A DNA stretch of 64,000 nt, from positions 5,359 to 69,358 of IMG/VR virus record IMGVR_UViG_3300027815_000009. The stretch is one strand, 5' to 3'. The stretch's first letter is position 1. Each line of letters begins with the position of its first letter. Position numbers and translations under genes: made by a program. Positions 1 through 64,000 of this stretch are shown here, piece after piece. This DNA comes from a virus (taxonomy: Duplodnaviria > Caudoviricetes). The notes under the pieces were generated by a model. The model did not search any database. It was not told where the DNA came from and was given only the letters and a program-made list of their open reading frames with translations.

Positions 1-153
1 CAGTGCCTGGGACATTTGTTGTCCCTTGGCTTGGATGTCCGCCCAACGCTTGTCCTCGAAGGCGACATCGTTGACGGCCTTCGATATTCCCTCGATGCCG
101 CGCCGCGCCTCTTCGGCCCCGGTTAGGTTTACTCGGAGACCGACGTCAGCCAT
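1..153 (-). CDS. Tape measure protein, N-terminal fragment (runs off window start)
   Basis: Manual translation from ATG at 153: MADVGLRVNLTGAEEARRGIEGISKAVNDVAFEDKRWADIQAKGQQMSQAL; overlaps the stop of the chaperone frameshift extension, the usual tape-measure position. Confidence 0.6.
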   Translation of the reverse strand, partial: MADVGLRVNLTGAEEARRGIEGISKAVNDVAFEDKRWADIQAKGQQMSQAL

Positions 154-367
154 GGCGGTACGCCTTCTGCAACGCGGAGAGCACAGCCATCTCGATCATA
201 GGGCCTACCCCTTCCTTTGCGAACTTCACGTGAGCCTCGTCGTGCGCCCTGACCTGTTCCCGAAGGCGGCCGTGGAGCACGCCCACCTCCTCTTCGGTGA
301 ACTCCTCTATGTCGCCAGGTCCCCACCCCCACCACCAGGCGAAGTCGGCGAGGGTGTAGAGAAAGGG
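146..367 (-). CDS. Tail assembly chaperone GT extension (-1 frameshift product)
   Basis: The -1 frame from slippery C CCT TTC (361-367) reads PFLYTLADFAWWWGWGPGDIEEFTEEEVGVLHGRLREQ...AYRHG*; no own start codon. Confidence 0.7.
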   Translation of the reverse strand, partial: PFLYTLADFAWWWGWGPGDIEEFTEEEVGVLHGRLREQVRAHDEAHVKFAKEGVGPMIEMAVLSALQKAYRHG

Positions 368-684
368 AGTCCACCTCCGGCTTTCGCCGAAAGCTTGCGG
401 AAGGCGGCAACCGCGATGTCGGCAACCGTCGCCATGCTGATCTCCTCGACCTCTGCCTCCGTGGTTTCGGGACGAACGAGGCGGAGCATGAAGAGCGCGA
501 ACCTGAACTCATCCTCCGGGGTGAATTTCCCGATCCTCGAAAGGTCTACCTCATGCTCTTTCCAGAGCTTTCGCTTGTGCCCCAGCGTCAGCATCGGCAT
601 CCGATCCAGGTCCACCTCGACCCCTCCGACGATGACCTTGTTGTTGAACGATTCCGGCGAGCTCGTCTTGGCCGCTTGGTCCAT
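307..684 (-). CDS. Tail assembly chaperone (gpG-like)
   Basis: Between tail tube and tape measure; AAGGAGG SD before ATG at 684 (MDQAAK). Confidence 0.7.
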   Translation of the reverse strand: MDQAAKTSSPESFNNKVIVGGVEVDLDRMPMLTLGHKRKLWKEHEVDLSRIGKFTPEDEFRFALFMLRLVRPETTEAEVEEISMATVADIAVAAFRKLSAKAGGGLPFSTPSPTSPGGGGGDLAT

Positions 685-704
685 CCGCAGATCCTCCTTC
701 CGGT

Positions 705-1727
705 TCAAAAATTGCTTTTCGTTGTGGTCAACATGACACGCACCGCCGCGAGCGACGATGCGAGGTAACGCGCAACGCCGTCAAAACCCACCGTCTGCCG
801 GCCGCGGCCGCCCATGCCCATCGGGAAGGCGGTGTAGACCATCCGCGGGATCTCGATGTGCATCGCGAAGCTCTGCGCCCGCGTGAGCGTCACGACCATC
901 GCGCGCTCCGTCTGGTTGATGAAGTCCAGCTCCTCCGCGTTGTCCGCGAAGTCCAGCGTCCCGGAAACGCGGATCATCTGCGGCCCTTGAGTCCTCACGC
1001 GCGTGATCTCGTTCGAATTGTTGAGCGCCGCGATGCCTTCCAACTGGTTGTCCACCACCATCTGGAACGCTTCCAGCCGCGTGTTCGCCGCCCCCGCGAT
1101 CTGCACGGACGCGGTGTCGAACGTGAACGGCTCTGTCGAAGACCCCGGGAAGGTCGGCGTCGTCGCGCTGATCATGCTGCGCGTTTTCGCGAGCCATTCC
1201 GCCGTCGCACGAAGGTCCTGGTTCGGCGCGAGGGCCAAGGTCAGGCGGTTCAATTGAGCCCCGGCGTAGCGGTGGGAGCCGGAGCTGATGTTCCGGTTCA
1301 CCTCCATCGTGAACGGCTGCCGCGGAACCCCGTCCGCGAACTCGCTCTTGCAGCCCGTGAAGTGGAGCTGGAAGAGGTACCCGGAGAGGATCACCGTCTG
1401 GCTGATGTTGTTGAACGCCGCCTTGAGCAGGTGCCCGAGCGACACCGGGTGCCCGGCGTGCGTGATCGAACCCGCGGTGCGGCGCATCCCCGCGGAGTCG
1501 TCCGGTTCGTAGAAGCCGCCGAAGATGTTCCGCGTCGGGAATCGGTCGATGCTCGTCGAGATGTTCTCGCTCAAGAGCTCCACGTAGTCAGTGGCCGCGA
1601 CCGCCGTGCCCCACGTGGTTTCCTTGGCGACGCCGAGAAACCCGAGGTGCCCCTGCGCCCTGGCGCCCAGGGCCATTTCGGCCCAGAGCAGCATCGCGAT
1701 GGTGAGTGCCTTCAAGATCGTCTTCAT
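705..1727 (-). CDS. Major tail tube protein with 21-aa N-terminal leader
   Basis: GFLGVAKETTWGT start motif typical of tube proteins, beta-rich, synteny; AGGAGG SD before MKTILK. Confidence 0.8.
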   Translation of the reverse strand: MKTILKALTIAMLLWAEMALGARAQGHLGFLGVAKETTWGTAVAATDYVELLSENISTSIDRFPTRNIFGGFYEPDDSAGMRRTAGSITHAGHPVSLGHLLKAAFNNISQTVILSGYLFQLHFTGCKSEFADGVPRQPFTMEVNRNISSGSHRYAGAQLNRLTLALAPNQDLRATAEWLAKTRSMISATTPTFPGSSTEPFTFDTASVQIAGAANTRLEAFQMVVDNQLEGIAALNNSNEITRVRTQGPQMIRVSGTLDFADNAEELDFINQTERAMVVTLTRAQSFAMHIEIPRMVYTAFPMGMGGRGRQTVGFDGVARYLASSLAAVRVMLTTTKSNF

Positions 1728-1752
1728 GGCCTTGCCTCCTTCGTTGAAATTG

Positions 1753-2199
1753 TCACGTTGCTATCGCCGTCGCTTCGCCCACCATCCTCGTTTCGGCGAT
1801 CGCGTAAGACCCGGTCGTTTCGTCCCGGACGGAGATGAACTCCCCGCCCTCGATCCATCCGGACGCGAGCTTGTCGCCGATCGTCCGGTTGTTCATCAGC
1901 ACCAACTCGAGCGCCCCGACGAGTTCGTCACGCAGCGCCGCGGCCTTCTCGAAACTCATCGCGTACCCCATCGCCCAGGCGCTAAGCGTAACCTCCCACC
2001 GCGTGCGCTTCCCTGCGGCCAAAGGTTGCCCCGCAGATGGACGACGATTCCCGAGCGTCAGGACGATTGCCTTGCCGGCCCCGGAAAGATCGAAGGCCGG
2101 ATCCTCCTCGACGAAAACAGGGACACCGTCGAGCGAGGCGTCCGCCTCTATGATCGTCTTGAGCTGCGTCAGAAGCCCGTGATAGTTAACCGCTGCCAC
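1753..2199 (-). CDS. Tail terminator/completion protein (putative)
   Basis: 148 aa, immediately upstream of the tube gene. Confidence 0.5.
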   Translation of the reverse strand: MAAVNYHGLLTQLKTIIEADASLDGVPVFVEEDPAFDLSGAGKAIVLTLGNRRPSAGQPLAAGKRTRWEVTLSAWAMGYAMSFEKAAALRDELVGALELVLMNNRTIGDKLASGWIEGGEFISVRDETTGSYAIAETRMVGEATAIAT

Positions 2200-2767
2200 G
2201 GTCGGCCTCCATCTGGATCATCTCGTCCACCACCTCGACCACGAGCCGTTCGGCGGTCGCGGCGGTCGGGAGAACGGGGCGGGCGGGAATCCCGGGGTGG
2301 TTCACCTGCTTGCCGAAGTTCACCCACGCCCCGGATCTGAGCCGCGCGGCGAGCGTGCGAGCCTGTTTCACGCGGATGACGAACGGCCCCGTTCCGTGCT
2401 CGTGGATCTTGCCGAGCGGGATTCCGGAGGGAGTTTTCACGTTCGAACCAACCTCGACGAACGTGCGGTCATCCGTTTCGTAGTCAGTCCCAGGGCCAGC
2501 TCTGCCGCCAACGTCTCGAACGAACGACTGCTTGTACCGTCCGGTGTCTTGGAGCGGCTGATCGCCGCCACGCGCACGCATCGCCAGCGTGAGCGGGGAC
2601 AACGGCCGCCACGCCCCACGCCCCTTCGTCTTGAAGGACTCGTCAACGTAGGAAAGAAGGCGCAGCCCAATGACCTTGAGGATCACGCCTGGACCCACGG
2701 CCTTCGCCAGGCGTTCGATCTTCGCCCTGGCGGCAAGCGCCGTCACGTTGATCGTCACCGTGGTCAC
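2186..2767 (-). CDS. Virion morphogenesis protein (Mu gpG-like neck/tail completion)
   Basis: WRPLSP..LQDTGR..S, GSNV..YGxIHEHG, IPARPVL motifs of Mu G-like proteins. Confidence 0.75.
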   Translation of the reverse strand: MTTVTINVTALAARAKIERLAKAVGPGVILKVIGLRLLSYVDESFKTKGRGAWRPLSPLTLAMRARGGDQPLQDTGRYKQSFVRDVGGRAGPGTDYETDDRTFVEVGSNVKTPSGIPLGKIHEHGTGPFVIRVKQARTLAARLRSGAWVNFGKQVNHPGIPARPVLPTAATAERLVVEVVDEMIQMEADRGSG

Positions 2768-3270
2768 AGCCCCCTCCCGAGGCGGGCCGTCTCGATCGCG
2801 TCGAGCTTGTCCGTGTCCACAACCTGGTCGTACCGAGACCCCTCGTGGAAGGTTGGGTTCTGGGCCATCGTGGTCGACCAGATCTCACCGCGCTCCGTGG
2901 TCGAGACCCCGATCACGGCAAGCGAATTGTCCAGAAGCCCGACCTTGCCGGTCATGATCTGGTCGAGCAGCTTCTGGTCCATCTCGTGCTGGACCGCCAA
3001 AGGGGCTCGTCCCTGGACCGCCGGCGGGAAGTGGACGAGCCCGCGCTGGATGGCGATCCGGAAGATCGCCTCCCGAAGGGCGAGCGTCGCGACGATCGGG
3101 CAGCCGTTCGCGAACGGGAGCGCGTACTTGGCCGCGACCTTGGTGTTGATCTCGTTCTCGACCTGGTCGATGAACCCGGCCACGACGGCCGAGTTCAGCC
3201 CCGTCGTCTGCGCGGTGTTGATCGCGGGGTAGGCGGCGAAGACGCTGCCGGGGTTGGTGTAATAGCTCAC
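2764..3270 (-). CDS. Head-tail adaptor (Mu gp36/DUF1320-like)
   Basis: MSYYT start, EINTKVAAKYALPF motif, synteny. Confidence 0.65.
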   Translation of the reverse strand: MSYYTNPGSVFAAYPAINTAQTTGLNSAVVAGFIDQVENEINTKVAAKYALPFANGCPIVATLALREAIFRIAIQRGLVHFPPAVQGRAPLAVQHEMDQKLLDQIMTGKVGLLDNSLAVIGVSTTERGEIWSTTMAQNPTFHEGSRYDQVVDTDKLDAIETARLGRGL

Positions 3271-6200
3271 CAGTACCTCGTGTCCATCGGCGCCGCAGCA
3301 TCCCGCGCCCGGTTCGTGATCTCGGCGACGAAGTCATCCACCGTGGCGAACCGCGCTTTGGTCGTTCCGTTCAGATGCGCGTCGACCTTGTCCACGTTGA
3401 TCGAGAACGCGGAGTCGAACCCCTGAGCCAGAACCGCGTTAGCTTGCGAGTAATACTCGATCGGGTCGACGTTGGTGAAATGCCCTTTGCCGAGGAAATG
3501 CCGGCGGTAGAGCTCGACCACCTCCTCGCACGCCTTGCGGATGCCGGGCGTCACGCGGCTGCCGTTGTTCCGCAGCTCATGCCCAACCAGGAGCATCTTG
3601 TCGCGCATGATGAAATGCTTCTGGAGCAGTCTTTCGGGATACTTCTCCATGTCCGCCTCGAGCATCGGGAGGTTGCGGCCGAACTTCTTCTGCCGCCCGC
3701 TCTCGATCAGGTACCCGACGTGCGGGATGTGGACGTCGGGGAGAACGGTCACGGCGCCCGGCCCCATGTTCAAGCCCTTCTCGGGGTGCTCGTGGATCAT
3801 GCCGATGAACCGCATCCCGCTCCCGGTTTTCAGCGGGTTGCGGAAAAGCCTCACAGGCAGGTCGGCGCCGAAGTTCGCGTCCACGCTGAAGTGATGCTGC
3901 CGGATCGAATACCCGTCGAAGCCGTTCGGCCGGAGGTACTTCGCCACCTTGTCTGGCTGGAGCAGCTTCTCGTCCGTGTCGAGCCAGAGCCCCCAATCGC
4001 CACGGGCTTCCGAAAGCGCCTTGTTGCGCGGCGTCTCGAAACCGTCCGCCTTCGGGTCGCCCCCGGGGATGACGCGGATGTCCAGAAGGTAGGCGTGGGG
4101 CTTCCCGTCGAGCGGCACCCAGCGGTACTGGTCGATGATCCGGTGCGCCTCTTCCGAGAGCCCGCAGTCGGCGATGATCAGCTCGTCGGCGACGTGGACC
4201 AGGGACCTCAGGCACCAGTGCAGCGTCTCATCCGCCGCTTCCCCGCCGGCCATGATCATCGCGCTGACCGTCTGCCGCGGGCGCTGGATCGCGAGCTTGC
4301 GGTCCATGTCGATCGCGCCGATCTTCCCGCGACCGTCCGGGTGTACCTCGTACTGCACCACCCACCAGCCCAGGGCCTCGTCGGTTTCCGGGGAGTGCCC
4401 GAACGGCATCGAGCTGATCGAAAGCTGTGAACTGCGTCCCTTGACGTCCAGGATGTCGTGGAGGTCGTGGAGGTCGAACTCGCGGACGTGGGCGCGGTGC
4501 GGATACCGCCTGTAATCGGAATACTCCCACGGGCCGTGAGGGACGGTCATCCAGACGCGCCCGCCGTCCTTCACGCGCTCGTCCAGGGCGACGATCAAAG
4601 CTCCGGGATCGGGGACATGTTCCAGGACCTCCTGCGCCATGACGATGTCGTACTGCTCGCGCATCTCCGGCACGTCCGGGTCGGAAAGCCGGTCGAGGTC
4701 TCCAACCACCCCCCGCCAGCGGTCCGAGACACCGAGCTTCTCCGCGAACTGGTCCGCGAGCTGGATTCCACGGAGGTCGATGTCGATGCCCGTGATCCTG
4801 AGCCGCGGGATCTCCTTCAGGAGGTTGGTCGCATACCCGCCGTGCGCGCAGCCGTAGTCTAGGACCGAAAGCATCTGCCCCTCCGGGAGCGCGTCCACCT
4901 GCGCCTGGAGCCACTGCCGGACGGCCTTGTACCGCGGCTCCTGCGGCGACCAGTCGATCACGCGCGCGTCGTGCGTCGCGCCGATCCGCTCGTACTGGAT
5001 GCGCATCCCATCCGGCCGGTCCAGGAAGCCCCAGTCCTCCTCGATGCGCCGGCGCACGGGCGCGCTCGCCGCGTCGTCCGCGGGAAGCCTCTTGAGGCAC
5101 TCCTTCGCCCCGTAGATCTCGCTCCGGCGCCAGAAGTGGTTGGCCAGAGTCGCCAGATCCGCAGATCTGGAACGAATTTCGGCCTCCATCATCTCGCTCC
5201 ACTGCTTCGCCACGCCATCCCACCCCAGCGTGGCCGCGCGCGCCAGGCCGGCGGCCGACGCACGTCTGCGGGCCTCCGGATCGCGCATGTACCGCAGGCA
5301 GGCCTCGGCGAAGGCGTCCGCGTAGGCTGCCGTGTGGACGGGCTCCGCGATGAGGCGCCCGGCCTCCGGGGACAGGGTTTCCGGCAGCGCCCCGCGCGCG
5401 GAGGTGACCACGGGCATCCCGCACGCCTGGGCTTCCATGATGCTGATGCAGGAAATTTCATCGAAATCGGGCGCCAGCCGCGATGGCGTCGGGTAGACGT
5501 ACTGCCCCGCGGCGTGGTACGCGGTGTAGAGCTCGGACTTCGTGAGCGACCCGAGGGCCACGACGTTGCCCTTCATGCTCTCGGCGAGTGCGCGGCAGTG
5601 CCCGTAGAAGTCCGCCAGGTGCTCCACCGGGTTGTCGTAGGCCGAGACGAAGAGCTTGGCGTTTGGCTCCTCCTTCAGGATGCGCGGCATGATCTCCGCG
5701 AGCAGGATGTCCAGCCCGCGTTCGGGCCGCGCCGCGAAGAACATCGAGAGCGGATTCCTGGTGGTGGTCTTCAGGGCCTCGAACTCGGCCCGCGCCGCGG
5801 CGACGGCTTCCAGGTCGACCCCGTTGCGCGTCAGGAAGAGCTGCGAGTCCGAGAACCCGTAGACCTGCTTGTACTGCCCGCGCATGAACTCGGAGAGGAC
5901 GGCCACCTTGTCCCAGTTCCAGGACGTTCCACGGTACATCGGCTCGGCGCGTTTCATCGCGAGGTCGTGGCACCAGAGGATCGTCAGCTTCGCCTGGTTG
6001 TACCCCTGCAGCATGTCCGGCGCCCGTTGAACGATGCACACGTCATGCGGGGTGTATTCGACCCACGCCCTGAAATTTTGCAGCGGAATGTAGTCAACGT
6101 CAGCGCAAGAGACCATCTTCTCCGTATTGCAAAACACAGTCACGCTGTGTTTCAGTTTTGCCAAGGCGCGCGCGAGATAATACCCCGCCGATTCTGAGCC

Positions 6201-6281
6201 TCCCAAGCTCTGTCGGTTGAAAGTTTCCCCGTTGAAAGGAAGCCCAGGCACGGCCATAGCAATCGTCAAAGGGCGGCTCAT
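3267..6281 (-). CDS. Multidomain glycosyltransferase: GT4 (GT-B) + class I SAM methyltransferase + GT2 (GT-A)
   Basis: GGSES, RNGVD, EISCISIMEAQACGMPVVTS (GT4); VLDYGCAHG and EVLEHVPDP (MTase); WLDTDE and RFIGMIHE (GT2); start MSRPL overlaps upstream stop (ATGA). Confidence 0.85.
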   Translation of the reverse strand: MSRPLTIAMAVPGLPFNGETFNRQSLGGSESAGYYLARALAKLKHSVTVFCNTEKMVSCADVDYIPLQNFRAWVEYTPHDVCIVQRAPDMLQGYNQAKLTILWCHDLAMKRAEPMYRGTSWNWDKVAVLSEFMRGQYKQVYGFSDSQLFLTRNGVDLEAVAAARAEFEALKTTTRNPLSMFFAARPERGLDILLAEIMPRILKEEPNAKLFVSAYDNPVEHLADFYGHCRALAESMKGNVVALGSLTKSELYTAYHAAGQYVYPTPSRLAPDFDEISCISIMEAQACGMPVVTSARGALPETLSPEAGRLIAEPVHTAAYADAFAEACLRYMRDPEARRRASAAGLARAATLGWDGVAKQWSEMMEAEIRSRSADLATLANHFWRRSEIYGAKECLKRLPADDAASAPVRRRIEEDWGFLDRPDGMRIQYERIGATHDARVIDWSPQEPRYKAVRQWLQAQVDALPEGQMLSVLDYGCAHGGYATNLLKEIPRLRITGIDIDLRGIQLADQFAEKLGVSDRWRGVVGDLDRLSDPDVPEMREQYDIVMAQEVLEHVPDPGALIVALDERVKDGGRVWMTVPHGPWEYSDYRRYPHRAHVREFDLHDLHDILDVKGRSSQLSISSMPFGHSPETDEALGWWVVQYEVHPDGRGKIGAIDMDRKLAIQRPRQTVSAMIMAGGEAADETLHWCLRSLVHVADELIIADCGLSEEAHRIIDQYRWVPLDGKPHAYLLDIRVIPGGDPKADGFETPRNKALSEARGDWGLWLDTDEKLLQPDKVAKYLRPNGFDGYSIRQHHFSVDANFGADLPVRLFRNPLKTGSGMRFIGMIHEHPEKGLNMGPGAVTVLPDVHIPHVGYLIESGRQKKFGRNLPMLEADMEKYPERLLQKHFIMRDKMLLVGHELRNNGSRVTPGIRKACEEVVELYRRHFLGKGHFTNVDPIEYYSQANAVLAQGFDSAFSINVDKVDAHLNGTTKARFATVDDFVAEITNRARDAAAPMDTRYW

Positions 6282-7033
6282 GACACACCCCCAACAACCG
6301 CGTTCCGCATCGCAGTCTTTTTGCGACGCAGGTCCCACGCGATGACCATTTTTGCGCGGGTCTCCTTGGTGTGTGGCCCACTCTTTTTCCCTTGTTGCGC
6401 GGCGCTGATCTTGGCTCTAGTTTCCGGAGAAAGAATTTTTCCTCGGTTCGATGCGCCGATCTTCGCTTTGTGTTCTACGCTCTTTGGCCTTCCGCGCCCA
6501 GCGATAGACATGCGTTCTCGCGTAGTTGCGCTCAAAGGAACACCCAGGTGCGAGGCCGACATGCGCGCCCGCACTTCTGCCGTGAATGGCTTGAGGCGCT
6601 TCGCTTCTTTTAGCGCCGCGCGGTGTTTCGCGCTCTTAGGTTTCCCGCGTTGCCACGCGGATAATTTTTCAAGTGTTTCTTCGGAAGGCCTCATGCCAAG
6701 ATGCGAACGGCCCATCTTCGCCGCCACTTCCGGCCTCAGGGTCGGCGACGTCTGGCCGCCGAACGTCACGTTGTACCCGTTCGGCGTGAGCGTTCCGAAC
6801 ACGCGAATGGCGCGGATTTCGGCGGCTGGCAGGTCGTCGTGATTCATGAATGCAAGGATTTGCTTGTCCGGCGCCCCGTGCTTTCGTATTGCCCGCGTTA
6901 ACGGCAAATCGGATCCAGATTTCGCCGCCGACAAATGGCCAGCGAATCGTGCCTCGATGCCCCTGGTGGTAATGCCGATGTAGGACTTCCCGTTCGGGAA
7001 GTTCAATTTATACAGCGTGCCTGCTTGGGTCAT
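6278..7033 (-). CDS. Free-standing GIY-YIG homing endonuclease with NUMOD3 repeats
   Basis: LYKLNFPNGKSYIGIT, GYNVTFGG, repeated S.ETRAKMS.A motifs. Confidence 0.85.
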   Translation of the reverse strand: MTQAGTLYKLNFPNGKSYIGITTRGIEARFAGHLSAAKSGSDLPLTRAIRKHGAPDKQILAFMNHDDLPAAEIRAIRVFGTLTPNGYNVTFGGQTSPTLRPEVAAKMGRSHLGMRPSEETLEKLSAWQRGKPKSAKHRAALKEAKRLKPFTAEVRARMSASHLGVPLSATTRERMSIAGRGRPKSVEHKAKIGASNRGKILSPETRAKISAAQQGKKSGPHTKETRAKMVIAWDLRRKKTAMRNAVVGGVS

Positions 7034-7102
7034 GTCTCGATCTTCCTGTCGATGATCATGCGGTTGAGGAAAGTTTCTTGGGAGCGCGCGTCGCCGCCCT
7101 CC

Positions 7103-7444
7103 CTAGCGCGGCTTCGTGACAAGGGTGAGCGTGCGGTTGTCGTGCTGGAGCGATCCAGCGGCCGTGACGATCTCGAACCGCGCGTATGCCGGCGAGTCCA
7201 TGCCCGCCGGCCAGCCGATCCAGCGGCTCCCGACGCCAACGGCGAGCTGGAAATCCCCGGACCCGGGCTGCCGCGTCTCGAGCATCCGGACGAAGTTCCC
7301 GCTGACCGTGTCGACATTCCCCTGAACCGCCAGCGTGCCGCTCGCGAGGAGCGTCGGGCAGAAGATCGCCTCGAGCTTGCGCTGCCTGAGGTCTACGTTC
7401 CCGCTGACCAGGAACCCGGAGGCGATGACCGCGTATTCGAGCAT
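7103..7444 (-). CDS. Putative virion protein
   Basis: 113-aa beta-rich ORF in the head module. Confidence 0.45.
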   Translation of the reverse strand: MLEYAVIASGFLVSGNVDLRQRKLEAIFCPTLLASGTLAVQGNVDTVSGNFVRMLETRQPGSGDFQLAVGVGSRWIGWPAGMDSPAYARFEIVTAAGSLQHDNRTLTLVTKPR

Positions 7445-7459
7445 CGGTCCATCGTCCCG

Positions 7460-8098
7460 TTATGCGCTGCCCGGGCGCTTGGTTTCCCACATCACCACGA
7501 CGTCGACGGGTCGCGCGCGGCCGTCCGCCCAGCCGATCGTGAAGTAGCTGCCGTCGCTGATCGTGTTCACCTTCAGCCGCGACGGATCTTTGGCCGCGAT
7601 CTCCCACATCACCACGGCGCCGGAAGCGATCACCGTCAGGCTGTTCGCGGTCGCCAGAGAGAAGGAAACGCCGTTGACGATCGAGTCGACGCGCAGCGCC
7701 TGCCCGGAGGTGATGGCATTCGGGCTCTCGAAGGTGGCTTGGACGATGTCACCGCTGTAGATCGCGATCGTAGACGCCGGCGCCGTGGAGAGGCCTGAGG
7801 CGATGGCCGTGCGGCCCACGAACGTGTAGCCCCCGGCGAGCGCTACCTGCGCCGTCAGCCCGATCAGGCTGTCGCTCGCCACGTTCGAGGTGCTCACCAC
7901 CTGGGACGCAGACCCGCTCGAGAGCGTGGTGCGGCCGGCGAACTGCGCCCCGTGCGAGTTCGTCCGGATGAAGCTCGGCCCCTTGAAGAACGGCGCGAAC
8001 AGGAGCTCCAGCGGCTTCATCGGGCCGACCTGGCAGCCCAGCGCCCCCTCGGTCCAGAGGGCGAGGACGGCGGCGAACAGTGCGAGCGTGCGTTTCAT
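7460..8098 (-). CDS. Putative virion (head decoration/fibre) protein with 21-aa leader and internal duplication
   Basis: AAGGA SD; leader MKRTLALFAAVLALWTEGALG-C; repeats FAGRTTLSSG/FVGRTAIASG, LRVDSIVNG/LKVNTISDG, VVMWE x2. Confidence 0.6.
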   Translation of the reverse strand: MKRTLALFAAVLALWTEGALGCQVGPMKPLELLFAPFFKGPSFIRTNSHGAQFAGRTTLSSGSASQVVSTSNVASDSLIGLTAQVALAGGYTFVGRTAIASGLSTAPASTIAIYSGDIVQATFESPNAITSGQALRVDSIVNGVSFSLATANSLTVIASGAVVMWEIAAKDPSRLKVNTISDGSYFTIGWADGRARPVDVVVMWETKRPGSA

Positions 8099-8123
8099 AT
8101 GCGGTTCCTTTTCGGCGGGATTA

Positions 8124-8336
8124 TCAGTGCGCCCCGGCGCGCGCCGCGGTGCGGGGAGTTTCCTTCCCGCCTCCGTTGCGGTTCTGGAGCACCGTGTTCA
8201 TCTCTTCCGGCTTGCTGAACTCGTCCAGGGACTTGAACCCGGCGTCTTTCGCCACCGAGTGCCAGACCGTGAGCGGCCAGTCGTGCAGGACGCCCGCCTT
8301 GAATCGGCCGGCGTCCTTCGTGAGTCTGCGGAGCAT
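8124..8336 (-). CDS. Small hypothetical protein downstream of the capsid gene
   Basis: AAGGAG SD, MLRRLTKDAG; typical post-capsid small gene. Confidence 0.5.
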   Translation of the reverse strand: MLRRLTKDAGRFKAGVLHDWPLTVWHSVAKDAGFKSLDEFSKPEEMNTVLQNRNGGGKETPRTAARAGAH

Positions 8337-8391
8337 TCTTTCTCCTTTGCAGGTTGCGAGGCTGCCCCGTGGTGGCGGCAGCCCCCTTGGG

Positions 8392-9411
8392 TTACAGCGT
8401 CGAACCCACCAAATACGCAAGTTGCGCCGCGACGATCTTCTCGTCCTGGTAGTAGCCGACCTCAACGACCTCGGCCTTCTTGCCCGGGTCCGGGTCCATG
8501 TACGTCCGCGCCTGCATCGGGGCCGGGGCACCATCGGGCGTCCAGCGGAAGCCGAGGCCGAACGTGGCCGTCTCCTCCGACACGGCGTCCTGGTCGACGT
8601 AGCAGAGCAGCGCGTTGTTGCCCCAGATGTTCGTCATCGAACTCGTGCCGCCCTGTTTCGCGTTCTCGCGGATCGCGTCGGCGACCAGGATGCGGCCCAC
8701 GTCGAAGACCTCCTGGAGCTGCAGCATCGTGAGGAACCCGCCGTCCGTGTACTTGTAGAGGTCCAGCAGGACGGGGTGGCGCCGCACGATGCGGTGCGTG
8801 TCGTAGTCCAGCAGCAGTGTGTTGGCGCGGATGCCGGTGTTGTTCCGGATGAACGCGTGCCCCGTGCTGACGTCGGCGATCGGGTCCGAATTCGCGTAGT
8901 TCGACCACCGGCTGCCCGCGGCGAGGGTGACGCCCGACCCGATGTTCGAGATCGACGTGACCTTATTCGCGATGCGCACCTCGTAGTCGGCGGCGAGCTG
9001 GCTGACGACGAACCGCGCGGTGTTCTGCCGCAACCGCAAAGCCACCATCGCGTTCGCGAGGTCTTCGATCGAGTTGTCGCCCGCCAGCGCGTAGTTGATC
9101 GCGTTATACTGATCCGAGCTGACGCTGAACGAGACGCGCCGCGGCGGCGTCTTCGGCGCCCGGACGGTGGACTGCGGAATGCGCAACCAGTCCGCCTTGG
9201 TGATCGTCGGGTACATGCCGGACTGCTTCGGCACGGGAACGACCGGGAAGAGCGCCGGGCCGACGAAGCCCCCGCGGCTGAACGCCATCACCGCGACGTT
9301 CGAGAGCGGAACGTCGACGTAAACGTCGCGCTGACCGCCGAGGTTCGCGGCGAGCGCCCCCTCGGCGTATGCCGACATAGCGGCGAGCAGGAAGGTGAGG
9401 ATCTTTTTCAT
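8392..9411 (-). CDS. Major capsid protein (HK97 fold, gpE-like) with 21-aa leader
   Basis: DVYVDVPLSNVAV, LFPVVPVPKQSGMY, IWGNNALLCYV and DEKIVAAQLAYL motifs; AGGAG SD before MKKILT at 9411. Confidence 0.85.
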   Translation of the reverse strand: MKKILTFLLAAMSAYAEGALAANLGGQRDVYVDVPLSNVAVMAFSRGGFVGPALFPVVPVPKQSGMYPTITKADWLRIPQSTVRAPKTPPRRVSFSVSSDQYNAINYALAGDNSIEDLANAMVALRLRQNTARFVVSQLAADYEVRIANKVTSISNIGSGVTLAAGSRWSNYANSDPIADVSTGHAFIRNNTGIRANTLLLDYDTHRIVRRHPVLLDLYKYTDGGFLTMLQLQEVFDVGRILVADAIRENAKQGGTSSMTNIWGNNALLCYVDQDAVSEETATFGLGFRWTPDGAPAPMQARTYMDPDPGKKAEVVEVGYYQDEKIVAAQLAYLVGSTL

Positions 9412-9436
9412 GGTTACGTTTCTCCTGACGTTGACG

Positions 9437-9901
9437 TTAGGCGACATCGGCCCACTTGATGGGCGGGAAGATCATCGCGGTGACGATCTCCCCAGCGGTG
9501 GTCGCCGCCTCCATCGCGCGCCCGATGACCACGTCGCCCGAAACCGCGTCGATCACGTGCCCCGAAGAGTCGTAGCTGATCGGCGCGCCGGCGGTGATCG
9601 TTCCCCCGCCGAATACCTTCGAAAGGCCGAACAGGCAGACCTGGGCGGCCTCGTTCACGTACGGCTTGTTCTGGAGGATCCCGATCGGCCCTTTCAGGGC
9701 GGCGCCCTTGAGGACCTCGGAGCAGATATTCACCGTGGTCGCGGCGGCGAAGCGCACCACCCCGTACTGGTGGTGGTTCAGGCTCGCCGCGGCGGTGAGC
9801 CCGGGCCAGTTGACCTGTTCTCCGAACTCCGCCCGGCAGGCGAGGAGCGACTCGGCGAAAGCCGCCAGGGCGGCGGAGAAGAGCTTGGTGATGAGTTTCA
9901 T
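9437..9901 (-). CDS. Capsid decoration/cement protein with 21-aa leader
   Basis: GILQNKP..EAAQV..GLSKV..GGTITAGAPI..DSSG.V...IGRAMEAATTAGEIV cement-type motif; AAGGAG SD before MKLITK. Confidence 0.75.
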   Translation of the reverse strand: MKLITKLFSAALAAFAESLLACRAEFGEQVNWPGLTAAASLNHHQYGVVRFAAATTVNICSEVLKGAALKGPIGILQNKPYVNEAAQVCLFGLSKVFGGGTITAGAPISYDSSGHVIDAVSGDVVIGRAMEAATTAGEIVTAMIFPPIKWADVA

Positions 9902-9941
9902 GTTGCGATCTCCTTTTCGTTTCTCTTTGGGGTTGCCCTGG

Positions 9942-11459
9942 CTACTGGCGCCCGGCGGCCTGCTGCTGGTTATAGCGCTCCGCGAGCTCGGGTTCCGCCG
10001 AAAGCACCGCCTCCATGGCTTCGGCGTAGTCCTTGCTCTTGCCGTCGCGCATCCGGGCCTTGGCTTTTTCGTCGATCTCGCGGCCAGCGTCGTCGCCAGA
10101 CGGGCCTTCCTCGCGCCGGCGCACGCCGCCATCAGTCACGACTTCGAAAAGCTTCTTCGAGGAGGCGTTGATCTGTCCGACCAGCGAGTCGACCACCTCC
10201 GTGATCGTCTTCTCGCTTTCGGTGCGCTTACCGTCCTTCACGGCGAAGTGCTTGACCTTGACGGCGGGCGAAGCCAGGGCGTGGGTGTAGATCGCCTCAA
10301 GGTCCTCGCGGAAGGCGATGACCTTGCACTTGGCGACGCGCTCGGTGACCTCGCGGGCGCGGTCCTTCTCCATCAGGAGCGAGACCTGCGCGCGCAGCCG
10401 CTGGTTCTCCTCGTTGGTGGCCGCGGCCTCCTGGAGCGACGCGATCTGCGTGCCGAACTCGGCGATGTCCTGCTCGAACTTGGCGATCTTCGCCTTATCC
10501 TCGTCGCCGCCCTTCTTCTTCATCTCGTCGAGCTGCGCTTGGAGGGCGGCCTTCTTCTCTTGGAGTTCCTTGATCGTCATGGCGTCGTACTCCTTCTGCT
10601 TTGTTGAATTGAGCCGTTCAATTGCCTTAGCTAACTGCTTTTTGGTTTGTTCAAGCCGACTGCGTGGAAAACCAGCATCTCGTTCCCTTTCCAAAACCCG
10701 ATTCAATCTTTCTACTTCCTGACCTAATTCCTCTTTAGACAAAGGTGTAGAGCCAGGTAGCGAAGGGGGTTCTCTCAAACTTGTTTTCCCAGCTTTTACT
10801 GCGTCCTCGATTGATTGCCCCTTCTTCAAAAATACATGCCGACCATTCACTGTTATCCACTTCCCCTCACCAAACTCGGCGACCTGATCTTCCAACCCTT
10901 CGACCTCGCGCTCCAGCGCGGCGGTCTCCGCAGCTTCGGTCAGCGCAGCAACCCGCTCCGTGAGCGAGTCGATGATGGCCTGCTTCTGGATGTCCAACGT
11001 CTGCTCGCAGGCGGCAACGGAGTCGAACCCGTCGGCCGCGAACTCCATCTTGTGGAGCGGCGTCAGCCCAGCCACGGCCGGAACGTCGGCGCCGAGCAGG
11101 GCCACGGCTTTCAGCGCGCGCCGGAAGCTCTTGCCCCCACGTTTGAGGTTGAAGTATATTTCCGCTGAAACATTCGGGTAGGTTCTTTTGCGGATGGCAT
11201 CCACGACAGAGTCGTGCATGTCTTCAAAATCCGCCACCAGCTTATCGCCAACTCGTTTCAGATTTTTAACCCAGCCATAAGCCGGAGCGCCTGGCTGGTC
11301 TTTTGTGTGTCCAACTTTCAGCGCCGGACGGAAGTCTAATTCATTGAACGCAGACACCATATCATTGATGTCTTGTTCCGTGTATGAATCCCCGTTATGG
11401 ATTCCGGCACGGAAAATTTCAACACCCCGAATGGCGTTGCTATGAGCTGATTTGTCCAT
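9942..11459 (-). CDS. Mu gpI-like prohead protease/scaffold fusion
   Basis: VEIFRAG, PALKVGH, AYGWV, VSAEI, LKAVALLG..PAV.GL motifs; coiled-coil C-terminus; probable internal scaffold start at 10580 (AAGGAG SD, MTIKELQEKK). Confidence 0.85.
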   Translation of the reverse strand: MDKSAHSNAIRGVEIFRAGIHNGDSYTEQDINDMVSAFNELDFRPALKVGHTKDQPGAPAYGWVKNLKRVGDKLVADFEDMHDSVVDAIRKRTYPNVSAEIYFNLKRGGKSFRRALKAVALLGADVPAVAGLTPLHKMEFAADGFDSVAACEQTLDIQKQAIIDSLTERVAALTEAAETAALEREVEGLEDQVAEFGEGKWITVNGRHVFLKKGQSIEDAVKAGKTSLREPPSLPGSTPLSKEELGQEVERLNRVLERERDAGFPRSRLEQTKKQLAKAIERLNSTKQKEYDAMTIKELQEKKAALQAQLDEMKKKGGDEDKAKIAKFEQDIAEFGTQIASLQEAAATNEENQRLRAQVSLLMEKDRAREVTERVAKCKVIAFREDLEAIYTHALASPAVKVKHFAVKDGKRTESEKTITEVVDSLVGQINASSKKLFEVVTDGGVRRREEGPSGDDAGREIDEKAKARMRDGKSKDYAEAMEAVLSAEPELAERYNQQQAAGRQ

Positions 11460-12138
11460 TTATCACGGGATGAGAATGTGGGAGACGAGAGAAGGCCCAG
11501 TTCCAACGTACAGCGGTCGCGATCGCAAGCGACATCCTCATCTTTTCCTTGTGTTGATCGGTTTTTTTCTTGCCGCGTAAACCATCAGCGATGCGTTTGC
11601 GCCACTCTTCAGAATGATGCCGGCCCCTTAATGGCGCGATCCTGCGCTCGACAAATTCAGGAGAATTGATTCTCGCCTGACCCATCTTCAGGGCCGCGCG
11701 ATGCTGTTCTGAAATCGGTTTTCCGTACATCGGGTTGAGGCACCCTCTTTTCGTGGAAGAGATTTTTTCTCGTACCGACGAAAGAGTCGACGGATTGAAA
11801 TCACCGCCAGGGGTCATGTTGTAGCCGTGTTTGCCGTAGGTACCAAATACGCGCACAGCGCGTTGTTCGGCAGCTAGCAGATCTTGCCTTTCGATGATCG
11901 CCAACAAAACAAGAGAAGGGGCGCCGTATTTCCTCCATGCGCGATTTACAGCACAATTCAATCCTTCTTTCGTGGCCTTGGCGTGGCTCGCGTACCTTTC
12001 CTGCGCGGTTTTTTTTGTGACTCCGATATAGGACTTCCCGGATGCAAAATCCAGACGGTAAAGCTGACCGGCTTTGGCGCGAGCTTCGGCGGGTTCGCCT
12101 TTCCAGGTAGGCTGGTACTTTTCGGCGGAATATGGCAT
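11440..12138 (-). CDS. Free-standing GIY-YIG/NUMOD3 homing endonuclease
   Basis: LYRLDFASGKSYIGVT, GYNMTPGG, NPMYGK, HSEEWRKRI motifs. Confidence 0.85.
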   Translation of the reverse strand: MPYSAEKYQPTWKGEPAEARAKAGQLYRLDFASGKSYIGVTKKTAQERYASHAKATKEGLNCAVNRAWRKYGAPSLVLLAIIERQDLLAAEQRAVRVFGTYGKHGYNMTPGGDFNPSTLSSVREKISSTKRGCLNPMYGKPISEQHRAALKMGQARINSPEFVERRIAPLRGRHHSEEWRKRIADGLRGKKKTDQHKEKMRMSLAIATAVRWNWAFSRLPHSHPVINGQISS

Positions 12139-12213
12139 CGCAGGCCCAAATTTAGGGCCATTGACGTCTAAACCGCTACCGCCAGGCGCTTGGCATTGCA
12201 GGAATCAAGGGTT

Positions 12214-12492
12214 TCAGCGGCCCCGGATCGGGGGCAGATTGCGCTTCAGCTTCTCGTCGCGCCAGCGCTTCTCGGCTGCTTCCGTGGCGAGCTTGGTGCG
12301 CTGCGCCTGAGTCATCCCGTCCATCCTGGCCTGCCCGCCCAACGACCCGAGAGCGACGGCGGCCGGGTTCTTCTCCCGCCAGCGCCCGCACTTCGGGCAG
12401 TTGAAATGCCCGCGCCCGGAGGCCGAACCGACTTCCTCCAGCGCACTCGGAGCGCCGCAGGACGGGCAATGGCGCGTCTCAGCTTCGCTCAC
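12214..12492 (-). CDS. Small Zn-ribbon protein with KNPAAVALGxLGG helical motif
   Basis: CPSC...CPKC; GTG start overlaps upstream stop. Confidence 0.5.
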   Translation of the reverse strand: MSEAETRHCPSCGAPSALEEVGSASGRGHFNCPKCGRWREKNPAAVALGSLGGQARMDGMTQAQRTKLATEAAEKRWRDEKLKRNLPPIRGR

Positions 12493-12974
12493 ACGAACTT
12501 CCCTCCCTTCGCGCCGCGGCCGAACGGGAAGTTCCACGCCTGCCCACGTCCCCAGATCGCGCCCATGATCCGGTCGTCGGTCGTCGCGACCGCCAGGGCG
12601 GCACGCCAGCTCGCGAGGCGCGGGAAGATCCGCCGGCGCGAGAGCGGCCGGTTCGGATCCATGCCCTTCGCCCGATGGACCTGCGCGTACCAGGCCGAAA
12701 GGATCAGGCCCATCATCGCGGCGAGCGCCATGTTCTCGTCGTACGGCTTGCCCCTGTTGCACCGGCGGATGTGGGCGGCGCACAGGCCCGCAAGTTCGGC
12801 CACCCAGGCGACCGAATCGGTGGAGGCGTGTCCCTTGTACGGTCCGCGCGTCTGAACCGGCGTGCTGTGCTTGCCGATCAAGTCCTGGACGATCCCGAGC
12901 CACGTGACGATGCTGATCTTCGGGACGCTGGTCCTCGTGGAGCCGCCTCCGATCCGCTTCTTCCGTTTGTTCAT
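12489..12974 (-). CDS. Hypothetical protein
   Basis: AAGGAAG SD, MNKRKK start, coupled overlaps. Confidence 0.5.
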   Translation of the reverse strand: MNKRKKRIGGGSTRTSVPKISIVTWLGIVQDLIGKHSTPVQTRGPYKGHASTDSVAWVAELAGLCAAHIRRCNRGKPYDENMALAAMMGLILSAWYAQVHRAKGMDPNRPLSRRRIFPRLASWRAALAVATTDDRIMGAIWGRGQAWNFPFGRGAKGGKFV

Positions 12975-13225
12975 GGCGTCTCTTCCTTCTTTCGCCACCA
13001 GATCAGAGGCATGGGGTCATCCTGATACTCGCATTTCTCGCAGCCGTATTCGCGGAACGCGCCGTGTCCTTGTTCCTCAATGATCTTCACAATGAACAAG
13101 AATTCTCGGTACGCATAGCGCCCGAAGAACCAGCGGCAGAGGAATTTGATGATCGCCAGCCGTTCGTTCAACGCCCGCACGAAATCCAGCGCCGGCATGT
13201 AAATTCTGGTGAGGTCTGGAATCAC
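12971..13225 (-). CDS. Hypothetical protein
   Basis: GTGA/ATGA coupling with neighbours. Confidence 0.4.
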   Translation of the reverse strand: MIPDLTRIYMPALDFVRALNERLAIIKFLCRWFFGRYAYREFLFIVKIIEEQGHGAFREYGCEKCEYQDDPMPLIWWRKKEETP

Positions 13226-14040
13226 GGCACCTCCATGTGGCAGGCCGAGCAGCCCTTCTTCTCTGTTCCCCACGGCTTGAGCATCAGCTTCTCCGGGTCG
13301 TCCAGCACGTGCCCGATCACGCTCGAGCCGTCCGCGTCCAGGCAGCACGTCGCCACGCGCCCGTCCACCAGCACCACGCACCAGCCGGAGCGCAGGAACT
13401 CACACGGGATGCGCGGTGCCGAAACCATCGGCGTCCAGTTCTCCTGATACCCGGCCCAGTTGAACGCCGAATCTGCAAATGCCGTGTTTCGCCCGGCGAG
13501 TAGCCCGGCCTTCCGCGCAGCGACGATCGCAAGCGCCGCTTTTTCCGGGCGGTGGAGGCTGACGAAGATCGCTGGGTGGTAGGGCTTCAGCGCCTCGCAC
13601 ATCGCGTCGTCCAACAGCAGGCCGTTCGTCGTCAGGACCAGCGGGCGCTGCGGCCCTATCGTGGCGCGCGCCGCGGCGACCATCTCCACGAACCGCGGAT
13701 GGAGCATCGACTCGCCGATCCCGGTCAAGCTGAGCTCCGTCTGCGTTCCCTGCCGAACGAAGAACCGGACGAGGTCGAGGGACGCCTCGAACGTGTCCCA
13801 GTCCATGTCCACCTTCGCGCGCGGGAGCTCCGGAAAATGCGGACAGTACGTGCAGCGTAAATTGCATCGAGTCGTCAGCTCTATTTGATGAACGTCCCGG
13901 ACGGGGCGCGGATATTTGGCGAACCCACCAGCCGGCTGCGCGTGTAGTTGGATCGCGCGCCCAGCGGCTACCTGAATCGCATGATCTGCGGCAAGTGCGG
14001 CATCATCTGGGTTTGAAAGATCCAGTTTGCGTATGGTCAT
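13222..14040 (-). CDS. Radical SAM protein with SPASM/twitch-like C-terminus
   Basis: CNLRCTYC motif; GIGES, TTNG; C-terminal CEF...VATCC...CSAC. Confidence 0.85.
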   Translation of the reverse strand: MTIRKLDLSNPDDAALAADHAIQVAAGRAIQLHAQPAGGFAKYPRPVRDVHQIELTTRCNLRCTYCPHFPELPRAKVDMDWDTFEASLDLVRFFVRQGTQTELSLTGIGESMLHPRFVEMVAAARATIGPQRPLVLTTNGLLLDDAMCEALKPYHPAIFVSLHRPEKAALAIVAARKAGLLAGRNTAFADSAFNWAGYQENWTPMVSAPRIPCEFLRSGWCVVLVDGRVATCCLDADGSSVIGHVLDDPEKLMLKPWGTEKKGCSACHMEVP

Positions 14041-14042
14041 GA

Positions 14043-14909
14043 TTAACCCCCGCAAGCCATCGCGTGGCTGCCGGTCTCGGGCGACGCCACGTTGTCGTGG
14101 TATTCGGTCGGTTCATCCGGCGCGTTCGGATCGTAATGCAGGTTGATCTTCGCTAGCAGCGCCTCATGCTCCCGCCCGTAAATCTGCGCGCCACCGCGCA
14201 TCATCGCGAACATCGCCAGCGGCGAGTTGCCCCACCGCTGATAGAAAAGCCGTTCGTCATGCGCCAGGGCCTTCGCGTGCATTTCCGCGTGCGCCGACCC
14301 CGCGCTGTTGTTCGTCACGCTCCCGAGGTGCCAGACGTGCTTGCGGCAGGAACGATAGGCACGAAGCCCGCGCTCGTACAGCCGCAGGATCAGGTCCGAG
14401 TCCTGGTAGACGCGCAGGTACGCCTCGTCGTACCGCTCGCCGCGCCGGAACATCGTGAAGGGCGAGAACATCCCCTCGACGACGAGATCAACGGGGCCGG
14501 CCGGGCCGATCGTCGCGTTCGGTTCGAACGCCGATAGGGAGGCGGCGCCGCAATCCTTACGATCAGCGAAGAGGCGCAGCAGCTCCGCATCCCATCCCGA
14601 CGACGGGATGATGTCCGTTCCCGTGAAGAGGATGAAGTCCCCCGAGGCGGCGTCGATCCCAGAGTTCGCCTCCTTCACCCCGCCGATGGGCTTCGGGAAG
14701 CGGATGTACTTGTCGATCTGCAGCCCAACCAGCGGGCCGGCCGGGTCGAAGCGGTCGCTCCCGGTCTCGATCACGATCAACTCGTAGCCTTTGTCCGCGG
14801 CCTGGATGCGGTGCATCTTGATCGCGAACGCGGTGAGTTCTTCCAGGAACGGATTCGGTGCCATCGTCATCATCAGGACGGAAATATTTGGTTTCTTCTC
14901 GCTCGTCAT
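14043..14909 (-). CDS. GT2-family glycosyltransferase
   Basis: LIVIETGS, NSGIDAASGDFILFTGTD, YDEAY...QDSDLILRL, VWHLGS. Confidence 0.8.
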   Translation of the reverse strand: MTSEKKPNISVLMMTMAPNPFLEELTAFAIKMHRIQAADKGYELIVIETGSDRFDPAGPLVGLQIDKYIRFPKPIGGVKEANSGIDAASGDFILFTGTDIIPSSGWDAELLRLFADRKDCGAASLSAFEPNATIGPAGPVDLVVEGMFSPFTMFRRGERYDEAYLRVYQDSDLILRLYERGLRAYRSCRKHVWHLGSVTNNSAGSAHAEMHAKALAHDERLFYQRWGNSPLAMFAMMRGGAQIYGREHEALLAKINLHYDPNAPDEPTEYHDNVASPETGSHAMACGG

Positions 14910-14937
14910 GGCGAGTTCTCCTTTCGTGGAGTGTTGT

Positions 14938-15390
14938 TCACTTCAGTTGATCGAAAAAGCCCTTCTTGAAACCCGTGAGCAGCGTTGCGTAGTTGTCCGC
15001 TGTTTCCTCCTGCCGCGCCAGCCAGCGCCGCGTCACCGGCAGCAGGACGGCGCCCGAGACCACCGCGAACCACCGCCACACGTGATGGCTGGCCGCGGCA
15101 TGTCCCAGTTCGTGGGCAACGACGAACCGCACGAGCTCCGGTGACGCGCGCTGGAAGAATCCACGGTCGAACACCACCACGGTCCAGAGCGGCGGCGCCC
15201 AAGCGGAGAACCCGTAGCTCGAATGATTGTTTCCGACGTAGAACCGGACGCGCCGCGCCTCCCGACGTTTGAGCAGCTCCGCGGGCAGGCGCCCAGGGCT
15301 GATGCGCTCGGCGAGGATCAGCGGCGCGTAGGATGCCGCGACGTTGAAGGCGATCCAGAAGAACGTGATGATGAGCAGGAACGCGGTCAT
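14938..15390 (-). CDS. Membrane M48/M56-like zinc metallopeptidase
   Basis: N-terminal TM segment; VVAHELGH (HExxH) followed by QEETAD third-ligand motif. Confidence 0.75.
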   Translation of the reverse strand: MTAFLLIITFFWIAFNVAASYAPLILAERISPGRLPAELLKRREARRVRFYVGNNHSSYGFSAWAPPLWTVVVFDRGFFQRASPELVRFVVAHELGHAAASHHVWRWFAVVSGAVLLPVTRRWLARQEETADNYATLLTGFKKGFFDQLK

Positions 15391-15728
15391 GCCTGGATGA
15401 TCTCCCCGCCGCGGACGAAGAAGTGCGCGCCGCAGCCGCCCTGTAGGGCTATCGATGAGGACCCTGCCACCAGCGTCAGGTCGTCGAATCCTGTGCCATC
15501 GAACTCCCAGCGCCCAGGCCCCGCGCGGTACTCGCTCTGCGGCACGCGAGGGCGGTTGCAGATCACGCGATGAGTCCCGCTAGGGCCGCCGTTTTTCTCG
15601 AAACACGTTGGGCAAAGGAACATGATGCCATCTGCTTCGGCAAACTGAACATTCGGCGGGTCGCCGACATAAAATGTCCGTTCCCCTGTGTAGCGAATGA
15701 ATTCAGGATTAAGATCTGATAATTTCAC
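15387..15728 (-). CDS. Cys/His-rich hypothetical protein (DUF6527-like)
   Basis: FLCP.C...H, RWEFDG..DLTL..S, GCGAHFFVRGG. Confidence 0.5.
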   Translation of the reverse strand: MKLSDLNPEFIRYTGERTFYVGDPPNVQFAEADGIMFLCPTCFEKNGGPSGTHRVICNRPRVPQSEYRAGPGRWEFDGTGFDDLTLVAGSSSIALQGGCGAHFFVRGGEIIQA

Positions 15729-15907
15729 GCTGACGCCTCCTCTGGTTCACGGACGGGTGCCGCCCCTGCTGGTAGGGGTACATCAGGGAGGAGTTCCAGC
15801 GGCGAGGCAGTCGCCCCGCCCGTGAAGAACGCGAGCGGCCGCCGCGGCTCGTGTCCGAACCCGGCGTCAGAGTTCACGCCGAAGAGCACGAGGCGCAAGC
15901 CGTTCAT
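15725..15907 (-). CDS. Small hypothetical protein
   Basis: ATGA-coupled MNGLRL start. Confidence 0.35.
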   Translation of the reverse strand: MNGLRLVLFGVNSDAGFGHEPRRPLAFFTGGATASPLELLPDVPLPAGAAPVREPEEASA

Positions 15908-16119
15908 GAGGCGACCGCCCTGTGGAGTTCTTGTCGGATCAGGCGCATCGCGTCGTGGCGTTTCATGACGTCGCGCGGACGACGGCGCGGAGGCCCGATG
16001 TGGGCGGCGAGCTGGTACAGGTGTCCGCGCATTTCGATCGACCCGGCGATGGCCGGACCGCGCGGACCGTCGATCCAGAACTCCCATTTGACCTTCGGGG
16101 CGCTGTTCACGGCCGCCAC
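15904..16119 (-). CDS. Small hypothetical protein
   Basis: ORF in coupled gene string. Confidence 0.4.
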   Translation of the reverse strand: MAAVNSAPKVKWEFWIDGPRGPAIAGSIEMRGHLYQLAAHIGPPRRRPRDVMKRHDAMRLIRQELHRAVAS

Positions 16120-16240
16120 CTATAAGCCAAGCGCCCGTCGCGGTCCCGCGTCCATTCGAACCAGAGCCATGCGGCGGATTCGACCGCGTTGCGCTGCTGC
16201 CCGTATGCACCGGCGATGGATAGGGCAATCTGGGTTAGCC

Positions 16241-16747
16241 TCATTCGTCTGCCTCCACGAAATGCATGACGGCCCCTTGAAGCCGCTGCGCGGCGCGCAC
16301 CACCGCCGTCGGCGTCACGTCGACCCCAAGGTTCACGCCAGCGCGCCGCGCGACTTCGGCGGCGTATTCGGCGCACTGCCAGATCGAGTCCGCGCCGGGC
16401 TTCAAGAGGCCCAGGCCGGCCAACACCGCCTGCCACTGCGAGTAGGGCTCGCCCACCTGGCGCAGCGCCCAGGCCTCGACCTCGTCTTCCCACGCGGCGC
16501 GCAGCGGCACCCAGTAGAACGGCAGCAGGCGCGAAAGGGGGAAAATCCTCACGCCTGCGCTGACGGCCTCGAGGACGAAGACTCGGCCGGCGATGACCCA
16601 GGCGACCCCGACGTGACAATACTCCGACCGCGTGAACATCCTGACCAATTGAATCTTGAGATCATAAAACGACCCCCACCGATCATGCCCCCACGCGAGG
16701 ATGTCTCCGGACCGGATGTGCTCGCGTGCTTCGGTTTCGTATTTCAC
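16241..16747 (-). CDS. Permuted papain-like NlpC/P60 enzyme (YaeF/YiiX-like)
   Basis: SGDIL, YCHVGVA..V.EA, GEPYS, QCAEY: His before Cys, the circularly permuted order. Confidence 0.75.
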   Translation of the reverse strand: MKYETEAREHIRSGDILAWGHDRWGSFYDLKIQLVRMFTRSEYCHVGVAWVIAGRVFVLEAVSAGVRIFPLSRLLPFYWVPLRAAWEDEVEAWALRQVGEPYSQWQAVLAGLGLLKPGADSIWQCAEYAAEVARRAGVNLGVDVTPTAVVRAAQRLQGAVMHFVEADE

Positions 16748-16968
16748 ACGTCTCCTTTCGGCACCTCGGCCCAATTATCGCCCGGCGCGCAATCCCCATC
16801 GCGCACAGCCCGGAATAATTCTTGAACCACGCCGACGTTTGGCACATCGATCAGGAACCAGAGCGCGCCGGACTGGCTCATGACCGGATGAACCTGCGCT
16901 ACAGGACAAGGCGGTTTCGACGCGCATCCGGCGAGCGACAGCATCAGGATGACCGCAGCGAATTTCAA
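16744..16968 (-). CDS. Small lipoprotein
   Basis: TTG start, KFAAVILMLSLAG-C lipobox. Confidence 0.55.
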   Translation of the reverse strand: MKFAAVILMLSLAGCASKPPCPVAQVHPVMSQSGALWFLIDVPNVGVVQELFRAVRDGDCAPGDNWAEVPKGDV

Positions 16969-17342
16969 TTCAGCACCCTGTGGCCGCGGCCGACGAGGCA
17001 GTTTCGGATGATCTGCGCTTCGCTCTGCGCCCCGCCCGCGGCTCCGTAGGCCGAGCCCATCACGGCCGTCCCGCGCGCCGTGGCGCCGCAATCGCGTCCG
17101 CCGAACGCAGCGCAGAGGGCGAAGCCGAGCCCGGCACCGATCACCGCTCCGGCTGTCGCTGTGGTTCCAGGTCCCGCCACGCGTTCGGCTTGCGCGCGGC
17201 ACTCCGCGAGGTCATGCTGGTAATTGGCGTCCGGTTGATCGACGACCGGCCGGAAAGCGCATGCGGTCAAGGCGACGATCACCGCGAGAACGATGATCGT
17301 CAGCGCCAGCGTGATCAAGCGATCCTTCAACGTCGGCTTCAT
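16965..17342 (-). CDS. Glycine-zipper lipoprotein
   Basis: LTA-C lipobox; GAVIGAGLG...GAAGG zipper; paired cysteines. Confidence 0.7.
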   Translation of the reverse strand: MKPTLKDRLITLALTIIVLAVIVALTACAFRPVVDQPDANYQHDLAECRAQAERVAGPGTTATAGAVIGAGLGFALCAAFGGRDCGATARGTAVMGSAYGAAGGAQSEAQIIRNCLVGRGHRVLN

Positions 17343-17370
17343 CCGTCGATCCTTTCCGAATCCGCGCATC

Positions 17371-17910
17371 TCATGCCGCTACCCTCATTCGAGATTCTTC
17401 GTGATCGTCCAGGGCGGTCAAGAGGGCGAGCAGAACGTCCGTGGACATCAACTCCGGCTCGAGCGATCCGGTTGCATGTGCTTCTGCCGAGATGCCGAAG
17501 TTCGCCGATGCGACGGCGTTGTGCGGATGCCGGATCGAAGCCTCGGCCTTGGCTTCGAAACCGAGCGCCGCGAAGATGCCGACGCGCCACGGCGGGATTG
17601 CCCTGGGCTTCGGGGGCGGTTTCGTCCGCGCCCTCTTCGGTGCCGGGACCGGAATCTGCGCAGGCTCCGGCACGTGTTCGATCTTCCCGCGCGCCTCCGC
17701 CGTCACCTCCAGCGCGATGTTGATCTGGACCCGCGCCGACAAATCCCTCTGTTCATCCTCGCGCCGTTTCTGAACGCGGGACGGGACAATCCCCATCAGT
17801 CCGCCCGCCTTGACCGCGTCGGCGACCTCGTACTGCGTCATGTCGGCGGTCAGGACCGTCGAATCCGCGGTCTTGAGCGTCGTGTCGGCGGTGAGCTGGA
17901 CAAACGACAT
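17371..17910 (-). CDS. Hypothetical protein with TADxT repeat N-terminus
   Basis: LTADTTLKTADSTVLTADMT. Confidence 0.45.
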   Translation of the reverse strand: MSFVQLTADTTLKTADSTVLTADMTQYEVADAVKAGGLMGIVPSRVQKRREDEQRDLSARVQINIALEVTAEARGKIEHVPEPAQIPVPAPKRARTKPPPKPRAIPPWRVGIFAALGFEAKAEASIRHPHNAVASANFGISAEAHATGSLEPELMSTDVLLALLTALDDHEESRMRVAA

Positions 17911-17915
17911 CTAAA

Positions 17916-18227
17916 TCAGCCTTTCAGCATCTCGTAGGCGGCACCAGCGATCAGGATCGGATAGACCTTGGGGAGCCGATTCTGGATCATCGCCGCCTCC
18001 GCCGGTTCCAGTTCCACCTCCCCGCCCTTGTTGATGCGGCGGGCCAACTCAAGGCGCTCGAAAGAGACCTTGCCGTCCATTCCCCTGTCTTCGTCCAGCG
18101 GATAACACAGGGCTTGAAGGGCCGCGTCCTTCAGCGTCAACTCGCGCTCGGGGCCGTCCTTCTTGTCCTTGATGCGGAACGTCGTTCCATCGAGGTCTTT
18201 GAGTTGCGCGTCCAAATATACTTTCAT
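17916..18227 (-). CDS. Hypothetical protein (fibre-associated chaperone-like)
   Basis: AGGAGG SD; follows the fibre gene. Confidence 0.5.
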   Translation of the reverse strand: MKVYLDAQLKDLDGTTFRIKDKKDGPERELTLKDAALQALCYPLDEDRGMDGKVSFERLELARRINKGGEVELEPAEAAMIQNRLPKVYPILIAGAAYEMLKG

Positions 18228-18270
18228 CGTTCCTCCTGTTCCTTGTCGGTTACTTGAATGGTGGGTTCGG

Positions 18271-19383
18271 TCATATTCCGATAACAGTCCATTGCGCGCC
18301 GTTGTACCAAACAAGGGCTTTAGCAGCGCCACCTGCGGCGACTTGAACTCCTACTGCGGGCGCTAAAGCATCAGTGACGGATTGAACCTCTCCAGTAGTC
18401 GGAGCGGCGTTAAGACTACCGACAGCAACGCCTGCTGCGATTGCGCTGGTGAGTTTAAGGCGTCCGGCGAAGCTGCCAGCAGCGCCAGTGCCTACGCCGA
18501 GGACGCCGGAAGAAATTTGAGAAATGCCGTTTGTCGTTACCCCGCCGAACTGAACCGCGCCATCACTCGCTATAGATAGAGCGGTAGTCCAAGTAATGGT
18601 GTTTCCCATGGTCCCGGAACCAGCAACCCTAAAATTATGCGTTCCTTGATTTTGGAAGTAGTTTGATACTGCAACACCACTTAGGGCATATTGCCACGCG
18701 CTTCCTGTCCAGTTTGCATTGATAGACCAATTCGTTGATGTGTTTGCCTGTTCTGCGCCCTCTGAAAAACATGTGAAGCTCCCTATTGTGAGTCCTGCGT
18801 AAATTGATGACCAAGGAACTGAGGTTCTGGAACCATAAGCAATGTTTCCAAATGTTCCAGAGGTTGCGCCAATCGTAACAAGAGCGGATTTCCCAATACT
18901 CAGCAGACTCGTCGCTCCCGCCGCACCGCCGAGAATCTGCAGCGCAAGGGAGCCTGCGGCAGAGGCCGTGTCGGTGATCGTGTATTTAAGACCTGGAAAC
19001 GTCACTCCTGCAGCGTTGCGCGTCTCTGTGATCGTCAGCGGGCCTACCGCAGTCGTTAGCGTTCCTGCGGCAAGACTTGCCCTCAAAGTGGAGAACGTCG
19101 TCCCGTCAAAGGTCAGGTTCGCGCTGTCGGTGAACAGGCCACCAGTACCCACCGTTGGGACGCGCCCGCTGGTCAAGCCCGAGAGAGTCAGCCCGGTGAA
19201 CGTCGGCGAGTCCTCCGTTCCCAGACCAAGCGCGCTGACGGCCGACGATACCGTCAGCGTGTCGCCGCCGAGCAGCGTGTAGATTTCCGAGAAGTTGTCG
19301 TTCGACTTCTGAAACGCCGTGCGCAGCGGATCGCCGGTTCCGTCGTTCGCGGCGGCTCCAACACCTATCGCCTGGCGGGACAT
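18271..19383 (-). CDS. Fibre/spike-like virion protein with T4 gp9/gp10-like N-terminal motif
   Basis: GAAANDGTGDPLRTAFQKSNDNFSEIY; Gly/Thr/Ser-rich beta repeats; lower-GC central segment. Confidence 0.65.
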   Translation of the reverse strand: MSRQAIGVGAAANDGTGDPLRTAFQKSNDNFSEIYTLLGGDTLTVSSAVSALGLGTEDSPTFTGLTLSGLTSGRVPTVGTGGLFTDSANLTFDGTTFSTLRASLAAGTLTTAVGPLTITETRNAAGVTFPGLKYTITDTASAAGSLALQILGGAAGATSLLSIGKSALVTIGATSGTFGNIAYGSRTSVPWSSIYAGLTIGSFTCFSEGAEQANTSTNWSINANWTGSAWQYALSGVAVSNYFQNQGTHNFRVAGSGTMGNTITWTTALSIASDGAVQFGGVTTNGISQISSGVLGVGTGAAGSFAGRLKLTSAIAAGVAVGSLNAAPTTGEVQSVTDALAPAVGVQVAAGGAAKALVWYNGAQWTVIGI

Positions 19384-19390
19384 GGCCCCT

Positions 19391-19786
19391 CTACCCGGCC
19401 TGTTTGATCGTCATGGAGAATTCCGAGACGCGCAGCAGATCGCCCTTGCGCACGAAATCGTCTTCCTCAAGCTGGATGATCGCGCCCTTGCCTTTCTGCC
19501 CCACGTCGCACTCGAAGATCACATTCCCGTCCGAGTCCATCGCGCGCGCCCACGTCGCCCGTCCCTTCCCGGGAGCATCGAGTTCCGGGGTTATGCCGGA
19601 GAACTTCACCACGCCTCCGGTGAATTCGACGGCCGCCGGATTGTTGAACCGCAGCCGTGCCAACAGCGCACCACCCTCCTGATCATAAAACTCCAAGGCC
19701 CCGGCCGCCCCGGTGGCATCAAGCGCGGAGCAAAGCCCGCGCGCCGCCGCGGCCAATCCGAGATCGGTGATGCGGAGTTCAGCCAT
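19391..19786 (-). CDS. Putative virion structural protein
   Basis: 131 aa; G.ATWAR..DSDG..IFECDVG motif seen in phage structural genes. Confidence 0.5.
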   Translation of the reverse strand: MAELRITDLGLAAAARGLCSALDATGAAGALEFYDQEGGALLARLRFNNPAAVEFTGGVVKFSGITPELDAPGKGRATWARAMDSDGNVIFECDVGQKGKGAIIQLEEDDFVRKGDLLRVSEFSMTIKQAG

Positions 19787-21179
19787 CTTTGGTTACCTCC
19801 GTGCGGGTGATCTTCACGGTCCCGTCGGCCTGCCTCGCCACCGTGAATTCCGTTGCCCTCGACGGTGGCGCTTTCGCGGGCTCCGCATCGTCATCGCCTT
19901 CGCGGTACGCGCGCCAGGCATCGTCTTGGGTCAGGAATTTCGCGTCGGCCAACTCGCGCGCCCTGCCGATCTCGGCCGGCGTGATGAACTCGTCTTCGTC
20001 AATCTTTTCGCCGGCGACGATCGGGACGATGATTGACCTGCACGAGAAATGGTTCGGCGGAAGCAGCGCCTCGAGATTCGGATCGGTCGGCTTGAAGACC
20101 TTCCCATCAAGGAAGCGGCAAACTTCGGTGGTGCGCAAATCCAAAATCGCGCTGTAGCGAATCCCCTTCACGAACCGCGCGATCTCCGGATCGACGATCT
20201 CGGACAACCGACCGTGGTTGTACGCCGTTGTCGTGTTCGTGCGCACGATGGTTTCCAGACGCCAAGGCTGGAGCTGCTGCTCGTCGCGGATCACGTCCGG
20301 ATCGCCGAGCCACGGCACGAAGGCGTCGCGGACCTGCTCCGCCATTACGGAACCAGCGACCCCCGTCTTCAGGCCGTTCAGGACAATCCCCTTCACATCG
20401 GCGAGGATGCGATCATCGAGGATGCCGGAGATCCAGAAGGCGGTGGCGCGGAGCCAGCGCAGCGCGGCCTTGGGGGTGAAGGAAGAATCGGCGAAGTCTC
20501 GCTGTTGCGTCGAACTTTCATTCAGTTCAAGAAATTCTTTCCTCGCATTAAGGCCGCGCAGCGTCATCGCGTGACGCAACCTTCTGACGCGTTCCATGAT
20601 GGCCTGGTATTTGTCCGTTTGGCCCAAGATGATCCAGCTGTTCAAACTTTTCTGCGCGTAGTCTTCAAGATTGCGAGCTTCAATCTCCAAGAGCGCGTTG
20701 GTCGGCTTGAACGTCAATTTCTTTGAAATCCCCCATTCATCTTTCGGCGCGAACTCCCCGCCCGCGTCCGAACCTGACGGCTTGCGCGGGTGCTTCGATT
20801 CGTCCCACTCCGCGAAGTCCCTTCGCCCCTCGCGCATCTCACGCCGCAGGTCCTTCCGCCCCGCCTCGCGCGCCCGGTCGAGCATCGCGCGCACCTCCAT
20901 CTCGACGGCGCCGAACCGCGGCAGGCGCTTCAGGTCGTTCGCCAGCGCGGCGAAGTCCGAGGCTTTCCGCACCCGCGCGACTAAGGCATCCCGGCACTCG
21001 GCCAGTGCATCCCGCAGCGCTTCGAGGGAGGCGGCCTCAAGGGCATCGAGGCGCGGCTTGAGGTCGCGCTGGGTGTGCTCCGCAGCTTCGGCGTTCAGCG
21101 GCACCACGCGCCCGTCCTCGACCACGGCGAGCGCGCGCCTGACGGCGCCGGCGGACGTGCGGAGGGCGAGCGGGGTCAC
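19779..21179 (-). CDS. Minor head protein (Mu gpF / SPP1 gp7 family)
   Basis: RLETIVRTN..AYN.GR, YSAILD.RT...C..LDG, PPNHFSCRS. Confidence 0.9.
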   Translation of the reverse strand: MTPLALRTSAGAVRRALAVVEDGRVVPLNAEAAEHTQRDLKPRLDALEAASLEALRDALAECRDALVARVRKASDFAALANDLKRLPRFGAVEMEVRAMLDRAREAGRKDLRREMREGRRDFAEWDESKHPRKPSGSDAGGEFAPKDEWGISKKLTFKPTNALLEIEARNLEDYAQKSLNSWIILGQTDKYQAIMERVRRLRHAMTLRGLNARKEFLELNESSTQQRDFADSSFTPKAALRWLRATAFWISGILDDRILADVKGIVLNGLKTGVAGSVMAEQVRDAFVPWLGDPDVIRDEQQLQPWRLETIVRTNTTTAYNHGRLSEIVDPEIARFVKGIRYSAILDLRTTEVCRFLDGKVFKPTDPNLEALLPPNHFSCRSIIVPIVAGEKIDEDEFITPAEIGRARELADAKFLTQDDAWRAYREGDDDAEPAKAPPSRATEFTVARQADGTVKITRTEVTKDG

Positions 21180-22768
21180 GACGTTCCTTTCGCGCGCTCC
21201 ACGCACACCGGGTGCCCGTTCAGGAGGACCCACTCGGCGTCGTTCTCTTCCGCGAACTGGCGCATCTCCGCCGTCTGCTCGTCCTCGGGAACCTTCTTCG
21301 GATCGGCGCCGGGTTCCTGTCCGCCGCGCCCCTTGTCCGGCTTGCCATCAATCCCAATCGCCGGCAGCGGTTCGAGCACCGGGGAGTCGTTCTCCGGCAT
21401 CCCGAACGCCTTCCGGATGTGCGTCTCGTCGTCCTCGATCCGGTTGACCACCCGCCCATCGACGAGCTCCTTCCAGACCTTGAACAGCTCCAGCTCCTTG
21501 TCGTCGTCCAGCCGCCCGGCCTTGTAGACCGGGTAGGACTTCAGGCCCGAGTAGTTCAGGTCGCAGAGTTGCGGGATGATCTGCGAGTTCACCGCGTTCG
21601 CGGCCAGGTCCTCCTGGATCTCCCGCACCACCATCATGAAGCTGCGCCATGACACGTTCGCCCGCGCGAGCGATCCGCCGGACTGCGCCCCTTGGCTCCC
21701 GGACTCCTGCGCGAAACCCGTGAGAGAAGGTTGAAGCAGCGCCTTCGCGATGTCGGCATCGAACCGCGCGAGGGCGGACGAGAAGAGATCCTGCGACCCG
21801 GCGGCGAGCGACTGGCTCCAGAACTCGAGCCCGTCCTTCGACCCTCGCGGGATGATCCCCATCGTCGCCGCCTGGATGTTCTTGACGACCTTCTTCAGCT
21901 GCTCGAGGTCCGGCCCTTGGTACTCGTTCGCATTGTACAGCGCGAAGAGCGGCGGGATACCGTAGCGCTCGAGCAGGATGGCGTACCACTTGTAGGCGTT
22001 GTCCTTCGTCCACCAGGCGCGGTAGGCCGCCTCCAGGTCGCTCTTGCCGTAAGGGTTCTCGAACTCCCTGTCGTAGACGTAGTGGACGAACTTCGCCGGG
22101 CTGTACCCCCCCTCGCCCTTCTGCCCGGCGGACGGGAGTTGGATGATCGCGCCGACCTTCCCGGAGGCGTCGGTCTCGAAGTCGATGTAGTGGGGTTTCA
22201 GCTCCACCAATCGGTCGAGTGCGAGCTTGCCCTTCAGCGGCCCGGACTCGCGCTCGGCGTACACCTTCTCCGTCACCGAGTAGCCGAACCGCAGCGCGCG
22301 GAGGAACTTCTTCAGCGCGTCGTTCCACCCGCCCGGGAAGTAGGTCAGGCAGTCGCGCACGAACGTCGTGACCTCCCAGTCGTCCTCCTGGTCGCCGGGC
22401 GAGACGACCTCCCAGCCCGAGGCGATGACGGCGAGGATCTTGAACGAAAGGGCGGCTTTGACCTGCTCGTCCAGTCCCATCTGGTCGAAGATGGAAAGCC
22501 CTCGCCGCGTCACGAGGACCGACGGGTTGTACGGGACGAACATCTGCGCCGAGATCAGCCGCGTCGGGTCGACGTAAGCGAGGGCGTTCTTGAGCATCGA
22601 GCCGGTGGGCGAAGGGGGCGGCGTGGTCCCGGCCAGCGGCCAGCCGGGCGCCATCCCGCCCATCAGGAAGGTACCTTCCGGCCGCTGATCGGTCGCGAGC
22701 CTGACGACGATCGGCCTCGCCGGTTTTTTCCGGTTCTTCACCTTCCAGGTCTTGCCCAGCGTGCTCAT
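21176..22768 (-). CDS. Portal protein (Mu gp29/DUF935 family)
   Basis: ALRFGYSVTEKVY, NPYGKSDL.AAY..W..K, ERYGIP, IAKALL; follows TerL. Confidence 0.85.
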   Translation of the reverse strand: MSTLGKTWKVKNRKKPARPIVVRLATDQRPEGTFLMGGMAPGWPLAGTTPPPSPTGSMLKNALAYVDPTRLISAQMFVPYNPSVLVTRRGLSIFDQMGLDEQVKAALSFKILAVIASGWEVVSPGDQEDDWEVTTFVRDCLTYFPGGWNDALKKFLRALRFGYSVTEKVYAERESGPLKGKLALDRLVELKPHYIDFETDASGKVGAIIQLPSAGQKGEGGYSPAKFVHYVYDREFENPYGKSDLEAAYRAWWTKDNAYKWYAILLERYGIPPLFALYNANEYQGPDLEQLKKVVKNIQAATMGIIPRGSKDGLEFWSQSLAAGSQDLFSSALARFDADIAKALLQPSLTGFAQESGSQGAQSGGSLARANVSWRSFMMVVREIQEDLAANAVNSQIIPQLCDLNYSGLKSYPVYKAGRLDDDKELELFKVWKELVDGRVVNRIEDDETHIRKAFGMPENDSPVLEPLPAIGIDGKPDKGRGGQEPGADPKKVPEDEQTAEMRQFAEENDAEWVLLNGHPVCVERAKGTS

Positions 22769-24366
22769 TGCCTCGTCTCCCACGGTGCGCCCAGCCCTTC
22801 GGCCATCGAATCCCCGGCGCCCCCGACCTCAACCCCGCCGAACATGTCCACGCGCCCGGCGTAGCGCGTGAGCTCGTCGAACGCTCGAGACGTCGCGTCG
22901 GCGTCGTCCTTCGTGCCATCGGGGAAACCCTCAAGAGCGGAGAGGTATGCCGGGTCTATCGAGGCGACGTAATCCACGTTCCCCGCCTCCGCCTGCGCGG
23001 AAAACGGGTTGAACCGCGTCACCTTGTCACCGCTCTCCGGGGATGCCCTGACGTCATACCCTGGGGCCAGCCCGGCGAACGTCGCCACCTGGCTCTTCCC
23101 CGCCTGTCCCGGGTCTTGGGGGATGGACTGCCTGACGCGCTTCCCGTCCGACGCGGTCGTGTTCGTGAAGGCGAGCTCGACGCCCGCCGGCCCCTGTTTG
23201 ACGCGCCGCGCGTCGAGGATGACGTACCGCGCCGGCGCCTTCGGGTCCGCGCGCCGGTATCGGCCGAGCTTCACGCCGACGGTGATCGCCATTTTGCGGT
23301 CCCTGCCCTGTTTCTTCTCCTCGGTCGCGGCGAAGTCCCACCCGCGGACGATCGCCTCGAGGCCGGACGGCTCGGCGGGGATGGCCTTGCACCACTCGCG
23401 GCGGAAGAGCATCCCGGCGGACGCCCTGACCTTCCAGTTCCCGCCCAGGGTCGGGTCGCCGAGAAGGCGAGCCCTTTCGTGCCGCGCCTGCGCCTGGAGC
23501 TTGGCGAGATACCCGGGGTCGTTCTCGAGCCCGATCTTGTTGTCCCAGATGCGCGCGAGGATGAACGTCACCGACAGGGGGCGAACCTGGTTCGGGTCGT
23601 CCTCGGGCAGTTCCGGATTCCCGAGGCGCGCCAGAAGCTCCTCGCGCGTGTCCGCCCAGTGGAGCTCGTCCCCGAGCTTGCAGACCCACCTGACCGCCCC
23701 GTCGCGCTCCGGTATCGCGTACCCGTAGCCAGGATTCGGAGCGCCGTCGTCGAGCGTCTCGCGCTGGTCGATCCACCAAGCGAGGAATTCGGCCAACCAC
23801 GAGTCCGGGTCAGGGTTGCAAGTCGCCCGGCAGTACGGCCGAACGTGCCCCGAAGGATCCCGATTCCGCGAAAGCATGTACCAGAACTGCGACGCCTCGA
23901 AGTGCTCCAGCTGGTCGAACTTCAGGACCGGGATCTGCGCCCCATCCCAGGAGTAAACGTCGGTCTCGTGCTCAAGGTGCGCGAACTTCGAGACCGCCCC
24001 GGACGGGAAAAGAACCTCGTGACTCTGCAGGAACCGCGGCCCGAGCGGCGCGTAGAACAGCATCGCCTCGTCCCACAGACCTCCCGGGTTCGTGATCTGC
24101 GGCGTGGTCCGCCGGAACGTCACCGACGCGAACCGCGTGTCGTGGATGTGCCTGACGTCATCGAGGAGAAGGGCCACGGTCTTGCCCCCGAACGCGCCAC
24201 CACCGATGATCGCGATGTCCGCGTCGCAGGCGAGGAACCGCTCTTGGGGGCCGCGTTGAGGCCGTATTTCGCGCACCGCGCGCGCCGGCGCGGAGAATTC
24301 CTTGGTTGTCGGCGGCGCCTTCGCGGCGGTCGTTGTCGGCTCGGAAGCCTGGAGTGCGGCGCTCAC
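22765..24366 (-). CDS. Terminase large subunit
   Basis: GGGAFGGKT Walker A, FDQLEHF Walker B-like, ATCNPDP, GWDFAA and KDDADA nuclease motifs. Confidence 0.92.
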   Translation of the reverse strand: MSAALQASEPTTTAAKAPPTTKEFSAPARAVREIRPQRGPQERFLACDADIAIIGGGAFGGKTVALLLDDVRHIHDTRFASVTFRRTTPQITNPGGLWDEAMLFYAPLGPRFLQSHEVLFPSGAVSKFAHLEHETDVYSWDGAQIPVLKFDQLEHFEASQFWYMLSRNRDPSGHVRPYCRATCNPDPDSWLAEFLAWWIDQRETLDDGAPNPGYGYAIPERDGAVRWVCKLGDELHWADTREELLARLGNPELPEDDPNQVRPLSVTFILARIWDNKIGLENDPGYLAKLQAQARHERARLLGDPTLGGNWKVRASAGMLFRREWCKAIPAEPSGLEAIVRGWDFAATEEKKQGRDRKMAITVGVKLGRYRRADPKAPARYVILDARRVKQGPAGVELAFTNTTASDGKRVRQSIPQDPGQAGKSQVATFAGLAPGYDVRASPESGDKVTRFNPFSAQAEAGNVDYVASIDPAYLSALEGFPDGTKDDADATSRAFDELTRYAGRVDMFGGVEVGGAGDSMAEGLGAPWETRQ

Positions 24367-24773
24367 GCCGCCTTCGCCTCGCCATTCCCACGGTGGGCTG
24401 CGACAGCGGAATCGTTCTCCGCCGCCGGTGGCGCGACCCTCCGCCCGTTCTCTGGGATGTAGAACGCGACCTGCGCCGTCACCGACATCGGAATCGCGCC
24501 TCCGCCCTTGCCGCTCACCTCGTGGCTGATCAGGCGCGGGGCATAGTACGGGCCGGCGGCGATCGCGCAGGCGATCATCTGCTGAGCGGTGAGGATCGTT
24601 GGGCCGGCGGCGCAGTGCATGAGGCCGGTGTTCGCCCATTCGTTCAGGAGGTCGTGGGGGAGGCGCAGCCCCACCGCCTGGGCATCAACGGCGGCCTTCG
24701 CAACCTGTTCGACCGCTTTGACGTTCGCCCCACCAGGCTTTCTTCCGGCCCCTTCGCGTTTCCCGCCGCGCAT
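24363..24773 (-). CDS. Terminase small subunit
   Basis: MRGGKREGAGRKPG, AAGPYYAPRL motifs; overlaps TerL start. Confidence 0.75.
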   Translation of the reverse strand: MRGGKREGAGRKPGGANVKAVEQVAKAAVDAQAVGLRLPHDLLNEWANTGLMHCAAGPTILTAQQMIACAIAAGPYYAPRLISHEVSGKGGGAIPMSVTAQVAFYIPENGRRVAPPAAENDSAVAAHRGNGEAKAA

Positions 24774-25051
24774 CGTTGATTCCTTTGAAAAACAATCAGC
24801 AACGCATTGAATTCCGCCGCCCCGGCCGAACCGAATCTTTGGGGATGGCTCGGAACGGCCGGGGGTCGCTGGGCACGCGCGGGGAATCCATTGGGCTGAA
24901 TCATATTCCCAAATCTGCGAATCTGCCTAATCCTAAACTTGGAGCCCGAAAAGGGTGGCGCGGGATCGTGGGATTTGCCGGGCGTAGCAGCGTATCCGGC
25001 CCCGGACCTGGCTTTTGGCATCCCGCGTTCGGGAGACGGCGCCCGCGCCGA

Positions 25052-26206
25052 TCATTCGCCGTTGGAGTCTATCCCGGGGCCGGCTGTTCTGAGGTTCGGC
25101 GCGGTCACCTCTATGTAGGCGCGGACGAAAGCCGTCGCCGCTTCAGCATTGAGGCCGTTTCCGTAGGCGCGCAGTCGTCCCAGGCGGCCGGGAGCCCCTG
25201 TAACCAGCGGGAATGTGCCGGGTCTAACTGGCCGCCACTTTCCATCCGTGCAGCAGAGCCAGTCAGCAGCTCGCCAGAAGCCGTTAGCCGGGCCGGGCCG
25301 ACGATCCTGGTCTGCGCCGTCAGCGTGTCCGCCACGCCACGGCTGTGCCTCGTCCCCGCGCTCTCCGCGTCCTCGGCCCTCGGTGTTGCCCATCCCGCCA
25401 GCGCCACCGTCTTGCGGCCTGAGTCCGTGTTGCCAGCCTCGTTGTATTCCTCCGTCGCCTTCGAGCCCGCCATCAGCGTCGGCCAGCCTGCGAGGTTCGC
25501 CTGCCGCGGAACCGTGTCGTTTCTCTCCTTTCCGTCCTTGCGCCATTGCGAATTGCTCAAATCCCCCGTGTCCTTCCAATCCCTCGCGGTTGGGCTCGCC
25601 CAGCCGGTCAACTGCACCGCCGCCTGAAGATCCCCGCCGCCGCTCTCCGTCCTGCCGAGTTCCTGCTTCCGTTCCGCGCTCTCCGCGCCCCCCGTAACCG
25701 TTCGCGGCGTTGGCCACCCAGTAAAGCCGCTGCCGGATGTTCGGGCTTCCGAAGCCCGCAGAGCAGGTATCGACCGCCCCGACGGTGTACGCCTCGCTTT
25801 CCAAGTCAGCGTGTAGAGCGTCGAGCCAAGCGAGTCCGAGACGGCTTGCAACCTGCTCGCCAAAGACAACGCGAGGGCGGCGCTCGCGGATGAGTGGGAA
25901 CCACCGCGGCCAAAGATCGCGCTCATCATCGAACGCTTCTCCCGTGCCGGCATCGCTGAAAGGCTGGCAGGGGCAACTTCCGGTCCAGACTTCTTCGTCG
26001 TCCGGCCAGCCCGCTTGCCTAAGGGCGTGGCTCCAGATTCCGATGCCGGCGAAGAAGTGGCATTGCCGGTATCCCCGAAGGTCGTCGGCCCGAACATCGA
26101 CAATTGATCTTTCATCCACGTCTCCCGGCGCTATGTGGCCGGCCGCGATGAGATTGCGGAGCCACTGCGCTGCGTATGGATCGAATTCGTTGTAGTAAGC
26201 GGCCAT
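25052..26206 (-). CDS. C5-cytosine DNA methyltransferase, alpha polypeptide (motifs I-VIII and X)
   Basis: [35 protein letters not shown]. Confidence 0.85.
25111..26115 (-). CDS. Overlapping alternative-frame MTase beta polypeptide (TRD repeats + motif IX)
   Basis: Nested in another frame of the alpha gene; four GW(P/A)(T/S)P-like repeats; [16 protein letters not shown] resembles motif IX; GGAG SD. Confidence 0.7.
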
Positions 26207-26346
26207 TCACGATTCGATGGAGCAATCCCCGAACATGAGTCCCGTCTCTTGGAGTCCGAAGTCGAGGCTTGCGGCGGCGACGGCGGACGGATCGAAGCGC
26301 CGGATCGAGACCAGCGCCGCCCCTCCCTTGACCGGGTTCCCGCGCA

Positions 26347-27255
26347 TTACTTCTCTGATTCCCAGCCGGAGATTATCCGTCCCCATTTAGCAATCCCCTT
26401 ATACGCCTTTGCCCCAACGACAACTAACTTAAATTGCGGATAATTAAGGCGAAACCGTAAAATTTTTGTCCTGCTTCTCTGATCCATCCATCCCTTCACT
26501 TCGTGGTATTCGATCTCCTCTGCGATCGTCGTAACACGAAAATCAGGCAGGTAACTTACGGTGCCGCGCTTAACGCCATCGAACCAGAACGTCTCCGGCT
26601 CGTGTTCCCATTTCAAGATCTGCCTTTTTACTCTCAGCCATTCGAGATACCTCGCATAATTCGCTTCCCATCGGCTACGGAAGAAAATCCTTGCGCCGCC
26701 AACTTCACGCCAACCGGCCTTCCAACTCCCGCGTTTGAAAGAAGGCGTAGCCATCCCGTTCTTTTTTCTCGCCTCGACGTGCTTGCGTGCCCATTCGACA
26801 CGATCAGCCTCTGTCTTGGACCTCCAAGCGGCCTTCGACGCTTCCGAAATCCTAGCCTTCGCCTCTTCGGTATGGCGCATACCGAGCGCTCCTCGTGGAT
26901 GGCCGTTAATAGCAAACGCCGCTCGTTGAGCTTCAATCACTTTCGCCCTACCTTCCGGAGTCATGCGCATTTTCCCGGAAGCGACCAGTTCTCGCATTAC
27001 GATTGCTTGAGCCGGCCGTTTTTTCCCGACATGAGAAGCTGCTGCCCTTCTCTGGAAATCCTTAGCAAACTCACTTTTATGATCTAACCGCAAGCCGAGC
27101 CTGGCGGCCTTAGACCTAACCATATGGCTCGTCTTCCCAAGCTGCTCGGCGCACCATAATTTCCCGCGCGTAGGGTAGTTCTCTACCAGAAACGCTTCTT
27201 GCTGCGCTGTCCATGCGCTCGTCAATTCCAACCCTAACTCAAACTGCGTCGTCAC
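26347..27255 (-). CDS. PD-(D/E)xK nuclease (DUF1064-like) with HTH and NUMOD3-like N-terminus
   Basis: FRSRWEANYA, YLPDF, EVKG; GTG start overlaps upstream TGA. Confidence 0.7.
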   Translation of the reverse strand: MTTQFELGLELTSAWTAQQEAFLVENYPTRGKLWCAEQLGKTSHMVRSKAARLGLRLDHKSEFAKDFQRRAAASHVGKKRPAQAIVMRELVASGKMRMTPEGRAKVIEAQRAAFAINGHPRGALGMRHTEEAKARISEASKAAWRSKTEADRVEWARKHVEARKKNGMATPSFKRGSWKAGWREVGGARIFFRSRWEANYARYLEWLRVKRQILKWEHEPETFWFDGVKRGTVSYLPDFRVTTIAEEIEYHEVKGWMDQRSRTKILRFRLNYPQFKLVVVGAKAYKGIAKWGRIISGWESEK

Positions 27256-27614
27256 CGCGGGAGCCCGTAGCGGTAGTTTTTGCATTCGCCGCGTTTCACG
27301 AGCTGGCCGAGGGCGACCATCTCGACCACGGTCTGCTTGAGCGTCGAGGCGCGGACCCCGGGGACGGCGGCACGGAGCTCGGGGATGCGGAGCGCGCGCC
27401 CGGCGGCCTCGAGGGCCTCGACGATCCGCGCCCGCGCCGTTCCCTTGGCGAAGCCGAGCGTCTCCGCCTTCGGGGTCGGGGGCCGCAGCCACCACGGACC
27501 TAGGCCTTCGGAGATCCGGCCGAGGGTTTCCCGGACGGCTGCGGCGAACGCGCCGCGTATGCCGCTCTCGTGGATGCGCAGTGTTTCCGGGTCAACGGCT
27601 TGGCCGAGGTTCAT
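27252..27614 (-). CDS. Hypothetical protein, C-terminal winged-HTH-like
   Basis: Helix pattern and coupled overlaps. Confidence 0.4.
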   Translation of the reverse strand: MNLGQAVDPETLRIHESGIRGAFAAAVRETLGRISEGLGPWWLRPPTPKAETLGFAKGTARARIVEALEAAGRALRIPELRAAVPGVRASTLKQTVVEMVALGQLVKRGECKNYRYGLPR

Positions 27615-28366
27615 CCGGCACCAGCCTCATCGCAGTCGCGGATGTTTGCTATCGGCGTGTCGCCGTGGGATAGCGCCGTCGGCCAGCCGTGGTGCCACAT
27701 GAAGGCGCAATAGTTCGCCACGTCGCGCGGGTCGCCCTTCGCCAGATGGTGCAGCAGCTTGGCGCGGCACTCGTCCTGCCAGTCATCGTCCTTCCAGAAA
27801 TTCGAGTACCCGTATTTGACCTCGGCTGCGCGCAGCTTCTCGGCCAAGGCTGCGGCGAACCTCTGCACAAGGTCTGCGGTGTCAGGGTGCAGTCCTTCCG
27901 GCATGGCGAGTGGTGAGACGGCTGAAGCGCGCAGCCTTTCCAGTTCGTCGTAGTGCAGATTCACGCGCTCGGCGTACTCGCGCCAGAGCTTATCGCGCAA
28001 CGTATGCCATCCGTCACCGAACTCTAGACTCTCGCCCTGAATGACGGCCCACGCCTCGGAACAGCCCAAACCGCCGCGTTCCGCAAGACGCTCCAGGGTC
28101 TGACTGTGGTTGCGCTGCGCCTGATGCGCGTGCGGGGCCATGACTTCCCACGGCACAGCGGGGCCGTTCTGGATAGGGAACATTCGTCGTTGAGAGGGTC
28201 GCGCCGCTTCGCCCGGTGCATCAGGCAACGCCACCCGGCCAAGCGGCGTTACGGCGGACTTCACAACCGCCAAGGCGCGCTCCGCCGCTTCCGCGCGCAC
28301 CTTCCATCCATCGCGCTCGGCGGCCACGCGCTTTATCCTAGTTTCCGGGTCGTTGTCAAAGTACAT
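27611..28366 (-). CDS. Ead/Ea22-like accessory protein
   Basis: DLVQRFAAALAEKL..AE.KYGYS..W...L.HHLAKGDPRDVANYCAF.WHHGW module. Confidence 0.65.
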   Translation of the reverse strand: MYFDNDPETRIKRVAAERDGWKVRAEAAERALAVVKSAVTPLGRVALPDAPGEAARPSQRRMFPIQNGPAVPWEVMAPHAHQAQRNHSQTLERLAERGGLGCSEAWAVIQGESLEFGDGWHTLRDKLWREYAERVNLHYDELERLRASAVSPLAMPEGLHPDTADLVQRFAAALAEKLRAAEVKYGYSNFWKDDDWQDECRAKLLHHLAKGDPRDVANYCAFMWHHGWPTALSHGDTPIANIRDCDEAGAG

Positions 28367-28634
28367 TTTCGGCTCCTTTCGGACGTGGTTTCTGCGCGCA
28401 TTCGGCGGCCTCCTGCGCTTCACGACGCGCAACGCGGAACGCCTCCCAGGCCTCGCGGTGCTCCGGGCAGACGTGCTTGTTCGGCCCGACCTGGGTTGCG
28501 TGGTCCGGGCAGATGGGGCGGTCGCAACGCTTCGGGTGCGGTGCGGCGCGGTCCCCGACGATCCAATCGCACCGGAACCCGCCGACGAGGTGGCAGGCGC
28601 GGCAGCGGTTCGAGTTTTCCCTGGCCGTGCTCAT
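28356..28634 (-). CDS. Small Cys-rich hypothetical protein
   Basis: CRAC..CDW..CDRPIC..H..CPEH. Confidence 0.5.
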   Translation of the reverse strand: MSTARENSNRCRACHLVGGFRCDWIVGDRAAPHPKRCDRPICPDHATQVGPNKHVCPEHREAWEAFRVARREAQEAAECAQKPRPKGAENVL

Positions 28635-28837
28635 CGGACGAGCTTGGCGTGGAGTTCGAGGATCCTCACGCCGACCGAGTACGGAGGTTCGGCGGTCAGG
28701 CCAGACACGAGGTTGCCGAGGGTCGACGGAGCTATTTTGGCGTGTCGCGCGATCGCCTTGGCCATCATTCCCTTCGCGCGAATTTCGTTCACCACCGCCG
28801 ACCAGTCGACGGTCGCTTCGCGGACGGTCGCGCCCAT
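28631..28837 (-). CDS. Small HTH (Cro/XRE-like) protein
   Basis: AKAIARHAKIAPSTLGNL..EPPYSVG. Confidence 0.6.
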   Translation of the reverse strand: MGATVREATVDWSAVVNEIRAKGMMAKAIARHAKIAPSTLGNLVSGLTAEPPYSVGVRILELHAKLVR

Positions 28838-29385
28838 CAGACGACCACCAGCGCGTTCGCCGTCTCACCCGTGACGCGGCACTTGCGCTTGCGCGTCTCG
28901 CGCAGCTCGCCGACCTCGAGGAGCTCGTTCACGCGGCCGCAGACCGCGTTGATCGCGATCCCAGACCCTTTGGAGATCTCCTGCCGCGTTGCGTCCCCGA
29001 TCCTACCCCTCAGCCACGCCATCACGGCCTCCTGCTGCGCGGTCAGCTTCCCGGAGGCCTTCAGCTTGCGGTGGGCTTCGATCGACGTTTCCCTGACGCC
29101 AACGGTCGCGGAAACAGGCGCCGAGAACAGGTCGACGGGCTTCTTGGCTTCGAAAGACCCGCTGATGATCCCGGTCCCGAGAGCGTGTTTTTCTTCCTTC
29201 TTCGCGATGCCGTCCTCGTCCCACCGCGCGCGCTCCGCCAGGATCGCGTCCCCGACCGGATCAGCTTCCAGCATCCGGCACCCCAACCTCTTCGCCACCG
29301 CGTTGCAGACGTCGAACGGGTCGGCGTCAACGGAGAACGGTTCGGACCTTCCGACCTTCGGTTGATACCGCCCATGCACGATCAT
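28837..29385 (-). CDS. HTH DNA-binding hypothetical protein
   Basis: TRQEIS..SGIAINAVCGRVNELL motif. Confidence 0.55.
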   Translation of the reverse strand: MIVHGRYQPKVGRSEPFSVDADPFDVCNAVAKRLGCRMLEADPVGDAILAERARWDEDGIAKKEEKHALGTGIISGSFEAKKPVDLFSAPVSATVGVRETSIEAHRKLKASGKLTAQQEAVMAWLRGRIGDATRQEISKGSGIAINAVCGRVNELLEVGELRETRKRKCRVTGETANALVVV

Positions 29386-29972
29386 GGCTTTTTCTCCAAC
29401 GTGTGTTCAATCGCGCGATCATTTCCCTGAGACAATACGGGCGTTTTGGGTTTCCCGATCAACACGGGTTTTTCCGTTGTCCCATGCGGGCTGCGCTCGA
29501 AAAAGCCCGGCAGGTATCCCGGGGCATTTACGTCGCCGCGGGCTTTGTAGATTCGATAGCGACGCATGAAATCGGGCGCCCCGAACTTCGACCATTCCTC
29601 TGCGTTTCGGCCGCACAGCTCCGGCCAACCGCCCATGTCCCGGACAACGGCGCGAGTGATCGGGTCAGTGAATTCAACCGAACGCCACGCCCCGACCGAA
29701 GAAAACGCACCCTGCAACTCGACCAACGCAAGGTAGGCCGCGTCCTCGGACTTGCCTTCGCAGGCCCGGATCACGTCGGCGATCTTCGGCATCCACTGCC
29801 CGGTGTCGGTGTTGCGGATGTGCTTGTTCAGCGCCGCGCGGACGGTCTCGATCGGTAAGTGGGCAAGGCCGTCGAAATACAACCGGATGAGGTCCGGGCT
29901 CATGGGCTTACCGTACTGCTCGGCAACCAAGGCCATCATCTTCCGGAACGATTCGAAGTCAGCGGCGTTCAC
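29382..29972 (-). CDS. Replication accessory protein (lambda P position; DUF6475-like)
   Basis: GQWMPKIADV, SVEFTDPITRAVVRDMGGW; follows the initiator. Confidence 0.65.
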   Translation of the reverse strand: MNAADFESFRKMMALVAEQYGKPMSPDLIRLYFDGLAHLPIETVRAALNKHIRNTDTGQWMPKIADVIRACEGKSEDAAYLALVELQGAFSSVGAWRSVEFTDPITRAVVRDMGGWPELCGRNAEEWSKFGAPDFMRRYRIYKARGDVNAPGYLPGFFERSPHGTTEKPVLIGKPKTPVLSQGNDRAIEHTLEKKP

Positions 29973-31020
29973 GCTGTTCCTCCTCGAACCTGCGTTGGGC
30001 CTCTTCGCCGGCCGCTCGGTTGCGATCGGCCAGGGATTGGCCGTGGTTGGCCCCGCGCTTTTCGTTCCGCACCCAGTTCCGCCACGTCGCGGACCAGTCG
30101 AGCTTCACCCCCTTCGCCCCAGGCTGCGCGATCCAGTAGTCCCGGAAGCGCGCCGCGGTGGCCGCCGGCAACAGATCGGGGCGCTCCTGACGGCAGAACT
30201 TGACCTGCTCTGCGTCGGGTTCCCAGGCTGCTGGCAGGCGCGAACCGCGCCCTGCGCTCTTGACCTTTGGCGGTTTGGTGGTTGGTTCTTGGAGGTTGAA
30301 GGCTGGTGGTTGGTGGTTGGTGGTTGGTGGATGTACCGTTTTGGCTACGCCGTCGCCCGGGCGGTGGCCTACGCTTCCGGGTGCGCGTTCGGGTACGCTT
30401 TCGCCTTCGTTTGTGGGTACGCTTCCTGGTACGGCCATACGCTTCATGAACGCGAGAAGCGCCGGTTCGTGTTCGCTTGGCAACGTCAACCATTCGCCAT
30501 CGGCATATTCTTTGAAGCGCGTCAGGATTGCCTGTTCGGAGATGCCCATCTGTTCTACCTGTACCACAAGCACGGTATCGCGGCAGCCGTTGTAACGCTT
30601 GTGTTCGGAAATGCGCCTGCGTGGGTCGATTGTGATACCGATTTTGATAGAGCGCTCTTCTTGGCCGCGCACGGCGTACACGAAGCCCGGTTCGTTGTAG
30701 TGATCCTTCACCCATGGGTTGCCGCCCTTCTTGCCGTTGTTGCGCGCGCTATTTGCTGCTGCGATCTCCTTGTCTGCGCGCTTGTTGCGCCGCTCGCCCT
30801 CGACCAACGGAAAGAACTTGTCGGCCACCATCTGGACGGCATCGCGCTCCTCGCGCGTGACGGCTCGAGAGATCCGGCAAAGCGTTTCAAGCGAAACCGG
30901 AAGCGAAGCCTCCGTTGCATAGTAGTGATCGAGAAGCCGGTCGTACGCGCCGACCTCGGTGAGCGAGAGGTGGCCGGTGTCGCGCTGGAAATCCCCGATG
31001 TAGCGGCGGTAGTAGTTCAT
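29959..31020 (-). CDS. Replication initiator (YdaU/DUF1376 N-terminus) with inserted GIY-YIG (T5orf172-like) domain
   Basis: MNYYRRYIGDFQRDTGHLS..E.GAY..LLD.YY; GFVY..IKIGIT; C-terminal RFRDYW..K.DWSATWRNW. Confidence 0.8.
   Translation of the reverse strand: MNYYRRYIGDFQRDTGHLSLTEVGAYDRLLDHYYATEASLPVSLETLCRISRAVTREERDAVQMVADKFFPLVEGERRNKRADKEIAAANSARNNGKKGGNPWVKDHYNEPGFVYAVRGQEERSIKIGITIDPRRRISEHKRYNGCRDTVLVVQVEQMGISEQAILTRFKEYADGEWLTLPSEHEPALLAFMKRMAVPGSVPTNEGESVPERAPGSVGHRPGDGVAKTVHPPTTNHQPPAFNLQEPTTKPPKVKSAGRGSRLPAAWEPDAEQVKFCRQERPDLLPAATAARFRDYWIAQPGAKGVKLDWSATWRNWVRNEKRGANHGQSLADRNRAAGEEAQRRFEEEQRERR
30341..30436. repeat. Four 24-bp-period repeats (putative replication iterons) inside the initiator gene
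   Basis: STACGC cores at 30345, 30369, 30393 and 30417, exact 24-bp spacing. Confidence 0.55.
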
Positions 31021-31181
31021 CCTGCGGGTCTTCCCGTTGGATGAACCACAACGCGTATTGAATCCACGTTGCCCCCTAGCTGGCTGAAAGAGGTTGTCGG
31101 GCGGAGCGAGTCCAGGCTAGGGGCCGGACGCGCGCGCCGCGCAGCGCACGCTCGTCCCCCGCCCGACCTGCGGAGTATACC

Positions 31182-31538
31182 TCAGTCCTGGCGCACATAG
31201 CAAGCCCCCGCGCATTCCCCATGCGCATCAAAGGCGGCGCCGGCCGTTTCAGCGGCCAATTCGGTGCCACAGCGCCTGCAACGCCACAGCGCAGGCCCGG
31301 TGCTGGCGAATTGTTCGGCGAGATCGTTGCGCCGGCGCTCCTCGACTTCGATGTATTTCTCGAGGAAGTGTTGTGCCTTGCGCAGATCTTCGATGCCGTT
31401 CTTCTTCCGCCAGCGCTCGACGTACTTCGTGATCTGCGCCTGGAAATAATCGAGACCGAGCCGCGCTACGCGATCCCAATGTTCTTCGCCGCCTGTTTTG
31501 TAATGGGATCCGGCAACCTGACGCTCGTTCGCGCTCAT
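31182..31538 (-). CDS. DUF3310-like protein
   Basis: QVAGSHYK...ITKYVERWRKKNGIEDLRKAQHFLEKYIE. Confidence 0.8.
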   Translation of the reverse strand: MSANERQVAGSHYKTGGEEHWDRVARLGLDYFQAQITKYVERWRKKNGIEDLRKAQHFLEKYIEVEERRRNDLAEQFASTGPALWRCRRCGTELAAETAGAAFDAHGECAGACYVRQD

Positions 31539-31768
31539 ACTTTCCTCCGCAAAAGATAAAGCCAAACCACCCCACACAGCGCGTTCATTGTTGCCGCCCA
31601 CCACAACGCCATCGTTGCCAACGTGGCCGCTTGCACCATCAACACCAGGCCCGTCATCCAACAGGTCGAGCGCGGCGGCTTTGAGGCCATGAGCGGCAGT
31701 GCTGGCAAGAGTGCCGCGATGAACAACGTCGGGGCCGCGGCCAACACGTAGTCTTGCCAACCGCTCAT
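31535..31768 (-). CDS. Small 3-TM membrane protein
   Basis: Hydrophobic helices; coupled overlaps. Confidence 0.5.
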   Translation of the reverse strand: MSGWQDYVLAAAPTLFIAALLPALPLMASKPPRSTCWMTGLVLMVQAATLATMALWWAATMNALCGVVWLYLLRRKV

Positions 31769-31971
31769 GCGGTTAACGCACGCAACACGCCCAACAGCGT
31801 ATCGCATTCTCCTGTCGCCGGCCGATGGCGCGCATCAAAGGCTTGGTAGAACTCACCATTCGGAAAATAGGTGACAGAGCACCCGCGCGCCTGGATTTCT
31901 GCACGAACCCTCGCGTTTTCATCCAGGACAAGCTGTAAGGCGGAGTCAGGACAGCCGTTGTAGCATCTCAT
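31765..31971 (-). CDS. Small hypothetical protein
   Basis: ORF in operon with ATGA overlap. Confidence 0.45.
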   Translation of the reverse strand: MRCYNGCPDSALQLVLDENARVRAEIQARGCSVTYFPNGEFYQAFDARHRPATGECDTLLGVLRALTA

Positions 31972-32007
31972 TTCTCACCCCCAATTACATCGCGATTTGT
32001 TTGGCGC

Positions 32008-32595
32008 TCATCCGAACACCACGTACTCCGTGTCCTCGACGGTGAGGTACATCTGATCGATTATGCTCATCAGTTCTCGCGCGCGGTCGCGCAGCGCCTG
32101 CGTCGAAGCCTGCCCCGAGCCAACCAGCTCCTTGAGGTATTCGCGGTAGCGTTGGTACACGCCGAGCAGCGCGTGATTCCCCATCCCGAAGACCTCGTGT
32201 GCCGAGAACATTGCGCCTTCGAGCCGATCGGCGAGCTTCAACGTCAGCACCTCCTCTTCCGTGAGTTCGGCCTCGTAATCTGGGATGCCTGAGGCGTTGC
32301 GCATCTGGTCCTCGAGGCGACCGAACACGCCTGGGGCGGCCGCATTGAGTAGGCGCTTGATCGGCGCCGGGAGATCGCTCACGATCGCCTCCGGGACATC
32401 GTGATGCGCCGCGGCCATCAGCAGCGCCGGGCTCGGGTGGCCTTCGGCGAGAAGCCAGCAAATCCACAACACCATGAAGCTATGCCGCCCAACGGTATCG
32501 GTCTGGTGCAGCGGCCGATTATGGTACCGCCGCACAAAGCTCGCTCGTCCGAGATAGGCGAGGACTTGCTGTGGATTCATCTGGCGAGGGGTCAT
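32008..32595 (-). CDS. HD-domain 5'-deoxynucleotidase (YfbR-like)
   Basis: VRRYH, TVGRHS, AAHHDVPEAIVSDLPAP.K, LKLADRLE. Confidence 0.85.
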   Translation of the reverse strand: MTPRQMNPQQVLAYLGRASFVRRYHNRPLHQTDTVGRHSFMVLWICWLLAEGHPSPALLMAAAHHDVPEAIVSDLPAPIKRLLNAAAPGVFGRLEDQMRNASGIPDYEAELTEEEVLTLKLADRLEGAMFSAHEVFGMGNHALLGVYQRYREYLKELVGSGQASTQALRDRARELMSIIDQMYLTVEDTEYVVFG

Positions 32596-33608
32596 GAGAC
32601 GGCCCGCACTCTGCGCCGCTCGATCCACTCCATCGCCGCGCGGCGCCAATCTTCCGCCATGCAATCTTGCAGCGGCGCCATGCCGTCTCCGCCGCCAGTT
32701 CGCCGCTCCTCCCAGCTGCGCCACATCGGTTCGACAACGTTCCGGAAAAAAGCCGTGTCCCCGACACCATGCAGCGAAGGACCGGGGCGTTCGCAGAACG
32801 CTTCGGCTTCGAAGATCAAGCGCCAAGGGTCTTCTCCAGGCGCCATCAACGGGTAATGCGCCGCGAAGCCGGCGGTGTAACGGTCATCGCATTGTGGCGT
32901 TTCCAGCATTTCCGCGATCCCAGGGAGCGCGCAGTACGCATGATAGTTCGAGGAGAACTGATACAGCCGCCCCACCCGAAGTCCTAGCGCGGCAGCCACC
33001 CATTCCTGCAATAGGCTGAAATGCACCGAATTCGCGCCGTAAGCACCCCAAACGATGTCATTTGAACGGCAGCAGACCGTCATGTTGAGGGCACCTTTCT
33101 CCACGGCGAAATAAGCGTGCGTGTTGCAGGGTATGTCCGGCATCGCGATCCCGCCGGCCCCTTCGCTCGTGACGAGGTCCCCGTTCGCTGACCACATCTC
33201 CAGCACTGCACGCCGGCTCGAGGGTTGTTCGCGTAGGTGGGCAACCAGAATATCGAGTTGGTCAACGCCAAACCACTCGCGCCAACGGAAACCGTAAGCG
33301 CCGTGGAGCACTTCGCCATCGTGGCTGAACTCGCGCATGCGTTTGTTGAATCGGGCCGGGAACGCTAGGTCGTTCTTCCCAGCGAGCATCCAAATCGCCT
33401 CCATCAGGTGGAAGTATGGATTGGCGTCGCGCTGCGCGCTGAACAGCACGCGCTCCATTGGACGCGAGTACTCGGTCAAGACTGGGCCGGGCGCAACTAG
33501 CACTGGGCCGTTGCGGCTGTCTTCCTTGTGGCCGGCTACTCGCAGCCAAGCCAGCCCTTCGGCAAGAGCTTGATTGACGTTGCGGACCTTCAATACGTGC
33601 GCGGTCAC
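32592..33608 (-). CDS. Thymidylate synthase-family enzyme, probable dUMP hydroxymethylase
   Basis: ANPYFHLMEAIWML, GAYGFRW, DIPCN, RSNDIVWGAYGAN (Asn implies dUMP specificity), SSNYHAY. Confidence 0.8.
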   Translation of the reverse strand: MTAHVLKVRNVNQALAEGLAWLRVAGHKEDSRNGPVLVAPGPVLTEYSRPMERVLFSAQRDANPYFHLMEAIWMLAGKNDLAFPARFNKRMREFSHDGEVLHGAYGFRWREWFGVDQLDILVAHLREQPSSRRAVLEMWSANGDLVTSEGAGGIAMPDIPCNTHAYFAVEKGALNMTVCCRSNDIVWGAYGANSVHFSLLQEWVAAALGLRVGRLYQFSSNYHAYCALPGIAEMLETPQCDDRYTAGFAAHYPLMAPGEDPWRLIFEAEAFCERPGPSLHGVGDTAFFRNVVEPMWRSWEERRTGGGDGMAPLQDCMAEDWRRAAMEWIERRRVRAVS

Positions 33609-34453
33609 GGTGCGTAATCTCCTTCGGTTGTGCGGTAGCGGCGGCGCGGCTTGCGCCCGCCGAGCTCTACCGCGCGGGCGTACTTGCTGAGCTCGCAGGC
33701 GACGTTTTGCCAGTCCTGCATGTGGAGCCTTTCGATGTGCGGCGGGAGTTCGACTTCTTCAGCCATGAGCCGGAGGCCCGCTTGGAACCAACCGCGACCT
33801 CGTATCGGCCGCTCGTCGATGTACCAGCGGACGCCGCGCTCACTTCCAGGCCCGGGCGCCGCAAATGACCACCAGTCCTGCGCCACAGACAACGGCGACC
33901 CGAGCGTGTTCTTCAGGTCAGCGACAATCTGCGCCGCCAAGAAGCTCCCAAGCCCGTCTATCTTGCAGAGTTCATTCCAGAAGTCCTCGAGCGTTTGCCC
34001 GGCGCGCGGTTGCAAGCGGCCTTGGTGTAGGGCATCCGCCACCCCGAGTACGTGATCGATTTTGGGGCACTTACGGCCGCAAGTGCTGATCATGTAGGCG
34101 CTGTTCCACAGCCGTTCTCCGCGGGCGGCGCGTTGCCGCAGCAAGAAGCCAACCCTGGTGCTGTCCCAAGTGACCGGGAATCCGATCTCCTCAAGGGTTG
34201 GCGGCCAATTGAAGAACCGCGCCAGCGCCATCGCGAGCGTCAGATTAGGGTGATCGCCATAAGGGGCGCGCCAATGCTTGGCGACCCATTGCGTGACGCG
34301 ATCGTCCTCGCGGCGGACATTGCAAAAGCGGTATGCCGCCATAATTGGGTCTTGTGTCCAAGGCGGCGGTCGCCCATCGGCGCGGCGAAGGCGGATCGCT
34401 TCCCGTTCCTTGACAAAATGCGTTACGAGTTGCGTGCGCCCCATCGGATTCAT
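33605..34453 (-). CDS. aGPT-Pplase1 / 5-hmdU DNA kinase helical-domain family protein
   Basis: ER..I...PPPWTQDPI..YRFCNVRREDDRVTQW, GLGSFLAAQIVADL, PGPGS.RG, CELSKY. Confidence 0.75.
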   Translation of the reverse strand: MNPMGRTQLVTHFVKEREAIRLRRADGRPPPWTQDPIMAAYRFCNVRREDDRVTQWVAKHWRAPYGDHPNLTLAMALARFFNWPPTLEEIGFPVTWDSTRVGFLLRQRAARGERLWNSAYMISTCGRKCPKIDHVLGVADALHQGRLQPRAGQTLEDFWNELCKIDGLGSFLAAQIVADLKNTLGSPLSVAQDWWSFAAPGPGSERGVRWYIDERPIRGRGWFQAGLRLMAEEVELPPHIERLHMQDWQNVACELSKYARAVELGGRKPRRRYRTTEGDYAP

Positions 34454-34480
34454 TTACCCTGCGTTGGTCGTTCGGTTTGC

Positions 34481-35302
34481 CTACAGAAGTTCCTGCTGCT
34501 CGATGCCCTTCGCGCGCAGTTGGCCTTCAAGGAAGGCCTGTTGCCAAGAGACGTGGACGTCCACCCGCTCGCCCCCACCCCAAGCGGTCTTCGTCTGTCG
34601 CTCGACCACTCGCACGTGCGGCCGGTGGCGCTCCGCCAACGCACGGGCTGCCTGCTCCTGCAACTCCGCCGTGCGGTACGATGAGCAGCCGCCCGGAGCA
34701 TTACTCGTGCCCTGCCCCTGTACCATATAGTTGATGATCAGGTTCGGATGGCCCTTGCGCAGCAACTGAAGCGTCATATCCATGTCTTCCATCAGAGGGA
34801 TTTGATCATAGCGGCAGCCAATCCCGCGGATGAGCTTCGGACGCAGGCCGTGGACGCGCGTCGCGCGCCCGACCTCTAAGTAGCGCCCCTCTTCACCTTT
34901 CCTGTTACCACCCTCGCGGGGCGTAACCGTTAGATGCAGGTACTTTTCCAGCTGCCACTCGATGTCCGCGAACAGCGCGTTGATGTCTGTTTCATTCGCG
35001 ACGATGAACTTTCCGACATCATCAGTACGCCGAGTGTCGAATCGCAGGTCGTCATCCAGCATCAGGAGCTTGTCGGCCTGCGTGCGCTCGAGCCACCACT
35101 GGCGGCGCTTGGCGATGCCAGTTACACCCTCTGGTGTCTCGGAGATGCCAGCCAGCGGGGCTACGTGCGGCCAGAGGCGCTCGTACGCTGGACCTTGGCC
35201 ATGCGGAACGACCAACGTAGTCCGCTTTGCGATCGCGGGCGGTAGTCTCCGTGGCGTGAGAGATCGCTCAGCACGCCCCGCCGAGAAGACCACGATCTCC
35301 AT
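34481..35302 (-). CDS. GREB1-like / TET-JBP-associated-type glycosyltransferase
   Basis: SAGRA, GIAKRRQW, LMLDDDL, MEDMDMTLQLL..G, NAPGGC. Confidence 0.75.
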   Translation of the reverse strand: MEIVVFSAGRAERSLTPRRLPPAIAKRTTLVVPHGQGPAYERLWPHVAPLAGISETPEGVTGIAKRRQWWLERTQADKLLMLDDDLRFDTRRTDDVGKFIVANETDINALFADIEWQLEKYLHLTVTPREGGNRKGEEGRYLEVGRATRVHGLRPKLIRGIGCRYDQIPLMEDMDMTLQLLRKGHPNLIINYMVQGQGTSNAPGGCSSYRTAELQEQAARALAERHRPHVRVVERQTKTAWGGGERVDVHVSWQQAFLEGQLRAKGIEQQELL

Positions 35303-35712
35303 CAGGCGGAAGTCGTGGCCTGCGGTTCCTCGATCTTGACGGACTTGTGCTTCATGTCCCATTTCAGGTCGCTGTAGCTGCCTCCCGCAGCGATGAAGTC
35401 CGAAACCGTCATGCCGTCACGGTAAAGTGCGTAGACCGCGTGCGCATTCGAACCAGAACGTTTCGGATTTTCTTTGACGAGGAGAGTGATCTTTGCCTCG
35501 GGGTCGAAAGCCGCGCGCGGCTTGGTCTCCTTCTTGGCCTTCTTCTTGTTCTCGCCACCTCTGAGTTTCTTCCGCAGTGCATCGGGCGACATCTTCCCGA
35601 TCTCGGCGACCGTGAAGACCTTGTCACCGATCGCCCAGGTCTTGATCTTGGTGTCGTAATGCGCCTGCACCCCTAAGTCGGCGGCGACGCGATGGATCGA
35701 TTCGCTCTTCAT
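35302..35712 (-). CDS. Basic DNA-binding-like hypothetical protein
   Basis: NPKRSGS.A...YALY.DGMTVSDFIAAGG...DL.WD motif. Confidence 0.55.
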   Translation of the reverse strand: MKSESIHRVAADLGVQAHYDTKIKTWAIGDKVFTVAEIGKMSPDALRKKLRGGENKKKAKKETKPRAAFDPEAKITLLVKENPKRSGSNAHAVYALYRDGMTVSDFIAAGGSYSDLKWDMKHKSVKIEEPQATTSA

Positions 35713-35936
35713 TTGGTTCTTCTCCGTTTTCCGTTGCGTTTGTAGAGATCTGGGCGCAGGCGCCGAACGCTGTAGCCAGAAAGACGCGCGAATTTGCGCA
35801 AATGCTTTTTCGGGACACGCCCCCATCTCCAGACAGCGGCTTTTGTGATGCCGAGCACTTTGCCAACCGCGGTCGGGCCTCCGGCCGCCTCTACAGCAGC
35901 GGCGACCTCGGGATCATTCAGGTTTTTCCATGCCAT
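35709..35936 (-). CDS. Cro/YdaS-like transcriptional regulator
   Basis: AGGPTAVGKVLGITKAAVWRW..VP....LRPDLY. Confidence 0.8.
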   Translation of the reverse strand: MAWKNLNDPEVAAAVEAAGGPTAVGKVLGITKAAVWRWGRVPKKHLRKFARLSGYSVRRLRPDLYKRNGKRRRTK

Positions 35937-35946
35937 GATGGTGCGA

Positions 35947-35979
35947 AGCATACGTCCATTTTCGGCCAAAGTAAACCCC
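35947..35979 (-). promoter_or_regulatory. Leftward sigma70-like promoter (cro operon)
   Basis: -35 TTTACT (35970-35975), 17-bp spacer, -10 TATGCT (35947-35952). Confidence 0.6.
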
Positions 35980-36025
35980 GCGCGGAAACCCATTGCCGGT
36001 CAAGGAGTTAGCCTACGTTTACGTT

Positions 36026-36058
36026 GGGGTTTACTTTTTCCGGAATTAGGGGCATACT
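36026..36058 (+). promoter_or_regulatory. Rightward sigma70-like promoter (early operon)
   Basis: -35 TTTACT (36030-36035), 17-bp spacer, -10 CATACT (36053-36058). Confidence 0.6.
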
Positions 36059-36105
36059 TGGTGCACTAGCTGGTCCGACGGGCCGGCGCAAACAGGAGAC
36101 CGAAG

Positions 36106-36402
36106 ATGGACGCCAAAGCAGCAAACCTTCCCGCAAAAACGCAGCAGACTGCCATCGAGATTCCCCTCGGCCGCGTAGTGTACGACAAGCCGGTCAGCTA
36201 CTATCAGCGTGCTATATCCGCGATGCCTTCGGCGCGCGGGTTCGATCCGCGCCACGTCGAGGGCTACATGAGGCTCCAGCACGACATTCTCTCGCGCCTT
36301 TCGAGGCAGCAGTTCGCGCGCGAAGTTCGGCTTTGCGTCGCGTGCATCCGCGAGGGCGGGCTGGACGCCGCCGAACGCAACGCGCAGTCGTTCGGGCTGT
36401 AG
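36106..36402 (+). CDS. Early hypothetical protein
   Basis: AGGAG SD; first gene after the rightward promoter. Confidence 0.55.
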   Translation: MDAKAANLPAKTQQTAIEIPLGRVVYDKPVSYYQRAISAMPSARGFDPRHVEGYMRLQHDILSRLSRQQFAREVRLCVACIREGGLDAAERNAQSFGL

Positions 36403-36606
36403 CGCCATGCCTCTAAAAAACAAAACTATGGAGTTCTGCGCGGGCTCGCAGTCTCCGAAAGAAAACCATCCGGTGTTCAATAGTCCGGCAAACATTGGCC
36501 GCGATCCGTTGCGCGTGTGCCGTCACTGCGGCAAGCTTCTTCATACACGGAACGGAAAGCTGCGGTCACACGGACGATTTCTCGCCGTCTAGGCGAAAGG
36601 GACACC

Positions 36607-36915
36607 ATGAACACTAAACCAGCTACGCCGCTGAATCCGGTTCAGACGTTCTACGGAACGCGAACGCCAGCGAATGCAATCCGCCTTGCGCTTGCCGATC
36701 ACGCAGCGCATTGCTCACCCATGCAGCCCATGAGCGAATTCACGAAGGCACTCAATCGGGCGCTGGATCAGGTTGAAGCCTACCCGGAACTCGTCGCGGC
36801 GCTGCGTGCTCTTATGAGGGCTGAGGAAGCCTACGGCGACGAGAACAACGTCGCGGTAAATCACGAATGGCTGCGCGCCAAGGAAACACTCGCCAAGCTC
36901 GGGGAGGACAAGTGA
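36607..36915 (+). CDS. Early hypothetical protein
   Basis: Ends in LAKLGEDK module. Confidence 0.5.
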   Translation: MNTKPATPLNPVQTFYGTRTPANAIRLALADHAAHCSPMQPMSEFTKALNRALDQVEAYPELVAALRALMRAEEAYGDENNVAVNHEWLRAKETLAKLGEDK

Positions 36916-37226
36916 CGCGCAAGCTCGCAACGGACCACCGAGCGCTGGTCCTCGAATCGGTTGCCACGTCGCCCTTCAGCCCGTCGATCGAAACCATCGT
37001 GAAGGATTGCGTTGGCGCGGAATTCACCCGGAAGATGATCAGGGCGATGGTCTGGCAGCTCAGGCGCGAAGGCTTGATCGGGCTTCAGTCGAGCGGCACG
37101 TCTCATTTCATCACCAAAGCCGGGCTCGAGTACCTGACCGGCGGGCGGTTCGACCGAGCGCTGCCGGAACGGGGGACGCCTCGGCCAAAAGCGCGGCGCC
37201 GTTCCGTCTCAACGGGGGACAAATGA
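36912..37226 (+). CDS. Winged-HTH-like hypothetical protein
   Basis: LRREGLI...HFITKAGLEYL. Confidence 0.5.
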   Translation: MTRKLATDHRALVLESVATSPFSPSIETIVKDCVGAEFTRKMIRAMVWQLRREGLIGLQSSGTSHFITKAGLEYLTGGRFDRALPERGTPRPKARRRSVSTGDK

Positions 37227-37582
37227 GCGCCGACGCGCGCTGGAGTCCGTTGGCTTCATCGATGAGCGACGAAGCTACAAAGCATATGGCTGGTGGCAGC
37301 AATCGCCAGAATGCCAGAAAATGGTTTAAGGCTGGATTTCTTGCCGCGTTCAAACTACGCGACGCCAAAGACGACATCGTCCTCACCCTCGAACTGACGC
37401 GCGGCGAACAAGCAACGCTCGCGCGGGCGCTTCAGGTCTACGCCGCGAAGTACCAAGAGCTGGTGGGCCGCGAACATGACCGAGGCTTCAAGCAAGACCT
37501 CCAGAACTACATCGCGCGCGCAGACGAACTGCTCCGTCGCGTGAGGCCGGAACTCCAGCACGGGCCGAAGGAACCCGCATGA
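37223..37582 (+). CDS. Hypothetical protein
   Basis: ATGA-coupled. Confidence 0.45.
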   Translation: MSADARWSPLASSMSDEATKHMAGGSNRQNARKWFKAGFLAAFKLRDAKDDIVLTLELTRGEQATLARALQVYAAKYQELVGREHDRGFKQDLQNYIARADELLRRVRPELQHGPKEPA

Positions 37583-37815
37583 TAGACGGCACGCCATTGC
37601 CAGATTCTCGGGACGTGTGCCTCTACCTGACGCGCCGGCAGGCGCACATGGTTGAGGCGCTGTTCCGCAGGCACCGGCGGCGCCTGGAGCGTTCCATGGC
37701 GAAGGGCGATTTCGTTCCGCCGCCGGGCCGCTTCGACGCGAACAAGAGCGGCATGACAATCATGGACGACCTGATCGCGCAGATCCGCCGTCAGGCGCGC
37801 AAGGAGGAAAGATGA
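37579..37815 (+). CDS. Hypothetical protein
   Basis: ATGA-coupled. Confidence 0.45.
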   Translation: MIDGTPLPDSRDVCLYLTRRQAHMVEALFRRHRRRLERSMAKGDFVPPPGRFDANKSGMTIMDDLIAQIRRQARKEER

Positions 37816-38063
37816 TCCGATCCGACTACACCGTGGTCCGCGTGGACCCGAAGCAGAAGATCGTCTGGCTGGTCGACAACGACAGCGAGGGGTGCAAGTC
37901 CGTCACCAACGACGCGGAGCGCGTCTGCGCCGAAATCGAGAAGCTCCACACGGGCCACAGGATCATCTACCGGGATTCTGACGGGAACTGGGATGAGCTG
38001 GTTCACCTCGGAGGCCATTTCAACCACTACGCGCCAGCGCGAAACATGGGGATTCCGGCATGA
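37812..38063 (+). CDS. Hypothetical protein
   Basis: SVTNDAE.V...RIIYRDSDGNWDEL conserved-looking motif. Confidence 0.55.
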   Translation: MIRSDYTVVRVDPKQKIVWLVDNDSEGCKSVTNDAERVCAEIEKLHTGHRIIYRDSDGNWDELVHLGGHFNHYAPARNMGIPA

Positions 38064-39253
38064 ACGACACCGTCAGCTTCCAATCGAAAGGCCTCATCGA
38101 CCCGCGCTGCATCACCACGATGGGCATCTCCGTGAAGGAAAGTTCTAGCCCAATCGGGCAGTTCGGCACGGGTCTGAAGTATGCCATCGCGATCGTCCTC
38201 CGGGAGGGCGGCGCCGTCTCGATCTGGCGCGGTCTCGAGGAATTGAAGTTCGAGCGGCGCGAGGTCAGCGTGCGCGGGAAGGCAGTCGAACTGGTCTGCA
38301 TGAACGGCCAGGAGCTCGCCTTCACGACGCACCTTGGTTCGCACTGGAAGATGTGGCAGGCTTTCCGGGAGATCTACTGCAACACGCTCGACGAGGGCGG
38401 CGAACACGCGCCGGGCGAGTATCAGCCGATCGAAGGCGCGACCACGGTCATCGTGCGGCTGGCGTCCTTCGCCGAATGCGCGCGCCAGATCGGCGACCTC
38501 GTGCTGAGCGGCAAGCCGATCTATTCCTGCGAGGAAGCGGAGTTCCATCCGGGTCCTTCGCGCACGGTCTACTACCGCGGCATCAAGGTCGGTGAATGGA
38601 TGTCAGACCTGCCACACCGCTTCGCCGTGAACGTCAAGTCGCAATTGACCCTGACCGAAGACCGCACCATCAAGGCTTGGAGCGACGTGGCCAGCGCGGT
38701 GGCGCGCTCTGTGGTGCGCAGCCGGGACCGCGACTTCATCAAGAAATTCATCGGCGCCGGTGATAGATTTGCCGAGCACACGGTCGATCTGGATTGGTAC
38801 AACGAGCCGACGGAGGAGTTCATGGAGGTTGCTTGCCGGCTCGCCGAACGCAGTGAACAGGTCAATTTTACGGCGATGAAGGTCTACAAGAAGCACGCGC
38901 CGGCGCCACGGCCGCTCGAGGCGGAACTCCTGCCGCACGAACACAAGGCTTTGGCCGACGCCGTGAAGTTCTGCCGGTCCCTCGGCTACACGGTCGACGA
39001 CTACCCGATCATGGTGGTTGACACGCTGGGGCCGAACGTCCTCGCACAGGCAAACCGCGATCTGAAAGAGATCTGGCTCGCGCGCGACGCCTTCAAGACG
39101 AGCGAACGGGGTCTGGCGAGCACGCTCCTGGAGGAATGGGTGCACATCCGGCTCGATCTGGATGACGAATCGCGCCGGCTGCAGACGTGGCTGTTCGACG
39201 AGCTGATGCGCTACGGGCAGGCATATCTCGATCTGAAGGACGGGAAGCAGTGA
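38060..39253 (+). CDS. GHKL (histidine-kinase-like) ATPase domain protein
   Basis: IGQFGTGLKYAIA, REIYCNTLDEGG; C-terminal LLEEWVH. Confidence 0.65.
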   Translation: MNDTVSFQSKGLIDPRCITTMGISVKESSSPIGQFGTGLKYAIAIVLREGGAVSIWRGLEELKFERREVSVRGKAVELVCMNGQELAFTTHLGSHWKMWQAFREIYCNTLDEGGEHAPGEYQPIEGATTVIVRLASFAECARQIGDLVLSGKPIYSCEEAEFHPGPSRTVYYRGIKVGEWMSDLPHRFAVNVKSQLTLTEDRTIKAWSDVASAVARSVVRSRDRDFIKKFIGAGDRFAEHTVDLDWYNEPTEEFMEVACRLAERSEQVNFTAMKVYKKHAPAPRPLEAELLPHEHKALADAVKFCRSLGYTVDDYPIMVVDTLGPNVLAQANRDLKEIWLARDAFKTSERGLASTLLEEWVHIRLDLDDESRRLQTWLFDELMRYGQAYLDLKDGKQ

Positions 39254-39621
39254 ACGAGATCCGGCCGAACAACGCCCGCGTCATCGACGCCGCCTTCCGG
39301 GCGATCCTCGCGCTCGACTGGCCGCGGCTGGAAAGCCTCCGGCGCGCGTACCCGCACCTTCTTTTCGACTATGCCGCTCCCCTGGTAGTCTCGGAGCGCT
39401 GGTCATTCAAAGGCGCGCCAGGAGTCTTGACGTGGAACAGTGAGGGTTCGGCTTTCGTCGTCGAGGCCGGCGGGGAGCAGGTTGCGCGCTGGATCGGATT
39501 CGACATCGCCGTGAAGGAAGATTTTGGGCCGGTTACGTGGCTCGGGACGTGCCGGCTTCCTAGCGGTAGTTGGGCCGCGCAGTTCCTCGTCTGGGAGAAC
39601 GAAGATGCGATCGCTGCCTAA
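39250..39621 (+). CDS. Hypothetical protein
   Basis: GTGA-coupled. Confidence 0.4.
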   Translation: MNEIRPNNARVIDAAFRAILALDWPRLESLRRAYPHLLFDYAAPLVVSERWSFKGAPGVLTWNSEGSAFVVEAGGEQVARWIGFDIAVKEDFGPVTWLGTCRLPSGSWAAQFLVWENEDAIAA

Positions 39622-39807
39622 TGACCTGAAGAACTACCGCGCGCCGCGTAGCCCGTGGCCGTGGATCCTGGGCGCCGCGCTCGTGGTTGCCGTCCCGACC
39701 TTCGTCGGCCCGACCGACTTTGCCGCGGAGCTCGCGGCCGAGGCTGATGCGAAGGTCCTTCGCCCGGTGCTGGCCATCCAGATTACCAAAGATAGAAAGG
39801 TTCAGCG

Positions 39808-40956
39808 ATGACCGAACAGCTAGACGTTTCGCAGTCGATCCCGGAAGACGCCATGGAGACAACGATGGCGGCTCAGCCAAAACCGCCCTCCCCGGCGGAG
39901 ATCCCGATCAAGCACGATCGGGTCGTGGACACCACGCCGGGCGACATCGCAGCCGCCGTGGCGGCTGGCGAATGGGTTCCGACGCTGATCAAAGACGAGG
40001 AGTACGACCGCGCGCGGTGGATCGGGTCATCGAACGCCGCGGCCCTGATGGGCGTTTCCCCGGAATTCGACGGCGAGCGGGAGACGCCGCTCACGGTCTG
40101 GCGGAGGAAGGTCGGATTCGAAGCCGATGAGCTCAGCTCGGACAAGAAACTCTTCCTCGAGCGCCGCAAGCGCTGGGAGCCGGTCGTGGTCCAGATGCTC
40201 CGCGAGGAGATGGACGCGGAGATCGTTTCCGTCAACCTCCGGTACCAGGACCCACACCTGCCGTTCCTCGCGGCCGAAATCGACTTCGAATGGAAAGACC
40301 CGGAGACTGGGTTCATAGAAGGCGGCGAGATCAAGACGGTCTCCCCGTTCGCGTTCAAGGATAAGTTCGGGTGGGGTGAACCGGGGACCGTGGACGTGCC
40401 GATCCACTACTTCTTCCAGATGATGCACGGCATGATGGTGAAAGGGTTCAGGAAGTCCGTTCTGGCCGCGATGGTCGGAATAGATTCGATGCACTTCTAC
40501 CCGATCGCGCGCAACGAGGAGATGATCGCCGACATGCGCCGGGCGTACCTCCGTTTCTGGAATGACAACGTGTGCGCCGGCGTTGCCCCGGACCCGATGT
40601 CGATGGGCGACCTGCGGGCGATGTTCAAATCCTCCACCCCCGGGCTTACCGTTGCCGGGGACAGCATCGTCGGGTCGAAAGCCCTGAAGCTGCGGGCGCT
40701 TCACAGTCAGATCGACGCCCTTCAGATGGAGGGTCTGTCGCTCGAGTTTGACATAAAGCTGGCGATGAAGGATGCCGAGAAGCTGACCGTGGACGGGCGC
40801 GACGTGTTCTCGTGGAAGGAACAGAACGCCGGATCGCGCCTCGACGTGACGGCGCTCAAGGCTTCGAAGGACAAGATCGAGAAGGCGATTTACCTGAAAT
40901 ACCTCAAGGACTACGGCAGGCGCCGGGTCTTCAAGGCGATGTACGGCGGCACCTGA
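39808..40956 (+). CDS. YqaJ-like viral recombination exonuclease
   Basis: IGSSNAAALMG, TPLTVWRRK, FLAAEID, GEIKT, YFFQMMHGM. Confidence 0.85.
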   Translation: MTEQLDVSQSIPEDAMETTMAAQPKPPSPAEIPIKHDRVVDTTPGDIAAAVAAGEWVPTLIKDEEYDRARWIGSSNAAALMGVSPEFDGERETPLTVWRRKVGFEADELSSDKKLFLERRKRWEPVVVQMLREEMDAEIVSVNLRYQDPHLPFLAAEIDFEWKDPETGFIEGGEIKTVSPFAFKDKFGWGEPGTVDVPIHYFFQMMHGMMVKGFRKSVLAAMVGIDSMHFYPIARNEEMIADMRRAYLRFWNDNVCAGVAPDPMSMGDLRAMFKSSTPGLTVAGDSIVGSKALKLRALHSQIDALQMEGLSLEFDIKLAMKDAEKLTVDGRDVFSWKEQNAGSRLDVTALKASKDKIEKAIYLKYLKDYGRRRVFKAMYGGT

Positions 40957-40985
40957 TTTTTCAACCATCGAGAGGAACACCTGAC

Positions 40986-42143
40986 ATGAACGAACCGACG
41001 AAAACGGCCCTCGCAAAGGCCGACAACCCATTCGGGAGCGGCAAACTGGCGGCGCAGGCGGTGAGCGCGGCAGCGGACGCCGCGGCGGCGCGCGAGGTCG
41101 CGGAAATCCAGGGTGCGATGCTGATCGCGCGCCGGTTCCCGAGGGACCAAAAAGCGGCGATGGACCGGATCATCGACGCCTGCACGCGGAAGTCCCTCGC
41201 GGAGGAAGCGACGTTCCAGTATGCCCGGGGAGGCATGGACATCGCGGCGCCGTCGATCCGCCTCGCGGAGGCGATCGCTCAGAACTGGGGGAACCTCGAA
41301 TGCGGCGTCAAGGAGCTCAGCCGCGTCGGGCAGTACTCCGAGGTGATGGCATACGCGGTCGACCTCGAGACCGGGTTCCGGGACTCGAAGGTCTTCCAGG
41401 TGAAGCACTGGCGCGACACGCGGCAGGGCGGCTACGCGATCACGGACGAGCGCGACATCTACGAGCTGATCGCCAACATGGCGGCCCGCCGGAAGCGCGC
41501 GTGCATCCTCACGGTGATCCCGGGAGACGTCGTCGACGCCGCGATGAACCAGATCGAGGTCACGATGAAGGCCGACATCGAGATCACGGACGACACCATC
41601 AGCAAGATGCTCGATGCCATGGCGAAGTTCGGCGTCACGAAGGAGATGATCGAGAAGAGGATTCAGCGCCGACTCGACGTCGAGACCCTCTCCCCGGCGC
41701 TCTACCTGAACCTGAAGCGAATATACCAATCGATGAAGGACGGGATGAGCGGTCCGGAGGAGTGGTTCGAGATGACCGCCGGAGCCGAGCCTGCGGCGGA
41801 CGAGAACACGACGGCAGGCCGGGCGCGCGCCGCCGCGGCCAGGGCCGCGCAGGCAGGGAACGCGGGTGAGAAGAAGGACGGTGAGAAGAAGCCCGACGCC
41901 GCCCAGGCGAAGCCCGCAGAACCGGCGAAGGCGTCCGAACCGCCAGAAGTGGAAGCCAAGAGCGGCCCGCAGCCCGGGACTCCGGAGAAGCGCGACGAGA
42001 TCATGGCGCGGCTCCGGAAGACGAAGACGATCGACGAAACGGCCGAGGAAGCGGACAAGGCGAACCTGTACACCTGGACGAAGGCGGACCTCGGAGCGAT
42101 CAACGCCGTCTACCACGAGCAGATCGCGAAGCTGAGCGGCTGA
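40986..42143 (+). CDS. Putative single-strand annealing/recombination partner protein
   Basis: Follows YqaJ; ARRFPRD, PSIRLAEAIAQNWGNL, DLETG, ARRKRACI motifs. Confidence 0.55.
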   Translation: MNEPTKTALAKADNPFGSGKLAAQAVSAAADAAAAREVAEIQGAMLIARRFPRDQKAAMDRIIDACTRKSLAEEATFQYARGGMDIAAPSIRLAEAIAQNWGNLECGVKELSRVGQYSEVMAYAVDLETGFRDSKVFQVKHWRDTRQGGYAITDERDIYELIANMAARRKRACILTVIPGDVVDAAMNQIEVTMKADIEITDDTISKMLDAMAKFGVTKEMIEKRIQRRLDVETLSPALYLNLKRIYQSMKDGMSGPEEWFEMTAGAEPAADENTTAGRARAAAARAAQAGNAGEKKDGEKKPDAAQAKPAEPAKASEPPEVEAKSGPQPGTPEKRDEIMARLRKTKTIDETAEEADKANLYTWTKADLGAINAVYHEQIAKLSG

Positions 42144-42149
42144 ACTCAA

Positions 42150-42566
42150 GTGGCCTGGACCCGCAGGTGGCGCATCGATTCCCGGCGGCGGCTCATCGCC
42201 ATCGCGGGGTTGATCTCGCACACGCTCGTGAGCGAGGGTGCGCCACTCGAGCTGATCCTGCGGACCGAACGGAAGGAGAAATCGCACGAGCAGCGGAAGC
42301 TGTTCCATGCCGTCTGCGCCGACATCGCACCGCATTGGGGTTTAACGCCGGCCGGGGTGAAGTTGAAGGTAAAGGCTGATTTTTACGGCGTAGATATAAA
42401 GTTGGAAGGTGAAACTTATTACGCGGTTGTTCAGAGCAGCGAGGACAGTGATCGCGCAGAATACGCTCGACTTATTGATCACGCATATCAGTTGGCTGCC
42501 GAAAGCGGGCACCATATCCAGGACAGGAGACCTACTTTCATAGATCGAGGCGAGGTTCGGCGATGA
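42150..42566 (+). CDS. NinB/Orf-like recombination accessory protein
   Basis: KSHEQRKLFHA.C.DIA..W, SS......YARLIDH. Confidence 0.6.
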   Translation: MAWTRRWRIDSRRRLIAIAGLISHTLVSEGAPLELILRTERKEKSHEQRKLFHAVCADIAPHWGLTPAGVKLKVKADFYGVDIKLEGETYYAVVQSSEDSDRAEYARLIDHAYQLAAESGHHIQDRRPTFIDRGEVRR

Positions 42567-42638
42567 CGGGCGAGGCGAGGCTAGGCTTAGCCAGGCTAGG
42601 TAAGGCATGGCAAGGCTTGGCACGGCAGGGCATGGCAT
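42549..42638 (+). repeat. GGY-NN pentamer array (18 units), candidate guide ncRNA
   Basis: GGC GA GGT TC GGC GA TGA CG GGC GA GGC GA GGC TA GGC TT AGC CA GGC TA GGT AA GGC AT GGC AA GGC TT GGC AC GGC AG GGC AT GGC AT; 16 of 18 units GGY in unbroken 5-nt phase. Confidence 0.9.
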
Positions 42639-42661
42639 CCGTAGTTTAACTAAGGAAAGAC

Positions 42662-43231
42662 ATGAAAACGATTCAAGTGGAAATTCGAGGTGTCACGGCG
42701 CTTTTAATCCATCGATTTCACGAAGAGGCGGAGGCCTCGAGGAAGACGAGAAGGATCGAGGTAAAGCAGCGCGATCCGCGCGAAGAGGCAACGAAAAACG
42801 CCTACATCGCTAAGGATGGAACATACTACTTCTCCGCGTTCGCAATTCCAAACGCGATGGGTAATGCCGGGTCTAGTCATAAATCAACAGGCAGCAGAAA
42901 AACGTTGCGCTACGTGGTCCCGTCAGCAGTTCGCATGAAAGCCGATACGGTCACGATCTTGAATGGCGACGGGCCGGCCAAGAGTTTCGAAGTCGATTCT
43001 AGGCCGGTAACCATTCCGGCCACTAAGGGCAGGGTGATGCGCCATCGCCCGAGATTCGACCAATGGAGCGCGCGATTCGAAATGACCATTGACGACGATC
43101 TTCTTTCTGTAGAGATGGCGCAAAAACTACTGGAGGAAGCGGGCCACAGCATCGGCATCGGCGACTTCAGGCCAGAGAAGCGGGGGCCGTTCGGTACATT
43201 TCGAGTAACGCAGTTCAAGGATGTAATGTAA
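42662..43231 (+). CDS. Stand-alone RAMP/Cas7-like (RRM-fold) protein
   Basis: N-terminal VEIRGVTALLIH strand, YFSAFAIPNAM, and C-terminal Gly-rich loop LLEEAGHSIGIGDFRPEKRGPFGTF, as in Csm3/Cas7-type RAMPs; TAAGGA SD. Confidence 0.65.
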   Translation: MKTIQVEIRGVTALLIHRFHEEAEASRKTRRIEVKQRDPREEATKNAYIAKDGTYYFSAFAIPNAMGNAGSSHKSTGSRKTLRYVVPSAVRMKADTVTILNGDGPAKSFEVDSRPVTIPATKGRVMRHRPRFDQWSARFEMTIDDDLLSVEMAQKLLEEAGHSIGIGDFRPEKRGPFGTFRVTQFKDVM

Positions 43232-43294
43232 ATAAGGTTTCGACATCCCGGACAGGCGTCCGAGGTGAACTGAATTTTTCAAGGAGAACGTGAA

Positions 43295-43510
43295 ATGGCA
43301 ACCGAACGGAAGATCTACACGGTGACCTACGGCCCCGCGGCGGGCATGCCGGCAAAGGCAACGGCGCTTATCAGCGCGACGAGCGCTGGCCGCGCCGAAA
43401 AACACGTCGCGCGCGACGTTCTCGGCATCAAGGCCGAGTACGCGGAACAGGCGACGATCGTGAAGCTTGTCTCCGAAGGCGTGAAGGTCCAGGAAGCGAA
43501 AGAAGACTGA
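43295..43510 (+). CDS. Small hypothetical protein
   Basis: AAGGAG SD. Confidence 0.55.
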   Translation: MATERKIYTVTYGPAAGMPAKATALISATSAGRAEKHVARDVLGIKAEYAEQATIVKLVSEGVKVQEAKED

Positions 43511-43511
43511 C

Positions 43512-44030
43512 ATGGACCTCAAGTTCACGAACCAGCGGATGCTCCTCGCGAGCGTCAACGCGAGGGCCGAAGTCCACGGCGAAGAACGCGAACCGGCGGG
43601 CGACGTTGGGCTTGACGCGAATCTGCCTAACGACGTCCTGAACGTCTTCCACCCAATGCTCAAGGGGCTGCTCTATCACTTCGACAAAGGGCGCGAGCGC
43701 GACCTCGCCGACCAGGGCCGCGCGCACGAGGCCGGGTTCGCCCCGGACCTGCGCCTCCCGAAGCTCGGCCTTCCGCTGAAGTGGGCAGACGAGATCGTGA
43801 ACGCGAAGGTCGCGATCCGCGTCCCGGGCGAAACCAAGGAGGTCGTTCTCCAGCCAGTGAAGGTGAACGATTTCAAGCTCACGCCGCTCGACGGCGGAAC
43901 GGTGGAGTTCCACATGCGCGTTCAATACCATCCCGAAGAACGCCAAGCGGGGAAATTGGCGATGCTGGTCCAGCAGGAAGTCGAGGTATCGCTCGAGCTG
44001 GTTGAAGAGGCGCAGACGGAAACCACGTGA
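43512..44030 (+). CDS. Conserved phage hypothetical protein
   Basis: VNARAE.HGEE..PAGD, F.LTPLDGGTV, LAMLVQQEVEVSL. Confidence 0.55.
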   Translation: MDLKFTNQRMLLASVNARAEVHGEEREPAGDVGLDANLPNDVLNVFHPMLKGLLYHFDKGRERDLADQGRAHEAGFAPDLRLPKLGLPLKWADEIVNAKVAIRVPGETKEVVLQPVKVNDFKLTPLDGGTVEFHMRVQYHPEERQAGKLAMLVQQEVEVSLELVEEAQTETT

Positions 44031-44335
44031 GCAAAGTCACAAAAAGTGCGCGCGGCGAGCAGTGCCAGATAAGGATTCCGCACGTCTGCAGGGCGCCGGT
44101 CACGGAAACGGTCGTCTGGTGCCACGCGAACGGTTCGGCCGCCGGCAAGGGGATCGGGATGAAGTCCATGGACCTCCTCGGCGCCTATGGCTGCCAGGGG
44201 TGTCACGACGTCTACGATCGCCGAGTAAACCTCCCGCCTGGGATGTGCCGCGAGGACGTCGAACTGGCGTTTTGGGAGGGGCACGCGCGGAGCCTCGTGA
44301 TGCTGGTGAAAAAAGGTCTGGTGAAGAATGGGTGA
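44027..44335 (+). CDS. DUF1364-family putative nuclease
   Basis: SARGEQCQIRIP.VC...ETVV.CH...GKG.GMK..DL.GAYGC..CHD..D.R. Confidence 0.8.
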   Translation: MSKVTKSARGEQCQIRIPHVCRAPVTETVVWCHANGSAAGKGIGMKSMDLLGAYGCQGCHDVYDRRVNLPPGMCREDVELAFWEGHARSLVMLVKKGLVKNG

Positions 44336-44500
44336 AAAGACCGGCATCGCATGGACGACTTCGAGCTGGAACTCGTGGATCGGCTGCACCGAGATCTCTG
44401 GGACTCCATCAACGCCAAGCGCGCGCCGTGGTCCTCGAATCCTTGGGTGTGGGTGATCGAGTTCCGAATGGGATTAAAATTGCCGCAGGAGGCGACATGA
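44328..44500 (+). pseudogene. Out-of-frame fusion remnant: DUF5131/gp37gp68-like N-terminus joined to an ASCH-like C-terminus
   Basis: MGEKTGIAWTTSSWNSWIGCTEIS, then in another frame LWDSINAKRAPWSSNPWVWVIEF; junction at GATCTC. Confidence 0.55.
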
Positions 44501-44802
44501 ACGGCCTGACGACCACTTTCTTCCTCATCGCGGCGCTTTGCCTCCTGCCAGCCTGGTTCGTCGGCCTGGCGGCCTTCGGTGCCGCGGTCGGACTGCTCGT
44601 TTACAACGGCTTGTCCAAGAACCGCCTGCGGCGGACGGCCGAGGATGATCATGAAGAGAAACTGCGCCGCTTCGCCGCGGAATGGGCCGAAGCCGAGCGC
44701 GCTGCTGAACTCAAACGCCATCACCAGGCGATCGAACGGCCGGCCGATCATCTCAAGAAACCGAACAACTTGAAAATCGTTTATCTCAAGGACCGCCGAT
44801 GA
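44497..44802 (+). CDS. Membrane hypothetical protein
   Basis: AGGAGG SD, N-terminal TM. Confidence 0.5.
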   Translation: MNGLTTTFFLIAALCLLPAWFVGLAAFGAAVGLLVYNGLSKNRLRRTAEDDHEEKLRRFAAEWAEAERAAELKRHHQAIERPADHLKKPNNLKIVYLKDRR

Positions 44803-45080
44803 TGATCGAGCCGACGTTCATGCCGCCCGCCGAAGTCCTGCGCTGGATCTCAGACGCCGCGGAGTTGATCGTCAACTTCCGCGCGTTCGTCGTTCTGATT
44901 ACCTGCATCGCGTGGTTTATGGCCGGCGCGATGGTGCGCGAAATACCTCAGCCGAAGTACGAGACGTTCTACGAAAGCGCGGCGAGGCGGATTCATAACA
45001 GGCACAGATGGCGCGCGTTCGTGCCAGCGCTGCTGATCGGACTCGCAGGCGCCGCGTTGCTGATCAGAGGGCCGATATGA
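44799..45080 (+). CDS. Membrane hypothetical protein
   Basis: Two TM segments. Confidence 0.45.
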   Translation: MMIEPTFMPPAEVLRWISDAAELIVNFRAFVVLITCIAWFMAGAMVREIPQPKYETFYESAARRIHNRHRWRAFVPALLIGLAGAALLIRGPI

Positions 45081-45518
45081 AAAGAGCGACGAGCACGGAC
45101 ACTACGAAGGCGTTTGACAAGTGGCTGGACGAAAACGCGCAGCACTTGCCGCTATCATCGTGGGGGCCAACCCATACGCAGATTGCTTGCGCTTTCGCTG
45201 ATTACCTGGTCGAGCAGGAATCGGTCGGCGCAGTACGGCGCGTTCTGGACCAAGCGCTGAATAGCGGCGACGGGAGTTATCGGCCATGAGCGTTGCCAAC
45301 AGCCACCACCGCGCAGTAAAGAAACTGACGCCGAGACAGCGCGTGCTGAAGAAATATCCAAGAGCCACCGTCTATGTGATGGGCGACCCGTTGCAATTCA
45401 CGATATACGGCAGCGACGGGAGGTCTCGGCGCGGCGCGCACTGGCTGTCGAACAAACAGCTATGCCCGTGGATGCCGACTAAGGCCGAGGCTTGGATCGA
45501 AGCCGCCAAGGAGATCAA

Positions 45519-46224
45519 ATGACCGAGCGCAGAGATGCCCCAGAGTGCAAAATCGTCTACCGCGACGAACGCTGGTGGTTTATCCGGCCGAACGGCCAAT
45601 GGGTCGGCCCGTATCGAACGCACTCTGAAGCCGAGCGGAAGGCAGCCCCATGAAAATCCCTACGGATGCTCCGAAGAAGATTTTCCTCCAGCACGATCCG
45701 GAGAAAACAGGCGAGCCCTTTGACGAGGCTGCGGAAGTGACGGGGTGCAGGGACCGCATCAACGAAACGGACATTGCGTATGTGAGATCTGACGTGAGAT
45801 CTGCCGCCTCCCGCAACGCGGTGCTAGAAGATGTGATCGAAGCATTAGAGGCGCGTGCTAAAGATCTGGACGCACTAGCAAGAAGAGGCGATGAAGGGGC
45901 AGCATACGAGGTTGATTGGACGCGCTCCCTGTATCCGCTGATTCGCGCCCTGCTCGCCAAACTCGGGGAGGACAAATGACCGCCGACGGCAACTGCCAGA
46001 TCGTCTATCGCGATGACCGCTGGTGGTTTATCCGGCCTTGCGGTCAATGGGTTGGACCGTATCGGACGCGCCATGACGCAGAAAGGAAGGCGGCACCATG
46101 AAAATCCCTACGGATGCTCCGAAGAAGATTTTCCTCCAGCACGATCCGGAGAAAACAGGCGAGCCCTTTGACGAGGCTGCGGAAGTGACGTGGTGCAGGG
46201 ACCGCATCAACGATACGGACATTG
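45519..46224 (+). repeat. Tandem duplication of a two-gene module
   Basis: 45650-45776 vs 46098-46224 nearly identical (2 mismatches seen); upstream small genes 45519-45653 and 45976-46101 are diverged paralogues (C.IVYRD.RWWFIRP.GQWVGPYRT...AERKAAP). Confidence 0.9.
45650..45979 (+). CDS. Hypothetical protein (copy 1 N-terminus MKIPTDAPKK)
   Basis: ORF track. Confidence 0.55.
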   Translation: MKIPTDAPKKIFLQHDPEKTGEPFDEAAEVTGCRDRINETDIAYVRSDVRSAASRNAVLEDVIEALEARAKDLDALARRGDEGAAYEVDWTRSLYPLIRALLAKLGEDK

Positions 46225-46640
46225 AGTATATTCGCGCTGATTCAAAGATGGCCTACATCCGTGATGCCGCGCTGGAAGTGCTGCGCCGAGAACTCCAACT
46301 GGACGACAACGGAGACAGTTTTTTCGGTGTCGCGCCGTTGCCGGGGTGGGAGACTGGCTATTGCGCAGGTTTGAGAACCGCGTACCGCGCCCTTAAGAAC
46401 GCCGCTCCGCAGGTTGCCGAGGCAAGCAGCCCGAGAAGCGTAAAAGCACCTCCTGCGGAGTCGGCGTCCAAGTGCGTGGGAGTGCCAGTCGAAGAAACAG
46501 AAGATTCCGAGGGCGATTGGCAATGCCGGGACTTCGCGGACGGCTGGATCACATTTCCTGATCGAAAAGCGGCTGAGAAATATCAGCAGCAAACTGGCGC
46601 AATGATGCGCTATCGCCGTTTCTATACGGCGCTAATCTGA
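46098..46640 (+). CDS. Hypothetical protein (copy 2 N-terminus MKIPTDAPKK, different C-terminus)
   Basis: ORF track. Confidence 0.55.
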   Translation: MKIPTDAPKKIFLQHDPEKTGEPFDEAAEVTWCRDRINDTDIEYIRADSKMAYIRDAALEVLRRELQLDDNGDSFFGVAPLPGWETGYCAGLRTAYRALKNAAPQVAEASSPRSVKAPPAESASKCVGVPVEETEDSEGDWQCRDFADGWITFPDRKAAEKYQQQTGAMMRYRRFYTALI

Positions 46641-46670
46641 GAGGCCGCAACTACACAACAAGGAGGGGAA

Positions 46671-47018
46671 ATGACCGAATCGAACAAAGCGCCCGAGAGT
46701 GGAATGTGGGTCATCATGGAAATCTTCGGGCACCAGCGGATCGCTGGCTACATGACCGAGCAGGTTCTCGGTGGGCAGGGCTTTATCCGCGTGGACGTGC
46801 CTGCTGTTGATGGCGCGCAGGCGCACACGAAGCTCTACGGCCCAGGTGCCGTGTACGCCATCAACCCTGTAGACGAGGCGATAGCGCGCTTGGCAGCGGC
46901 GCAGATCAAACACGCCCCGGTTAGCGAGTACGGCCTTCGTGGCGTGCTGCGGAACATGCCGGAGGAACACCGGCAGCGCCTTCTCGCCGATATGACCTCA
47001 GAACAGGAGCCGTTCTGA
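46671..47018 (+). CDS. Conserved phage hypothetical protein
   Basis: W.I.EIFGH.RIAG...FIRVDVP...TKLYGPGAVYAINPVDE. Confidence 0.6.
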   Translation: MTESNKAPESGMWVIMEIFGHQRIAGYMTEQVLGGQGFIRVDVPAVDGAQAHTKLYGPGAVYAINPVDEAIARLAAAQIKHAPVSEYGLRGVLRNMPEEHRQRLLADMTSEQEPF

Positions 47019-47214
47019 TGGAACGCGGCTCTGATAAAGCGCCGCTATCAGTCGAGGCGCTCGGGAGCCTGAAGATCATTCCCGTCGAGCCCGGGCACGA
47101 ACACGAACCCGACGAGCTGGAGGCCAACGTGGACCTCCGTGCTGGCGTCATCTACGTCAGGGCTGAGGACTGGCCTCTGATCCGCGCCGAGCTTGCCAAC
47201 CTACCTACGAGGCA

Positions 47215-47958
47215 ATGATGGTCACAGACGAAATGGTGAACCGATTCCTGCAATGGCCCGTCCCGGCTGACGTGTACCCGGACGGCATCGCAGGGCAACC
47301 AGACAGGAGCGGGACCAACCTGCTGACCGCAATTCAAGCGCGGGCGATGCTGGAACACGTCCTTGCGGATGCGCGGCCCTCTCTCGCCACGCCGGATGGT
47401 GGCATATCCGATGAGTACGTAAAGACGATCTGCAATCGGTACTGGTATCCGGGTAAAAAAGATTCGTTCGAGGACATGAGAGCGCTCGTTCGAGAGGTCT
47501 GGAACACCGCCAGAGCGCAGCCGTCTGCAACGGCACCGGAACATGCCGAGGACCAGGACTTCAGCGGCTTCGGTGAGGCCATGGCGCTGACAGAGCAGGC
47601 GGTGCGGTCCTCTATACGGCAAAGCCTCCCGAATGACGAGTTAATCGCGTCCCTTCGTGAAGCGGCGTTCAAAGCCGCGCTGCCCGACCACCGATACCTG
47701 ATGCAGCAAGCGGTGGCGGCGCTATCCGCAATACTCGCCACTGAGAAGGGGCTGACACCGACCGGCCAGCACATCGCCGATTGCGAGCGCGATGCGAATC
47801 GGTATCGGTGGCTGCGCTTGTCTACGAACATGATGGACGGCGCGATGAACATTCACAGCAAGAAAAACGGCTTCCTGTTAGCAGGAGAAGAATTAGATGC
47901 TGCGCTGGATTATGCCATTCGCCGTTCAGACGACAGCAGCGACGGGAGGAAGGCGTGA
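47215..47958 (+). CDS. Mosaic accessory hypothetical protein
   Basis: MVNRFLQWPVP, GTNLLTA.QARAMLEHVL and DANRYRWLR modules. Confidence 0.55.
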   Translation: MMVTDEMVNRFLQWPVPADVYPDGIAGQPDRSGTNLLTAIQARAMLEHVLADARPSLATPDGGISDEYVKTICNRYWYPGKKDSFEDMRALVREVWNTARAQPSATAPEHAEDQDFSGFGEAMALTEQAVRSSIRQSLPNDELIASLREAAFKAALPDHRYLMQQAVAALSAILATEKGLTPTGQHIADCERDANRYRWLRLSTNMMDGAMNIHSKKNGFLLAGEELDAALDYAIRRSDDSSDGRKA

Positions 47959-48323
47959 GTCGCTACCACGGATTCTGCTGGAACGAACGCGAGCATGAGG
48001 AACAGTCTCGCCGGGACGCGCATCGCGGGCACCGCGACTACGACATGTACGACCACTCCACCTCTGACCCGTGCAAGGAGGTCTACACCAAGGAGTACGA
48101 CCGCGAGCGCAGGGCCGAGGAACGTCGAGAGGAAGAACGCGAGCAGGAACGCCAAGAGAAGCAACGGCAGGAGCGTATGGCTCACCAGAGCGCAGCAGAA
48201 CAGGCCGAATACGAGCGCCAACAATACGAGCAGGAATACTACGAGGCGCAGGAGCGAGCGCGATACGAACAAGAGCAGGAACTTCTGCCCCCTGCCGCAC
48301 GCGGCGAAGGAGAGAAGAAATGA
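47955..48323 (+). CDS. Charged coiled-coil hypothetical protein
   Basis: GGAGG SD, GTG start; E/R/Q-rich. Confidence 0.45.
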   Translation: MSRYHGFCWNEREHEEQSRRDAHRGHRDYDMYDHSTSDPCKEVYTKEYDRERRAEERREEEREQERQEKQRQERMAHQSAAEQAEYERQQYEQEYYEAQERARYEQEQELLPPAARGEGEKK

Positions 48324-48463
48324 GATACGTCGTCGCCGCACTGTTTGTCGTGTTCATCTGCATCCCTGCCGCTCTATGGTGGACGCGGGCCTGCATCGCT
48401 ATTTTCGGATCGTGCCCATGAGCGCGGCGATTCTGGATCGCCGCACTGATCTAAGGAGAAGAA

Positions 48464-50020
48464 ATGACTGAACAACCGGACCTGCTCCTCGTCAACGCAC
48501 CATCACGCATGGGGGTTTATGGCGCGCTCGCATCCTTTTCCGCGGTCGAGCCTCCGGTCTGGGCTGGGCTTATCGCTAGGTACTGCATGAATAGGGGATT
48601 CTCCGTACAGATTCTCGACGCCGAGGCCGAGGGGTTGTCCGTTGACCAAGCAGCGTGGCGAATTGCGGAGCGCAACCCACGCCTTGCGGCGTTCTGCATC
48701 TACGGGCACCAGCCCTCCGCGTCTACGCAGTGCCTTCCAGCAGCTAGCAAAGTTGCCGACACGTTGTGTTCGCACTTACAGGGCAACAAGCTCACGATGA
48801 TTCCTACACTTGCCCTCGGCACGCACCCCTCGGCGCTGCCCGAGCGCACGTTGCTAGAGGAGCCGTTCGACTTCGTCTGCCAAGGCGAGGGACCGGAGAC
48901 TATTACAGCACTGCTGAATGAATTGAATGCTGGGGTAGATCACCGAGGGGGCAAAAGCAAAGTTCCTGGGTTGTTCTGGAAAGGATATACCGCATACTCA
49001 ACAAAGCTGTTCGTTCCTATTAAGAACATCACTGACCTCGACGCCGAGCTGCCCAATCAAGCATGGGAACTGCTCGACATGAAGCGTTACCGCGCCCACA
49101 ACTGGCACCTCTGGACCGGAGATCCAGCGGGTGGATACACGAGCGTTCAGACTTCACTGGGCTGTCAATTCGCGTGCGCCTTCTGTTGCATCCAGGCGCC
49201 GTTCGGCGACGCGAGCCCGAGGATGCGCTACTGGTCGCCCGAGAACGTCGTCGAACAAATCACGGCGCTTGTGCGTGACCACAACATCTCAAACATCAAA
49301 ATCCCGGACGAAATGTTCTGTTTCAACCGCGCCCACGTGAAGGCGATCTGTAATGGCTTGATCGAACGCGGCCTCGGAGATCGTCTGAACATCTGGGCCT
49401 ACGCGCGCGTAGACACCGTCAAGGACGAGGAAATGCTGGAACTCCTGCGCCGCGCCGGTTTCCGCTGGCTCGGGATCGGCGTCGAGTCCGGATCGAAGCA
49501 CGTCCGGGATGGCGTCGAGAAAGGGCGCTTCGGAAACGAGCAGATCGCCGCGGCAATCGGCCGGGTTCGGAACCACGGCATCTGCGTCGGGGCGAACTAC
49601 ATTTTCGGCTTGCCGGACGACACGCGCGAAAGCTGCGCTGAGACTCTCTCACTAGCCTGCGAGCTGAATACTGAGTGGGCAAACTTCTATTGCGCGATGG
49701 CCTATCCCGGTTCGGCTCTCCATCGGCAGATCACGGGAGCGCGCGCGGCCGGGCGTCCCGCTCCCGCGTTGCCTGAGGACCACGGCGGCCCGAGCTGGAT
49801 CGGGTATTCGCAGCACGCTCCTGAAAGCCTGCCGCTGTCGACCGACGCACTGACCGCGCATGAAGTTCTGGACATGCGCGACGACGCCTTCCTCGCGTAC
49901 TTCACGCGGCCGGCGTATCTCGAGATGTTGGGCGCGAAGATAGGCCCGCACGCAGCCGAGCAAGTCAGGGCCATGACGGCACTCGGACGCCCACGGCGCC
50001 TACATCGGGAGCTGAAATGA
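48464..50020 (+). CDS. Cobalamin-binding radical SAM protein (class B methyltransferase-like)
   Basis: EPPVWAGLIA..ILDAEAE, LGTHPSALPE, CQGEGPET (B12 domain); GCQFACAFC; GVESGS. Confidence 0.88.
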   Translation: MTEQPDLLLVNAPSRMGVYGALASFSAVEPPVWAGLIARYCMNRGFSVQILDAEAEGLSVDQAAWRIAERNPRLAAFCIYGHQPSASTQCLPAASKVADTLCSHLQGNKLTMIPTLALGTHPSALPERTLLEEPFDFVCQGEGPETITALLNELNAGVDHRGGKSKVPGLFWKGYTAYSTKLFVPIKNITDLDAELPNQAWELLDMKRYRAHNWHLWTGDPAGGYTSVQTSLGCQFACAFCCIQAPFGDASPRMRYWSPENVVEQITALVRDHNISNIKIPDEMFCFNRAHVKAICNGLIERGLGDRLNIWAYARVDTVKDEEMLELLRRAGFRWLGIGVESGSKHVRDGVEKGRFGNEQIAAAIGRVRNHGICVGANYIFGLPDDTRESCAETLSLACELNTEWANFYCAMAYPGSALHRQITGARAAGRPAPALPEDHGGPSWIGYSQHAPESLPLSTDALTAHEVLDMRDDAFLAYFTRPAYLEMLGAKIGPHAAEQVRAMTALGRPRRLHRELK

Positions 50021-50652
50021 CCAACACCGTCATCCGCAAGCCCTGGGGCCGCGAGTATCGCTGCTATCGGAACGCCGCACTCGCCATCTGGGCGCTCCAC
50101 ATGCGCGAGGGGCGCGCGACCTCGCTCCACTGCCATCCAGGAAAGAACACCGCGTTCGTTCTGCTCCGTGGGGCGCTCGACCTGGAACTCCTGCGCGGCC
50201 CGCGGCTGTCCTTCAAGGCGCTGGACAAGATCAACGTCTTCCGCGGCCGGTTCCACCGCCTGCGCGCGATCACGGATGTCATCCTGCTCGAGGTCGAGGC
50301 GCCGGACGATAAACGCGACATCGTTCGGCTCGAGGACGACCACGGGCGCGCAGGAGACCAGCTCGAGCAGCCATCCGAACCGCTTTCGACTTCCGACCTC
50401 CTGATCAGCGGCCACGCGGCCGGCGGCTTCTTCGCCGATTGCTGGTGGTCGATCTTGCGGCCCGAATCCACGGAGGAGCTGGTTCAAGTCGCCACGGGGG
50501 ACGCGATCCTGGTCACGCTTTCCGGGGGACTGGAACGCGGCTTGCTGCCATCCGGGGACGCGATCGACGGTGCCTCAATGGCGCGCCTCGCTTCGGCATT
50601 CGGCGTTGTGGCCGGCTCTTCCTTCCTGCGGATTTCCAAGGAAACACCATGA
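50017..50652 (+). CDS. Cupin-domain protein (sugar isomerase-like)
   Basis: KPWGREY, TSLHCHPGK, GRFHRL, LLEVEAP..DIVRLED. Confidence 0.7.
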   Translation: MTNTVIRKPWGREYRCYRNAALAIWALHMREGRATSLHCHPGKNTAFVLLRGALDLELLRGPRLSFKALDKINVFRGRFHRLRAITDVILLEVEAPDDKRDIVRLEDDHGRAGDQLEQPSEPLSTSDLLISGHAAGGFFADCWWSILRPESTEELVQVATGDAILVTLSGGLERGLLPSGDAIDGASMARLASAFGVVAGSSFLRISKETP

Positions 50653-51317
50653 TGCGCCAGCGGGGAATCTCTTTCTTCCAAGACGCCTGGCATTGGATCG
50701 GCGGGGTCAGGTTCGACGTGATCTTTGATGTTGGGGCGAATGTGGGGCAATCCGCGCATGTCTTCGCAGAGATGGTTCCACAGGCGTCGATCTGGTGTTT
50801 CGAACCAGTAGAACGTGCCTTCAAAGAACTCAAGCGCAATGTCGCGTACTTTCCAAACGTCAAGCCATACCGTCTCGCGATTGGTGCAACTGGTGGTTGG
50901 GCGGATATGCACGTGGCCGAGGAGACCTCGCTAAGCTCGATCAGCGTGAACGCGCCAGGGAGCGTCGTAGAGGTAGTTCCGATGGTCACATTGGACGAAT
51001 TCTGCGGGGCGAGCGGCATCGAACGAATAGACTTCCTGAAGATCGACACCGAGGGGCACGACGTGGACGTGCTTCATGGAGCGTTCAGGATGCTCACGTC
51101 CGGGCGCGTGAATTTCGTGCAGGTCGAGGCGTCCTTCTACGGCTGGAACAAGCGATTCGTCGAATTGGGGCGCTTCGTGGATTTCATGGATCAATTCGGT
51201 TTCGAAATCTTCGGCATCTACGATCAGATGGCGCATCCGACCGGGCGCCCTTCGATCGCTTACTTCAACGCGGTCTTCGTCAACAGCACGCTGCTCAAGG
51301 AACCGCCATGGAGCTAG
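50649..51317 (+). CDS. FkbM-family methyltransferase
   Basis: IFDVGANVGQ, FEPV, TLDEF, IDFLKIDTEG. Confidence 0.88.
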   Translation: MMRQRGISFFQDAWHWIGGVRFDVIFDVGANVGQSAHVFAEMVPQASIWCFEPVERAFKELKRNVAYFPNVKPYRLAIGATGGWADMHVAEETSLSSISVNAPGSVVEVVPMVTLDEFCGASGIERIDFLKIDTEGHDVDVLHGAFRMLTSGRVNFVQVEASFYGWNKRFVELGRFVDFMDQFGFEIFGIYDQMAHPTGRPSIAYFNAVFVNSTLLKEPPWS

Positions 51318-52036
51318 GCCTGTTCGTGAAGTGCCCGCACCCGGAAATGATCGAGGCGATCGCGCTCGCCGGCATGGACTTCGCCGTCGTCGACATGGAG
51401 CACACGCCGATCTCGCCGCGTGATCTCTACCCGATCGTTCTGGCCGCGGAGCGCCGGAGCCTGTCGCTCGTCGTTCGGGTGCCGAAGAATGACGAGGCCT
51501 ACATCAAGTGGTGCGTCGATCTCGGGGTGAGGCGCATCCAGATACCAAATATCACATCAGCAAGGGATGTTGAAGCCAGTGTCGAGGCTGCGTACTTTCA
51601 CCCGCAGGGCTTGCGCGGGCTCTGCCGGTTCGTGCGCGCTGCTGACTTCTCAATTATGGCGAAGGAGAAGTACATCCCATCAGCTAATATCAAAACTGAG
51701 CTGATCTTCCAGATTGAGAGTCTGAAGGCGCTTGACCACATCGACGAAATCATCGCCGCTGCTCCGAAGAATTCGATCATTTTCGTCGGCCCGTGGGATC
51801 TCTCACAGGCCCTCGGGAAACCTGGCGAGGTCTGGGACCCTGAGGTCGTCTATGCGATCAGCCACGTGCGCCAGAAGTGCTCGGCTGCCGGCCTGCGGTT
51901 CGGGACGTTCACGGACAGCTTTCAGGGGCTCGGCGGGCTCATGCGCGCCGGCACGGACTTGATCGAGTTCGCCTCGGACTTGGCCGTGTTCATCAAAGCG
52001 GCTGCGGCGATCCGTAACGAGGCGCTCAGTGCGTAG
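51308..52036 (+). CDS. HpcH/HpaI aldolase family protein
   Basis: DFAVVDMEH, VVRVP, GLRG, FQIES, FVGPWDLS. Confidence 0.85.
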   Translation: MELGLFVKCPHPEMIEAIALAGMDFAVVDMEHTPISPRDLYPIVLAAERRSLSLVVRVPKNDEAYIKWCVDLGVRRIQIPNITSARDVEASVEAAYFHPQGLRGLCRFVRAADFSIMAKEKYIPSANIKTELIFQIESLKALDHIDEIIAAAPKNSIIFVGPWDLSQALGKPGEVWDPEVVYAISHVRQKCSAAGLRFGTFTDSFQGLGGLMRAGTDLIEFASDLAVFIKAAAAIRNEALSA

Positions 52037-52862
52037 CATCAAGGACATCTACGAACGCGCCGCCCTCTGCCGCGCATTCGAGGAGGAGGTCGCGCGTCGC
52101 GCAGAGGCCGGCGAGTTCAAGTTCCCTGTCTATTTATCGCTCGGTCAGGAGTACGCGCCAGCGACGGTTTCGGTCTGGCTCGACGATCACGGCATCACCG
52201 ACCGTCAGGTGTTCGTCCAGCACCGGGCGCATTCGCAATACATCTGCATGGGCGGCGATCTGCGCGAACTGGTCCTTGAACTGCGCGGAGACCCACGAGG
52301 GTGCTCCGGCGGGATGGGCGGGACGAACTGCCTCCAGTCTAAGAAGGCGGGCATCTACGGGCACGACGCTCTGCTCGGGACGCAGGTGCCGATTGCCGTG
52401 GGCGCGGCCTACGGGAACCGGAAGCCGACGATCTGCTTCCTCGGGGACGCCGCGGCCGAGGAGGACTACGCGCTCGCCGCGTTCGGTTGGGCTGCGACTC
52501 AGCGGCTGCCTATCCTTTTCGTGGTAGAAAATAATGGGCTATCTATTTTGACGCCAATAGCAGTAAGGCGTAGTTGGGGCGTTGTAGAAGTAGCCAAAGG
52601 CTTCGGTCTTACTGCCCTGTCTGTAACTGACGCGCCAACCGAACTGTACGCAAAAATCCCGGATATTTCTGATTGGCCCGCATTGATAGATGTACAAACA
52701 ATTCGATTACGCTGGCATTCAGGCCCCGGCGTGGATAATCTAGATGGATTTGATCGCCACCAATATGTAGCTAAAGAAGTGCCATCAGCCAAAGAGATAC
52801 AGAAACGCGCCGACAAACAAGTAAGGGAAACATGGATCGCTGCGGAACTCTATACCGCCTAG
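52029..52862 (+). CDS. TPP-dependent dehydrogenase E1 alpha-like subunit
   Basis: YLSLGQE, HRAHS, GDAAAEE, FVVENNG, RLRWHSG. Confidence 0.85.
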   Translation: MRSIKDIYERAALCRAFEEEVARRAEAGEFKFPVYLSLGQEYAPATVSVWLDDHGITDRQVFVQHRAHSQYICMGGDLRELVLELRGDPRGCSGGMGGTNCLQSKKAGIYGHDALLGTQVPIAVGAAYGNRKPTICFLGDAAAEEDYALAAFGWAATQRLPILFVVENNGLSILTPIAVRRSWGVVEVAKGFGLTALSVTDAPTELYAKIPDISDWPALIDVQTIRLRWHSGPGVDNLDGFDRHQYVAKEVPSAKEIQKRADKQVRETWIAAELYTA

Positions 52863-53455
52863 ACTTTGCAGACGGGAAATCGTATATCGGAGCTTGTATA
52901 GGCCCGGTCAGGCGGCGCTATCAAAGACACATGCGCGCGGCAAATCAATATAACAGTCAATATCCAGTACATCAAGCATGGAGGCTGTTAGGTGCCCCAA
53001 CCTTAACGGTATTACAAGATACTGTGCCATTAACCATTCTTTGGGTTGAAGAAAGTTTAGTTATTCAACGTTGCAACACCAAAAGCCCGCATGGTTACAA
53101 CGCCATTGAGGGCCAAGGAGTTCCTCCAGGAATGCTTAATAAACCTGGACCTTGGCGCGGGCAAAACATAACAGAAATCCACAAGCAGCGAATACGCTCT
53201 GCTAACACTGGCCAACAGCACACCAAAGAAACGAAAGACAAAATAAGTCGCGCACTTAAAGGGAAGTTATTTTCTGAAGAGCATCGGAAAAATCTTCGGC
53301 TCTCCCATGTTGGCAAGCCAAGCGGGCGATTGGGCCAAAAGTGCACTCAGGAAACTAAAGATAAGATACGCCAAGCTAGGCTAGGTAAACCACTCTCTTC
53401 GGAACATCGACATAAAATAAGTTTTGGGTTGCAACGATTTTATTCAAAGAAATGA
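52832..53455 (+). CDS. Free-standing GIY-YIG/NUMOD3 homing endonuclease
   Basis: LYRLDFADGKSYIG, GYN, HTKETKDKIS repeats; low GC. Confidence 0.85.
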   Translation: MDRCGTLYRLDFADGKSYIGACIGPVRRRYQRHMRAANQYNSQYPVHQAWRLLGAPTLTVLQDTVPLTILWVEESLVIQRCNTKSPHGYNAIEGQGVPPGMLNKPGPWRGQNITEIHKQRIRSANTGQQHTKETKDKISRALKGKLFSEEHRKNLRLSHVGKPSGRLGQKCTQETKDKIRQARLGKPLSSEHRHKISFGLQRFYSKK

Positions 53456-54330
53456 CAACGCTACGCGAAACTATTCGCTTGTTAACCGCCAGTCATTTGG
53501 ACGCGGGTCATATCGTGTGCGGGCAGTGCCTTTCGGCCGTGGGATTTGTGGCGAACACAGTACCAAATCATCCGAAGCTAACTGAACTTCCAATGTCAGA
53601 TGTTGCCGGGGCTTATTTTGCTGTAGGAGCCGCTCTGGTCAACAGGCGCCCGCTTCTTATTTTGCGTTATCAGGGATTCGCTTGGTTCGCCGCTTCAGCC
53701 ATCGTAAACTACGCCGCGAAGTCGAAGGAGATCTGGGGGCGCCCGTGCCCGATGCTGATCCGTTCGATCGCCATGGAGGGGCGCATCGGTCCGACCTCTG
53801 GGTCCTCGCACCACGCGCTCGCCTACAGGATGCCCGGAGTGAAAATCTATTCTCCGATGACGCCATGGGAATGGAAGGTTGCTTACGAGGACTTCATGGC
53901 CGGCGATGACGTGATGCTTCTGTCCGAACATCGCAGTGCATACGATAATGGATTAGAGATGCCTGACTCGTTCGATGATGGAGATATTACTCTTTACCCA
54001 ATATCGGTGACGCGGTTTGCTGCGGAGCAGGCCGCCATTCAATTAAGAAACGAAGGCATTACCGTGAATGTAGTGCATCTTCGTGAATTGAAACCACTGC
54101 ATATGCCATATTTATCGACGACCAAATATGGGATGGTCATTGATGACGATTATCCTGATGGTATAGCTAAGTCGTTGGCTTTTGACATTCAGAAACTTAC
54201 CGGTTCTCAAATGTGCGTAATGGGTTTGGAGGACCGTACAGCAGGCTTCGCTGCGCACCTGGATAATCTACCGCCATCAGCCGAAAAGATCGTTGAACGC
54301 GTGCGGCACGAACTTGGGATGAACCGATGA
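53452..54330 (+). CDS. TPP-dependent dehydrogenase E1 beta-like subunit
   Basis: ELPMSDVAG..GAAL...RP, IVNYAAK, GPTSGSSH, SPMTP, VVHLRELKP. Confidence 0.85.
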   Translation: MTTLRETIRLLTASHLDAGHIVCGQCLSAVGFVANTVPNHPKLTELPMSDVAGAYFAVGAALVNRRPLLILRYQGFAWFAASAIVNYAAKSKEIWGRPCPMLIRSIAMEGRIGPTSGSSHHALAYRMPGVKIYSPMTPWEWKVAYEDFMAGDDVMLLSEHRSAYDNGLEMPDSFDDGDITLYPISVTRFAAEQAAIQLRNEGITVNVVHLRELKPLHMPYLSTTKYGMVIDDDYPDGIAKSLAFDIQKLTGSQMCVMGLEDRTAGFAAHLDNLPPSAEKIVERVRHELGMNR

Positions 54331-55505
54331 ATCTGACCCACCCGCTGGCCGTCGACACGTGGGGCGCAGAGGAGCGTGCCGCCGTAGTTGGTGTTCTCGG
54401 ATCGGAGCGCGTCACGATGTGGAATAAAACGCTTGAATTCGAGGCCTATTTCGCTTCATATCTCGGGGTCGAATACGCCGTGATGGTGAACTCCGGATCC
54501 TCAGCGAACCTGATCGCCGTGGCAGCCATGGAGCAGGCGCTCCGGCGTCAGGGACGAACGCTGCGCGGCAAGGTGGCCGTGGTTCCGGCCATCGCCTGGG
54601 CGACCACCTACGCGCCGCTTCACCAGCACGGGATGCGGCTCCGCGTCGTGGACGTCGACATCGACACGCTGAACATCGACCCGCTGGCCGTCCGGGAGGC
54701 GATCTGCCCTGAAACCGCCATCGTCGTCGCGGCCAACATCCTCGGCAACCCGTGCGACCTGGCCCTGCTGCGCCTGACGTGCAACGAACGCGGACTCATG
54801 CTTCTCGAGGACAACTGCGAATCCCTCGGAGCGTCGGTCGGCGGACGGCAATGCGGCGCCTGGGGAGACGTCGGGACGCATTCATTTTTCTTCTCCCACC
54901 AACTCGCGACGGCGGAGGGCGGGATGCTCGTCACGAACCACCGCCTCGTGGCCGACCTCGCGCGCTGCCTCCGGGCGCACGGATGGGCACGAGACCTGCC
55001 GGCGGACAGCATTCTTCACGATCGCTCCGGAGACGACTTCGCTGAAGCCTACCGCTTCCTTATGCCGGGGTACAACGTCCGCCCCACTGAGATCGCCGCG
55101 GCGGTTGGCCTGGTGCAGCTCGGCAAGCTGGATGCCAGCCTTGAACAGCGCCGGCGCAACGCGGCCGAATTCAAGCGGCTGTTCGACGGCGACTGGCGCT
55201 TCCGGACGCAGTTCGAACGGCCTGGAGCTCAAAGCTCTTGGTTCGGGTTCACGATCATCCCGACGGATGCGCCTCGGAGACAATTCCTCGAGCCGATGCG
55301 GCGGGCCGGGATCGAGTTCCGCCAGATCACGGGAGGGAATTTCCTCCAGCATCCGGCGGCGGCGCAGTACGATCACGAGGTCTTCAACGGGCGCTGCCAG
55401 ATGGCGCAGTACGCGCACGACCACGGGTTCTTCGTCGGGAATCACCCGATCGACCTCGCGCCGCAGCTCATGAAGTTGCGGGACGTTCTGGAGGGGGCAG
55501 CATGA
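54327..55505 (+). CDS. DegT/DnrJ-family PLP enzyme, ColD/RfbH-type NDP-4-keto-6-deoxysugar 3-dehydratase
   Basis: VNSGSSANL, EDNCESLGA, SFFFSHQLATAEGG (His in place of the aminotransferase Lys), GYNVRPTE. Confidence 0.85.
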   Translation: MNLTHPLAVDTWGAEERAAVVGVLGSERVTMWNKTLEFEAYFASYLGVEYAVMVNSGSSANLIAVAAMEQALRRQGRTLRGKVAVVPAIAWATTYAPLHQHGMRLRVVDVDIDTLNIDPLAVREAICPETAIVVAANILGNPCDLALLRLTCNERGLMLLEDNCESLGASVGGRQCGAWGDVGTHSFFFSHQLATAEGGMLVTNHRLVADLARCLRAHGWARDLPADSILHDRSGDDFAEAYRFLMPGYNVRPTEIAAAVGLVQLGKLDASLEQRRRNAAEFKRLFDGDWRFRTQFERPGAQSSWFGFTIIPTDAPRRQFLEPMRRAGIEFRQITGGNFLQHPAAAQYDHEVFNGRCQMAQYAHDHGFFVGNHPIDLAPQLMKLRDVLEGAA

Positions 55506-56122
55506 ACCTCGACGTTGCGATCCTGGCTGGTGGCAAGGCGACCCGTCTGCGCGGCCTGTGGGATCAGTCCAAGTTCCTCGTCCCGGTCGGCGGCGTACCG
55601 CTGATCGACAGGATATTCGAGAACCTGGAGTCGCTGTCCCCGCGCGTGGTGTACCTGCTCCTGGACGACCGCGGCCCGGAGATCATAGCGCACGTGAAGG
55701 AGATGAAAACCACGCTCCTGATCCGCCCCGTGTTCGAAGGCGCGCCGATCGGCACATCCGGCGCCCTGCGCGGGCTCCTGAAGATCCACGAGTCCGTTCC
55801 GGTCGACATGCGCGCGCCGTTGATGGTGCTGAACCACGACACGCTGCCGCTGTACCCGCTCGCCGCCTTGGCCGAATACCACGCGCAGCGCCACGGGGCG
55901 TGGGCAACGGCGGCGTTCGTCCATCACGCAGACTCCTGGCGCGACGTGTACGCCGGTGCCTCCGTCCTGAGCGTCGAGGCTCAGCGCGAGATCTGCGCCG
56001 ACGAGCGGACGCACGATTTCCCAGTTCACCTACTCGGCGCGCACCGATTCTATGTCCCATGGTTCCTGGACGTCGGAACGCCGGAAGGGTTCAACAAAGC
56101 GAAGGAGTGGAAAGATGAATGA
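55502..56122 (+). CDS. Sugar-phosphate nucleotidyltransferase (HddC-like)
   Basis: ILAGGKATRL, K.LVPVGG.P, IGTSGAL, LNHDT, FLDVGTPE. Confidence 0.8.
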   Translation: MNLDVAILAGGKATRLRGLWDQSKFLVPVGGVPLIDRIFENLESLSPRVVYLLLDDRGPEIIAHVKEMKTTLLIRPVFEGAPIGTSGALRGLLKIHESVPVDMRAPLMVLNHDTLPLYPLAALAEYHAQRHGAWATAAFVHHADSWRDVYAGASVLSVEAQREICADERTHDFPVHLLGAHRFYVPWFLDVGTPEGFNKAKEWKDE

Positions 56123-56242
56123 GACGGTTGTCCTGAACGAGTGGGTCCTGATGCTGATCATCTTCGTGAGCGTGCTGTCGGGTTCAATCGTTGGAGTCAT
56201 CATGGCGATTTCGTTCAGGCGACGGCCGCCGGCGAGGCTCGG

Positions 56243-57250
56243 GTGATCCTCACGCGGACCCCTCTGCGCGTCAGCCTGCTTGGCGGAGGCAGCGACTACC
56301 CGGCGCACTTCGCGCACCATGGCGGCGCCGTCCTCGGCATGGCGATCGACAAGTACGTCTACGTCGGCGTGAAGCGCGTCCCGCCAGGGCAGCTGATGGC
56401 CGACAAGGAGACCGGCGAACCCGTGCCGATCCGCTTCCGGGTCCAGTATTCCAAGGTCGACGACTGCCAGACAGCCGACGAGATCCGCCACCCGGCGGTG
56501 CGCGCTGCGATCAAGTACCTCGGCCTGGAACGGGAACGGATCGAGCTCACCACCTTCGCCGACCTTCCAGGACGTTCAGGCCTGGGCGGATCCTCGGCCT
56601 TCGTCGTCGGCTGCCTCCACGCCCTCCTGAGGCTGAAGGGAGAGCGGCCGTCTCCCGTCGACCTGGGGCGCGAGGCGATCGCCTTCGAGCAGTTCGCCGT
56701 TAGCGAGGCCGTCGGGATGCAGGACCAGATTTTCGCGGCTTTCGGCGGCCTGAACTACGTCACCTTTGGCGCGCGGAGCGTGGCGAGTCCGGTCCCCGTC
56801 ACACCAGAACGGATCGCCGAGATCGAAGCCTCGCTGGTCCTCGTCTACACGGGGGCGATGCGGGACGCGCACGTCATAGCAGCGAAGCAGATCGAGGCGG
56901 CTCCGCAGAACGCCGCCGACCTCGACTGGCTGGCGCTGCTCGCGGAGAAAGGCGAGGCGTTCCTGCGGTCTCAGACGCACATCACGGGCCTCGGAGCGCT
57001 GCTCGACCACGCGTGGCTCTACAAGCGCCGGTTTGCCAGCGTCACATCGGAGGAGATCGACGACTTGTACCGCCGCGGGCGGCAGCTCGGGGCGACGGGC
57101 GGGAAGCTCCTCGGCGCCGGCGGTGGGGGCTTCATGCTCTTCCAGGTCCATCCGGATGAGCGGCTCGAATTCGAGGCTCGGGTCGGTGCGCCGTGCGTTC
57201 GCTTCAAGGTTGCCCCAGAGGGCAGCCGAATTCTCATCGACGAACTTTGA
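56243..57250 (+). CDS. GHMP sugar kinase (HddA-like heptose-7-phosphate kinase)
   Basis: TPLRVSLLGGGSD, DLPGRSGLGGSS, GMQDQ, GGKLLGAGGGGF. Confidence 0.88.
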   Translation: MILTRTPLRVSLLGGGSDYPAHFAHHGGAVLGMAIDKYVYVGVKRVPPGQLMADKETGEPVPIRFRVQYSKVDDCQTADEIRHPAVRAAIKYLGLERERIELTTFADLPGRSGLGGSSAFVVGCLHALLRLKGERPSPVDLGREAIAFEQFAVSEAVGMQDQIFAAFGGLNYVTFGARSVASPVPVTPERIAEIEASLVLVYTGAMRDAHVIAAKQIEAAPQNAADLDWLALLAEKGEAFLRSQTHITGLGALLDHAWLYKRRFASVTSEEIDDLYRRGRQLGATGGKLLGAGGGGFMLFQVHPDERLEFEARVGAPCVRFKVAPEGSRILIDEL

Positions 57251-57434
57251 AAGAGGTCAAAATGGAATGGGACTTAGACAAGCCTGTTCAGAAAGTTAGG
57301 AACGTGTGGTTGCGTAGAATTATGACCATTCTTCTTGCACCATTGGTCATCACGCTGTCCCCAATTTTCGGCGCGCTGGATGGATGCCAATTGGCATTGC
57401 AAACCCTCGCGATGTGGTGGAAAGGGGAAAACAA

Positions 57435-58367
57435 ATGAAGATTCTCGTCACCGGCGGGGCCGGATACCTCGGCTCTGTCCTCGTCCCCAAGCTGCTTGCC
57501 TACGGGCACCGCGTCGTCGTGATGGATAATTTCTCGCATGGCGTCCCGAGCCTGATCGGATGCGGCGGCCACCGAGACCTCGACATCATCCGAGGCGACG
57601 TTTCCCGCGAGCACGACCTCCTGAAGGATCTGGTGGTCGATTCAGACGCCGTGATCCACCTCGCGGCACTCGTCGGCGCGCCGGCCTGCGACGCCATGCC
57701 CACAACGGCTCAGCTCGTCAACCTCCAGTCCACCGAAGACATCCTCGGATGGATCAGGCCGGACCAGCCGCTCGTCTTCCCTTGCACCAACAGCGGCTAC
57801 GGAAAGGGCGGGCAGAACCCCGTCACCGAGGACGACCCGATGACCCCACTTTCGCTCTACGGGCGCACCAAGGTCGAGGCCGAAAAGGTCGTACTCCGGC
57901 ACCCGCTCGGCGTCAGCCTCCGGTTCGCCACGCTCTACGGGCCGTCGCCGCGGATGCGCTTGGACCTGTTGGTGAACCACTTCGTTCGCCGGGCTTGCGG
58001 CATAGTGACCGCGTTGCCGGTCTATGAGCCGCACTTCCGCCGCTGCGTCCTGCACGTCTCTGACGCCGCCGAGGCTCTGGGGCTCGCGGTGGAGAACGCC
58101 GACACGCTCGGCCGGCGGCCGTGGAACGTCGGGGCAGAGAACGTCACCAAGGCCGACCTCTGCCGGATGATCAAGGCCGCGGTCCCGGGTTTCGAATGGG
58201 TCGAATCCGCTGGCAGAGATCCTGATCAGCGCGACTATTCGGTCTCGAGCGAACGGTTCAAGGCCGAATCCGGATGGGCACCTCTCGAACGTCTCGAGGA
58301 CGGCATCGCCCAACTCGTGCGCCTGTACCGCATGCCGTTCGTCGGCCCGTCCTGGGGGAACTCGTGA
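57435..58367 (+). CDS. NAD-dependent epimerase/dehydratase (extended SDR)
   Basis: ILVTGGAGYLGS, HLAALVG, LYGRTK, DQRDY. Confidence 0.9.
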   Translation: MKILVTGGAGYLGSVLVPKLLAYGHRVVVMDNFSHGVPSLIGCGGHRDLDIIRGDVSREHDLLKDLVVDSDAVIHLAALVGAPACDAMPTTAQLVNLQSTEDILGWIRPDQPLVFPCTNSGYGKGGQNPVTEDDPMTPLSLYGRTKVEAEKVVLRHPLGVSLRFATLYGPSPRMRLDLLVNHFVRRACGIVTALPVYEPHFRRCVLHVSDAAEALGLAVENADTLGRRPWNVGAENVTKADLCRMIKAAVPGFEWVESAGRDPDQRDYSVSSERFKAESGWAPLERLEDGIAQLVRLYRMPFVGPSWGNS

Positions 58368-58525
58368 CCGTCCAGGTTTCCCTCGACGCGCTCTGGATCC
58401 TCGTCTCCGCTTCCATGTGGCTCGCGAGCGCCAGCGTGATGATCAAGCGGTACGGCTTCGGCGCCGGTGCCATCTTCGGCCTGGCGCTCGGGGGTTCCGG
58501 GCTCGCGATCCTCTGGCTGCGTTAG
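58364..58525 (+). CDS. Small membrane protein
   Basis: Two hydrophobic segments, GTGA-coupled. Confidence 0.4.
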   Translation: MTVQVSLDALWILVSASMWLASASVMIKRYGFGAGAIFGLALGGSGLAILWLR

Positions 58526-58544
58526 AGCCGGCATCTTGTTACAC

Positions 58545-58573
58545 TTTACGGATACGCCATGATGGTATATACT
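58545..58573 (+). promoter_or_regulatory. Sigma70-like promoter of the Y-RNA/Ro60 unit
   Basis: TTTACG (58545-58550), 17 bp, TATACT (58568-58573); predicted start near 58580-58581. Confidence 0.7.
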
Positions 58574-58580
58574 CTCATCC

Positions 58581-58674
58581 GTGCGTGGCGTAGAGTTCTG
58601 CTACTTCTCCTGCTAAGAGGGAACCCAGCCCGAAAGGGTATGGACCACCGTTCAGGACTCGCCTGTTCCCGCAC
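58581..58674 (+). ncRNA. Y-RNA-like (YrlA-type) tRNA-mimic, copy 1
   Basis: Closing stem GTGCG/CGCAC; GTGGCGTAG..CTACTTCTCC; anticodon-like loop CTGCTAA; 3' TGTTCCC; starts at the predicted TSS upstream of TROVE. Confidence 0.55.
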
Positions 58675-58681
58675 ACTGATT

Positions 58682-58743
58682 TGGGTGGCGTAGGTTACGC
58701 CTACTTCTCCGGTAAGCAGAAGCGTAGCCGTTTGTTCCCCCAC
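58682..58743 (+). ncRNA. Y-RNA-like element, copy 2
   Basis: Repeats GTGGCGTAG..CTACTTCTCC..TAAG and 3' TGTTCCC of copy 1; CTTCT/AGAAG stem. Confidence 0.5.
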
Positions 58744-58761
58744 TAACACGGAGGTTAGGTC

Positions 58762-60075
58762 ATGGCAAAAACGAACGTCGCAACGAAGTTCACCGAGAAA
58801 ACCCACGAAGGCGCGCAAGCGCATCCCATGAACGCGGAACAGGCGCTTCGCCGTTCCGTTATGGCGTGCATGCTGTGGGAGGATGAATTTTACGAGGACG
58901 GTAAGACCATCGCCGCGCGCATCGCGGAACTTGCGGCCAAACTGCCGTTCGAGAAAGTCGCCGCCATCGCCATCGAAGCGCGCGAGGCCATGAAGTTACG
59001 CCATGCGCCGCTCTGGCTTGTCGTGGCGATTCTGAAGGCGAAGCACCAAGGCCGTAAGGTTGGCGACCTGATCGCCCGCATCTGCCAGCGCGCCGATGAG
59101 CCTGCCGAACTTCTGTCTCTCTACTGGAAGGATCAGAAGGACGCGCCGCTGCCAAAGCAGTTAAAGGTCGGGCTTGCCCGCGCGATCGCCAAGTTCGATG
59201 AACACCAACTCGCCAAGTACAACCGCGACGGTGCGGTGAAACTGCGCGACGTGCTGTTTCTTTCGCACGCGAAGCCGCACAACGAAGAACGTACCGCGCT
59301 CTACAAGCGCATCACGGACGGAACGCTCTCCACGCCAGATACTTGGGAAGTGAAGCTCTCTGCCGGTGCGGACAAGAAAGAAACTTTCCTGCGCCTGATG
59401 GCCGAAAAAAATCTCGGCGGGCTGGCGTTCCTTCGTAACCTTCGCAACATGGAACAGGCCGGGATCACGAAAGCACAGGTTTCCGAACACGCCGCCAGCA
59501 TCAAACTAGACCGCGTTCTGCCGTTTCGTTTCATCGCCGCTGCTCGCGCCGTTCCTCAGTGGGAGGACATGATCGAGCCTCTGATGATGAAGGCGCTTGA
59601 AGGCAAGCCGAAACTCTCGGACCGTACCGTGCTTCTGGTGGACGTGTCTGGCAGCATGGATGAAGCGCTTTCCGCGAAGTCAGACATGAAGCGCACGGAC
59701 GCGGCATTCGGCCTCGGTATCCTCCTACGCGAACTGTGCAGCGACGTGGAAATCTTCACGTTTAGCAATGCGGTTGCGCAGATTCCTCCGCGCCGTGGCT
59801 TTGCCCTGCGCGACGCGATGAATGGGAGCCAGCCGCATCAAGGAACCTATCTTGCTGGCGCTCTGAACGCCCTGCAAGCCCGCGTCCAGTACGATCGCAT
59901 CATCGTCATCACCGATGAGCAGACGCACGACGGGATTGCGCCGCCCAAAGGAAAAGGTTACGTCCTCAACGTCGCCAGCAACAAGAACGGCGTCGGCTAC
60001 GGCCAATGGACGCACATCGACGGCTGGAGCGAGGCCTGCATTGACTACATCCGACAGTCCGAAGCGGCGCAGTAA
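58762..60075 (+). CDS. Ro60/Rsr orthologue (TROVE + vWA domain)
   Basis: THEGA, LRRSVMAC.LWE..FYE, AKYNRDG, LRDVLFLSH.KP, LRNLRN, vWA DVSGSM and ITDEQ. Confidence 0.92.
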   Translation: MAKTNVATKFTEKTHEGAQAHPMNAEQALRRSVMACMLWEDEFYEDGKTIAARIAELAAKLPFEKVAAIAIEAREAMKLRHAPLWLVVAILKAKHQGRKVGDLIARICQRADEPAELLSLYWKDQKDAPLPKQLKVGLARAIAKFDEHQLAKYNRDGAVKLRDVLFLSHAKPHNEERTALYKRITDGTLSTPDTWEVKLSAGADKKETFLRLMAEKNLGGLAFLRNLRNMEQAGITKAQVSEHAASIKLDRVLPFRFIAAARAVPQWEDMIEPLMMKALEGKPKLSDRTVLLVDVSGSMDEALSAKSDMKRTDAAFGLGILLRELCSDVEIFTFSNAVAQIPPRRGFALRDAMNGSQPHQGTYLAGALNALQARVQYDRIIVITDEQTHDGIAPPKGKGYVLNVASNKNGVGYGQWTHIDGWSEACIDYIRQSEAAQ

Positions 60076-60087
60076 AACGATCAGCGC

Positions 60088-60208
60088 AATGGCACTTCCG
60101 CAATGGACGTGCCTGCGCTGCTCACATCAATGGATTCCGCGTTCGAATAACGCGCCGGTCAAATGCCCTCGCTGTCAGTCGCCGTACTGGAACCGGCCGC
60201 GCAAGTAA
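60088..60208 (+). CDS. Small Zn-ribbon protein
   Basis: MALPQWTCLRCSHQWIPR...KCPRCQSPYW; start approximate. Confidence 0.45.
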
Positions 60209-60215
60209 TCCACGA

Positions 60216-60818
60216 CTAGCGCCAGTCGGCGCGCAGCTTCTTCAGGGTCTCGGTCAGGCGGTTCAGTTGCCGGTAGTTCTCGGAGGCGCGGCGGGCGTTT
60301 TCTCCGTGGACGTCGAGGGCTTCGTCCAGGCCTCGGGCGCTAGGGGTATCGGCGGCAGGGGCGCCTTCAGGAGGTCTTCCGGGATCGCCGAATAGGGGTT
60401 GTCCCGCGTCGCCCGTCCAGGCGCCGTCGAAGAGGCGCAGGAAGCCGTGAGTGAGGCGCAGACGAGGGCCGCCAGCAACGGCAGTCGCCCCCGGTTTCGC
60501 CGGTTCGTCCGGACAGACGGCGAGGGCGGTTTCTCGAAGGGTGTTTCGCGCCCGGTTCCACTTGGTCTCATATTCGCGTGCCTCCAGGTTTGCCGCGATC
60601 AGGCGCATCGAGGCCTCCCGAGCGTCCTCCCGCAGCTTCAGATCATTCTCGCGCGCCGCGGCCTGGGCGACCCGGTCCCGCTCGGCCTGCGCCGCCTTCT
60701 CGCTGTCCACGCCCGCAACGTAGATGGCCCGCGCGCCGGCCGCGATCATCCCGAGGATGACGATCGCCGCCACGGCGTAGGCCAGGAGCGTGAGGCTGAA
60801 CCCGCGCTGCTTATTCAC
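60216..60818 (-). CDS. i-spanin (Rz-like)
   Basis: N-terminal TM, coiled-coil, AVCP..LTHGFLRLFDGAW; follows the endolysin. Confidence 0.7.
   Translation of the reverse strand: MNKQRGFSLTLLAYAVAAIVILGMIAAGARAIYVAGVDSEKAAQAERDRVAQAAARENDLKLREDAREASMRLIAANLEAREYETKWNRARNTLRETALAVCPDEPAKPGATAVAGGPRLRLTHGFLRLFDGAWTGDAGQPLFGDPGRPPEGAPAADTPSARGLDEALDVHGENARRASENYRQLNRLTETLKKLRADWR
60263..60571 (-). CDS. Embedded o-spanin (Rz1-like lipoprotein)
   Basis: Nested frame, LVCASLTAS-C lipobox-like, Pro-rich IPEDLLKAPLPP; true start uncertain. Confidence 0.6.
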   Translation of the reverse strand: MRPSGTGRETPFEKPPSPSVRTNRRNRGRLPLLAALVCASLTASCASSTAPGRATRDNPYSAIPEDLLKAPLPPIPLAPEAWTKPSTSTEKTPAAPPRTTGN

Positions 60819-61335
60819 CGTCGCCCCCGGAAGGCCTTGCAGGCTGGCGTGCAGGAGCGCCTTCGGGCGCGGCGGCCGCGGGCGGGCCTTCATAGCCCGG
60901 CGGGTTCCGAACGTCCCACACGACCTTCTCGCCGGCTTTCAGGGCTGGCAGGAGCCGCGCCTTGAGGGCCTTGAGCCCGGGTTGGGACCTGCCCCCTGGA
61001 ATCTTGTCCTGGGCGTCCAGCTCCGCCCCCATCACCGGGCACCCCTCGGTGTCCCCCTCGTCGTTCCCGCCGTGGATGCGGATCGCCTCGAACCCGGGGA
61101 CCTCGAGCAGCGTGAGCGTGTCTTTGCCGAAGCGCGGGGAGTCCTCGAGCCTCAACTCGTAATGCCCGGCCGGGATGGCCGTCTTGCCCTTGATCTTCCA
61201 ATCCTGGACCGGAACCCCCGGGAGTTCCCGGAGCTCGTCCTCGAGGCTGTAGCAGACGCGGGCACCCGAGATCAGGACCTCGCCCGGGGTGCGGTCCTTG
61301 CGGTATTTCGTGCGCTGGTGGACGACGTGGATCAT
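60811..61335 (-). CDS. Endolysin (DUF5675 family peptidase)
   Basis: TPGEVL..CYSLED, KTAIPAGHY, FEAIRIHGGN...DTEGC. Confidence 0.8.
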   Translation of the reverse strand: MIHVVHQRTKYRKDRTPGEVLISGARVCYSLEDELRELPGVPVQDWKIKGKTAIPAGHYELRLEDSPRFGKDTLTLLEVPGFEAIRIHGGNDEGDTEGCPVMGAELDAQDKIPGGRSQPGLKALKARLLPALKAGEKVVWDVRNPPGYEGPPAAAAPEGAPARQPARPSGGDGE

Positions 61336-61348
61336 GGTGACACCTCCG

Positions 61349-61576
61349 TTACATCGTGAGCCAGAATGGGCACTTCATCTCGTAGAACTCTCTGGCCACG
61401 CTGGCGTTGTGCGCGTACCAGGTCGCCCCGAGCCGACGCTCCCAACGCCGCATCCGATCCTGAGCCTCCTGCTGGGACCGCGGGGCCGGGACGCAGATCT
61501 CGACCACGTCCTGGAACGAGAACGAGGGCGCGAAGCCGAGGACCCCGACCGGACTGGCGTGACAGATCGCGGTCAC
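61349..61576 (-). CDS. Small hypothetical protein
   Basis: GTGA-coupled. Confidence 0.35.
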   Translation of the reverse strand: MTAICHASPVGVLGFAPSFSFQDVVEICVPAPRSQQEAQDRMRRWERRLGATWYAHNASVAREFYEMKCPFWLTM

Positions 61577-61809
61577 GTCATCTCCCAGACCCCGGCCTGG
61601 AGCGTGAACGCCGTCGCTCCGCCGTTGATCACGCCGCGCACGGTGACGGTGCCGTCGTCGTGCTCCTCGATGACCTTCCCGTCCAGGGGCCGTCTGGCCG
61701 ATTCTCCCGGTGGTCTGCACCACCACCGTCCCCGCAGGTCGCGGGCATAAGCTCCCTCCTGAAGCGTGAGGCCGCCGTACTTGTTTGGGAACACGCGCTC
61801 GCCGATCAC
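61573..61809 (-). CDS. Small hypothetical protein
   Basis: WWCRPP..EHDDGTVTV..I motif. Confidence 0.45.
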   Translation of the reverse strand: MIGERVFPNKYGGLTLQEGAYARDLRGRWWCRPPGESARRPLDGKVIEEHDDGTVTVRGVINGGATAFTLQAGVWEMT

Positions 61810-62249
61810 CGCTGTTCGGCCCTTCTCTTCGCTTCTCGCTCGGCGCGCTGCTCGTCGGTCCATACCTGCCGATCGGCCTTGTTGATGAGCGCGTCGATCG
61901 CGAAGCCCGTGGTCAGGCCGAGGTTCACGACGACGCCCCATCCGGCGCCGTCTAAAGCAGGAGATAGCACCGTGGCGAGGGCGTAGCCCGCGAAGGTCGC
62001 GAAGGAAAGCAACGTGCGCTTCGGATGCTGGCGCGCGAGATACGCCCAAAGGGACCCCATGATCTCGTCGCGCAGCCACTTGTAGGCGTAGTTGGCGAGC
62101 ACGCCCACGAAGCCGAAGGCCATCAGGACCCAGAACTGCACCAGCGCCCTGGAGGAAATGATCCCGCGGACGTATTCGCCGAACGTACCTTGGTCGTTGA
62201 CGGCCTGCTGGATCGCCTGCATTCCACCAGCCAACGCTTCTGCGATCAT
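61806..62249 (-). CDS. Holin/antiholin candidate
   Basis: Three TM segments, charged C-terminal tail, upstream of the endolysin. Confidence 0.6.
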   Translation of the reverse strand: MIAEALAGGMQAIQQAVNDQGTFGEYVRGIISSRALVQFWVLMAFGFVGVLANYAYKWLRDEIMGSLWAYLARQHPKRTLLSFATFAGYALATVLSPALDGAGWGVVVNLGLTTGFAIDALINKADRQVWTDEQRAEREAKRRAEQR

Positions 62250-62638
62250 GGGTTTGTATCCTCCGTTCTGCGGTTCTCATCCGGCTTGCGCATCGTGATC
62301 TGAACTTCGATCCCGAGGCGCTTGAACATGATCTTCACCACCGCGTTCGCGCTCGCCAGGGCAATTGCGCCCGCTGCGCCGCCCGCCATCGACCACAAGA
62401 TCAGTTTATGCAGGTCCCAAGGCTCATAGTGGTAGGCACTCATCACCGCCACAGAGACGACGCCGAAGACCACGCCGAGCGTTGTGTAGGCGAGCCACAT
62501 GGCAATTGTGCGCCGGCCGTCCGACGTGGCGTAGTGGTGCGCCCCCACGGCGCAGCCGCCGAGGCCGCCGCAGATAGCGGAGATCGCGTAGATCGCGAGC
62601 AATGTCTGTTCGATTATGAACGGAGTTTTCTCAGGCAT
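62246..62638 (-). CDS. Holin candidate
   Basis: Three TM segments with GG motifs, charged C-terminus. Confidence 0.6.
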   Translation of the reverse strand: MPEKTPFIIEQTLLAIYAISAICGGLGGCAVGAHHYATSDGRRTIAMWLAYTTLGVVFGVVSVAVMSAYHYEPWDLHKLILWSMAGGAAGAIALASANAVVKIMFKRLGIEVQITMRKPDENRRTEDTNP

Positions 62639-62659
62639 TTCTATTTCTCTTTGAGTTAA

Positions 62660-63271
62660 TTACTCCAAAGTAGCCACTGTGTCTGAACGTCGCCGCAGGC
62701 GGTGCTGTCCGCCGTCTGCCATGATCGCTAGCGCGCCGCTCGGGTCGATTGATGGATCAAAGGCTGCAACATCGACCATCTGACCGACCGTGTTGCGCAC
62801 GGAAATGATCATCTGGAAACCGCCGATGCCGTTGGGCACCACTCGAATGCCGCCGAGCCTGTTGATGCCGTCGTAGCTATGAACGTAGAAACCCCCGTCT
62901 AGGTTCGTTGCGTGAACCCTGGCGCCTTCATACGCGATTTCCAGCGTCGTGTTCGTCTGCGGGTTGAGCGCGATCTTGCTGTGGGCGTCGCTGTAGTTCT
63001 CGTCGCTCGCGTTCTGGATCTCGACGCCGCCATAAATCTGATAGAGATTTCGCCAGCAGGGGCGCGCGATGCCTGGATTGGTGACGCACCAGCGTTCCTC
63101 GAAGCTGCCGTTCGACGCGCGCACCGTGCGCCCCGAGTTTCCCGGCGCGTACTCGTTGAGCGACCAGTAATCCGAGAGGCGCTGCCACGTACCGAGCAGG
63201 CTGCCTTGGGCGATGATTGCTCCGGTATTGAGAATACCGAGAAAGGCTAGCAGCCAGATAGTTCGTTTCAT
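62660..63271 (-). CDS. Hypothetical protein with signal-peptide-like N-terminus (tail region)
   Basis: MKRTIWLLAFLGILNTGAIIAQ; beta-rich. Confidence 0.5.
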   Translation of the reverse strand: MKRTIWLLAFLGILNTGAIIAQGSLLGTWQRLSDYWSLNEYAPGNSGRTVRASNGSFEERWCVTNPGIARPCWRNLYQIYGGVEIQNASDENYSDAHSKIALNPQTNTTLEIAYEGARVHATNLDGGFYVHSYDGINRLGGIRVVPNGIGGFQMIISVRNTVGQMVDVAAFDPSIDPSGALAIMADGGQHRLRRRSDTVATLE

Positions 63272-63801
63272 TTCAGCACCTCCGGAAATACATCCATCAA
63301 TTCCTTCGGCGTCTTTGCGGCTTCGATTCCGGGGTGCGCCGGCACGTCCCGAAGGGCTTGCTTCTCAGCGGCAATGCGCTGCTTTTCGGCGGTATCGCCG
63401 CGCTCATCGGCGAGTTGGTAAGCAATGTCAAGGGCCTCAAGCAGTGGCGCGCGCTTACGGCGGAAACTGTGGCGCTTCATTTCGCGCGCTTTTGGCATGT
63501 TGACTCCGCCGATTTCCCAGGCTTCGCGGAACTCACGAGGTTTTGCCTCGTACTCCTCCGCAGAGATGATCCCGACAAAGCGCGCGCGCACACCGTCACC
63601 TAGAGACGCCTCATAGGAAAGGCGCTCCTCCTCGGTTCGGACCGTCAAGTCCAGCCGCACAGGAGACAGCCTCGGCGCACGCGTGGCCACAAGGCACGCA
63701 ATGTGCTCATCCTCGGTTTCGCCAGTGCGTTCGCGCACCAGAGGATCGACCGGCGTGTATTGCGTACTTCCGTCTCCGAACTCCCAGACAATGCGTTTCA
63801 T
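63268..63801 (-). CDS. Tail fibre assembly/chaperone protein
   Basis: FREAWE..VNMPKARE..RKRAPLLEALDIAYQ.ADE..KQALRDVP. Confidence 0.75.
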   Translation of the reverse strand: MKRIVWEFGDGSTQYTPVDPLVRERTGETEDEHIACLVATRAPRLSPVRLDLTVRTEEERLSYEASLGDGVRARFVGIISAEEYEAKPREFREAWEIGGVNMPKAREMKRHSFRRKRAPLLEALDIAYQLADERGDTAEKQRIAAEKQALRDVPAHPGIEAAKTPKELMDVFPEVLK

Positions 63802-64000
63802 GCTCTATCTCCTGCGCAGACGATGGAGTGGGCGTCAGGGTCAGTTGCCGTTCCAGCGTAGTTCGTTACCGTCACCTCCACCGTTCCCGCGGCTTGCGAC
63901 GAGATGCGCGCGGCTCCGTTGAAGCTCGTGGTTCGCATTCCAGGCACGGCGGAATAATTCACGCCCGACATATCGGTGGTTAGGTTCCAAGTGATGATGC
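63798..64000 (-). CDS. Tail fibre C-terminus (partial)
   Basis: Manual translation IITWNLTTDMSGVNYSAV...VEVTVTNYAGTATDPDAHSIVCAGDRA*; overlaps the chaperone start. Confidence 0.6.
   Translation of the reverse strand, partial: IITWNLTTDMSGVNYSAVPGMRTTSFNGAARISSQAAGTVEVTVTNYAGTATDPDAHSIVCAGDRA

Follow-up and report, generated by a model that had tools for sequence, protein, structure and literature searches.

Why should four structural proteins of a tailed phage, drawn from both the head and the tail, begin with the same short peptide? The first-pass annotation of this locus had described such a leader on the tail tube protein, a putative head protein (head-X), the major capsid protein (MCP) and the decoration protein, and our analysis of the window (the whole stretch of phage DNA considered here, 64 kb) bears this out, including the placement of the open reading frame starts. 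A permissive regular expression applied to every ATG, GTG and TTG start in the six frames matches exactly these four genes, a fifth match being an in-frame TTG within the tube leader; all four lie on the minus strand and their leaders measure 21-23 aa (Table 1). A weight matrix trained solely on leaders from relatives, none of them from the window, ranks the four sites 1st to 4th among 90,789 six-frame positions, with scores of 35.9, 31.0, 30.7 and 12.0 against 4.7 for the next site (mean -55.8, s.d. 15.2). The portal, terminase, MuF, adaptor, tape-measure and other virion proteins of the window do not carry the leader, and neither does the scaffold/protease protein.

Table 1. Leaders and neighbouring genes in the window.
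Feature	Position	Strand	Remarks
Tail tube leader	1665..1727	-	Gene 705-1727; Pfam Phage_tube_2
Head-X leader	8036..8098	-	Gene 7460-8098; unnamed beta-rich head-module protein
MCP leader	9349..9411	-	Gene 8392-9411, ATG at 9411; phrog_1005, lambda gpE-like
Cement/decoration leader	9839..9901	-	Gene 9437-9901, ATG at 9901; Pfam Phage_cement_2
Head maturation protease/scaffold	9942..11459	-	phrog_976; rival for MCP leader processing
Radical-SAM enzyme	13222..14055	-	SPASM/twitch-like Cys-rich C-terminus; specific to the leader clade, link to the leader unproven
GT2 glycosyltransferase	14043..14909	-	Between the radical-SAM and M48 genes; weak leader association
M48/M56-type minigluzincin, 150 aa, predicted membrane anchor	14938..15390	-	Candidate leader peptidase; Pfam PF01435
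Lipoprotein	16965-17369		The phage's own true lipoprotein

As had been reported, the four leaders align without gaps at M1, K2, the aromatic residue 15, E17, L20 and G/A21, and a Shine-Dalgarno-like sequence (AGGAGG, AAGGA, AGGAG, AAGGAG) stands before each ATG. The leader DNAs (n = 4) have a mean column identity of 68% and share no long identical run, showing conservation at the protein level, as the annotation held, rather than recent gene conversion. It also placed family-typical sequence directly after the leader, in agreement with profile positions (position 2 of Phage_tube_2 falls on tube residue 27, position 8 of phrog_1005 on MCP residue 28 and position 12 of Phage_cement_2 on decoration protein residue 52) and with the starts of leaderless orthologues, which begin where the leader ends (M-A-E-F-G in decoration proteins, M-T-T-PLE in head-X and M-S-Q-G-H/F in tube proteins). 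In the window's leaders M-K-K serves as the n-region, the h-region is about 13 residues long, and small residues occupy -3 and -1 of the c-region; Cys follows at +1 in 2/4. In the AF2 model of head-X the leader forms a helix (residues 2-21, pLDDT about 90) and then gives way to a flexible linker. Elsewhere in head-X, residues 87-169 make up an inserted domain similar to the beta-sandwich at the C-terminus of phage depolymerases (VIA Z 9.4 and 8.2).

The comparison drew on 118 distinct leaders, gathered from some 50 uncultured relatives of this phage. The end motif [YFW]-[AVST]-[EQT]-x-[AV]-L-[AG] is found in 116/118, across four unrelated protein families, with the aromatic residue in 97%, L at +5 in 88% and A/G at +6 in 90%; among orthologues of the other three proteins there are 10 distinct leaders for the tube (motif present), 30 for head-X and 34 for decoration. 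From the motif end to the start of leaderless orthologues there are 1-5 residues. Nearly all of the 120 closest MCP homologues (57-98% identity) have an N-terminal extension, and the leader-bearing MCPs form one clade (SH-aLRT 99). Two features of the window do not extend to its relatives: the equal length, since their leaders range from 15 to 48 aa, and the conserved Glu17, as the +2 position of the motif, 5 residues ahead of the presumed site, is most often Glu (50%) but also Gln (20%) or Thr (9%). Composition varies too: the longest uncharged run has a median of 10-13 residues, 14/118 leaders (such as the 15-aa leaders of L093 and L023) have none reaching 8, and 19/118 have a weak hydrophobic core (best 8-residue hydropathy <1.6). 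Cys follows the motif in 28/116 leaders, A, L and S being equally common there. Orthologues dispense with the leader protein by protein (L045, L093, L012, L174). The leader is a real, translated, conserved and modular element with a fixed end motif; the comparison supports its being shared by head and tail proteins and probably removable.

What else do these phages share? We tested all ORF families for association with the leader, none chosen beforehand, in 15 multi-leader and 10 leaderless phages. Three families are tied to the leader-MCP clade: the radical-SAM enzyme (14/15 multi-leader vs 0/10 leaderless phages), a small Zn-ribbon protein and the 150-aa M48/M56-type peptidase (13/15 vs 0/10), whose two misses belong to a subclade in which the gene lies more than 10 kb upstream, where it was found in L167. 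The GT2 gene is weakly associated (12/15 vs 3/10). The first-pass annotation had proposed comparing the leader with the occurrence of the GT, radical-SAM and M48 genes; the M48 association is the useful lead, while that of the radical-SAM gene is broken by some lineages, as detailed below. Only the M48-type peptidase tracks the leader on non-capsid proteins: its gene is confined to phages with the leader on several proteins and is present in no leaderless relative examined. In addition, the gene was not found in two separate lineages of the leader clade, in which decoration, head-X and tube proteins are leaderless and the MCP alone retains the leader. The first comprises L012, L044, L100 and L173 (covered from MuF to protease through L170, a Logan contig sharing the gene order of L012, and by a search of all 57 kb of the L100 record); the second is L174, fully covered from portal-MuF to protease. 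Moreover, the residues resembling a cut site come and go with the peptidase: motif position +4 is small in 0/5 MCP leaders of the M48-less lineages vs 36/41 in M48 phages, and +6 is A, G or S in 0/5 vs 39/41. The independent events behind this co-distribution are few, one gain plus two lineages without the gene, and the radical-SAM and Zn-ribbon proteins have almost the same gain pattern. Since the MCP leader is kept where the peptidase is missing, this leader at least must have a function, or a route of removal, independent of M48.

The product of the peptidase gene is a gluzincin by its zinc-site signature and, as modelled, by its fold with a membrane anchor. It scores 26.6 bits against PF01435 (cut-off 20.3), and 30 homologues all preserve HExxH and ExxAD without change (H93, E94, H97, E128, A131, D132). 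The family comprises 110 sequence clusters, all with E <1e-38, and several of its members lie on contigs whose lengths match those of contigs bearing leader-MCP genes. In the AF2 model (pLDDT 95.4) a helix (2-19) leads into a sheet of three strands and another three helices; its top Foldseek match is the transmembrane and zinc-protease domain of BlaR1 (TMq 0.58-0.60, prob 1.00, E 2e-3), and further matches include the M48 peptidase 3c37, BepA, ZMPSTE24 and selecase, the E-values being modest throughout. The protein is predicted to have a single N-terminal membrane anchor with the catalytic domain facing the cytoplasm, since by the positive-inside rule the basic stretch after the anchor helix would place that domain there, the TM-scores of the fold match being modest. 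BlaR1 cuts a cytoplasmic protein from the membrane.

Taken together, these data are best read with the leader as a propeptide that the phage itself would remove, its membrane-anchored, cytoplasm-facing M48/M56-type peptidase cutting after L-[A/G]; we give this reading about an even chance. The four genes would then yield precursors that each begin with a modular helix, 15-25 residues long and hydrophobic but for a narrow polar stripe. This greasy helix would hold capsid, cement, head-X and tube subunits, the four most abundant, self-assembling and surface-forming ones, on the inner side of the membrane, or would at least keep them incompetent for assembly, and the peptidase, cutting just after L-[A/G], would release them. 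We infer that cleavage occurs at all, where exactly it falls and what the leader is for; association with the membrane is suggested by composition alone, about 15% of the leaders being weakly hydrophobic. Whether the peptidase serves membrane-tethered head and tail precursors in general as a virion leader peptidase, gating assembly from the cytoplasmic face and distinct from prohead proteases and from host Prp, is a more tentative proposal, which we hold as possible though doubtful. Roughly a thousand hydrophobic peptides would be set free per particle, and these might themselves play a part, for instance in membrane damage or the timing of lysis.

Three other readings had been put forward by the first-pass annotation, and one more deserves consideration. 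The leader could be a RiPP-like recognition peptide that recruits the radical-SAM enzyme, perhaps also the GT2 or a methyltransferase, to modify the four virion proteins and is then removed, possibly by the M48-like peptidase; it overlaps with the propeptide reading and differs from it in what the leader is for. The radical-SAM, GT2 and M48 genes are adjacent, the radical-SAM gene occurs in all but one of the multi-leader phages and in none of the leaderless ones, the core of its product comes closest to SPASM/twitch maturases (every match falling far short of the family cut-offs), and the best NCBIfam match of the GT2 is the mycofactocin glycosyltransferase MftF. The aromatic-x-E/Q triplet might be a target of modification, as might the Cys that often follows the leader directly. 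On the other hand, a maturase strictly accompanying the leader, as expected of a RiPP system, is not what the phages show: L012, L100 and L173 keep the radical-SAM gene although their decoration, head-X and tube proteins have lost the leader, L013 carries the leader on all four proteins with no radical-SAM gene within 10 kb, and L174 has an MCP leader and no such gene in the covered head module. Short radical-SAM orthologues begin right at the catalytic core, no PqqD/RRE-like domain was matched by Pfam or NCBIfam in this enzyme or its neighbours, and a large GT4-MT-GT2 enzyme is retained by leaderless relatives. We thus regard a modification tag as rather unlikely, its link to the leader being weaker than that of the M48-like peptidase. 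A permanent N-terminal helix, not removed and acting in the finished particle or in its assembly, for example in oligomerisation or membrane contact, is unlikely as well. It would accommodate both the confident free-standing helix on a flexible linker in the AF2 model and the MCP leaders of phages without the M48 gene; against it, hundreds of copies of a 20-residue hydrophobic helix on capsid and tail would be expected to make particles sticky, the leader is dropped protein by protein in the orthologues named above, and the conserved small residues at its boundary look like a cut site and vanish without the peptidase.

Cleavage after Glu17 inside the prohead by the head maturation protease, with the leader as a tag in the style of the T4 capsid-targeting sequence, is suggested by Glu as the commonest residue at +2 and by the M48-less phages with an MCP-only leader, where another protease or role is needed. 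In T4 and phiKZ-like phages, short N-terminal propeptides ending in Glu are found on several head proteins. A conserved terminal Glu on proteins that enter the prohead is not the pattern seen here, as half of the leaders lack the Glu, the best-conserved positions lie 3-4 residues past it, the tail tube never enters the prohead, and leaderless relatives have the same protease-scaffold gene (126/166 loci), making this reading improbable in the form proposed. Least probable is a Sec or lipoprotein signal cut by host signal peptidase I or II, with export or tethering on the periplasmic side. The textbook n/h/c layout in the window, with its small -3/-1 residues and Cys at +1 in two proteins, and the median uncharged run would fit such a signal. 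Sec signals, however, show no position-specific conservation beyond -3/-1 and carry non-cytoplasmic cargo, while here a 7-residue motif is nearly universal, a charged or polar E/Q precedes the site by 5 residues, the cargo consists of subunits of a DNA-packaging tailed particle whose other proteins are leaderless, and about 15% of the leaders seem too short or too polar for a generic Sec signal, with its uninterrupted core of about 8-15 residues, among them those with uncharged runs below 8 residues. Nor do they have the lipobox [LVI]-[ASTVI]-[GAS]-C with invariant Cys and uncharged core proper to signal peptidase II, the Cys being optional both overall and in the window, whereas in the true lipoprotein encoded by the phage the core runs uncharged for 19 residues. 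Finally, the leader follows the phage peptidase and not host machinery. Export or lipidation by the host enzymes is unsupported. An S26-like motif was not found in the 64-kb window.

The clade numbers at least about 50 uncultured phages from groundwater and soil, in which capsid, cement, an additional surface protein and tail tube all bear a single kind of leader. Proteolytic maturation of tailed phages is viewed as an affair of the prohead (HK97, T4 and herpesvirus-type proteases), host Prp being the exception. If the link between leader and peptidase is real, it would represent a new class of virion maturation protease and offer a new means of controlling how self-polymerising subunits assemble. 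For annotation, signal-peptide predictors probably misname these capsid and tube proteins as secreted proteins or lipoproteins, misleading predictions of host interaction.

Among known systems, Sec/signal peptidase I and lipoprotein signals share with many copies the n/h/c-like layout, small -3/-1 residues and sometimes Cys at +1, but not the position-specific motif, the short or polar copies, the cytoplasmic cargo or the linkage to a phage metallopeptidase. The peptidase shares the HExxH...ExxAD signature and a matching fold with BlaR1/MecR1 (M56), M48 membrane enzymes (HtpX, Ste24) and the soluble minigluzincin selecase, and the arrangement proposed for it is that of BlaR1, seated in the membrane and cutting a cytoplasmic protein. 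Compared with BlaR1 and the M48 enzymes it is much reduced in size, a single anchor helix joined to a minimal catalytic domain that lacks any sensor domain. Its gene lies within a head-morphogenesis module; its substrates are proposed ones. The tags of T4, phiKZ and SPN3US are also portable N-terminal peptides on several virion proteins, removed during maturation as we propose here, but they have a terminal Glu, are cleaved within the prohead by the prohead protease and mark head-internal proteins, whereas here the Glu is variable, tail and external capsid proteins are tagged and a different peptidase is tracked. By analogy, the closest known parallel is the Prp processing of 80alpha. Prp, a cysteine protease of the host with a further role in the maturation of ribosomal protein L27, cuts a shared N-terminal motif (13-14 aa, cut F|A, a copy of the L27 extension) from the capsid and scaffold proteins of 80alpha, and in staphylococcal phages the motif is found on capsid, scaffold and a major tail protein, that of phi13 (PMC5744158). 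The annotation's remark that it recognised no description of a leader common to head and tail must accordingly be qualified. Both systems have a short common N-terminal motif on non-homologous virion proteins and, here by proposal, one dedicated protease outside the classical prohead protease. They differ in that the candidate enzyme here is a phage-encoded, membrane-anchored zinc peptidase, the leader, a hydrophobic helix, is longer and its motif is unlike the F|A site, and it is absent from the scaffold/protease and present on cement, head-X and tube.

The first-pass annotation had described a shared N-terminal leader on four virion proteins, namely the tail tube protein, the major capsid protein (MCP), the cement or decoration protein (dec) and an unnamed head-module protein (head-X), and its four N-termini proved correct as written when checked in the window with a regular expression and a weight matrix. 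The regular expression, applied to every start codon in six frames, matches only these four genes, and a weight matrix built from the leaders of relatives, with the window left out, places the four sites at ranks 1-4 of 90,789 positions (scores 35.9, 31.0, 30.7 and 12.0; next-best position, 4.7). Each ATG is preceded by a Shine-Dalgarno-like sequence, and by profile coordinates the family domains begin directly after the leader, both as claimed. The leader DNAs show a mean column identity of only 68%, with invariant columns confined to conserved codons, which rules out a repeat at the DNA or RNA level or a recent gene conversion among the four 5' ends. A translation start further downstream, for example at Met18 of the tube protein, is unlikely because the upstream peptide with its motif is conserved in 10 distinct tube orthologues.

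The first 25 kb of the window (G+C ~63%) constitute the late morphogenesis module, on the minus strand, of a Mu-like-headed, long-tailed phage. Two GIY-YIG/NUMOD3 homing-endonuclease genes lie inside the head module, where relatives have none. A gene for a Gly-zipper lipoprotein (lipobox L-T-A-C) overlaps an ORF in another frame that has its own lipobox, L-A-G-C; the two resemble a gene pair for lysis or the envelope, of the spanin type or another, and point to a diderm host. The MAG labels on relatives (Binatia, Patescibacteria) are unreliable as host evidence. Hainich groundwater wells recur as a source of the relatives.

Features of the window and of related loci; rows from terminase to tail tube run upstream to downstream
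Feature	Position	Strand	Remark
Terminase	22765-24639	-	
Mu-type portal	21176-22783	-	
MuF	19779-21233	-	
Accessory-gene block		-	between MuF and protease/scaffold
Protease/scaffold	9942-11459	-	
Cement protein (dec)	9437-9901	-	
MCP	8392-9411	-	
Small gene		-	between MCP and head-X
Head-X	7460-8098	-	
113-aa gene		-	next downstream of head-X
GIY-YIG endonuclease		-	between 113-aa gene and fusion
GT4-methyltransferase-GT2 fusion	3267-6338	-	1023 aa
Mu gp36-like adaptor		-	downstream of fusion
Tail completion protein		-	downstream of adaptor
148-aa gene		-	between tail completion protein and tube
Tail tube	705-1727	-	
Homing endonuclease genes	6278-7033; 11440-12138	-	GIY-YIG/NUMOD3
Small Zn-ribbon protein	~12214-12490	-	after radical-SAM gene
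Longer high-GC3 ORF	12489-12998		another frame
Radical-SAM enzyme	13222-14055	-	
M48-like peptidase	14938-15390	-	150 aa
Cys-rich protein	15387-15728	-	113 aa
Lipoprotein gene with overlapping ORF	16744-17369	-	
True lipoprotein	16965-17369		
Cys22 codon, head-X	8033-8035		
Cys22 codon, dec	9836-9838		
M48-like peptidase, displaced	L167:7873-8337		
MuF fusion	L167:2995-7167		1390 aa
MuF of L012 lineage	L170:3989-5722		HEIGH motif
Peptidase_C93 gene	L170:11100-11516; L012:1156-1572; L100:14823-15158		

Nearly all of the 120 closest MCP homologues (57-98% identity) have an N-terminal extension. From ~170 retrieved loci, in which the four proteins were located with profiles of their mature parts and start codons were set by rule (an upstream start with a Shine-Dalgarno) and then inspected by eye, we collected 118 distinct leaders (44 MCP, 34 dec, 30 head-X and 10 tube) of 15-48 aa, with medians of 23-25. 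The motif is present in 116 of them, in most cases ending 1-5 residues ahead of the mature domain. Anchored on the last aromatic residue (position 0: Y 63%, F 22%, W 11%), the profile continues with A/V/S/T at +1, E 50%, Q 20% or T 9% at +2, a variable +3, A 50% or V 21% at +4, L 88% at +5, A 69% or G 21% at +6, and A, C, L or S at +7. Polar residues recur upstream at -12, -9, -5 and -2, a 3-4-3-4 spacing that, as we read it, would line up in a narrow polar strip along a helix that is hydrophobic elsewhere; in the AF2 model of head-X the leader is a confident helix (residues 2-21, pLDDT ~90) followed by a flexible linker. In 28 of 116 leaders, those of most head-X and about one third of dec proteins and almost never those of MCP or tube, Cys comes directly after the motif; it could reflect a P1' preference, serve as a modification site or form a disulphide.

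Head-X itself has no family match. It occurs in a short one-domain form of ~105 aa and a long form of ~190 aa, the latter present in the window, and a fold search aimed at naming it recognised only the inserted beta-sandwich of the long form (window residues 87-169), which resembles the C-terminal domain of phage depolymerases and tailspikes (VIA Z 9.4 and 8.2); head-X is probably an accessory, exposed protein encoded in the head module. In another locus, L167, MuF is a fusion with Pfam matches to Acb1, an intein, a type IB topoisomerase and a toxin domain of the ADP-ribosyltransferase kind; similar MuF/Acb1 fusions occur in L014 and L170, and all of these are probably ejected anti-defence cargo.

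The leader behaves as a separable module. Leaderless orthologues begin exactly where it ends (dec M-AEFG, head-X M-T-T-PLE, tube M-S-QGH), or in MCP a few residues ahead of R-D-V-H, and they do so both outside the leader clade (L002, L003 and others) and inside it, where dec and head-X of L045, head-X of L093, and dec, head-X and tube of L012, L044, L100, L173 and L174, as far as the contig covers each, lack it. A quick IQ-TREE search on 97 MCP rows gathers all leader-bearing MCPs in a single 40-row clade (SH-aLRT 99). Beyond that clade, the automatic rule flagged a few rows whose upstream peptides carry no motif, and the remaining outside rows are leaderless. The L012/L044/L100/L173 group is nested within the leader clade (support 97-98), and L174 is a separate early branch of it, of unsettled position.

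For the association of other genes with the leader, all co-oriented ORFs of 28 non-redundant loci were clustered, with no families picked beforehand, and 15 phages in which several proteins carry the leader were compared with 10 leaderless ones, all relatives being metagenomic contigs in which gene absence is only as good as coverage. The first-pass annotation had pointed to the GT, radical-SAM and M48 genes; the association stood for the radical-SAM enzyme (14/15 versus 0/10) and the M48-like peptidase (13/15 versus 0/10), was weaker for GT2 (12/15 versus 3/10), and was ruled out for the large GT4-methyltransferase-GT2 enzyme, found in both groups and kept by leaderless relatives. A small Zn-ribbon protein also scored 13/15 versus 0/10; a further family with these counts maps to the MCP gene in an alternative frame and was discarded as spurious. 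The two phages scored as lacking M48 belong to one subclade in which extra genes push the peptidase >10 kb upstream of MCP, and walking the contig recovered it in L167 (E 7e-56). The Zn-ribbon protein (CxxC...CxxC), whose gene overlaps a longer ORF, has a basic tail with a conserved K-N-P-A-A-V-A-L-G-S-L-G-G-K-A-R; considered as a leader-binding partner, it gave no family match.

The peptidase matches Pfam Peptidase_M48 above cut-off, and its HExxH and ExxAD, together with W12 and N16 of the N-terminal helix, do not vary across 30 homologues. In its AF2 model (pLDDT 95.4), the anchor helix spans residues 2-19 and is accompanied by a three-stranded sheet and by two helices, that of HExxH and that of the Glu. 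The best fold matches are to the BlaR1 transmembrane and zinc-protease domain, to M48 enzymes and to selecase, a soluble minigluzincin. Because the segment behind the anchor helix is strongly basic, the catalytic domain should, by the positive-inside rule, be cytoplasmic. The family comprises 110 mutually close sequence clusters, all at E 1e-38 or better. A look for it outside the leader clade yielded no independent lineage: 110/110 matches are of this same tight family and viral-contig scans returned clade members only. Directly upstream, with a 4-base overlap of the peptidase start, lies a gene for a Cys-rich protein with a weak DUF6527 match.

No M48-like gene occurs in phages whose only leader is that of MCP, as searched in L170 (a Logan contig with L012 gene order; whole MuF-to-protease interval), L100 (entire 57-kb record, MuF included) and L174 (portal-MuF to protease interval, three tiny ORFs only). 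The L012 group retains the radical-SAM enzyme and the Zn-ribbon protein, and L174 has neither in the covered module; thus the peptidase alone among the three clade-specific families is distributed like the leader of dec, head-X and tube. The MCP leaders of five M48-less phages, which represent two lineages and not five independent events, keep the aromatic-x-E/Q, but the small residues ahead of the boundary are gone: a small residue stands at +4 in 0/5 versus 36/41 with M48, and A/G/S at +6 in 0/5 versus 39/41. This fits [AV]-L-[AG] as the putative determinant read by the peptidase; it also means that the leader of MCP serves some function, or is removed by some route, independent of that enzyme. 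The M48-less L012 lineage carries a gene for Peptidase_C93 (a transglutaminase-like cysteine protease), absent from all other loci, and its MuF is extended at the C-terminus by a segment with a HEIGH motif; both proteins are candidates for a substitute enzyme.

The first-pass annotation had offered export by the Sec or lipoprotein route, citing a signal-like layout and the Cys22 of two copies. We reject this reading: the motif is position-specific, the Cys is optional, and some copies are short or polar, such as the 15-aa leaders of L093 MCP and L023 dec, the longest uncharged run being <8 residues in 14/118 leaders and the best 8-residue hydropathy <1.6 in 19/118. The phage's own true lipoprotein has an uncharged core of 19 residues and an L-T-A-C box. 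The leader is found on only four virion proteins, and periplasmic assembly is therefore excluded. A phage signal peptidase was also discarded as the cutting enzyme, as a regular-expression search of the plausible ORFs in the window gave no S26-type catalytic motif.

The four proposed substrates are high-copy, self-assembling or surface-forming particle proteins, and the most economical model that these sequences suggest is that of a propeptide and a phage leader peptidase. The leader would hold the four proteins at the membrane, or inert in some other way, and the peptidase would then cut after L-[A/G]. A RiPP-like variant, in which the leader would serve as a recognition tag for modification enzymes, is compatible with leader removal by the peptidase but fits the distribution data less well.

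Literature searches returned no account of a phage M48-type maturation peptidase nor, beyond Prp and T4-type tags, of such a leader on capsid and tube proteins. Of the systems already described, the closest is that of the host protease Prp, which processes the capsid and scaffold proteins of 80alpha and whose motif is also found on the major tail protein of phi13 (PMC5744158). The capsid-targeting tags of the T4 type differ from the leader described here in cut site, protease and cargo.

What the first reader, a model, noticed from the sequence alone, without database searches (positions are those of the whole stretch)
42549..43231. Stand-alone RAMP/Cas7-like gene with an upstream GGY-NN pentamer array: candidate phage RNA-guided system with a non-contiguous guide
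Seen: from 42549 to 42638 the sequence keeps an unbroken 5-nt phase of constant GGY plus a variable dinucleotide (16 of 18 units perfect; exceptions TGA and AGC). The dinucleotides read GA TC GA CG GA GA TA TT CA TA AA AT AA TT AC AG AT AT. The 13 between 42572 and 42633 are 21/26 A/T in a visibly GC-rich genome, so they look like information rather than microsatellite decay. A 189-aa protein starts 23 nt after the array; it has RAMP-like features (N-terminal beta strand, IPNAM segment, C-terminal G-rich loop AGHSIGIGDFRPEKRGPFG). No cas genes or CRISPR array are nearby. Established: Cas7-type RAMPs polymerise along guide RNA with a fixed nucleotide period. Inference: the array is transcribed, each GGY binds one subunit, and the NN pairs together spell a gapped, AT-rich target (a promoter or a rival phage), giving nuclease-free repression or anti-phage competition. 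From memory this matches the recently reported 'VIPR' architecture (RAMP protein + GGY/NN RNA); I cannot verify that here, so novelty must be checked.
Basis: partly seen in the sequence, partly recalled or inferred. Interest (0 to 1): 0.95.

Follow-up and report, generated by a model that had tools for sequence, protein, structure and literature searches.

The report
Phage VIPR cassette: Vipr plus guide
This is a genuine example of the VIPR system described in 2026 preprints: a small Cas7-like protein gene preceded by one guide RNA built from five-base GGY-NN repeats, inserted as a 0.7-kb cassette into an uncultured phage, so it is real but a new member of a known kind.

Summary

- **Protein.** ORF 42662-43231 is a full-length homologue of the experimentally characterised SUSP1 Vipr protein (PDB 36pp; family profile E 1.2e-21). 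Its predicted fold is Csm3/Cmr4-like (Z about 12). The GGY-contacting residues are kept.
- **Array.** The pentamer array at 42549-42638 is the only one of its kind in the window.
- **Relatives.** 82 of 83 homologue loci carry GGY-NN arrays next to the gene. Loci with 100% identical Vipr differ in guide number and NN content.

New for this locus:

- It is a minimal, vap-less, single-guide cassette of about 0.71 kb, inserted in the 3' end of a NinB-like gene.
- Three syntenic phages lack the cassette, and a remnant of the old NinB C-terminus lies just after vipr.
- Guides of this clade end in fixed terminal units (GGCAW or GGTTT) rather than in a long structured tail.

No convincing natural target was found under the published 1-nt-skip rule. 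The best site matches 29 of 36 positions and is not significant.

VIPR is already described in four preprints. This scan has noted it 195 times in at least 159 other genomes. Interest is low to moderate.

The parts
42150..42566 (+). NinB/Orf-like recombination mediator gene (context). Its last 18 nt read into the first array units, and its stop codon lies inside degenerate unit 4.
   Evidence: PHROG 72 E 3.8e-12. C-terminus ...IQDRRPTFIDRGEVRR* compared with ...DRRPTNV* and ...DRRMR* in syntenic phages.
42533..43244 (+). Inferred inserted VIPR cassette of about 0.71 kb: short leader, array, ribosome-binding site and vipr. The edges are approximate, to within a few bases.
   Evidence: Syntenic contigs L302-L304 have RecE-like, p443, NinB, p71 and p172 but no vipr and no array. 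Junction alignment.
42549..42638 (+). vrRNA gene: 18 GGY-NN pentamers. The mature guide is probably units 5-18 (42569-42638). The last 2-3 units (CAG CAT CAT) are probably the fixed 3' terminal units of this clade.
   Evidence: Terminal-unit pattern in relatives.
42639..42661 (+). 23-nt spacer with a Shine-Dalgarno-like AAGGAAAG (42652-42659). No room for a long structured 3' tail before the start codon.
   Evidence: Fold of 42540-42720 has z -1.89, not significant. No Rfam family.
42662..43231 (+). vipr gene: 189-aa minimal RAMP with RRM core, thumb and G-loop.
   Evidence: phmmer against PDB 36pp_D 'SUSP1 Vipr protein', E 5.2e-7. Family profile E 1.2e-21 over residues 1-181. AF2 pLDDT 93.9. 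Foldseek top hits are Csm3, prob 1.0. VIA Z 11.9/11.8/11.7 to Cmr4/Csm3. PHROG 4652 E 1.4e-21.
43245..43268 (+). Remnant of the ancestral NinB C-terminus (reads IPDRRPR*). It partly duplicates 42516-42532 and marks the right edge of the cassette.
   Evidence: it aligns with the NinB end, intergenic region and next start codon of L304.

Best explanation
The locus is a VIPR system in its smallest form: one vrRNA gene (GGY-NN pentamers, 42549-42638) directly upstream of a vipr gene (42662-43231), carried by an uncultured tailed phage.

By homology with the characterised SUSP1 system, the array would be transcribed, probably together with vipr from the early rightward operon. One Vipr protomer would bind per pentamer. 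Each GGY would be held by H17, R129, D168, F169 and R170 of neighbouring protomers. The exposed NN dinucleotides would pair with double-stranded DNA that carries the same dinucleotides separated by one skipped base. This gives nuclease-free transcriptional silencing of a competing mobile element.

What is shown here: the array, the fold, homology to SUSP1 Vipr, conservation of the contact residues, co-occurrence of array and gene across relatives, NN hypervariability, the phage context, and the insertion of the cassette. What is inferred: transcription, filament assembly, the 1-nt-skip rule in this clade, and the target.
For: - **Sequence homology** to the SUSP1 Vipr protein, whose structure is solved.
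- **Fold:** confident model with a Csm3/Cmr4-like fold; all of the first 28 VIA rows are CRISPR RAMPs.
- **Contact residues:** SUSP1 H17/R138/D177/W178/R179 (paper .720927) align to H17/R129/D168/F169/R170. R129 and R170 are invariant in 50 family members.
- **Array:** unique in the window.
- **Relatives:** 82 of 83 homologue loci have in-phase GGY-NN arrays beside the gene, all but one on the same strand. NN vary while GGY is kept. Loci with 100% identical Vipr differ in guide number and content.
- **Phage context:** major head protein, protease, portal and large terminase are present.
- **No self-target:** the window's best match at 1-nt skip is 20/36, as the paper reports for natural systems.
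- **Self-contained module:** the cassette is absent from three syntenic phages.
Against: - No natural target was found. Exact seeds in IMG/VR and JGI metagenomes gave only one site at or above 80% NN (L087, 29/36). That site lies in a 44% GC contig, has the skipped base on codon position 2, and has about a 0.1 chance of arising at random.
- There was no hit in 401 genomes of one candidate host order.
- There is no vap gene and no long conserved 3' tail or pseudoknot, both of which the type II exemplar has.
- No sigma-70-like promoter lies directly upstream on the + strand.
- A13 replaces a proline that is at least 90% conserved.
- Expression and RNP formation are untested.
Confidence: 0.9

Rival explanations
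1. The cassette is a real VIPR module, but its single guide is an orphan or decayed guide with no current target. This would explain the unusual AT-richness and the two degenerate units, and would make the system idle in this phage.
For: No target was found in any collection. The last 13 NN are 22/26 A/T, and only 5 of 768 comparable 13-unit stretches in relatives reach 21/26. Two of 18 units are degenerate.
Against: The vipr ORF is intact with all contact residues. 16 of 18 GGY are kept. Degenerate NGC units are common in relatives' arrays and are noted in the paper. The databases searched probably lack the host's resident elements. AT-rich NN are what codon positions 1-2 can look like in a GC-rich gene.
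Confidence: 0.07
2. The pentamer tract is only a cis element: a 5'-UTR translational operator for vipr, or a DNA-level repeat such as an iteron or microsatellite. It would not be a trans-acting guide.
For: The tract ends 23 nt before the start codon, so bound protein could occlude the ribosome-binding site. No separate promoter or terminator was found.
Against: In relatives the same arrays also lie downstream of vipr, in strings of up to 13 runs of units, which a 5'-UTR operator cannot explain. NN turn over between identical proteins. In SUSP1 such RNAs co-purify with Vipr and direct DNA binding (paper). The two roles are not exclusive.
Confidence: 0.02
3. The gene is a stray Cas7/Csm3 left over from a degraded CRISPR-Cas locus, and the repeat is unrelated.
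For: The top structural matches are Csm3/Cmr4.
Against: Sequence identity to Cas7 chains is only 7-17%. No repeat of CRISPR-like period was reported in the window, and none of the neighbouring ORFs scanned matched a cas family. Direct sequence homology is to Vipr, not to any Cas family. The protein has a single RRM and 189 aa, like Vipr.
Confidence: 0.01

Closest known systems
Type II VIPR system of Escherichia phage SUSP1 (Vipr + vap1 + four vrRNAs; PDB 36pp; bioRxiv 10.64898/2026.04.26.720920 and .720927)
   Same: Homologous Vipr protein: about 25% identity over 96% of its length to Felix-O1-like phage copies, profile E 1.2e-21. Same GGY-NN pentamer RNA gene beside the gene, same strand, phage-borne. 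Same GGY-contact residues. No self-target.
   Different: Only one guide, upstream, abutting the ribosome-binding site. No vap gene. No room for the pseudoknotted 3' tail. Guides of this clade end in repeated fixed units (GGCAW or GGTTT) instead. The carrier is a GC-rich environmental phage with no cultured relative.
VIPR variants with staggered arrays, or with a single vrRNA (same paper, section 9 and fig. S18 legend)
   Same: Relatives L040-L059 show back-to-back guides joined by a short TAC[AG]Y junction. The window has the single-guide form.
   Different: The type of this clade (I-VII) could not be determined because the paper's supplementary tables are not held.
Cas7-family RAMPs of class 1 CRISPR effectors (Csm3, Cmr4)
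   Same: RRM core, thumb and G-loop; one subunit per fixed RNA period. Z 11.7-11.9 with 145-157 aligned residues.
   Different: 5-nt rather than 6-nt period. Gapped dinucleotide pairing to dsDNA. No cas partners, no CRISPR array, no adaptation genes. No sequence-level family match.

Membership tests
VIPR (Vipr + vrRNA) | Vipr protein: minimal single-RRM RAMP with thumb and glycine-rich loop, homologous to described Vipr proteins | tested here: met
   (PDB 36pp_D SUSP1 Vipr, E 5.2e-7 single sequence, 1.2e-21 profile, full length). for the fold.
VIPR (Vipr + vrRNA) | Residues that hold G1, G2 and Y3 of each repeat (SUSP1 H17, R138, D177, W178, R179) | tested here: met
   By alignment: H17, R129, D168, F169 (aromatic kept), R170. 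R129 and R170 are invariant in 50 relatives. The helix-1 steric residues E71/M72 are not conserved in identity (F60/A61).
VIPR (Vipr + vrRNA) | Adjacent tandem YNNGG / GGY-NN repeats (paper: 9-16 units; at least 4 for calling) | tested here: met
   18 units, 16 of them canonical, 23 nt upstream of vipr on the same strand.
VIPR (Vipr + vrRNA) | GGY conserved and NN hypervariable among related loci | tested here: met
   82 of 83 loci have arrays. NN differ in every upstream array shown. Loci with identical Vipr have different guide sets.
VIPR (Vipr + vrRNA) | Invariable structured 3' tail after the repeat tract (a pseudoknot in the SUSP1 clade) | tested here: not met
   Only 23 nt lie before the ATG. 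The fold is not significant and there is no Rfam hit. Instead the terminal units are fixed. The paper describes variable architectures across types, so this counts against type II membership, not against VIPR.
VIPR (Vipr + vrRNA) | Accessory vap gene next to vipr (described as typical, not universal) | tested here: not met
   The neighbours have no homologues beside vipr in 85 loci. The downstream p71 and p172 are backbone genes, present in syntenic phages that lack vipr.
VIPR (Vipr + vrRNA) | Viral or proviral context without cas genes or a CRISPR array | tested here: met
   Head, protease, portal and TerL genes are present. The neighbours are nin-region and recombination genes. No repeat of CRISPR-like period was reported.
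VIPR (Vipr + vrRNA) | Natural target matching the NN string with one skipped base (at least 80% NN), and none in the element's own genome | tested here: inconclusive
   No self-target. One external site reaches 29/36 but is not significant. All other searches were negative.
VIPR (Vipr + vrRNA) | vrRNA expressed, and co-purifying with Vipr as a filament | not testable with these tools
   Needs small-RNA sequencing and a pull-down.
Class 1 CRISPR-Cas effector (Cas7/Csm3) | Cas7 encoded with other cas genes and a CRISPR array, with a 6-nt periodic crRNA | tested here: not met
   No Pfam Cas family match. No repeat of CRISPR-like period. The RNA period is 5 nt. Only the fold is shared.

The most novel reading that the evidence does not exclude
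This clade may be a distinct VIPR architecture with three features.

1. The guide lies in the 5' leader of the vipr mRNA, so filament assembly would also throttle vipr translation.
2. The structured tail is replaced by two or three fixed terminal pentamers.
3. The 0.7-kb guide-plus-gene unit moves on its own between phage recombination/nin regions.

In this phage the exceptionally A/T-rich guide would read codon positions 1-2 of a GC-rich rival's gene. The phage's own thymidine hypermodification would shield it from reciprocal VIPR attack.
Probability: 0.12. Interest if true: 0.5.

Novelty: new member of a known kind. Interest (0 to 1): 0.25.

Why it matters
It adds a well-delimited natural example of the smallest VIPR unit: one guide plus one protein, about 0.7 kb, with no accessory gene. 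The insertion junctions are visible, which is useful for defining what is sufficient for function and how these modules spread. The fixed terminal pentamers give a practical rule for splitting long arrays of this clade into individual guides. It does not change the picture of VIPR established by the 2026 preprints.

Tried and rejected
- **Pfam** on Vipr and its neighbours found nothing for Vipr.
- **Nucleotide similarity to isolate phages:** none. No whole genome is held for the window.
- **Rfam:** no hammerhead or other family in the window region or in nine relatives' arrays.
- **Promoter/terminator scan:** nothing on the + strand near the array.
- **RNA fold of the array plus the 5' coding region:** not significant.
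- **Skip-rule test in this clade:** 151 guide arrays from relatives were scanned against the window plus 85 loci at skip 0-3. There was no excess at skip 1. The database of about 0.65 Mb is too small to be informative.
- **Target seeds in IMG/VR:** 10-unit exact (0 hits); 8-unit (over 120 hits, capped); three 9-unit seeds (16, 7 and 35 hits); two 7-unit halves with S at the skipped base (2 and 34 hits).
- **Target seeds in JGI metagenomes:** 12-unit (0 hits) and 10-unit (16 hits, from contigs of 26-45% GC).
- **Genome search:** 401 genomes of the order that holds one Vipr-bearing Hyphomicrobium MAG, up to 3 mismatches: 0 hits.
- **L087 site (29/36):** kept only as a weak candidate.
- **The repeat finder:** did not report the short NinB duplication because its longest exact stretch is 7 nt. 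That inference rests.
- **Paper supplements:** not held, so no type could be assigned.

Full report
**Observation.** The sequence at 42549-42638 is 18 pentamers in one phase:

ggcga ggttc ggcga tgacg ggcga ggcga ggcta ggctt agcca ggcta ggtaa ggcat ggcaa ggctt ggcac ggcag ggcat ggcat

- Sixteen units begin with GGY.
- A scan of both strands of the window for GGY in a 5-nt phase finds this as the only place with 6 or more of 8. One other place has 5 of 8; everything else has 4 or fewer.
- Tandem Repeats Finder reports period 5/10/15 at the same spot.
- The 189-aa ORF starts 23 nt downstream, after an AAGGAAAG ribosome-binding site.

- The VIPR paper (bioRxiv 10.64898/2026.04.26.720920) describes Vipr, a minimal RAMP, and vrRNAs of 9-16 YNNGG repeats. 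The NN dinucleotides pair with dsDNA while skipping one base per unit. This gives programmable transcriptional repression used in conflicts between phages.
- A structural companion (.720927) shows one protomer per repeat and names the GGY contacts: H17, R138, D177, W178 and R179.
- A third preprint (10.64898/2026.10.15.759431) shows that the skip matches codon periodicity, and describes solo guides.
- A fourth (10.64898/2026.10.21.760802) recovers 99 VIPR-like clusters.

**The protein is a Vipr.**

- Pfam has no match. PHROG 4652, of unknown function, matches at 1.4e-21.
- phmmer against PDB sequences hits chain 36pp_D, named 'SUSP1 Vipr protein', at E 5.2e-7 over the thumb and G-loop.
- A profile of 50 diverse relatives matches that chain from residue 1 to 188 at E 1.2e-21.
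- From these alignments, SUSP1 H17/R138/D177/W178/R179 correspond to H17/R129/D168/F169/R170 here. R129, R170 and the G-loop glycines are invariant in the family.
- The AlphaFold model is confident (pLDDT 93.9, pTM 0.87).
- Foldseek puts Csm3 chains first at probability 1.0.
- The Foldseek-independent search gives Z 11.9, 11.8 and 11.7 for Cmr4/Csm3, and all of the first 28 rows are CRISPR RAMPs.
- The family is large: 3132 cluster representatives at E of 0.001 or better.
- Among isolate phages the nearest copies are 30% identical or less, and include the Felix-O1-like SUSP1 clade.

**Relatives carry guides.**

- Of 83 homologue loci from IMG/VR and GTDB genomes that include the start of the gene, 82 have in-phase GGY-NN arrays immediately upstream and/or downstream of the gene. 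All but one array set is on the same strand.
- Upstream arrays run right up to the ribosome-binding site, as they do here. GGY is kept while NN differ.
- Five loci (L048, L049, L050, L051, L054) with 100% identical Vipr differ in the number, order and NN content of their guides.

**A punctuation rule emerged from these arrays.**

- Each guide ends in two or three fixed units that are specific to the sub-clade: GGCAA GGCA[AT] in L048-L059 and L011, and GGTTT GGTTT in L021, L026 and L032.
- The last two NN are identical in 21% of arrays, against 7.5% for internal neighbouring units.
- The window's array ends CAG CAT CAT, so its last units are probably this terminal signature rather than guide.
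- There is no room for a SUSP1-like pseudoknot tail, and no significant fold or Rfam family.

**Context and mobility.**

- The window is a tailed phage: major head protein, protease, portal and large terminase are present.
- vipr lies in a + strand early block: RecE-like exonuclease, a 443-aa protein, a NinB/Orf-like gene, [array and vipr], a 71-aa and a 172-aa protein, then a YbcO nuclease.
- None of these neighbours accompanies vipr in the 85 related loci. In those loci the cassette often sits beside YqaJ or RecT recombination genes.
- Three contigs found through homologues of the 172-aa protein share the RecE-like, p443, NinB, p71 and p172 backbone but have neither vipr nor an array.
- In the window, NinB reads on into the array (...IQDRRPTF-IDRGEVRR*, with the stop inside unit 4).
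- Just after vipr, 43245-43268 reads IPDRRPR*. This piece and the following intergenic region align with the NinB end and next start codon of L304.
- I infer that a module of about 0.71 kb (about 42533-43244) was inserted into the NinB 3' end. The 71-aa and 172-aa proteins are therefore backbone genes, not a vap.
- A second contig from JGI sample 3300000574 is the same phage at 99.98% identity, with an identical array.

**Target.** The published query form replaces each GGY with one wildcard. The results with it were as follows.

- The window has no self-match. Its best score is 20/36, no better than at skip 0, 2 or 3.
- The IMG/VR and JGI metagenome seeds, listed under Tried and rejected, were run (IMG/VR; metagenomes).
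- Scoring every fetched locus over all 18 units left one site at or above 80%: L087 5980-6033, at 29/36.
- That site lies inside a 342-aa ORF with no known family, in a contig of 44% GC, and the skipped base falls on codon position 2.
- Given the seed, 13 of the other 20 positions match. That has p of about 5e-4 per hit, against at least 120 hits and several seeds. I treat it as chance-level.
- A 12-unit pattern with up to 3 mismatches found nothing in 401 genomes of the order containing a Vipr-bearing Hyphomicrobium MAG. The backwards control also found nothing.

The guide is unusually A/T-rich. Its last 13 NN are 22/26 A/T, and only 5 of 768 comparable stretches in relatives reach 21/26. Part of that richness is the terminal signature. 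If the skipped base is the wobble position, the remainder is compatible with codon positions 1-2 of a GC-rich gene. In that reading, units 5-16 would spell [DE][DE]Y[FL][HQ]Y[KN][IM][KN][FL]T[SR].

**Mechanism and verdict.**

- I commit, at 0.9, to the reading that this is a working VIPR module acting as in SUSP1. The array RNA is coated by Vipr, GGY is sequestered, and NN are displayed. dsDNA with a 1-nt-gapped match is bound and silenced without cleavage. The target is most likely a gene of a rival phage, prophage or satellite in the same unknown host.
- The nearest large terminases among isolates belong to Rhizobium phages, at 50% identity.
- Transcription, assembly, the skip rule in this clade and the target are inferred.
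- The system is not novel as a kind. This scan has already recorded it 195 times in at least 159 genomes, including a look-alike protein.
- The features specific to this locus are the single leader-embedded guide, the lack of a vap, the visible insertion scar and the terminal-unit rule.

Noticed in passing
window 31182-35362 (- strand): An operon with a thymidylate-synthase-like enzyme, a 5-hmdU DNA kinase helical domain (E 4.5e-38), a TET-associated glycosyltransferase, a YfbR-like nucleotidase and DUF3310. The phage probably hypermodifies its thymidines, which could affect R-loop formation by VIPR or CRISPR effectors on its own DNA.
   Followed up: partly
L048, L049, L050, L051, L054 (upstream of vipr): Loci with 100% identical Vipr carry different sets of back-to-back guides joined by a TAC[AG]Y junction, and each guide ends in GGCAA GGCA[AT]. 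This is a natural series showing guide gain, loss and reshuffling.
   Followed up: partly
L012 4662-5270; L041 2756-3481; window 39808-40956 and 42150-42566: VIPR cassettes of this clade repeatedly sit in phage recombination modules (YqaJ-like exonuclease, RecT, RecE-like, NinB), without any one gene being a constant partner.
   Followed up: partly
L003 3458-3947: A run of 98 pentamers in a single phase with no visible spacer, so guide boundaries must be set by something other than phase breaks.
   Followed up: no
L017 2238-2307 and L019 2241-2310 (- strand): An int-alpA sRNA (Rfam RF02996, just above gathering score) lies about 1.7 kb upstream of vipr in two related viral contigs.
   Followed up: no
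window 44027-44335: A YbcO-family putative nuclease (Pfam E 4.8e-21) three genes downstream of vipr. It is typical of lambdoid nin regions and is not linked to vipr in relatives.
   Followed up: no
window 28515-28559: The only other place with 5 of 8 in-phase GGY. It lies in GC-rich coding DNA and is most likely chance.
   Followed up: no
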